Positions 1-18,558 of a stretch of 18,558 nucleotides of DNA are shown here, in pieces. The notes below the pieces were generated by a model. The model saw only the letters and a list, made by a program, of their open reading frames with translations. It was not told where the DNA came from and ran no database searches. Origin of the DNA: a virus. Taxonomy: Duplodnaviria; Heunggongvirae; Uroviricota; Caudoviricetes. Position 1 is the stretch's first letter, and the number at the start of each line of letters is the position of its first letter. Both the position numbers and the translations under genes were made by a program. The stretch spans positions 1 through 18,558 of IMG/VR virus record IMGVR_UViG_3300032093_008018. One strand, given 5' to 3'.

Positions 1-58
1 GTTGGAGGATGATGCGTCTAAAAGCATCTGCTACGGCAACTCGCCCAATATCAGGCAT
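1..58 (-). CDS. 5' part of an unknown protein (MPDIGRVAVADAFRRIILQ...), runs off the window
   Basis: ATG at 58-56 preceded by an AAGGAG Shine-Dalgarno; the frame is open to the window edge. Confidence 0.65.
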   Translation of the reverse strand, partial: MPDIGRVAVADAFRRIILQ

Positions 59-90
59 GGATAAACACTCCTTATTTGGAGTATTTATCC
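59..90 (-). promoter_or_regulatory. T4-late-like promoter (GATAAATA, 89-82) inside a 13-bp hairpin that sequesters the RBS
   Basis: GGATAAATACTCC-AAATAA-GGAGTGTTTATCC lies directly before the ATG; the single G.U wobble fits a minus-strand RNA. Confidence 0.65.
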
Positions 91-107
91 GCCTATATTT
101 ACATTGA

Positions 108-1274
108 TTATGCTACTTTTAGTAGAACCACATCTTCATTAATGCGTCCGTTCATTTTAGTGTCTGTAGCATTAATATCATCTAAAAACTTGCGCAATGC
201 TACTTTACCAGCAGCCTTAAACTCTTTGAGTTTTTCTTCAGGTTTGCGAATAGTTTTTTGAATGCTGGTGTTTTCGTTAAACCCTGTAATTGACGTTCCT
301 TTGACACTTAACTCCATGTATTCGTTAGCAACATACTTGCCAAGTTTACGTGTTTTAGTGTTAAAAATCCACAATTCCTTGCTACCAATAATGTCAGCAG
401 GATTAATACTTACAAGTTTCAAAGGCTCATCAGTCTTTTTAAATTTAAGTTTAGCAACAATTTTATCCTTGGGAACAACTTTGGCTTTACGTGGTTTACG
501 ATTAATTTTGGCTTCTTGTGCCAACATATCGCAAGCACTGAGAATTTCATGGTAAAATGCTACAATTTTTTTGACCTGTGCTTTAGTCAAATGACTGTAA
601 CCTTCTTTAAGTTGTTCGTCTTTACCTTCTTGTAAGTCAAGATATTCGTCATACTGACGTTGATAAAAATCTTTAATAATACGAGCGTGTGCAGCTTTAG
701 CGTCTTTGCCTCGCAACAAATTCATGACCTTAAATGCTTTTGGATCAAAAGATTCTGGATCTTGAGAAAAGTTTTCTAGAGCATCTTCAATCTCTTCAGT
801 CATTTTAAAACTAGCTTCTCGAACACGTTCTTGGATTGTAATTTGAGGAATTACAGGTTTTGCTTCGTCAATTTCTTCATCCTCAACGTCATTTTTACCT
901 TCAATAACAATCTTTTGAATTGCTTCACCTAACCATTGTGCAGTGTTGCGCCCCTCGTTAAAGTCTGCACGAACCGGCGGCATTCCTTTTAATAGGTTGG
1001 CTGCAATAGCACCCATAGTGACATTACAACGATTATCGCGGGTCTTTTTAAATTGTGCAATCTGATCTTTGCTATATCCTGCTTGACTCATCCAGTTGAT
1101 AATTTTTGGTTTTAATTCCCTGCCAGAATGCTCTAAGCGATAGTATTCCATAGAGATACGAAACTGTCTGTTGAATTGTTCAGCAGACCAACTTTCGTGA
1201 CCATCCCATTTTGGACTAACATCACGTTTTGAATTTTCACGAATAGCTACGGATTTACTTTTAGTTGTTGCCAC
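108..1274 (-). CDS. hypothetical protein, 388 aa, Lys-rich C-terminal domain
   Basis: long ORF with AGGAG RBS and its own promoter; no motif I can name. Confidence 0.85.
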   Translation of the reverse strand: MATTKSKSVAIRENSKRDVSPKWDGHESWSAEQFNRQFRISMEYYRLEHSGRELKPKIINWMSQAGYSKDQIAQFKKTRDNRCNVTMGAIAANLLKGMPPVRADFNEGRNTAQWLGEAIQKIVIEGKNDVEDEEIDEAKPVIPQITIQERVREASFKMTEEIEDALENFSQDPESFDPKAFKVMNLLRGKDAKAAHARIIKDFYQRQYDEYLDLQEGKDEQLKEGYSHLTKAQVKKIVAFYHEILSACDMLAQEAKINRKPRKAKVVPKDKIVAKLKFKKTDEPLKLVSINPADIIGSKELWIFNTKTRKLGKYVANEYMELSVKGTSITGFNENTSIQKTIRKPEEKLKEFKAAGKVALRKFLDDINATDTKMNGRINEDVVLLKVA

Positions 1275-1307
1275 AATTATCTCCTGTGTGTGTTATAAAA
1301 CAAATAC

Positions 1308-1336
1308 AGTATAGCACCATTTTTTGGATTTGTCAA
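1308..1336 (-). promoter_or_regulatory. sigma70 promoter TTGACA-17-TATACT with extended -10 TG
   Basis: consensus hexamers with a 17-nt spacer upstream of ORF 108..1274. Confidence 0.8.
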
Positions 1337-1530
1337 TCTGCATAAAATCGCTCTATGGTAATTAAATCACCATCTGGATTTTCTTGATATATTACGGTAG
1401 AAGCATATTCACCTTCTTCTAATGCTTTTTTGGCAAGAGTAAGTGCTTCAGTTCTGCTTTTGGTAGTTTCAACCAATTCTTCGTGACCGTCATCATCTTC
1501 GGCCCAGACCTCGTAGAATTCCCAGGTCAT
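1333..1530 (-). CDS. small acidic hypothetical protein, 65 aa
   Basis: ORF with upstream AGGAG, collinear with neighbours. Confidence 0.7.
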   Translation of the reverse strand: MTWEFYEVWAEDDDGHEELVETTKSRTEALTLAKKALEEGEYASTVIYQENPDGDLITIERFYAD

Positions 1531-1555
1531 GATATATTATTAATCTCCTATTAAG

Positions 1556-2110
1556 TTAAACAAATTTTTCCCAATCTCCACCAGGCACCACTGCCCAGCC
1601 AAGACGTTGGAGATCATTCCGGATCTCGTCGGTTACCATGCCTTCTGGCACATATCCTTTAATTCCATCAGCATCGCCGTTACCTAATCCATCTCCAATA
1701 CCAGAGCAGTACCAATCGATGTAGTCACCTTCCTGTCGCATGTCTGCAATAATTCCACCTGCTGATCTCCATGAAGCTGACCAATAGTCTTTGTCTGGAT
1801 CTTGTCTAAGAATTGGAACAACTTCTAGTTTTATAAAATCGTTGTTACATATTGACGCATATAAATTTTGGGCATAAGTTTCGCTGGCACGAACTTTTTC
1901 CAAAATCCAATCAGTGGTTACTAGATCGTATTCCATATTATTAACGTGGCTAGCGGGATCATCAAATTTATGATCGTGATGGTCGATTATTTTTTCAAAA
2001 TAATCAAGATAATCTTCGTTAACTGATTCGCCCTTTTCTGCCTGACGCTTAACATATCCTTCCTTTTGGAAAGAAAAACGATCGGGACTTTTAGACACAG
2101 TCTTGCTCAT
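1556..2110 (-). CDS. hypothetical protein, 184 aa
   Basis: ORF in a tightly packed minus-strand operon. Confidence 0.8.
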   Translation of the reverse strand: MSKTVSKSPDRFSFQKEGYVKRQAEKGESVNEDYLDYFEKIIDHHDHKFDDPASHVNNMEYDLVTTDWILEKVRASETYAQNLYASICNNDFIKLEVVPILRQDPDKDYWSASWRSAGGIIADMRQEGDYIDWYCSGIGDGLGNGDADGIKGYVPEGMVTDEIRNDLQRLGWAVVPGGDWEKFV

Positions 2111-2480
2111 TTGCTTCTTTTAAAACTTTTTTGTTTTCTTTTTTAGACAATCGTTGATTGCGAAAATTTGTTGTATCAACTATAGCAGACTTTAAAGTTT
2201 CTGCATAATTTAATGCAGTTTGTTCATTCATTGTTAATACAGTTTCGTGTTCAAGATAGCCCTTAGTTAAGAGAGTCCAAATCTGTTTGAAACGATTTGT
2301 AGACCACCAAGGCGATTTTACAGTAGCATAGATAGTTACACTGATACCAATATCCTCTGCTTCTACCCAAAGATTATGAGTGTGATCGTCTGAACCACAG
2401 TCACAGACAACGTGATACATTTTAGTATCACCCCAATCATTCTTTTTAAGAATACCTTCTGCTGGTGTCTGTAATTTCAT
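2091..2480 (-). CDS. hypothetical protein, 129 aa
   Basis: ORF overlapping both neighbours (coupled stop/start at 2480). Confidence 0.75.
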   Translation of the reverse strand: MKLQTPAEGILKKNDWGDTKMYHVVCDCGSDDHTHNLWVEAEDIGISVTIYATVKSPWWSTNRFKQIWTLLTKGYLEHETVLTMNEQTALNYAETLKSAIVDTTNFRNQRLSKKENKKVLKEANEQDCV

Positions 2481-2740
2481 TAATGTAAAATTCCTTCGTC
2501 CTTGATATTAAATTTATTAATTTGATCTCTACTGTCGTATATAAAAGAACAAATTTTTTCAAAGTCTTGTTCTGACAAACTAGTTTTATATATCTCTAAA
2601 CCTAACTTAATTAAGATAGGTGCAACTTCTAAACCAGAATATCCTTCACCTAAAGATTTATCCGTTAAATCTAAAAAGGATTTATACAACTGAATTAGTT
2701 TTTGTTCTCGTTCTGAATCAACAGTTTTCATTAGGTCCAT
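2480..2740 (-). CDS. hypothetical protein, 86 aa
   Basis: ORF overlapping both neighbours. Confidence 0.7.
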   Translation of the reverse strand: MDLMKTVDSEREQKLIQLYKSFLDLTDKSLGEGYSGLEVAPILIKLGLEIYKTSLSEQDFEKICSFIYDSRDQINKFNIKDEGILH

Positions 2741-3546
2741 AAGCTTTCTCTTACTTTAATCAAACGAATCATCATTGCTTCATCTTCATCATTGTAGGCT
2801 TTTTCAATCTCTTGACTCTTAGCCAGGGCAATTTTACACATTTCTGCTTCTTCCTTGTTTTTATCTTCCATATCAAGAAGATGATACCCTTTTTCGCGAC
2901 GCATGTCACAGTAAGCACTCCATCCGCTGGCATCATAAACATCTGGACGCTTTGGATAGATTTCCTTCCACCAAGTATATAGTTCTAGTATTTCTTTAGC
3001 AGCTTTGGCCTGATAGGTAGGCTCTGCTAGATGCTTTTGATCTTCGTCTAAAAATTCTTCGTTGGTTAGAGTCATTGCCCATTCTAGATAAGCAATGCCT
3101 GCTTCGGGGCAACGCCAGTTACGATACCAACGACGCCACCATGGATAATCGTATTTTTTCTTATCCTCATCACTCCAAACGCAATGATGCCATGCCTGTT
3201 CTATTTCAACAAAGTCAACAAGCTCATTAAAAAGACATGGAAGAAAACGGTTGCCAACATCACGCCACTCGCCGCGAGGAATGTCGCTTGGGTGAGCAGT
3301 AAGAGCGTGGGCTTTAGTAACCCAGCGATTGTTGATATAGTAGCGTACATCATTGATCCTTTCTGGAATCCAACACCAAACATCTTGAATGCGATCTAAA
3401 CCTTCCTCAGCAATCCACCAACGGATTGGATACTTGGCTTTAGCAGCCTCTTCCCATTCGCGCCATTCTTTTCCTGTGCCGCACTTTAACTTAGTGGTGC
3501 CACGGATCCAATCAGCAAATGGGGAACAGGTCCAATAATTTCTCAT
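2731..3546 (-). CDS. Trp-rich hypothetical protein, 271 aa
   Basis: long ORF with AAGGA RBS, downstream of a consensus promoter. Confidence 0.85.
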   Translation of the reverse strand: MRNYWTCSPFADWIRGTTKLKCGTGKEWREWEEAAKAKYPIRWWIAEEGLDRIQDVWCWIPERINDVRYYINNRWVTKAHALTAHPSDIPRGEWRDVGNRFLPCLFNELVDFVEIEQAWHHCVWSDEDKKKYDYPWWRRWYRNWRCPEAGIAYLEWAMTLTNEEFLDEDQKHLAEPTYQAKAAKEILELYTWWKEIYPKRPDVYDASGWSAYCDMRREKGYHLLDMEDKNKEEAEMCKIALAKSQEIEKAYNDEDEAMMIRLIKVRESLWT

Positions 3547-3584
3547 ATATAATTCCTTTTCAGACTTAGTAGTCGAACACTTTA

Positions 3585-3613
3585 ATTATATGATCTTTTT
3601 AAAAACCTGTCAA
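3585..3613 (-). promoter_or_regulatory. sigma70 promoter TTGACA-17-TATAAT
   Basis: perfect consensus upstream of ORF 2731..3546. Confidence 0.85.
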
Positions 3614-3630
3614 TATGGCAAAAAAATGAA

Positions 3631-4014
3631 TCAAAATTTTCTTTGGTATCCTGCCAAGTTAAGCATAATTGAATACTGCTCATAGGCTTTTTTTACCGCA
3701 GGATTGATATTTCGATAATTTGCTTCTTCTCTTTCTTTGTCCATTAGAGTTTGAAACATATCAATTTCGCCTTTGCTGTGTCGTTGCCATTTGAAGAAAC
3801 GCTTTTCTAATTCTATTAGAGTACGTAATCTGCCTTCTGGAATTTCCATAGTAATTACACGCTCTGTTTCATATTCAACAACATCGTTGCGAATAATATC
3901 AGCACGTTCTGGGTCTGTAAAAAACTTTGGAGGATGGTATCGTGCCCTGCGTTTAGAATCGTTTAGGACACGCACCTCGTAGTTTTCACAAAACTCTGTG
4001 ACTTCTTTATCCAT
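3631..4014 (-). CDS. hypothetical protein, 127 aa
   Basis: ORF overlapping the thyX stop. Confidence 0.8.
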   Translation of the reverse strand: MDKEVTEFCENYEVRVLNDSKRRARYHPPKFFTDPERADIIRNDVVEYETERVITMEIPEGRLRTLIELEKRFFKWQRHSKGEIDMFQTLMDKEREEANYRNINPAVKKAYEQYSIMLNLAGYQRKF

Positions 4015-4693
4015 TTTGGATTAGACTCTCAGTCATCGGGAAGATCGCAGCAATTGCTTTAGCACAGGCCAGAGCCACTAATTGATGTTCTTTCTGTGTG
4101 CCGTTGGCTGATCGTAATTCAATAAAATGTACCCAAGACCGTAACGTGCCATTCATGTAAAGTTTACTTTCAATGTTACCTTCTGGCAGTACAGCACGAG
4201 CTTGTTCTTTGGCTAGGCCGTTCGAGACAGCCCAAGTGTAGGCTTCTTTAGAGGCTCTAATAACAGCCTGTTGTTTTTCTTCCCATAGACGTGCAAGCTC
4301 TCTCTGCTCAGGGTCTGCCATGTCCAATTCAACAGAATTTTGTCTGTTTCTGGTGTCCTGCAACCGTGCTTCTCTAGTGATGAAGTTAAGATCTTTTGTA
4401 GGGTCAGCGTATCGTTGACTAAACTCTTGGAAGGAAAAGCTTCTGTGTCGTAGAATTTGTCTTGCAATGTCTCTTGTGGTTGTGATTTCAACACAGGCTG
4501 AAACCATTTCCAAGGGACTCCAGTGTGCGTGTTTAACAAGATATCGAATAAGCTTCTCTGATGTCTCTGTATTGAATTGGTTGTTTGGGTTGCTGACACG
4601 GGCGCAATACGCAATGAGTTCTTGTGCATCTCCGATTCCCATGTTGGCAAATTCTGCTGTTGGTTGTGAGTAGGATACGAGTTTAACATTCAT
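4007..4693 (-). CDS. thyX: FAD-dependent thymidylate synthase ThyX
   Basis: ThyX signature RHRSFSFQEFSQRY, plus AYCARVS, HWSPLEM and ARAVLP motifs. Confidence 0.97.
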   Translation of the reverse strand: MNVKLVSYSQPTAEFANMGIGDAQELIAYCARVSNPNNQFNTETSEKLIRYLVKHAHWSPLEMVSACVEITTTRDIARQILRHRSFSFQEFSQRYADPTKDLNFITREARLQDTRNRQNSVELDMADPEQRELARLWEEKQQAVIRASKEAYTWAVSNGLAKEQARAVLPEGNIESKLYMNGTLRSWVHFIELRSANGTQKEHQLVALACAKAIAAIFPMTESLIQNG

Positions 4694-5190
4694 TTATTTT
4701 CTTCTTTCTCTTCATCAAAGCATAAACTTTCCATAGTCTTGTAATGTTCATATGCTTTTTTGAGTGCTTCAAATTTTTCTAATTTTTTTGGATCCGGAAC
4801 CAAAATAGCCAATCGTTCTTCCATTTTATCCATGAAAGCCTTTAGGCTTTTTCCATCTACTTTAATATCAGTACCTGGAGCCATATCGATTCCATTGGTT
4901 CCTATAGTTACTGTCGATGGACTACTAGTCCAGGTATTAGACACTGTATAAGTACCAGACGATGTAGTTGTCCAGTTATATGGACTATAATTTGTTGTGG
5001 GAATAGTTACTGAACTAGAAAAATTATTAAGACCGGACAAATCAATTGATTCTATAGGAAGGGGATCTATTGTGATATAATCGACGCCCCCGCCACCAGT
5101 AACATGCATGGTATCTCCGCCGACGTCGATTTTATCAAGATCTAAAATTATATCATCTAATGATATAGCTGGTAGATCCTTACTGTTCAT
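4690..5190 (-). CDS. hypothetical protein with Thr/Ser-rich middle, about 166 aa
   Basis: start reassigned to ATG 5190 (MNSKDLP), 1 nt after the Hc1 stop; the longer start in the ORF track overlaps Hc1. Confidence 0.75.
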   Translation of the reverse strand: MNSKDLPAISLDDIILDLDKIDVGGDTMHVTGGGGVDYITIDPLPIESIDLSGLNNFSSSVTIPTTNYSPYNWTTTSSGTYTVSNTWTSSPSTVTIGTNGIDMAPGTDIKVDGKSLKAFMDKMEERLAILVPDPKKLEKFEALKKAYEHYKTMESLCFDEEKEENK

Positions 5191-5191
5191 A

Positions 5192-5386
5192 TTAAGCTGC
5201 CTTGGCTTCTTTACGAGCGTTCTTTTCTTCTGTAATTTCATTGCGGCGAGCTTTGATTAGTTTGCTCATTTCAGCTAATGCTTTACGAGCACGAGTTCCA
5301 GCTGCACCATTGCCGCTGGTAAATTTTGCATCTTCTGCCAAAAATGCTTCCATTGCTGATTTAATTTGTTCTACTGTGTTTGACAT
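5192..5386 (-). CDS. histone H1-like nucleoid protein, Hc1 family
   Basis: GNGAAGTRARKALAEMSK matches the GNKAAGTRARK core of Hc1-type proteins; AAGGAG RBS. Confidence 0.75.
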   Translation of the reverse strand: MSNTVEQIKSAMEAFLAEDAKFTSGNGAAGTRARKALAEMSKLIKARRNEITEEKNARKEAKAA

Positions 5387-5443
5387 ATAGTCTCCTTTAT
5401 TTGTCTTTTACTTATAGGCAACCTAGTCTATAGCGTAAAAATC

Positions 5444-5554
5444 TGGTGTGGTCGGTAGGATTCGAACCTACAAAGGCTGTGACTAAGTCGGCGCCCCATT
5501 CCCAAGTGCGTTTCGCAACGGACCGGAGGTCTGCCATATTCCACTCACGACCAC
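5444..5554 (-). ncRNA. 111-nt tRNA-like RNA with an expanded anticodon/variable region (Leu-type D arm, possible UGG loop)
   Basis: acceptor stem GTGGTCG/CGACCAC, A73, CCA, T arm GTAGG-TTCGAAT-CCTAC and D-loop GG, but about 55 nt between the D and T arms. Confidence 0.75.
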
Positions 5555-5560
5555 ATGTAA

Positions 5561-5588
5561 ATTATATATTCTTAATTATAAAAGTCAA
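5561..5588 (-). promoter_or_regulatory. sigma70 promoter TTGACT-16-TATAAT
   Basis: predicted +1 falls near 5554, the first base of the tRNA-like RNA. Confidence 0.65.
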
Positions 5589-5613
5589 AAAAATAGGGCA
5601 CCAAAGTGCCCTA
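5587..5613 (-). terminator. intrinsic terminator
   Basis: TAGGGCAC-TTTG-GTGCCCTA followed by a T run, just after the phosphoesterase stop. Confidence 0.8.
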
Positions 5614-5620
5614 AATGTAG

Positions 5621-6226
5621 TTAATCAACTATTGGTCCGTTGCCATTTTTAAAACCAACCGATCCGCCTTCTGCTTCAATACGTTTGATAACATCTTCAA
5701 ACAAGATTGGAGCAAAGTCTGGGATTTGTTCTACGCATACGCAATGATATCTAACATCAATCTCATCTCCGTATAATACAGCACCGGTTCTAGCATCTAC
5801 ACCACGTGCTTTCTTAACTCTGTTAGAGTGTAAGTGACCATGGATGTTAACACCAAAGCGACCTAAACTTGCTTCGTGGACTGGAATATGACTTAAGATC
5901 ATTCCGTTCATAATATGATACGCACGAAGCTCACGGAAGTACTCGTTATATTCTGTATCACGAAAAATGTCGTGATTACCACGAATTAATACTTTGTCGC
6001 CATTTAATCTACTTAAAGTTTTTAATGCTTTGCGATTAATAACAACGTCACCTAAGTGATAGACCTTGTCAGTAGGCTTGACTCTTTCGTTCCAAGCCTC
6101 GATCATTGCTTCATCCATTTCATCTGGATCATCCCACGGCCTTAACTTAGTTCCATCATCACGCAAAAATCGGCACACGCCAGCGTGGCCAAAGTGCGTG
6201 TCGCTAACTAAAAATACGCTAGGCAT
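5621..6226 (-). CDS. calcineurin-like metallophosphoesterase
   Basis: motifs SDTHFGH, HLGDV, RGNHD, SHIP, HGHLH. Confidence 0.92.
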   Translation of the reverse strand: MPSVFLVSDTHFGHAGVCRFLRDDGTKLRPWDDPDEMDEAMIEAWNERVKPTDKVYHLGDVVINRKALKTLSRLNGDKVLIRGNHDIFRDTEYNEYFRELRAYHIMNGMILSHIPVHEASLGRFGVNIHGHLHSNRVKKARGVDARTGAVLYGDEIDVRYHCVCVEQIPDFAPILFEDVIKRIEAEGGSVGFKNGNGPIVD

Positions 6227-6241
6227 AGTGCCCTCCTTTTT

Positions 6242-6436
6242 TTACCAATTTTCTACGCCAGAAATGTCAAAAGTGATATCAGCATCTCTGCCCATAACCT
6301 TTGTTGTTACAATTAACTTTAGAATAGATCCAATGCCACTGGAACTATCACTTTCTAATTTAAAAGTTTCCACCTCTGGAAACTCTGCTAAAATTTCACT
6401 GATTAGTTTTAAATCTTCTTTATGTAGATACATCAA
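6242..6436 (-). CDS. hypothetical protein, 64 aa
   Basis: ORF coupled to the upstream stop (TTTGATG overlap), GGAG RBS. Confidence 0.7.
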   Translation of the reverse strand: MMYLHKEDLKLISEILAEFPEVETFKLESDSSSGIGSILKLIVTTKVMGRDADITFDISGVENW

Positions 6437-6999
6437 ATATCTCCTTCACGCTCTCTACGTTCACGACGTTCTGCCGCTAACATAAAGACTTTTTCATTAT
6501 CGTTAGTCCAATCTACTGTTTTGGTGGGAATTATAATTCCGCTAGATAAAGTCACACCATTGATAGTATGGGGTTCATTTTCATCATAGGTCCAACCTAA
6601 ACATTTCATCATACGGTGCTTGACTAGCAAGTTTGGACTACGAAATGCTTCTGCATCACGGAAGCCCAACATAACACCAACTTCTGCTACTGCACCAGAA
6701 CGACAAACACCTGCATGGCAATGCACTACAACATTCATCTTATTTTCAAGAGCATGTTGTAAGAGTCCGACCAGTTCGCTGGCCTGTTTCTGGCTGCAAC
6801 GCATAGACTCGTCTAATACTTGATCTTTTTCTTCAACATCTAAAAACTTAAATTGATGTTTCTCGCGAAATTGATATTTTGGCTGGGGGAATTCCATATC
6901 CGGATCCACAATTTGAATCAACATAGAATTTACGCCCGCATCTATATGAAATCCGTTACGAACATCGGCTAGCGATACATTTTGAATCCACGGTGTCAT
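6433..6999 (-). CDS. cysteine-based (PTP/DSP-fold) phosphatase
   Basis: P-loop VVVHCHAGVCRS (HCX5R). Confidence 0.88.
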   Translation of the reverse strand: MTPWIQNVSLADVRNGFHIDAGVNSMLIQIVDPDMEFPQPKYQFREKHQFKFLDVEEKDQVLDESMRCSQKQASELVGLLQHALENKMNVVVHCHAGVCRSGAVAEVGVMLGFRDAEAFRSPNLLVKHRMMKCLGWTYDENEPHTINGVTLSSGIIIPTKTVDWTNDNEKVFMLAAERRERREREGDI

Positions 7000-7015
7000 A
7001 ATTTATCCTTTATAT

Positions 7016-7044
7016 ATTATATTATAAACCCACTTAAAATGCAA
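7016..7044 (-). promoter_or_regulatory. sigma70-like promoter TTGCAT-17-TATAAT
   Basis: near-consensus, upstream of the phosphatase operon. Confidence 0.6.
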
Positions 7045-7051
7045 GGAAAAT

Positions 7052-7133
7052 TGGTACCCCTGCCCGGACTCGAACCGGGAACATCTAACACTCCTTTTGA
7101 GAGAGCTGCCTTTACCAATTTGGCCACAGGGGC
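7052..7133 (-). tRNA. tRNA-Leu(CAA)
   Basis: cloverleaf, anticodon loop CT-CAA-AA, A73, CCA; unstructured 10-nt variable loop. Confidence 0.9.
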
Positions 7134-7134
7134 A

Positions 7135-7141
7135 ATAAATA
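7135..7141 (+). promoter_or_regulatory. T4-late-like promoter motif ATAAATA
   Basis: 30 nt upstream of the plus-strand ORF at 7171; similar motifs at 8193-8199 (-), 82-89 (-) and 16605-16611 (+). Confidence 0.45.
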
Positions 7142-7170
7142 GCATTGAACCATTAGGAGCGAACTAATGA

Positions 7171-7944
7171 ATGGATCCAGTAACGCTATTTGCACTAGCT
7201 AACGGAGCAGTTAAGCTAGTAAAAGAAGGGTGTAAACTCTATAAAGATATAAAGGGTGCCGCGGGCGACGTTAAAGACGTGCTCAAGGATCTGGATGACC
7301 AATTCCATAACAGATACAAAGATCGTACGCCTACAGTTGCAGAAAGAAATCAATATGTAACCGAGCGTAATCGAGTAGTTGAATTAAACAAAAAAGGTGG
7401 AGAAACGACTAATATCTATCAAGAAATTGGTCAACATCTAGGGGCCTATTTTGACAACTATTACAAATGTCTAGCAATATTTGAAGAAGAAGAACGCCGT
7501 AACAAAACAGAAGTTTATACTGGCGAAGATAGTCTTGGTAAACGTGCTCTACAACGTGTTCTAATGAAAAAACAATTGGAACACATGTCTTCTGAACTTC
7601 GAGAAATCATGGTGTATCAGTCTCCTCCAGAATTAGGTGCATTGTGGAGTGATGTTGAAGAAATGATGCAAACGGTTGGAAAGGAACAAAGAGTTGCTAT
7701 TACCAATCAAATGCGCAGATACGAAATAGAGCAGCGCAGAAAAAAAGCCAGGAAAGATAAAATGACACATCAAGCAGTTATTGGTATATCTATCTTAACC
7801 TGTATATTTTTAGTTTCTTATATGTTCTTGGTAATCATACAAGGAAGAATCGAGCGTGACCCAGAACTTGGAAATTGTTGGGTTCCTAAAGGTTCATATC
7901 TTTATAAAAAGTGGACTAATACCGTTTGGGCTACTTGTGAATAA
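7171..7944 (+). CDS. hypothetical coiled-coil protein with a C-terminal transmembrane helix
   Basis: 257-aa ORF with AGGAG RBS; hydrophobic stretch AVIGISILTCIFLVSYMFLVII. Confidence 0.85.
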   Translation: MDPVTLFALANGAVKLVKEGCKLYKDIKGAAGDVKDVLKDLDDQFHNRYKDRTPTVAERNQYVTERNRVVELNKKGGETTNIYQEIGQHLGAYFDNYYKCLAIFEEEERRNKTEVYTGEDSLGKRALQRVLMKKQLEHMSSELREIMVYQSPPELGALWSDVEEMMQTVGKEQRVAITNQMRRYEIEQRRKKARKDKMTHQAVIGISILTCIFLVSYMFLVIIQGRIERDPELGNCWVPKGSYLYKKWTNTVWATCE

Positions 7945-8187
7945 TTATAAATCGTTGGCATCTATACAAGTGCCGCCTTTAAATACATAAACATCTGAAT
8001 CCATACGCAACTGTTCAAATACATGATTGTTTACACACTTGTAAGGATCTTTTTTATTCTGAACAAAATAATAAACGCCGTAACCTAAACCTGCTAATAG
8101 CATGAGGATAGGAATATATTTTAAAAAGGAAATGATTTGCGGCATCATTCCTAATATCTGCGGCAGCTTTTCCAGTAGCTCTTTCAT
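7945..8187 (-). CDS. small membrane protein, 80 aa
   Basis: hydrophobic segment YIPILMLLAGLGYGVYYF; abuts the convergent ORF. Confidence 0.7.
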   Translation of the reverse strand: MKELLEKLPQILGMMPQIISFLKYIPILMLLAGLGYGVYYFVQNKKDPYKCVNNHVFEQLRMDSDVYVFKGGTCIDANDL

Positions 8188-8200
8188 ACTGTTATTTATT

Positions 8201-8276
8201 TGGTGCTGATGAGCGGGATCGAACCGCTGACCTCATTCTTACCAAGAATGTGCGCTACCTACTGTGCCACATCAGC
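8201..8276 (-). tRNA. tRNA-Thr(GGT)
   Basis: cloverleaf, loop TT-GGT-AA, CCA. Confidence 0.95.
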
Positions 8277-8283
8277 TAGTAAA

Positions 8284-8358
8284 TGGCCCGGCTGCTAGGA
8301 ATCGAACCTAGATTTAGGGTTTAGAAGACCCTTGTTCTATCCATTGAACTACAGCCAG
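8284..8358 (-). tRNA. tRNA-Arg(TCT)
   Basis: cloverleaf, loop CT-TCT-AA, CCA. Confidence 0.95.
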
Positions 8359-8363
8359 AAACT

Positions 8364-8437
8364 TGGAGCGGAATATCGGAATCGAACCGATGACTAGAGC
8401 TTGGAAGGCTTTCGTTTTACCATTAAACTAATCCCGC
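8364..8437 (-). tRNA. tRNA-Gly(TCC)
   Basis: cloverleaf, loop CT-TCC-AA, U73, CCA. Confidence 0.95.
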
Positions 8438-8446
8438 ATGAAAAAC

Positions 8447-8475
8447 ATTATACAGTCATTTTGTTTTTGCTGCAA
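8447..8475 (-). promoter_or_regulatory. sigma70-like promoter TTGCAG-17-TATAAT
   Basis: directly upstream of the Gly-Arg-Thr tRNA trio. Confidence 0.55.
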
Positions 8476-8851
8476 TCTCTTTATAACCTGCTCCGGTGGG
8501 GTGAACACCATCTTTTTGTAATTTAGTAATTGGAATTATAACATCATTATAATCTTTTGCAACTAGTTCGACCATCTTTTGTATATGCGGTTTGATAGCT
8601 GGCATTATCCAATATACTTTATCTGCATTTACTCTGTTTCTTAACTGTTGTAATTCCCAGAGTGTGCGAACGCCAGAATGATCGTTAGATCCAAGACTGA
8701 TTATTACAGTTTTAGCTGCTACGGGATTGTCACGATTCTTTTTATTCCAGTCATGACTGTTAATACCGCCTTTACTCAAACTTACACATTCTGGTCTGAA
8801 CTGAGCAGTACCAACAGCAATACTATCACCTACAATTAAACATTCTAACAT
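8456..8851 (-). CDS. SGNH/GDSL hydrolase
   Basis: blocks VGDSIA, SLGSND and DGVHP. Confidence 0.9.
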   Translation of the reverse strand: MLECLIVGDSIAVGTAQFRPECVSLSKGGINSHDWNKKNRDNPVAAKTVIISLGSNDHSGVRTLWELQQLRNRVNADKVYWIMPAIKPHIQKMVELVAKDYNDVIIPITKLQKDGVHPTGAGYKEIAAKTK

Positions 8852-8862
8852 TTAATATCCTT

Positions 8863-8938
8863 TGGAGCGGGTGAACAGTCTCGAACTGTCGACCTTAACT
8901 TTGGCAAAGTTACGCTCTACCAACTGAGCTACACCCGC
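8863..8938 (-). tRNA. tRNA-Gly(GCC)
   Basis: cloverleaf, loop TT-GCC-AA, U73, CCA. Confidence 0.95.
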
Positions 8939-8988
8939 ATTAAATGACACACTACTTATCTCATTGTACGCCATGTGTCAGGGCGAAA

Positions 8989-9141
8989 TTAACTTGGTAC
9001 CACATGAGGAATGTAAGGTACTGCTCTAGGACCACCATACAGTTGTTCAAAAAGTTTTTTAGCCTCTTGCGGTGTATCTGCATAGATTCTTTTCTTTTCC
9101 TCACCACCGGATGTTCTTACAGTTGTTTCATACATTGGCAT
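8989..9141 (-). CDS. small hypothetical protein, 50 aa (MPMYETTV...)
   Basis: AAGGAG 6 nt before ATG 9141; the longer start in the ORF track lies inside tRNA-Pro. Confidence 0.75.
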   Translation of the reverse strand: MPMYETTVRTSGGEEKKRIYADTPQEAKKLFEQLYGGPRAVPYIPHVVPS

Positions 9142-9157
9142 GTCATACTCCTTAATA

Positions 9158-9236
9158 TGGTCCGGGAAGTGGGATTCGAACTCACGATCTCCTGCTCCCA
9201 AAGCAGGCGCTTTAAGCCAGACTAAGCTACACCCGG
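9158..9236 (-). tRNA. tRNA-Pro(TGG)
   Basis: cloverleaf, loop TT-TGG-GA, C1-G72, A73, CCA. Confidence 0.95.
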
Positions 9237-9241
9237 GTAAT

Positions 9242-9317
9242 TGGTTGCAGAGGCAGGATTCGAACCTGCGATTCCCGGCTTATGAGACCGGACGGATGAC
9301 CACTTCCATACTCTGCG
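9242..9317 (-). tRNA. initiator-type tRNA-fMet(CAT)
   Basis: loop CT-CAT-AA with the C1:A72 mismatch typical of bacterial initiators. Confidence 0.88.
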
Positions 9318-9321
9318 TCAA

Positions 9322-9490
9322 ACTTTTATTGATAGTACTCAAGCCTTATAGGACTGAGCAAATTTCTGAGTGGAGTTCGATTCTCCTCATAAGCCATTGC
9401 CCGCAGTTTTATCAGAAGAGAAAGATGGCCCTATTCTTCATGAGTCTGTGCGTCCACAAACGATACCTGCAGAGTGCTATCAATAAAAGT
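9322..9490. ncRNA. candidate structured RNA closed by a 19-bp stem
   Basis: 9322-9340 is complementary to 9472-9490; internal hairpins; strand unresolved. Confidence 0.5.
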
Positions 9491-9688
9491 GTCTAGCCAC
9501 GGTTCCCTGTCCGCCCTAGACTGAGTTGTTACCCTGTCCACTGTATTCTGCTTCTGGCGCCGTTACAGTTCGTACCTAGGATTTCTCAAGTCGCTCCTAA
9601 AGAGAGCCTTGCGGTAGATCCTAAACACCGTACCTTCTATCGCTTGGTAATGGCGCACTTTCTTCCTGAAAAGTGTAACAGGGGTCTG
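9491..9688 (-). ncRNA. candidate multibranched structured RNA
   Basis: non-coding and GC-elevated; nested stems GCGCC-A-TTAC/GTAA-C-GGCGC, TAGGAT/ATCCTA, CC-GCAA-GG, GTCTAG/CTAGAC. Confidence 0.5.
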
Positions 9689-10261
9689 TTAGATCAAACC
9701 TTCTATTTGAAGGACTTGAGCTGCTTCGTCACTGAGTGGAATCTCAGTTTTAATATTAAGCTCAAGAATTTCGTCATTGAGCTTTTGTTTTTGTTTTTTA
9801 AGATTTTTAATCTCGGATTGAATTGCTTTAATCTTTTCCTGTGTCAGTACAGAAGTTGTTACAGTGTCGCCGTAACCATAAATGCGACTACGTGCTTCGT
9901 CTTTGAGACTTTTGATTTTCTCAAGTTTACCTTTAAGTACGTCAAGGCTGGTTACTGCATTGCTGTTAGCAACAGCATCAAGTTGACTAATTCTCTTGTC
10001 AACATAGGCTGCACGAGCCAACTTAAGATCAATGCCGCTTTCGGCATTAGCTTGACCAACTAGGCCGCGAATGTTGTAGAGTACAACCAACAACTTTTCA
10101 CGACGAAGATCAGCTTCTTCTAGTTTTTTTTGTGCAGCAGCAATCTCTGCTTCTACATTTTGAAACTCGTTGAGTTCAAGATTAGTTTCAATCTTGATAT
10201 GTTTGATTGCTTCATTGATGCTGTTTTGTACAGCACTTGCTTTACGTAGTGTGATATTCAT
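9689..10261 (-). CDS. coiled-coil hypothetical protein, 190 aa
   Basis: long helical ORF with AAGGA RBS, overlapping the rpoZ end. Confidence 0.85.
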
Positions 10262-10487
10262 CTGTTTCTTTCCTTTTTTTGCCTTTAACTTTGCTCAAAT
10301 AATCTTTCCAAGTATATTTGCCTTGTTCAATTTCTCTTAGTGCAGTTACAGTTGTTGAGGCATCCTTTCCTTCTACACGTTGCATAGAACCATTTTTTAA
10401 TTCTCTTGCACGTTGTGATGCCGCTAGCACTAAATTAAATCTGTTTCCAATTTGTTCTACTGCTTTTTCTGATGTTACTTTTGCCAT
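10242..10487 (-). CDS. rpoZ: RNA polymerase omega subunit (phage-encoded)
   Basis: [30 protein letters not shown]...[11 protein letters not shown] matches the RpoZ pattern; AAGGAG RBS; start reassigned to ATG 10487. Confidence 0.9.
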
Positions 10488-10499
10488 TGCTCGCTCCTT

Positions 10500-10528
10500 A
10501 TTATAATGACGGTTCGGTAAAAGGTCAA
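10500..10528 (-). promoter_or_regulatory. possible sigma70 promoter TTGACC-17-TATAAT
   Basis: directly upstream of the rpoZ RBS, inside the 3' helix of the upstream RNA candidate. Confidence 0.5.
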
Positions 10529-10783
10529 GTAATAGACCGGACAATTGACAGACAGGATAGCGTATGAGGCATTTCCTTCTACAACGTGCAACAAACAGGC
10601 TACAGAGGCCTGAATATTTCCGATCAGCAATTGACAGTCTAATAAAAGATATTTGGAATCGGTTCACTCAAGCACGACACTTTTCAAGAGTGTTTGCCAG
10701 ATTAAGTCATTGCGGCATGAAGCCACAATATGTCTATTCTCATCTACCTTTTACTTCACCGGTTGCAACATTTCTGTTACAAC
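10512..10783 (-). ncRNA. candidate ~270-nt structured RNA upstream of rpoZ
   Basis: 5' GAAA-capped 9-bp hairpin, long-range helices AAAAGGT/ACCTTTT and AATAGAC/GTCTATT, several internal hairpins, dedicated promoter. Confidence 0.6.
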
Positions 10784-10789
10784 AAAACT

Positions 10790-10818
10790 AGTATATGATA
10801 AAAAAAGACTTTAGTCAA
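10790..10818 (-). promoter_or_regulatory. sigma70 promoter TTGACT-17-TATACT
   Basis: predicted +1 near 10783; the -35 box lies inside the inverted repeat AAAAAGACT-N7-AGTCTTTTT. Confidence 0.75.
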
Positions 10819-10869
10819 GTCTTTTTGAAAAAGTGACAATCTTTTTTGTGTCAGGAAGATTGTCAAACC

Positions 10870-10932
10870 CCGTGAGCGCAGCCCATCCTGTTTTCGCGTC
10901 AGCGGAGGCGGAATATGGTTACAGGTCCGCCT
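10870..10932 (-). ncRNA. candidate two-hairpin RNA with complementary loops
   Basis: AGGCGGA/TCCGCCT hairpin plus a 9-bp bulged hairpin; loop segments CCTGT/ACAGG and CCAT/ATGG are complementary. Confidence 0.5.
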
Positions 10933-10940
10933 TAGATATT

Positions 10941-11015
<75 letters not shown>

Positions 11016-11021
11016 ATATTC

Positions 11022-11720
11022 TTAATTATAATCTTTTTTAAAACTATTGTAAAGTTCTTTAGCTATTAATTTATGACCTTCTATGTTTGGATGGCCGCAT
11101 TTATATTGAAATATTTTATGATGATCTAACATTGAACTAAATTCATCAACCCATTTTAAATTATTTTTATAATAGTCTGGAATAGGCGGACTAGGATTAA
11201 TTCTAGTAAATCTATAATTTATATTCCATTTGTCAAAAAACGATGCTAGAGAATTAAGATGAACTAAAAATTCTGAAATAAACAGTTCATCAGATTCGTA
11301 AAATCTATTTTGTAAGTACTCGTATCTATTTTGTTTAACATTAGGAATTACAACATCTAATTTTATTAAATTAAATCTATCAAATTTTTCATCATAAATT
11401 TCATATCTTGATGGTTCAGTCCATTGTATAACTGCAACCCAGTCTGATAAATTTTCGTTATTTTTTATTTTATCTATAAAAAAATCAAACGTTGTTCTAA
11501 CTATTCTTTGATTTGATCCACACCCAATTGCAAAATTAACTGTTTCTGTACAATTTAATAAATTTGATAAATGAGATGGCCATACAGAAGACAGCCGATA
11601 ATTTTTTTTATCTTGTTCTTCTTTATTAAAAAAACTAGGCCATAATACTCCATCAAAACCTTGTTCTTCTAAGATTCCGCCGCCCCATGTGTGGCTGCAT
11701 CCATTTGCAAATAACTTCAT
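11022..11720 (-). CDS. SGNH-hydrolase-like protein
   Basis: ANGCSHTWG near the N-terminus, GCGSN and C-terminal GHPNIEGH; very AT-rich; ATG 11720 taken as start. Confidence 0.75.
   Translation of the reverse strand: MKLFANGCSHTWGGGILEEQGFDGVLWPSFFNKEEQDKKNYRLSSVWPSHLSNLLNCTETVNFAIGCGSNQRIVRTTFDFFIDKIKNNENLSDWVAVIQWTEPSRYEIYDEKFDRFNLIKLDVVIPNVKQNRYEYLQNRFYESDELFISEFLVHLNSLASFFDKWNINYRFTRINPSPPIPDYYKNNLKWVDEFSSMLDHHKIFQYKCGHPNIEGHKLIAKELYNSFKKDYN
11025..11053 (-). promoter_or_regulatory. sigma70 promoter TTTACA-17-TATAAT
   Basis: directly upstream of tRNA-Asn. Confidence 0.6.
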
Positions 11721-11727
11721 AGACAAT

Positions 11728-11803
11728 TGGTGCTGGAGAAAGGATTCGAACCCTCGACCGCCTGATTACAAATCAGGAGCTCTACCAACTGAGCTACTCC
11801 AGC
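11728..11803 (-). tRNA. tRNA-Thr(TGT)
   Basis: cloverleaf, loop TT-TGT-AA, CCA. Confidence 0.95.
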
Positions 11804-11808
11804 GTTTT

Positions 11809-11970
11809 TTACTTACTGCTCGATTCTAATTGTTTAATACGATTACGAATCTTTGCTTTATCTTTTGGTCTGCTAGATTTCTCTAACATGTCATTGAGTT
11901 GCGCAAGATTTAAAGGACCAAGGCGTGTTTTTCCTGTCTTGGTTTTCATTGGATCACCTTTCTCGCCCAT
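11809..11970 (-). CDS. small basic protein, 53 aa (MGEKGDPMKTKTGKTRLGPLNL...)
   Basis: manually translated ORF, 2 nt after the upstream stop; below the ORF-track cutoff. Confidence 0.65.
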   Translation of the reverse strand: MGEKGDPMKTKTGKTRLGPLNLAQLNDMLEKSSRPKDKAKIRNRIKQLESSSK

Positions 11971-11972
11971 AA

Positions 11973-12101
11973 TTATCGTCCTTGTCCTCTATATGCTTTG
12001 CGAGTTTTATTACTCTTATTCGCAGTAGATGTCTTACTACCATTTTGACAAGTATTTTTGTGAACTCTTTTATGAGTACCTGCTTGACCTTTAACTGCCA
12101 T
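11973..12101 (-). CDS. small basic protein, 42 aa, ending KAYRGQGR
   Basis: manually translated; AAGGA RBS before ATG 12101. Confidence 0.7.
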   Translation of the reverse strand: MAVKGQAGTHKRVHKNTCQNGSKTSTANKSNKTRKAYRGQGR

Positions 12102-12121
12102 AATGTTTCCTTTTTGTTATT

Positions 12122-12197
12122 TGGTGGACCAGACAGGACTTGAACCCGCCACCTTGACCTTGCAAAGGTCCTGCTCTCCCAGATGAGCTACTGGCCC
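12122..12197 (-). tRNA. tRNA-Ala(TGC)
   Basis: cloverleaf, G3.U70, loop TT-TGC-AA, CCA. Confidence 0.95.
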
Positions 12198-12202
12198 TAA
12201 TT

Positions 12203-12406
12203 TCATTTACCGAAATGTTTATCTAACACTTCTAATTTATCTTCATATTCAGCAATGTGTGCTATTTCATTTTCCATTGCAGTCATCCAATCTGTGTGAT
12301 CATGTATAGCAATTGGATTATTTAACATTACTTCTACATTCATGCGATGCTTTTCAACATGACTTTTGAAGTGTGCTTTTGCAGCTTTGAGTAATTGTTC
12401 TCTCAC
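12203..12406 (-). CDS. hypothetical protein, 67 aa
   Basis: ORF with AAGGA RBS. Confidence 0.75.
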   Translation of the reverse strand: MREQLLKAAKAHFKSHVEKHRMNVEVMLNNPIAIHDHTDWMTAMENEIAHIAEYEDKLEVLDKHFGK

Positions 12407-12416
12407 GATAGTTTCC

Positions 12417-12665
12417 TTAGGATTGTTGTACTGCTTTAGATTCTGCTAAACGTTTTTGATACTCTGATTCGGACAATGAATGCCATCCGATGCACTTTCC
12501 AGTTGGACTACGACCGCAGCCACATTTACCAACTTCATTATCGTTTTCTTGCAATTTAGGTGTCATAGTGTTCTTTCTAAAAATATTATCGTAGTTATCT
12601 CTGTAAGATTTTGATGCTGACTTAGTCTGAATGGAATCCCCAGTGACATCATTCTTTGCTACCAT
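12417..12665 (-). CDS. small protein with a possible CDGSH-like/Zn-binding Cys-His cluster
   Basis: CGCGRSPTGKCIGWH motif. Confidence 0.65.
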   Translation of the reverse strand: MVAKNDVTGDSIQTKSASKSYRDNYDNIFRKNTMTPKLQENDNEVGKCGCGRSPTGKCIGWHSLSESEYQKRLAESKAVQQS

Positions 12666-12840
12666 TATCCCTAGATCCTTCGTTTCGTTTACCTTTTTCT
12701 CTCTTGGGCTGAATAGCTGCTGCTAATTCTGCTTGAATAGCACTACGTTTAAATGCGCCACGTTCGTGATTATCAATAATAGTTGCTATCAATCTTTTGG
12801 ACTGCTTACTTAACTTAAAGTTTGGACCTGCTTTTAACAT
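12649..12840 (-). CDS. small basic hypothetical protein, about 63 aa (MLKAGPNF...)
   Basis: AAGGA RBS before ATG 12840; the longer version in the ORF track overlaps tRNAs. Confidence 0.7.
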   Translation of the reverse strand: MLKAGPNFKLSKQSKRLIATIIDNHERGAFKRSAIQAELAAAIQPKREKGKRNEGSRDNGSKE

Positions 12841-12860
12841 TATTTTTCCTTTTATAAACT

Positions 12861-12948
12861 TGGCGGAGAGTATAGGATTCGAACCTATGCGCCACTTTCG
12901 CAACGACGGTTTAGCAAACCGCTGCCTTAACCACTCGGCCAACTCTCC
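12861..12948 (-). tRNA. tRNA-Ser(GCT)
   Basis: type II cloverleaf, loop TT-GCT-AA, G73, CCA. Confidence 0.95.
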
Positions 12949-12953
12949 AATTC

Positions 12954-13053
12954 TGGTGCCTCTGGCAGGACTCGAACCTGCACACGCCGGCTTATCTGGC
13001 CGGTGCTTTGGGGAGATATAAGCTCCCGTCTTTACCAATTAAGCTACAGAGGC
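12954..13053 (-). tRNA. tRNA-Ile(TAT) with a 29-nt variable arm
   Basis: anticodon stem GGGAG/CTCCC, loop CT-TAT-AT; acceptor end GCCT/AGGC-A shared with the Ile(GAT) gene; CCA. Confidence 0.85.
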
Positions 13054-13062
13054 CTGATACGC

Positions 13063-13137
13063 TGGTGCATCGTAATGGAGTCGAACCACTGACATTCGCC
13101 TTGTAAGGGCGACGTTCTACCGCTGAACTAACGATGC
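13063..13137 (-). tRNA. tRNA-Val(TAC)
   Basis: cloverleaf, loop CT-TAC-AA, CCA. Confidence 0.95.
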
Positions 13138-13138
13138 A

Positions 13139-13351
13139 TTAATTTCTTTCTACAACTAATTTATCTAAGTAAACTTTAACTTCATCAAAGTTTTGAAAAA
13201 ACACAGTTTGTCCATCAATGTCGAGTTGCCAAACTTCATCGCCTTCCTGAGGTCCTGGTTTTTGTTCTATAGAAAATTCTATTCCACCAAGAGCTTGTTC
13301 ATATTTCTGCATTAATTCTGCAAATTCAAAAAAGTCAATATCTTCTTCCAT
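13139..13351 (-). CDS. small acidic hypothetical protein, 70 aa (MEEDIDFF...)
   Basis: AGGA RBS overlapping the tRNA-Leu CCA; start reassigned to ATG 13351. Confidence 0.65.
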   Translation of the reverse strand: MEEDIDFFEFAELMQKYEQALGGIEFSIEQKPGPQEGDEVWQLDIDGQTVFFQNFDEVKVYLDKLVVERN

Positions 13352-13360
13352 AATATTCCT

Positions 13361-13437
13361 TGGTGCCCCAGAGGAGACTCGAACTCCTAAAATTTGGCTT
13401 CTAAGACCAACACGTATACCAATTCCGTCACCGGGGC
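13361..13437 (-). tRNA. tRNA-Leu(TAG), short variable loop
   Basis: 77 nt, loop CT-TAG-AA, A73, CCA. Confidence 0.93.
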
Positions 13438-13460
13438 ATAAAAATTTAATTATTGCAGAA

Positions 13461-13646
13461 TTACTTAGTCTTGTCAACAACTTTTCCTATTTTTTCTAAT
13501 GCATCTTTACGCATAAGGAATTGTCTTTCTTGTCCTGGTCGATGAACAACAAGATATTCCACTCCATCTATAGTTTGAACAACCTTAGGATCATTACAAT
13601 AAAATTGTTCACTGTTCATACGATTTTTGAATAATAAGGTTTTCAT
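13461..13646 (-). CDS. hypothetical protein, 61 aa
   Basis: AAGGAG RBS, ORF between tRNAs. Confidence 0.75.
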   Translation of the reverse strand: MKTLLFKNRMNSEQFYCNDPKVVQTIDGVEYLVVHRPGQERQFLMRKDALEKIGKVVDKTK

Positions 13647-13662
13647 GTTAATCTCCTTGTTC

Positions 13663-13739
13663 TGGTACGGATGGAGGGACTCGAACCCTCAGGACTCAGA
13701 TTTTAAGTCTGATATGTATACCAATTCCATCACATCCGC
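13663..13739 (-). tRNA. tRNA-Leu(TAA), short variable loop
   Basis: 77 nt, loop CT-TAA-AA, A73, CCA. Confidence 0.93.
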
Positions 13740-13742
13740 ATA

Positions 13743-13818
13743 TGGTGCTGCCTCTAGGAATCGAACCTAGTTCAACGGCTCTTCAGACCGCCGCTATGAC
13801 CACATCAGCTAAAGCAGC
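13743..13818 (-). tRNA. tRNA-Phe(GAA)
   Basis: cloverleaf, loop CT-GAA-GA, CCA. Confidence 0.95.
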
Positions 13819-13820
13819 AT

Positions 13821-13896
13821 TGGGGTGTCCTACGAGTATCGATCTCGTACTTCCAGTTTCACAGACTAGTATGCAGGCCACTACATTAAGGACACC
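13821..13896 (-). tRNA. tRNA-His(GTG)
   Basis: encoded G-1 opposite C73, loop CT-GTG-AA; atypical T loop ATCGATA. Confidence 0.92.
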
Positions 13897-13898
13897 AT

Positions 13899-13974
13899 TG
13901 GCTGGGGATGATGGACTCGAACCACCGAATGCCGGAATCAAAATCCGGTGCCTTACCAACTTGGCGAATCCCCA
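13899..13974 (-). tRNA. tRNA-Gln(TTG)
   Basis: U1-A72, loop TT-TTG-AT, G73, CCA. Confidence 0.95.
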
Positions 13975-13979
13975 ATAAC

Positions 13980-14056
13980 TGGCCGGTCCTGCAGGATTTG
14001 AACCCACAACCTCCTGTTTCGAAGACAGGTAGTCTCTCCAGTTGACGTAAGGACCG
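13980..14056 (-). tRNA. tRNA-Arg(TCG)
   Basis: loop CT-TCG-AA, A20, CCA. Confidence 0.92.
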
Positions 14057-14067
14057 ATTAAATTGAA

Positions 14068-14288
14068 TTGTAGCCCAGTGTCCTCAGGTTTATCACTAGT
14101 GTTTACGCATACAGAGCCGGACTTCCTTATGCGGAGGTTTTCCAGGACATGTCACTTGAGATACTTAACCAGCGGCAACCAATCTGCGCGGATCTTCCGA
14201 TCCGCTGGGAGTTGAACCCACATCTGCTTTACACTGTATTAAGTTTCGAACCTCTCAACAATGTGTTTTTCTCTTGCTGACGCTACAA
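14068..14288 (-). ncRNA. candidate ~220-nt structured RNA with two T-loop hairpins
   Basis: terminal stem TTGTAGC/GCTACAA; AGG-TTCGAAA-CTT, TGGG-TTCAACT-CCCA and GCGGATC-GGAA-GATCCGC hairpins; not a cloverleaf. Confidence 0.65.
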
Positions 14289-14291
14289 ACT

Positions 14292-14366
14292 TGGTGCCTG
14301 TTCGTGGGAACGATCCACGGACCCTCGCCTTATCAAGACGATGCTCTACCACTGAGCTAAACAGGC
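14292..14366 (-). tRNA. tRNA-Ile(GAT)
   Basis: loop TT-GAT-AA, CCA; atypical T loop ATCGTTC. Confidence 0.92.
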
Positions 14367-14367
14367 A

Positions 14368-14442
14368 TGGTGGTAATGGAAAGAGTTGAACTTTCACTGA
14401 ACACCGTATGAAGGTGCTGCACTACCGTTATGCTACATTACC
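14368..14442 (-). tRNA. tRNA-Met(CAT) elongator (Ile2 not excluded)
   Basis: loop TT-CAT-AC, paired G1-C72; acceptor stem unlike the two Ile tRNAs. Confidence 0.8.
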
Positions 14443-14519
14443 ATATAGAAACACACGAACAACAATGTGCTATGCACCCTGCTTCTATGTGTGCAGGCTG
14501 TGGTTAATATGTTTTTATA

Positions 14520-14594
14520 TGGTAGGAGCACAGGGATTTGAACCCTGGACCAACGGATTAAAAGTCCGCTGCTCTACCGCTGAGCTATACTCCC
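14520..14594 (-). tRNA. tRNA-Lys(TTT)
   Basis: cloverleaf, loop CT-TTT-AA, CCA. Confidence 0.95.
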
Positions 14595-14656
14595 ATATAG
14601 TCCGTATTAAGTTGATTTACTGTGCCAACCTGGACCATACGGGATTCCAGGCGACA

Positions 14657-14677
14657 CTACTGTTTACCTCGTTTCAT
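14657..14677 (-). CDS. possible minigene MKRGKQ followed by a hairpin
   Basis: AAGGAG RBS 6 nt before ATG; TAG after 6 codons; promoter at 14699-14727. Confidence 0.4.
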   Translation of the reverse strand: MKRGKQ

Positions 14678-14698
14678 GTCGTTCTCCTTTGTGAACAT

Positions 14699-14727
14699 AA
14701 TTTACTTTCATTTAAGATTCTTGTCAA
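14699..14727 (-). promoter_or_regulatory. sigma70-like promoter TTGACA-17-TAAATT
   Basis: perfect -35 box with a 17-nt spacer. Confidence 0.55.
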
Positions 14728-14793
14728 TATACAATATTAACACTACTAACATAATAATAACTGCGATCGCCCCATTTTGAGTTCTCCTTATTG

Positions 14794-14868
14794 TGGCGGT
14801 CCCAAGGGGTAACGATCCCCTTCTTCAAGCGTGACAGGCTTGTGTGCGTCCATAAACACTTTGAGACC
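14794..14868 (-). tRNA. tRNA-Asp(GTC)
   Basis: loop CT-GTC-AC, G73, CCA; lacks U8/A14 and has T loop ATCGTTA. Confidence 0.9.
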
Positions 14869-14872
14869 TTAT

Positions 14873-14962
14873 TGGCGGAAGCGGTGAGATTTGAACTCAC
14901 GGACCATTTCTGATCGTCTGTTTTCAAGACAGGTGCAATAAACCGGACTCTGCCACACTTCC
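14873..14962 (-). tRNA. tRNA-Ser(TGA)
   Basis: type II cloverleaf, loop CT-TGA-AA, G73, CCA. Confidence 0.95.
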
Positions 14963-15423
14963 TAGATTTTGTATTTTGTTAAATCTTCAACACGCCAACG
15001 ATAGGCGTATCCTTTACCATACTCATTATTGAAGTAGAGTCTTAATGATGGAGGGTGATCCACATCAAGAATATAAACATGAGTTGAATCATATATAGGA
15101 TCATTGAATCCTATATAAACTTTTGTGTTACATTTACGAGCTATGTTTGTATAGCTGGTGTAAAATTTTTCATCAAATCCAAAATAATTAACGCCTCGGA
15201 TATTATAGACATTTCTTTTTTTAGCATCAATAAAACAGGCTTTGTCTGATTGAACATTGTGTAAAACGTAATCAGGAATCTGATCGTCGTCGCTGTCTCT
15301 ATGAATATCCCTAGTGTCGTGAATAGTCCAATTGGTTTTTGCAAAATGTCTTTGCATCCAATCTTCCATCTTAGTTTCCCAAGTTTCACCAATTTTAAGG
15401 CTTTCTAAAAATCTTTGTCCCAT
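14962..15423 (-). CDS. putative PD-(D/E)XK restriction-endonuclease-like protein
   Basis: E(W)E...PDYVL...FIDAKKR pattern. Confidence 0.6.
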   Translation of the reverse strand: MGQRFLESLKIGETWETKMEDWMQRHFAKTNWTIHDTRDIHRDSDDDQIPDYVLHNVQSDKACFIDAKKRNVYNIRGVNYFGFDEKFYTSYTNIARKCNTKVYIGFNDPIYDSTHVYILDVDHPPSLRLYFNNEYGKGYAYRWRVEDLTKYKI

Positions 15424-15428
15424 ACCTT

Positions 15429-15457
15429 ATAATATAGAAAAAAAATATAAATGTCAA
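15429..15457 (-). promoter_or_regulatory. sigma70 promoter TTGACA-17-TATTAT, predicting a leaderless mRNA
   Basis: the -10 box ends 6 nt before ATG 15423; no SD visible. Confidence 0.65.
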
Positions 15458-15535
15458 TGGAGTGAGGAGTCGGATTCGAACCGACGGTTTTAGAGTTTTG
15501 CAGACTCTTGCATTGGGCCTCTCTGCCATCCTCAC
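15458..15535 (-). tRNA. tRNA-Cys(GCA)
   Basis: loop CT-GCA-AA, U73, CCA. Confidence 0.95.
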
Positions 15536-15541
15536 ATTATA

Positions 15542-15616
15542 TGGTACACGGTAGGGGAATCGAACCCCTCTTACCTGCGTGAAAGGCGGGTGTCCTAACC
15601 GATAGACGAACCGTGC
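15542..15616 (-). tRNA. tRNA-Glu(TTC)
   Basis: loop CT-TTC-AC, CCA. Confidence 0.93.
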
Positions 15617-15670
15617 ATAAAAAGAACCTTTGTGTAGATCTATGACCTAGAGACAAAGGCCGTGTTTCAA

Positions 15671-15745
15671 TGGCATACCCCGAGGGATTCGAACCCCCAC
15701 CAGCGGTTTTGGAGACCGTCATGCTGCCGTTAACACCAGGGATAC
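15671..15745 (-). tRNA. tRNA-Trp(CCA)
   Basis: loop CT-CCA-AA, G73, CCA. Confidence 0.95.
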
Positions 15746-15749
15746 ACAG

Positions 15750-15837
15750 TGGTGGATGGAGTAGGATTCGAACCTACAGCGTTTCTTATGTGGCGGATTT
15801 ACAGTCCGTTGCCTTCAACCATTCGGCACACCCATCC
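15750..15837 (-). tRNA. tRNA-Tyr(GTA)
   Basis: loop CT-GTA-AA, long variable region, A73, CCA. Confidence 0.95.
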
Positions 15838-15900
15838 ATAACAAATAACACTCTCCTAATTGTAACCATTCATTCCTTTTTTTGAAATGATTAGGAGAGT

Positions 15901-15970
15901 GTGTAGTTAAGTATTCTCCGCTATGCTTTTAGACGCCGTCGTAGGGCGAATGGTGAATACTTAACTACAC
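15901..15970. repeat. perfect 16-bp inverted repeat enclosing a 38-nt GC-rich loop domain
   Basis: GTGTAGTTAAGTATTC (15901-15916) and GAATACTTAACTACAC (15955-15970). Confidence 0.85.
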
Positions 15971-16087
15971 TTGGTTTTTACACATCTGCGTTATCGCCAC
16001 AGACTTCTCATCCCCAAGGCCGCCCTCATTAGTAGCAAGATGTTTATAGTGCCCTGCAGGGTCGCGTTCCCTATTACACTTCGCGTT

Positions 16088-16246
16088 CTACGAAAGGTTT
16101 TCCCTACGTTCCCGCACTTTGTCCAGCGAGTAAAGTGCTTTGTTTCTTTCAACTTTAGACTCAATTAGTTTTTTAAACTGGTCTTCAGTTAAAACAAAAC
16201 CTTCACTGTGCTCTACTTTATAACTGTCTTCAATATCAAATTTCAT
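16088..16246 (-). CDS. small hypothetical protein, 52 aa (MKFDIEDSYKVEHSEGFVLTEDQFKKLIESK...)
   Basis: manually translated; AAGGA RBS; first gene after the terminator. Confidence 0.7.
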   Translation of the reverse strand: MKFDIEDSYKVEHSEGFVLTEDQFKKLIESKVERNKALYSLDKVRERRENLS

Positions 16247-16260
16247 TTTATCCTTGCTAC

Positions 16261-16295
16261 AAACAAAAACCCCAGGGTTTTTAATCCTGGGGTCC
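16261..16295 (-). terminator. intrinsic terminator (attenuator)
   Basis: GGACCCCAGG-ATTAAAAAC-CCTGGGGTT followed by TTTGTTT. Confidence 0.85.
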
Positions 16296-16346
16296 TTTTG
16301 AAGTTTGAGTTTACTTTTTCGTTAACTCGTGATCTTCACGGACCCC
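16289..16346 (-). promoter_or_regulatory. predicted antiterminator helix
   Basis: GGGGTCC/GGACCCC, TGAAG/CTTCA and GAGTT/AACTC nested stems; sequesters the terminator 5' arm. Confidence 0.7.
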
Positions 16347-16462
16347 TTACCTGGCACACGATCATTAGATAGGCTAATTGTCTCGCATGACCAATAGGTG
16401 GGCATAAAGCCTGCCTGTTTGGCTATCGATCTAAATTGTCCATGTAATGACGTTAATTTCAT
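16322..16462 (-). CDS. putative 46-aa leader peptide MKLTSLHGQFRSIAKQAGFMPTYWSCETISLSNDRVPGKGSVKITS
   Basis: ATG-to-TAA ORF between the promoter and the terminator; AAGGA about 11 nt upstream. Confidence 0.7.
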   Translation of the reverse strand: MKLTSLHGQFRSIAKQAGFMPTYWSCETISLSNDRVPGKGSVKITS

Positions 16463-16506
16463 TTGCTTCTATATCCTTTTTAGGCTGCACCATGCAGCGT
16501 TTAATA

Positions 16507-16535
16507 ATTATATGGTATGTTTATTTAGCTGTCAA
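16507..16535 (-). promoter_or_regulatory. sigma70 promoter TTGACA-17-TATAAT at the head of the tRNA array
   Basis: perfect consensus. Confidence 0.9.
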
Positions 16536-16629
16536 CAAAAATTTTGCACTCAAATGTGGCAATTTCGCCAAATTCTAAAATCTCACTAGCAAAAAAATAA
16601 CTCACTAAATATTCTAACTTTATTTATAT

Positions 16630-17616
16630 ATGTCAGAATTTCAAAAAATACCTTTTGAGCAAGTTGTAAGATTTGGTCAACGTACAATGTTAGACACTAA
16701 TCTGTTTTCTGTGAGTTGGATCCTAGGAAGATTTTGTAACTACAGTTGTTCCTATTGTTGGCCCTATGCACACAGTGACAAACCCGATCACCAAACCATT
16801 GAAGTTTACAAGAATACAATCGATCAAATAAAAAGTCAAGCCCGTAATAATGGATTTAATCGTTTTCATTGGAGTTTCAGTGGCGGAGAACCCACAGCCT
16901 ACAAAGATCTGTTGCAATTAATACAACATCTTGACGATGGTCCAACTACACCGTACCAAAGTGTACACATGACTACCAATCTCAGCCCGAGCATCAATTG
17001 GTGGAAAAGTTGGGCCAATGCTGTTAGTATGTTGCAGAGAAAGAGTGTTACAGCCAGTTACCATGTAGAACATGCTAAAGAATCAGATTTCGTTAACAAA
17101 TGCTTAAAATTAATGAACGAATATGTTTATGTTACTGTCAATCAAGTAATGGTACCTGAAAAGTTTTACGAATTATATGAACGCTGCGAGAGGTTTCATA
17201 AGAAAGGCATTAATGTAACTTTAAAACCTCAGAGCGATCCTACTGCTAGTTTTGTAGTAAGTGGTTACACTGAGGAAATGATCAATCTAATGCAAACAGG
17301 ATTTCCACAAACAGTAGAGGGAGAACAACTATATCAGATTGCTCTGTACGATCAAGAAGGCAGAGAATATCTGTTTGATCAAGCAGAAAGATTTAATGCA
17401 TTTGGGTTTAACAAATTTAAAGATTGGAAATGTAATTCAGGATACCAAAGTGTCATTATACGAGGTAATGAAGTAAAAAGAGGATACAGTTGCAGAGATT
17501 TAAGATTGGGAACTTTAGAACAGGGATTTAGTTTATTTGGAAATCCTGTTTCGTGCATAACAGAAACTTGTGTAAGTTCTGCAGACAGCAAAATACCAAA
17601 AGAAAAAAATGTTTAA
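16630..17616 (+). CDS. radical SAM protein
   Basis: CNYSCSYC (CX3CX2C), FSGGEP, TTN, and C-terminal Cys cluster CNSG...CITETCVSSAD. Confidence 0.92.
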   Translation: MSEFQKIPFEQVVRFGQRTMLDTNLFSVSWILGRFCNYSCSYCWPYAHSDKPDHQTIEVYKNTIDQIKSQARNNGFNRFHWSFSGGEPTAYKDLLQLIQHLDDGPTTPYQSVHMTTNLSPSINWWKSWANAVSMLQRKSVTASYHVEHAKESDFVNKCLKLMNEYVYVTVNQVMVPEKFYELYERCERFHKKGINVTLKPQSDPTASFVVSGYTEEMINLMQTGFPQTVEGEQLYQIALYDQEGREYLFDQAERFNAFGFNKFKDWKCNSGYQSVIIRGNEVKRGYSCRDLRLGTLEQGFSLFGNPVSCITETCVSSADSKIPKEKNV

Positions 17617-18558
17617 TTTTTCAAATTTAAAACAAATTCATCTTGAAATTACAAACAATTGTCAAGCTAGTTGCCCTATGTGTAATAGAAATATAAATGG
17701 AGGAATAGACAATCCATTGATCAAAATAAAAAATTGGACTATTGATGATTTTAAAAAAGTAATAACTTTAGAAGTATTGCAACAACTTAGTAGTTATTAT
17801 TTTTGTGGCAACTTTGGAGATCCAATTCTTAATAACGATCTAATAAAAATGTGTGAATATAGCAATAATCATTCGCCAAATACCGGAATTGTAATCCACA
17901 CTAACGGTAGTGCTAGATCTGTTGATTGGTGGAAAACTTTAGCGAATGTCCTACCAAAAAATCATAGAGTAGTGTTTGCATTAGATGGTCTATTCGATAC
18001 TCATCAATTATACAGAATAGGAACCAAGTTTGAAACTGTTTTAGAAAATGCCAAAACATTTATTGAAGCCGGGGGTATTGCCGAATGGGTTTTTATAAAA
18101 TTTAAACACAATGAACATCAAGTTGACGAAGCAAGATTACTATCTCAACAATTAGGTTTTAAATATTTTACTCTTAAAAATTCTAGTAGATTCATATTAG
18201 AACCTAAAATAAATGTAATGAATAAACAAAAGAAAATAACCCATTTTATAGAACCAGCATCAGATGTACCTTTAAAATTTATAGATAAAAAGATAATTGA
18301 TAATTATCAACAAATAGTTGACAAATCTATCATTAGTTGCAAGTCTAAAAATGATAAAGAAGTTTACATTGATGCATATGGAGATCTTTTTCCATGTTGT
18401 TGGTTAGCTAGCGTTCCGTACAGTTATATTAATCCAGATGAGGCGTTAGCAGTAAGGCAAAAGATGAGAGAGCAACACGATGAATTGGTAAAGAAATTAG
18501 GATCTGTTAATACTTTTGAAAGATCAATCAAAGAGATCATAGAAAGCCATGCGTATCA
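17609..18558 (+). CDS. radical SAM protein with a SPASM/twitch-like C-terminus (truncated by the window)
   Basis: MFNFSNLKQIHLEITNNCQASCPMC (CX3CX2C), FCGNFGDP, HTNGS, GDLFPCCW; overlaps the upstream stop. Confidence 0.9.
   Translation, partial: MFNFSNLKQIHLEITNNCQASCPMCNRNINGGIDNPLIKIKNWTIDDFKKVITLEVLQQLSSYYFCGNFGDPILNNDLIKMCEYSNNHSPNTGIVIHTNGSARSVDWWKTLANVLPKNHRVVFALDGLFDTHQLYRIGTKFETVLENAKTFIEAGGIAEWVFIKFKHNEHQVDEARLLSQQLGFKYFTLKNSSRFILEPKINVMNKQKKITHFIEPASDVPLKFIDKKIIDNYQQIVDKSIISCKSKNDKEVYIDAYGDLFPCCWLASVPYSYINPDEALAVRQKMREQHDELVKKLGSVNTFERSIKEIIESHAY

Follow-up and report, generated by a model that had tools for sequence, protein, structure and literature searches.

The window analysed here (18,558 nt, positions 1 to 18,558 of IMG/VR record IMGVR_UViG_3300032093_008018) comes from a very large uncultured freshwater phage and carries a gene for a tRNA-shaped RNA, with the following parts and neighbours:

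5594-5613, minus strand: intrinsic terminator of the upstream phosphoesterase gene (8-bp stem, 4-nt loop, T run)
5561-5588, minus strand: sigma70-type promoter (-35 TTGACT at 5588-5583, 16-nt spacer, -10 TATAAT at 5566-5561)
5444-5554, minus strand: the 111-nt tRNA-shaped RNA gene
5548-5554, minus strand: acceptor stem, 5' strand (RNA 1-7, GUGGUCG; 99.7% paired, 6 of 7 pairs changed on both sides)
5527-5547, minus strand: U8, G9 and the D arm (RNA 10-28), with invariant columns
5502-5526, minus strand: hairpin H1 at the position of the anticodon arm (RNA 29-53; 99.0% paired, 4 pairs compensatory)
5498-5501, minus strand: invariant G54 (equivalent of tRNA position 45) and a 3-nt variable linker, AAU (34% pairwise identity)
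5472-5497, minus strand: long variable arm H2 (RNA 58-82), supported by covariation, and invariant U83 (equivalent of U48)
5455-5471, minus strand: T arm (RNA 84-100, GUAGG-UUCGAAU-CCUAC; 100% paired, 3 of 5 pairs compensatory)
5444-5454, minus strand: acceptor stem, 3' strand (5454-5448), discriminator A (5447) and encoded CCA (5446-5444)
5409-5416, minus strand: conserved YAUAAGUA motif in the spacer between the RNA and the next gene
5192-5386, minus strand: next gene, encoding a 64-aa Hc1-like (histone H1-like) protein (Pfam PF07432, E = 1.9e-14)
9158-9236, in the window: ordinary tRNA-Pro(UGG)

The RNA gene lies between a terminator and a promoter, as the original prediction had stated. 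The terminator (5613-5594) is predicted to close the preceding transcription unit, and the promoter TTGACT-16-TATAAT matches the consensus at 11 of 12 positions, with a gap of 6 nt between the end of its -10 box (5561) and base 1 of the RNA (5554). This spacing is a property of the whole family: among 85 distinct upstream regions, 84 have a sigma70-type -10 box that stops exactly 6 nt short of base 1, which is a purine in all members. By contrast, for those real tRNAs in the window that have promoters, the -10 box lies 9-11 nt from base 1. The predicted transcription start is thus G1 of the RNA itself, in agreement with the earlier proposal of a dedicated promoter with +1 at the first base, and because of the fixed 6-nt distance the RNA should be leaderless. 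Host RNA polymerase would make it early and abundantly with a 5' triphosphate, so that RNase P would apparently not be needed, and its 3' end would be trimmed to CCA as in a tRNA. Relatives are present in freshwater and river metatranscriptome contigs (four RNA-library assemblies, in which carry-over of DNA is possible); one 633-nt RNA-library contig spans 5448-5568 with 10 differences, contigs being no proof of transcription, of strand or of ends.

Most of the tRNA body is conserved. The acceptor stem is a perfect 7 bp (GUGGUCG/CGACCAC), the discriminator is A in 53 of 53 aligned sequences, and CCA is encoded in 51 of the 53 (the exceptions are L127, with UAG, and L182, with CCG). The T-loop residues U54, U55, C56 and A58 are invariant. 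In the D arm, A10-U28, G11-C27 and G13-C26 are paired, U12 is bulged, and G14 and A25 are unpaired; since these D-stem pairs never vary, their pairing rests on tRNA homology rather than on covariation. The D loop is of the Leu type, with an invariant GGAA..GG.A.A pattern (GGAAUAUGGCAGAC, versus GGAAUUGGUAUAC in the tRNA-Leu genes of the same phage). The variable arm, about 25 nt and of a length that is kept in the family, has an outer helix from G58.U82 to C62-G78, a 3x3 internal loop, an inner GAC/GUC helix and a UUA triloop; compensatory exchanges among GAC/GUC, GUC/GAC, GCU/AGC and GGC/GCC attest to it. Its length and its partly conserved NUA triloop exceed what LeuRS binding alone explains. 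Applied to 53 sequences, the full fold has 98.3% of cells paired and 15 of 25 pairs compensatory, with none of 500 shuffles as good, and slid controls have 30-50% paired. Covariation supports the acceptor stem, the T arm, the hairpin at the anticodon position and the long variable arm. Folding of the single sequence tells little (z = -0.80) and gives a minimum-free-energy structure unlike the covarying one, so the evidence for the fold is comparative. The geometry is 7/5 (acceptor/T) with a 3-bp D stem, and the RNA would fold into the tRNA L-shape. The description of a tRNA mimic with a Leu-type body, with an intact acceptor stem, A73-CCA end and T arm, a Leu-type D loop and a long extra arm (GGC..GAC-UUA-GUC..GCC), is therefore borne out by sequence and covariation.

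The middle of the molecule is built differently from what had been proposed. At the base of H1, C29-G53 and C30-G52 are followed by a 1x2 internal loop (G31 versus U50 and U51), and the upper stem consists of G32-C49, U33-A48, a C34.C47 mismatch, C35-G46, G36-C45, U37-A44 and U38-A43, capped by a GCGA tetraloop of the GNRA type (RNA 39-42) with about 8 bp below it; a 7-nt anticodon loop is absent. In 38 close relatives, H1 and the variable arm together are 98.8% paired with 8 compensatory pairs, a result that none of 500 shuffles equals. The previously drawn stem UCCGU/AUGGG with a CU-UGG-GA loop, in contrast, is 82.5% paired in the same relatives and is equalled by 267 of 500 shuffles, three of its five outer pairs being broken in 14-17 of the 38. 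Its companion, an inserted UGCG-AAA-CGCA hairpin, is likewise replaced by the single irregular GCGA-capped hairpin, which is better paired, and the UUGGG bases once assigned to the anticodon belong to the 3' strand and internal loop of H1.

Across the family H1 is hypervariable, ranging from 12 to 34 nt with 29% pairwise identity in its inner part, compared with 87% in the D arm and 92% in the T arm. At least eight classes of H1 can be distinguished, including GNRA, GAAA, UUCG/UUUG and CUUG loops, an AGUA/GAA internal loop and a YYAUA pentaloop, and the shortest H1 is 4 bp with a CUUG loop. As far as the alignments indicate, H1 is usually sealed by a tetraloop, and most members would have no anticodon loop to cut. 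The RNA evidently takes no part in decoding because no codon pairing would be possible. This agrees with the earlier statement that it is not the Pro decoder (a normal tRNA-Pro(UGG) does lie at 9158-9236, as had been noted), and the suggestion of a Leu-charged miscoder falls because there is no UGG anticodon loop.

The invariant columns include U8, A14, A15, G18, G19, A20a, U48, U54, U55, C56, A58 and A73. With A14 and A15 placed on the presumption of a bulged U12, and tertiary pairs judged from sequence, this set appears to be the identity set of E. coli LeuRS (A15:U48, G18G19, A20a, U8:A14, U54:A58, G18:U55 and G19:C56, all invariant), every known bacterial LeuRS element being present. A73 is the LeuRS discriminator, and G73 would block LeuRS (PMC9976931). 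Loss of the anticodon arm does not prevent the charging of tRNA-Leu (Giege and Eriani 2023, PMC9976931), and engineered E. coli LeuRS substrates that lack the anticodon arm are leucylated if A73 and the D/T-loop contacts are kept (Larkin et al. 2002, reviewed in PMC9976931). Because all identity elements are present and LeuRS ignores the anticodon arm, host LeuRS would probably bind and leucylate the RNA, and on balance we expect the RNA to be leucylatable. The Leu body also shows in the family model (R1), which gives the element 114.7 bits and ranks tRNA-Leu next, with 42.9 bits for the phage tRNA-Leu(UAA) and 36.3 bits for the T4 tRNA-Leu.

By general tests the RNA resembles a tRNA in its acceptor stem, discriminator, CCA end, T arm with a UUCRA loop and G18G19, but it has no anticodon stem with a 7-nt loop containing U33 and an anticodon. 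ARAGORN called the window copy neither a tRNA nor a tmRNA, and its calls for six relatives with short hairpins (Pro, Arg or "???") are forced. The Rfam tRNA model (RF00005) scored it at 25.4 bits against a gathering cut-off of 29, aligning the acceptor stem and T arm alone, and none of the 16 members scored (the window copy and 15 relatives) reached the gathering score. Several other classes were considered and rejected. A tmRNA is ruled out by G3-C70 or A3-U70 in 51 of 53 sequences, by the lack of any ARAGORN or Rfam tmRNA call, and by a length of only 111 nt. A tRNA-Sec or allo-tRNA (8/5 or 9/4, 6-bp D stem, UCA) is ruled out by the 7/5 geometry, the 3-bp D stem and the absence of an anticodon loop. 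The Rfam scan found no intron family, and there are no exon halves that would restore an anticodon arm; splicing could not yield an anticodon loop, because the shortest members have just 4-6 bp and a tetraloop. A Y RNA or YrlA acting with Ro60 does not fit either, because there is no TROVE match in five phage records and the ends of the RNA form an acceptor stem with ACCA. A primer-binding site was also rejected: the 3' end of the RNA has no second copy or complement in the 82.5-kb record, where its other matches are the T arms of Tyr and Ser tRNAs only.

Scans of viral contigs (106 at first, then more than 120) yielded a family of 157 complete loci with 83 distinct sequences, from uncultured large freshwater phages, and five phage records contain one copy each. 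Blastn against 50,697 GenBank phage records gave no match, and among the cultured jumbo phages PA5oct, vB_OspM_OC, phiN3, Cr30 and DLP_6 no model score exceeded 45 bits. A search of 185,579 prokaryote species genomes, which required an exact 5' motif that divergent relatives could escape, gave only spurious matches or true tRNAs. In cyanophage S-SRM01, which has a related histone H1 gene, the region upstream of that gene is too short for such an RNA. The gene that follows the RNA differs between two subfamilies: in subfamily A it is an Hc1-like ORF (108 of its loci), and in subfamily B a gene for a secreted HExxH-like protein. In loci L207 and L050, a tRNA gene starts 5-8 nt after the CCA. The homologues covary and their middle region is not random, so that the pattern expected of a pseudogene is not seen and this is evidently a selected gene.

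In the window, the Hc1-like gene is probably co-transcribed with the RNA by read-through, across a spacer that contains the YAUAAGUA motif and a hairpin. The sequence TATAAGTA was considered as a general (late) promoter motif and rejected as a genome-wide motif because it occurs only once on that strand in 82.5 kb. The phage has 28 tRNAs (ARAGORN, Rfam), including Pro and three Leu species. Most loci have radical-SAM genes next to the RNA, and synteny extends to other unannotated genes; in the window, the tRNA array intervenes between the radical-SAM genes and the RNA. The radical-SAM genes were rejected as functional partners, because their adjacency reflects the common gene order of related phages. 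A 184-aa protein is encoded near the RNA in both subfamilies (AlphaFold2 pLDDT 81); it has no PDB match, belongs to no Pfam or PHROG family, and matches only unnamed clusters in the AlphaFold DB. Five phage records, including ones estimated to be 100% and 94% complete, were searched for partner genes, and they contain no match to PTH2 (PF01981) or L/F-transferase (PF03588), and no TROVE/Ro60, CCA-adding enzyme or class Ia synthetase.

The element is very probably a real non-decoding, tRNA-shaped RNA, and the best reading of the sequences is that the gene specifies a stable, non-decoding class-II tRNA-Leu look-alike. Its setting is that of a tRNA gene and not of the leader of one mRNA, the downstream gene differing between subfamilies. 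Such an RNA may act in trans as a decoy or occupier, a role that we put forward tentatively, with the doubts slightly heavier than the support: it would displace genuine class-II tRNA from a host protein that recognises the body of the tRNA. As this protein we favour a tRNA-targeting antiphage nuclease or toxin, with LeuRS or a sensor of uncharged tRNA as alternatives. In most members such a nuclease would meet no anticodon loop that it could cut. For the same reason, the suggested decoy for anticodon nucleases is conceivable only as an uncleavable competitor bound through its body. That the RNA is specifically anti-defence is rather doubtful. A counter-defence made of RNA only, in which an early, uncleavable tRNA-Leu decoy jams an immune nuclease or toxin and so shields the real tRNA pool, is unlikely. 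According to that scenario the consensus host-type promoter would yield the RNA within minutes after infection begins, and the hypervariable hairpin would be the trace of an arms race. A stoichiometric decoy of a catalytic nuclease would demand tight binding or a very high copy number.

The element might instead act in cis as the 5' module of an early operon, protecting the mRNA from 5'-end-dependent decay, providing a processing signal, or loading a factor onto the transcription complex in the manner of put/nut RNAs, with any released RNA being functionless. In its favour, every locus places the RNA at the head of a transcription unit, base 1 coinciding with the predicted +1; the median distance to the ORF that comes next, which has a Shine-Dalgarno sequence, is 42 nt in subfamily A and 26 nt in subfamily B; the T run after the CCA is missing in most subfamily A loci; and the spacer has its conserved motif and hairpin. 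We nonetheless consider this improbable: a stabilising hairpin needs no invariant T loop, G18G19, A15/U48, A73 or CCA, the long variable arm shows both covariation and a maintained length, and the downstream gene varies by subfamily and is a tRNA in L207 and L050.

A role as a leucyl carrier off the ribosome, in which Leu charged by LeuRS is reserved for a host or phage aminoacyl-tRNA-dependent transferase (possible users being L/F-transferase-like or Fem-like enzymes, or peptide or DNA modification), would account for the CCA end and for the full set of LeuRS identity elements, and the synteny of radical-SAM and other unannotated genes could be taken in its favour. Its probability is low, as ordinary Leu-tRNA would do equally well and the sole transferase family searched for, PF03588, is absent from the five phage records.

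It is very hard to credit that the RNA is a decoding tRNA after all, whether Pro(UGG), a Leu-charged miscoder with an insertion, or an intron-bearing tRNA. Taken alone, the window sequence does allow a loop to be drawn from the heptamer CUUGGGA, a few relatives have loop-like heptamers (CUCAUAG, CUUAAUU) at the hairpin tip, and ARAGORN makes forced tRNA-Pro or tRNA-Arg calls on the six short-hairpin members. However, shuffles do as well as the anticodon-stem model, a GNRA, UUCG or CUUG tetraloop closes the hairpin in most members and exon-like anticodon halves are lacking, none of the 16 members scored reaches the Rfam gathering score, and the 28 tRNAs of the phage already cover Pro and three Leu species. 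A decaying, functionless tRNA-Leu pseudogene, to which the silence of tRNA finders and the abnormal-looking middle might point, is scarcely conceivable: the 83 distinct variants share a near-invariant core and show compensatory changes in four helices, a near-consensus promoter stands at a fixed distance, and each of five phage records has a single copy.

A tRNA-Leu body that is conserved, present in single copy, served by its own promoter and stripped of the decoding loop appears to be new: Rfam 15 does not include this family, and searches of the openly accessible literature (as distinct from subscription-only papers) brought up no description of it. The family is small and strongly covarying, and makes a clear prediction, namely leucylation by LeuRS without decoding; its leaderless design further predicts a tRNA-like RNA with a 5' triphosphate that is independent of RNase P. 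Should the RNA turn out to decoy tRNA-targeting immunity or a tRNA sensor, phage counter-defence would gain a mechanism based on RNA, and this would also explain why such genes are missed by current tRNA finders. If it is merely a 5' stabiliser, it would still be a new use of the tRNA fold.

The closest likeness is to bacterial and phage tRNA-Leu (RF00005), with which the RNA has in common the 7-bp acceptor stem, A73-CCA, the 5-bp T stem with its UUCGAAU loop, the GGAA..GG.A.A D loop, A15/U48 and a long variable arm. Unlike tRNA-Leu, it has a sealed hairpin, free in both sequence and length, in place of the anticodon loop, no 5' leader, a variable arm (~25 nt) longer than that of any tRNA-Leu, and a bulged U in the D stem that occurs in no canonical tRNA-Leu.

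Phages carry tRNAs, and the tRNAs of T4, T5 and mycobacteriophages escape or replace tRNAs cut by anticodon nucleases such as PrrC, PARIS, retron-PtuAB and Schlafen-like enzymes. The RNA described here is likewise phage-borne, altered in the anticodon region and located beside a large tRNA array, but those tRNAs still decode, and this one cannot. This comparison draws in part on a review of defence systems (PMC13434031) and otherwise on general knowledge.

The T4 species 1 and 2 RNAs (rnaC and rnaD) are likewise small stable RNAs beside a phage tRNA cluster, and rnaC likewise has a tRNA-type T arm and paired ends. Outside the T arm no homology is detectable, and model R1 gives rnaC 21.3 bits. 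Both T4 genes lie directly behind tRNA genes on the same strand in the T4 record, and the annotated end of rnaC is ...GUA, not CCA, with no Leu-type D loop seen. These two RNAs of the T4 tRNA cluster have been unexplained for fifty years, and to our knowledge their function is still unknown.

The tRNA-like domain of tmRNA and the YrlA module are also non-decoding, keeping the elbow and acceptor side of tRNA without an anticodon. In tmRNA, alanine identity lies in G3.U70, and there are pseudoknots and a tag frame, whereas this RNA has G3-C70 and none of these; in YrlA the RNA ends form a Ro-binding stem and Ro60 is required, whereas here the ends form an acceptor stem and there is no TROVE gene. 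The minimal LeuRS substrates, finally, are laboratory constructs, whereas the phage RNA is a natural, conserved gene that keeps exactly those features and is predicted to be charged.

The mimic, a leucine-tRNA look-alike, is preceded by genes for a metallophosphoesterase and a dual-specificity-phosphatase-like protein and followed by genes for an Hc1-like histone H1 protein and ThyX, on an 82.5-kb IMG/VR viral contig of which the window is the first 18.6 kb; the contig is estimated to be 23% complete, so the phage is very large. As the original prediction had stated, the consensus scan places the mimic at a terminator and a promoter whose predicted +1 is its first base, the gap of 6 bases between -10 box and base 1 being the normal start-site distance.

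Features of the window
5554 to 5444, minus strand: mimic RNA, 111 nt
5613-5594, minus strand: intrinsic terminator with an 8-bp stem (consensus scan)
Directly after the terminator, -10 box ending at 5561, minus strand: mimic promoter TTGACT-16-TATAAT, 11 of 12 consensus matches
7052-15837, minus strand: tRNA array, roughly 9 kb
8364-8437, 10941-11015, 13361-13437 and 13980-14056, minus strand: array tRNAs with their own sigma70-like promoters
16630-18556, plus strand: radical-SAM gene pair, of which the second gene carries a SPASM domain, divergent from the minus-strand block

In most relatives the mimic promoter is abutted by a pair of divergently transcribed radical-SAM genes, and the tRNA array, 1.5 kb from the mimic in the window, is 23-40 kb away in the other four of the five phage records described below; in the window phage, the array and the two phosphatase genes look like an insertion separating the radical-SAM genes from the mimic. 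A 184-aa protein (1556-2110, minus strand) is encoded near the mimic in both subfamilies described below (70 loci among the matches listed); many of its Trp, Tyr and Cys residues are invariant, and AlphaFold2 folds it confidently (pLDDT 81), with no match in the PDB and only unnamed clusters in the AlphaFold DB.

The mimic has a perfect 7-bp acceptor stem (GUGGUCG/CGACCAC), a discriminator A before the encoded CCA, and the T arm GUAGG-UUCGAAU-CCUAC. Its D loop (GGAAUAUGGCAGAC) is similar to those of the phage's own tRNA-Leu genes; the acceptor stem, A73-CCA, T arm and Leu-type D loop that had been described as intact are thus all present. ARAGORN and Rfam (at gathering score) each find 27 tRNAs in the window, with the mimic in neither list. 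At relaxed thresholds the Rfam tRNA model gives it 25.4 bits against a cut-off of 29, aligning the acceptor stem and T arm only and skipping the middle, and none of 16 family members tested reaches the cut-off. Single-sequence folding of the mimic is uninformative (z = -0.80).

Exact matches to the 28-nt T-arm-plus-acceptor strand occur in 106 IMG/VR contigs, and a second scan with the conserved 5' motif AGUGGAA..GG.A.ACCUSC added further contigs with other acceptor and T stems. Together they define a family of at least 157 complete loci and at least 83 distinct sequences, 96-118 nt long among the matches listed, bar one truncated copy. Subfamily A (at least 125 loci, GUGGUCG-type acceptor stems) has an Hc1-like ORF 3' of the mimic in 108 of 125 loci among the matches listed. 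In subfamily B (at least 32 loci, GUAGACG-type stems) the ORF after the mimic encodes a secreted protein, some 105 aa long, that carries an HExxH-like motif (e.g. L115:2139-2465, plus strand; signal peptide, GHExxHC motif) and for which no Pfam or PHROG family was found; about 1.2 kb downstream in subfamily B loci is a 72-aa ORF resembling, by eye, translation initiation factor IF-1 (L148:5969-6184, plus strand).

In every member two hairpins separate the D arm from the T arm. In an alignment of 53 sequences with mutual identity below 93%, structure was counted over the acceptor stem, D stem, base of the first hairpin, second hairpin and T stem: 98.3% of cells are standard pairs, and 15 of 25 pairs show two-sided changes (120 cells), values matched by none of 500 shuffles, while sliding the 3' partners by 1-3 columns lowers pairing to 30-50%. 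Covarying pairs comprise 6 of 7 in the acceptor stem, three in the T stem and six in the variable arm; the D stem is neutral because its three pairs never vary. For the middle, two models were compared on 38 close relatives of the window mimic. In one, the first hairpin has C29-G53 and C30-G52 at its base, then a 1x2 internal loop and some eight further pairs closed by a GNRA tetraloop; counted with the variable arm, it is 98.8% paired with 8 compensatory pairs (0 of 500 shuffles as good). The anticodon domain originally proposed (UCCGU/AUGGG stem, UGCG-AAA-CGCA hairpin, CUUGGGA loop) is 82.5% paired, is matched by 267 of 500 shuffles, and has three of its five outer pairs broken in 14-17 sequences. 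Because the hairpin model pairs far better, the apparent Pro anticodon is not a loop; its U U G G bases fall in the internal loop and on the 3' strand at the foot of the hairpin. The original observation was largely right, with covarying homologues, save for the anticodon fold, and the suggestion of a Leu-charged miscoder falls with that fold.

The hairpin at the anticodon position is 12-34 nt long among the matches listed. It may carry GNRA loops (GCGA, GUGA, GGGA, GAGA, GUAA, GAAA), be reduced to a bare 6-bp stem with UUCG or UUUG or a bare 4-bp stem with CUUG, end in a YYAUA pentaloop or a 7-nt CUUAAUU loop, or bear an AGUA/GAA internal loop, resembling the sarcin-ricin motif, on a further hairpin. 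Mean pairwise identity is 29% in the inner part of this hairpin, 57% in the variable arm, 87% in the D arm, 92% in the T arm and 96% in A73-CCA. Since a tetraloop-capped stem of variable length cannot set three bases on a codon, the mimic RNAs are predicted to take no part in decoding. Three loci (L032, L111, L127) share an identical 28-nt hairpin with the CUUAAUU loop despite different acceptor stems, T loops and variable arms, which suggests that this version is under selection for its sequence or that modules have been exchanged; L127 lacks the encoded CCA (A-UAG).

The constant part of the mimic, judged from its conserved residues, is a leucine-tRNA body. Invariant columns of the 53-sequence alignment include U8, A14, A15, G18, G19, U48, the A after G19-N (A20a), U54, U55, C56, A58 and A73, the A14/A15 numbering assuming one bulged U. 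According to a 2023 review of tRNA identity (PMC9976931), leucine identity in E. coli resides in A73, G18G19, A20a, the A15:U48 pair and the tertiary pairs of the D/T loops; LeuRS disregards the anticodon and the sequence of the long arm, tRNA-Leu variants without the anticodon arm remain chargeable, and G73 would block the enzyme. A covariance model built from the alignment scores the window mimic at 114.7 bits, followed by the phage tRNA-Leu(UAA) (42.9), T4 tRNA-Leu (36.3), an odd 100-nt tRNA (34.0) and tRNA-Leu(UAG) (32.1), with Tyr (30.7) and Ser (24.3) lower. These invariant identity elements and the preference of the model for tRNA-Leu indicate that the mimic is probably leucylatable by LeuRS. 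The anticodon region of the odd 100-nt tRNA (12954-13053, minus strand) reads UAU, and its variable arm is 29 nt long; Rfam gives it 57.5 bits (97 nt, 12957-13053), and it is absent from the ARAGORN list.

The same model finds exactly one copy (89-115 bits) per record in five phage records that range from 82 to 400 kb, two of them estimated to be 94% and 100% complete. No GenBank phage matches the mimic by blastn, and no hit exceeds 45 bits in the cultured large phages PA5oct, vB_OspM_OC, phiN3, Cr30 and DLP_6, which share one protein (24-39% identity). A 159-nt stretch of Caulobacter phage Cr30 (KF301602.1, 81134-81292, plus strand), a weak full-length match (27.2 bits), may represent a tRNA-like gene that is long or interrupted. 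Scanning 185,579 prokaryote species genomes with the 5' motif gave 38 matches and no true homologues. Freshwater and river RNA-library assemblies hold relatives as contigs, which cannot prove transcription.

Among the matches listed there are 85 distinct upstream regions, and in 84 of them exactly 6 nt separate the end of the best -10 hexamer from base 1. In all regions but one this hexamer has 5 or 6 of the 6 TATAAT bases; most regions have a recognisable -35 box, with spacers of 17 nt (76 regions) or 16 nt (9), and base 1 is G in 82 and A in 3. For the four ordinary tRNAs of the window with promoters (Asn, Gly-UCC, Leu-UAG, Arg-UCG), this distance is 9-11 nt; thus, the array has several internal promoters with short leaders, which need removal by RNase P. 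Compared with these tRNAs, only the mimic is, from its promoter spacing, designed to obtain its mature 5' end by transcription initiation, and its transcript would carry a 5' triphosphate. The leaderless layout is kept even within dense tRNA arrays, as at loci L207 and L050, where a tRNA begins 5 nt and 8 nt, respectively, past the CCA, which argues for tRNA-like maturation of the 3' end. In the window, the spacer between the CCA and the Hc1-like start codon (5387-5443, minus strand) contains a small AU-rich hairpin and a YAUAAGUA motif (5409-5416) conserved across subfamily A; occurring once on that strand of the 82.5-kb record, the motif is locus-specific and may be a processing site or operator.

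Selection retains everything required by proteins that recognise the tRNA body, elbow, acceptor end and long arm; of the anticodon-side hairpin it demands closure only, not a given sequence or length. The sequence data are best fitted by a trans-acting decoy or occupier, probably leucylatable and kept out of decoding, for which the consensus host-type promoter suggests early expression. The target could be a tRNA-targeting antiphage nuclease or toxin, LeuRS, or an uncharged-tRNA sensor; many tRNA-targeting nucleases cut the anticodon loop, including recently described bacterial Schlafen-like enzymes (PMC13434031). An aminoacyl carrier, which the original prediction also named, is a further candidate of low probability. 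Among partner genes in the five phage records there was no PTH2, Leu/Phe-transferase, Ro60, CCA-adding enzyme or class Ia synthetase. The main rival is a role in cis, with the mimic as a 5' module heading an early operon: the mimic always begins a transcription unit, but the invariant identity residues and CCA weaken this reading, as do downstream genes that differ between subfamilies A and B and the loci with a tRNA behind the mimic.

Checks of defining features ruled out tmRNA, YrlA, tRNA-Sec and intron-containing tRNA. The mimic resembles the body of tRNA-Leu but differs from canonical tRNA in having no anticodon loop and in scoring below the Rfam cut-off. The nearest phage precedent is T4 species 1 RNA (rnaC), a stable RNA of 139 nt that lies next to the T4 tRNA cluster and has no function known to us. 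Its fold shows paired ends and a T arm of tRNA type, of which only the T arm is common to the mimic family (21.3 bits with the covariance model); rnaC (L210:1909-2047, minus strand) folds far better than shuffled controls (z = -4.57). Full-text literature searches, including a 2023 catalogue of 10,006 candidate viral RNAs, yielded no description of such RNAs. The mimics are a new and well-supported family within the known non-decoding tRNA look-alikes, unusual in combining a leucine identity set with a leaderless start.

Follow-up and report, generated by a model that had tools for sequence, protein, structure and literature searches.

At the head of the tRNA island of a Caudoviricetes virus lies a compact element that is probably a ribosome-mediated (leader-peptide) transcription attenuator, in which translation of a 46-codon leader open reading frame (ORF) would decide between an intrinsic terminator and a more stable antiterminator, and whose leader peptide encodes the complete set of 20 amino acids in the great majority of its divergent orthologs. 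The initial annotation had read the locus as a pan-tRNA-sensing attenuator, and that interpretation is largely supported by the sequence comparisons on which we rely here. The window, meaning the whole stretch of 18,558 nt analyzed, opens an IMG/VR virus record of 82.5 kb (its first 18.5 kb), for which CheckV gives a completeness of 23%.

The element is encoded on the minus strand and starts with a perfect sigma-70 promoter, as had been claimed: TTGACA, a 17-nt spacer, and TATAAT (16535..16507, minus strand) match the consensus at 12 of 12 positions, and transcription would start near 16500. The 5' untranslated leader (16463..16500, minus strand) contains a small hairpin (16498-16484) and a Shine-Dalgarno-like AAGGA (16478-16474), located 11 nt 5' of the ATG of the 46-codon leader ORF (P0001; 16462..16322, minus strand), which encodes all 20 amino acids with 38 distinct codons. 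Segment 1, GGGGTCC (codons 39-41; 16346-16340, minus strand), is the 5' strand of the antiterminator base helix, with its partner at 16295-16289. Enclosed by this helix is the inner antiterminator (16299..16338, minus strand), composed of a middle helix, in which TGAAG (16338-16334) pairs with CTTCA (16303-16299), and an apical helix, in which GAGTT (16328-16324) pairs with AACTC (16311-16307). The TAA stop codon (16324-16322) falls within the 5' arm of the apical helix, 26 nt before GGACCCC. The latter, segment 2 (16289..16295, minus strand), is common to the antiterminator, where it pairs with segment 1, and to the 5' arm of the terminator, with its CCCC being the strand used by both. The intrinsic terminator (16294-16261, minus strand; -15.6 kcal/mol) consists of GACCCCAGG, a 9-nt loop (ATTAAAAAC), and CCTGGGGTT, followed by TTTGTTT, and it was missed by a consensus terminator scan because of the length of its loop. 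Folded alone, the antiterminator segment forms 7+5+5 pairs with an energy of -25.1 kcal/mol, which reproduces the 17-bp antiterminator proposed earlier from three named pairings that capture the terminator 5' arm. The proposed order of promoter, ORF, 26 nt, and terminator also stands, but the array does not come directly next, since a 52-codon ORF and about 250 nt of noncoding sequence intervene.

We infer the following sequence of events from this anatomy. Host RNA polymerase would start at the consensus promoter, with a ribosome translating the 46-codon leader close behind. On promptly reaching the stop codon, a ribosome would cover part of GGGGUCC (its 3' portion) together with the 5' arms of the two inner helices, apical and middle, leaving GGACCCC free to pair downstream; terminator formation would then end transcription near 16262. 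A ribosome delayed within approximately the first 36 to 39 codons, or never loaded, would leave GGGGUCC to pair with GGACCCC, and the more stable three-tier antiterminator would let polymerase continue into the small ORF, the noncoding element, and the tRNA genes. An untranslated leader would thus read through by default. Selection would keep at least one codon per amino acid, mostly in single copies and with nonredundant synonymous codons, such that a shortage of any charged tRNA family may open the switch. The tRNAs of the array would then close it again, a negative feedback on tRNA supply. Host anticodon nucleases, put forward in the initial annotation along with starvation, might conceivably act as the trigger.

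DNA nearly identical to the locus is present in lake and freshwater metagenomes. Among GenBank phages, neither megablast nor blastn gave a DNA match to 15800-16700, tblastn with the leader peptide returned chance-level matches only, and the element has no known cultured carrier. For a neighboring protein, the closest relatives in culture are PA5oct-like Pseudomonas jumbo phages, at approximately 32% identity; the "moraphage" (PMC12619734) belongs to another lineage. Orthologs were collected from IMG/VR, where a search with the terminator motif matched at least 117 contigs versus approximately 0.4 expected, and a second anchor inside the ORF (ATGATCGYACACCAGAG) gave at least 120 further matches. 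Including two loci found via the downstream ORF, the set comprises 172 instances with 141 distinct leaders and 138 distinct peptides. Only one sequence with the RNA architecture failed the peptide filter, indicating that the filter did not shape the result.

The linkage of the leader to tRNA genes is invariable. In all 131 loci whose downstream sequence extends for 1.5 kb or more, a tRNA array follows on the same strand, at 185 to 1171 nt (median, 432 nt) from the terminator, and tRNAs on the opposite strand follow in none of these 131 loci. The suggestion that related phages would carry orthologous leaders upstream of their tRNA arrays was thus borne out in every testable locus, and the ORF, the position of its stop codon, and both helices are kept in the orthologs. 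A promoter with at least 11 of 12 consensus matches lies upstream of 126 of 134 orthologous leaders. The linkage also bears on the two radical SAM/SPASM genes that adjoin the leader in the window (16630-17616 and 17609-18556, plus strand) and are divergent from its ORF. Such a neighborhood, together with a small peptide containing aromatic residues, could indicate a RiPP precursor matured by these two enzymes. The genes are on opposite strands, though, and the leader is absent from all 80 loci that carry an orthologous radical SAM gene, within flanks of up to 4 kb, against 131 of 131 leaders with a tRNA array, suggesting that the radical SAM neighborhood is incidental. As its linkage to radical SAM genes is not conserved, the peptide was rejected as a RiPP precursor, a role that we regard as extremely unlikely.

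The RNA switch is conserved in its energies, its pairing, and its geometry. Over 132 orthologs, mean folding energies are -25.0 ± 2.4 kcal/mol for the antiterminator and -14.9 ± 1.1 kcal/mol for the terminator. Covariation is seen in the loci fetched via the ORF anchor, a set free of bias with respect to the terminator. Between the base that precedes GGGTCC and base 7 of segment 2, the pair is G:C in 81 leaders, A:U in 38, and a nonpair in only 9, and the terminator partner of the same segment 2 base follows (C:G in 87, U:G in 28, and U:A in 17), indicative of three-way covariation among segments 1, 2, and 3. Another pair of the base helix shifts from C:G through U:G to U:A. Compensatory changes, which had been named as a check for both helices, are thus seen in the antiterminator base helix and in the terminator, and the arms of the inner hairpin covary too. 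This hairpin was tested by shuffles and chimeras rather than by a covariance model: it beats shuffled sequences in the orthologs (mean z, -3.4; 88% below -2) with 54 distinct apical helix sequences, and its halves pair better in their native combination (-9.6 kcal/mol) than in chimeras of different orthologs (-6.3 kcal/mol; P = 4e-29). MAFFT and RNAalifold recovered only the 7-bp base helix, since the register of the inner helices shifts between orthologs. RNAalifold predicts no structure from the codon alignment of the ORF head, and the ORF yielded neither a pause hairpin nor an anti-antiterminator.

The GGGTCC motif is read in frames 0, 1, and 2 in 61, 66, and 6 leaders, respectively, suggesting a constraint on RNA. 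Counted from the first base of GGGTCC, the stop codon follows at 20 to 24 nt in 120 of 133 leaders, and in 119 of 133 it precedes segment 2 by 25 to 30 nt. The dN/dS is 1.06 for the last 11 codons versus 0.44 for the head. The use of three frames, the fixed position of the stop, and the dN/dS of the tail together suggest that selection acts on the RNA and on the end of translation, not on the C-terminal peptide. Nucleotide-level conservation is also seen in the 17-nt ATGATCGYACACCAGAG (the NDRTPE block) and in the terminator loop, for which the attenuator model gives no reason.

The same geometry could serve a more general coupling, in which only the presence of a ribosome behind polymerase is sensed, reporting ribosome availability, host shut-off, or translation inhibitors, with leader composition being irrelevant. 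The antiterminator is approximately 10 kcal/mol more stable than the terminator, so that an untranslated leader would default to read-through. In 33 orthologs the -10 box ends only 6 to 10 nt before the ATG, making their transcripts nearly leaderless, which would also suit such a sensor of translation capacity. The whiB7 upstream ORF (uORF) of mycobacteria likewise responds to general translation stress (PMC10274678). We nevertheless consider this reading unlikely, because it gives no reason for the presence of all 20 amino acids in 90% of divergent leaders or for the reappearance of lost single-copy residues elsewhere in the peptide.

As first annotated, all 20 amino acids are encoded by codon 36 in the window, and segment 1 starts at codon 39. 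For this single leader a complete set is only modestly unusual (P of about 0.035), and the strength of the observation comes from the orthologs. All 20 amino acids are present in 124 of the 138 distinct peptides, 19 in 12, and 18 in 2. These peptides are mostly 42 to 50 residues long, with a median pairwise identity of 43%, and two leader versions of only 35 residues are complete as well. Among 131 aligned peptides the fraction with a complete set is 0.91, compared with 0.037 for random 46-residue draws from the phage proteome, 0.035 for real 46-residue windows of the phage's proteins, 0.02 for mechanically called ORFs of 40 to 55 residues in all loci, and 0.04 to 0.08 for random sequences in which M, D, R, T, P, E, and W are given. 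Even shuffling of alignment columns, which keeps the conservation of each site, yields only 0.20 (maximum, 0.31). With the leaders clustered at ≤40% identity, 17 of 20 clusters are complete.

How the set is kept is visible in the rarer residues. Cys, His, Tyr, and Trp average 1.1 to 1.2 copies per leader, and Cys is spread over 15 alignment columns. On the leader tree, which is rough and built from the same short sequences, Cys positions change at least 47 times, and Cys is absent in only 2 sequences. In ungapped pairs, residues present in a single copy differ in 14.7% of comparisons versus 26.2% for those in multiple copies, and the difference holds within one amino acid (1% versus 34% for Asp, 0% versus 32% for Trp, and 10% versus 39% for Tyr). 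In 574 of the 586 cases (98%) in which a single-copy position has changed, the partner has the amino acid at another site. This pattern is the one predicted if selection keeps every amino acid represented at least once. The full set precedes GGGTCC in 77% of leaders, a proportion that falls to 16 to 38% if a margin of 9 to 12 nt is allowed for the leading edge of the ribosome, so that Thr-Pro-Glu, the sensing codons nearest the 3' end, lie close to the limit estimated for the ribosome footprint.

A functional microprotein or arrest peptide might be suspected from the same alignment. Its core, W ... DRTPE, would act on the ribosome or another target, with the terminator as a mere gene end or with peptide-specific stalling of the TnaC kind. 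In 130 of 131 peptides Trp falls in the same alignment column, D-R-T-P-E is found in most, and the dN/dS of the head points to some amino acid constraint. Of the residues that might form an invariant arrest motif of the TnaC/SecM type, Trp is nearly invariant, while several lineages (L094, L097, L131, and L147) lack TPE or the whole of DRTPE and yet retain both the linkage to tRNA genes and the RNA switch. All three frames are used in the C-terminal tail, where dN/dS is 1.06, and no Pfam or PHROG family matches the leader peptide. The far stronger conservation of single-copy than of multicopy residues, most marked for D and W, is what maintenance of a set predicts and not what a fixed motif does. 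Selection for a complete set would explain the apparent conserved core without a peptide function, and we judge a role of the peptide itself to be quite improbable.

Diversity is also seen among the codons. In the window leader, 38 of 46 codons are distinct, as originally counted, against a null mean of 32.1 (P = 0.002), and the reported use of all six Ser, all four Gly, and all three Ile codons, as well as AGA, ATA, CTA, and CCC, was confirmed. Orthologs average 35.5 distinct codons versus 32.0 under genome codon usage, and the head alone has 29.1 versus 26.4 under the leaders' pooled usage, which also applies to 31 representatives. Thus, both codon diversity and, by a wide margin over every null, amino acid diversity exceed expectation across the orthologs, as the initial annotation had anticipated. 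Codons rare in the genome are enriched in leaders (GAG, 93% versus 17%; also CCC, GCG, and GGG), part of which comes from the structured tail. Of the claim that every anticodon of the array except Leu(CAA) can be read in the leader, the lack of a codon for Leu(CAA) stands, but Arg(TCG) is also without a standard-wobble codon, since the sole CGN codon is CGT. Leader codons cover 0.92 of array anticodons versus 0.87 in the null, only slightly more, suggesting that the signal lies mainly at the amino acid level.

Behind the switch, the first gene is a 52-codon ORF (16246-16088, minus strand), whose ATG is preceded by AAGGA at a distance of 7 nt. Its product is a member of a conserved family of 50- to 60-residue proteins, for which PHROGs gave no match, Pfam gave only a subthreshold DUF244 hit (E = 0.058; 13.7 bits versus a cutoff of 22), and a protein atlas look-up gave no useful result. 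Between the switch and the first tRNA is a conserved noncoding element (15890..16082, minus strand) with BLAST matches in 45 relatives, a fold z of -2.6, and no Rfam family. The tRNA array (7052..15837, minus strand) contains 27 genes identified by ARAGORN and one by Rfam (12957-13053), 28 in all, covering all 20 amino acids and beginning with a Tyr tRNA that starts at 15837. Near-consensus promoters on the same strand occur inside the array at 15457, 13477, 11053, and 10528, and array-internal promoters in relatives average 1.9 per 6 kb versus 0.1 expected. In the window only the Tyr, Trp, Glu, and Cys tRNAs precede the next promoter. Hence, the switch would be one of several entries into the array, and later tRNAs could be transcribed without it.

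Four metatranscriptome RNA runs yield only short contigs of relatives, which show no ends, strand, or level and may stem from DNA carry-over. Contigs in two RNA runs join the terminator to the downstream element in relatives without the small ORF, with the same possibility of DNA carry-over. A 216-nt contig, for which carry-over is equally possible, spans 16480-16269, and as it covers just this part of the locus it gives a weak hint that the promoter-to-terminator transcript of approximately 240 nt could be a trans-acting small RNA, perhaps in addition to attenuation. A strong promoter and an efficient-looking terminator would suit this role, as would third codon positions that are as conserved as the first and second ones (0.69, 0.67, 0.71), and rnTrpL, presented in one report as an attenuator-derived small RNA, offers a precedent (PMC6614838). 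No target or conserved single-stranded seed was identified, however, and the retention of the ORF, its start codon, and the position of its stop points to translation, making a small RNA highly unlikely in our estimate.

A relative in which the tRNA island is split offers a different view of the attenuator. The genome G001 (the record of leader L105; 342 kb, 95% complete) has 27 tRNA genes, and its leader (start, 126734) lacks Glu and Tyr and has its sole Asp after GGGTCC. The array downstream of this leader encodes 20 tRNAs for 17 amino acids, and the missing ones are exactly Asp, Glu, and Tyr. The missing tRNAs are found just upstream, in a Ser-Glu-Tyr-Asp-Met block that lies behind a second, unrelated leader of 34 codons with four Tyr codons and its own terminator and antiterminator. 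A sensor of translation capacity gives no reason for a leader devoid of the amino acids whose tRNAs are absent downstream. The chance that two residues missing from a leader both fall among the three missing from the array is 3/190, in what is one lineage only. As a counterexample, three related leaders lack Leu, yet their arrays encode tRNA-Leu; the L214 leader contains amino acids for which ARAGORN detected no downstream tRNA.

Attenuation by leader peptides is a known mechanism class; what is new is the scope of 20 amino acids under selection, the tRNA genes as a target, and the viral setting. In the leaders of trpL, hisL, leuL, thrL, and ilvGMEDA, which regulate biosynthetic genes, the repeated codons are those of one to three amino acids, and most attenuators of enterobacterial amino acid operons are built from four segments and include a 1:2 pause hairpin. 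The phage element shares with them a short promoter-proximal ORF, an intrinsic terminator, and a mutually exclusive antiterminator formed with the 3' end region of the ORF, with the position of the ribosome predicted to decide the fold. It differs in having three segments, approximately one codon per amino acid, and no detected pause hairpin. With 38 of 46 codons distinct and its rare amino acids at 1.1 to 1.2 copies, the leader has no clustered cognate codons of the trp/his/leu/thr/ilv type, and a small ORF, a noncoding element, and tRNA genes lie downstream in place of biosynthesis or synthetase genes. T-box riboswitches (RF00230) bind one specific uncharged tRNA directly, without translation. 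In common with them, the phage element would sense tRNA charging through a terminator/antiterminator choice upstream of translation-related genes, but it has a conserved ORF, and Rfam searches at permissive thresholds assigned no family to the element and gave no T-box match at E up to 10 (15840-16560) or up to 1 (6800-17000).

The closest parallel is the whiB7 (wblC) uORF attenuator of mycobacteria and other Actinobacteria, in which slow translation leads to read-through (PMC10274678). It is activated by knockdown of biosynthesis genes, tRNAs, or tRNA synthetases for 18 of 20 amino acids, and the M. smegmatis uORF encodes 19 of 20; removal of its Trp codons significantly reduces the response to Trp starvation, and removal of its His codons abolishes that to His starvation, demonstrating that the makeup of the uORF determines the starvations it senses (PMC10274678). 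Both systems combine a fairly long, compositionally diverse uORF with a subsequent antiterminator/terminator choice. The whiB7 system, in contrast, is cellular and controls a transcription factor, whereas the phage element is viral, lies upstream of tRNA genes, and has no sequence relationship to it. Completeness is no conserved trait of the whiB7 uORF, which in M. tuberculosis is without several amino acids, and Ala is enriched in it (PMC10274678), whereas Ala in the phage leaders averages 2.7 copies in approximately 47 residues, equal to the proteome expectation. In the phage, the complete set itself appears to be selected, and the regulated product would be the sensed commodity. The initial annotation knew of no described example, which is correct as regards tRNA genes and a complete set kept by selection, in that our literature search found no account of leader-peptide control of tRNA genes, phage or other, or of a leader selected for a complete amino acid set; broad amino acid sensing by a leader, however, has been published for the whiB7 uORF (PMC10274678).

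Taken further, the leader may be a 20-channel gauge of charged tRNA, with which the virus would run a complete replacement tRNA set as a homeostat, a proposal that we hold to be somewhat more plausible than its opposite. The scarcest family would set transcription of the whole array, scarcity could arise from a mismatch in codon usage, from host tRNA decay after shut-off, or from host anticodon nucleases, and leader composition would coevolve with the tRNA genes behind it, as in G001. As a compact element of approximately 240 nt with a consensus sigma-70 promoter, it is a possible tool that could report decoding stress for any amino acid in laboratory bacteria. Its evolutionary signature is unusual, a constraint on the amino acid set of a peptide rather than on its sequence, and lends itself to searches in other systems. 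There is still debate about the reasons for which large phages have tRNA arrays and about the timing of their expression. A sensor in cis that turns the array on when decoding slows would link tRNA supply directly to the expression of phage tRNAs.

Two segments of the switch are conserved as nucleotides in both the window and its orthologs: the terminator loop AYUAAAMAC (16277-16285, minus strand) and a 17-nt block, ATGATCGYACACCAGAG (16351-16367, minus strand), in which conservation includes third codon positions and for which the window version has GTGTGCC. One locus, L264, is a natural deletion variant in which the ORF anchor, the search motif inside the leader ORF that was used to fetch orthologs, is followed directly by GGGACCCTGGGGTTTTT; the 5' arm of the terminator is lost along with the antiterminator hairpin.

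Immediately 3' of the switch terminator lies a 52-codon ORF (16088-16246, minus strand) that belongs to a conserved family of 50- to 60-amino-acid proteins with the motif ...LT.EQ..KLIQDKFERAR.... PHROG and Atlas gave no lead for its product, and the Pfam match (DUF244) was only subthreshold. This ORF follows the switch in about two-thirds of orthologs (an RBS and an ATG lie within 60 nt in 106 of 166 loci). A conserved noncoding element (15890-16082, minus strand) occupies part of the stretch that separates the first tRNA from the switch; it is matched by BLAST in 45 relatives and located directly 3' of the terminator in some of them. It contains a 16-bp inverted repeat and has a fold z score of -2.6, without a match to an Rfam family.

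Within the tRNA array, the Rfam tRNA model identified a 97-nt tRNA (12957-13053, minus strand; 57.5 bits) that is absent from the ARAGORN output. The array also contains four minus-strand sigma-70 promoters scoring 11/12 (15457-15429, 13477-13449, 11053-11025, and 10528-10500), and same-strand 11/12 promoters occur in the arrays of relatives at a mean of 1.9 per 6 kb versus 0.1 in shuffles. On the other side of the switch, two overlapping plus-strand radical SAM genes (16630-17616 and 17609-18556) are oriented divergently from the leader promoter, and the end of the second is SPASM-like; orthologs of these genes are found on >200 IMG/VR contigs at 70 to 75% identity.

The 342-kb relative G001 carries a second leader-type unit, unrelated to its first (L293:922-1082, plus strand; G001 125115-125275), followed downstream by a Ser-Glu-Tyr-Asp-Met tRNA block. 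Its ORF is near-leaderless, has 34 codons, four of them Tyr, and contains GCGGGTC; the terminator, GACCCGCC/GGCGGGT, includes the complementary GACCCGC. The same genome encodes a mini-cluster of three tRNAs, Met, Leu-UAA, and Arg-UCU (L288:1440-1500, plus strand; G001 about 118830-118873), that is preceded directly by a consensus promoter and lacks a leader. In these phages, some tRNAs have no attenuator ahead of them.
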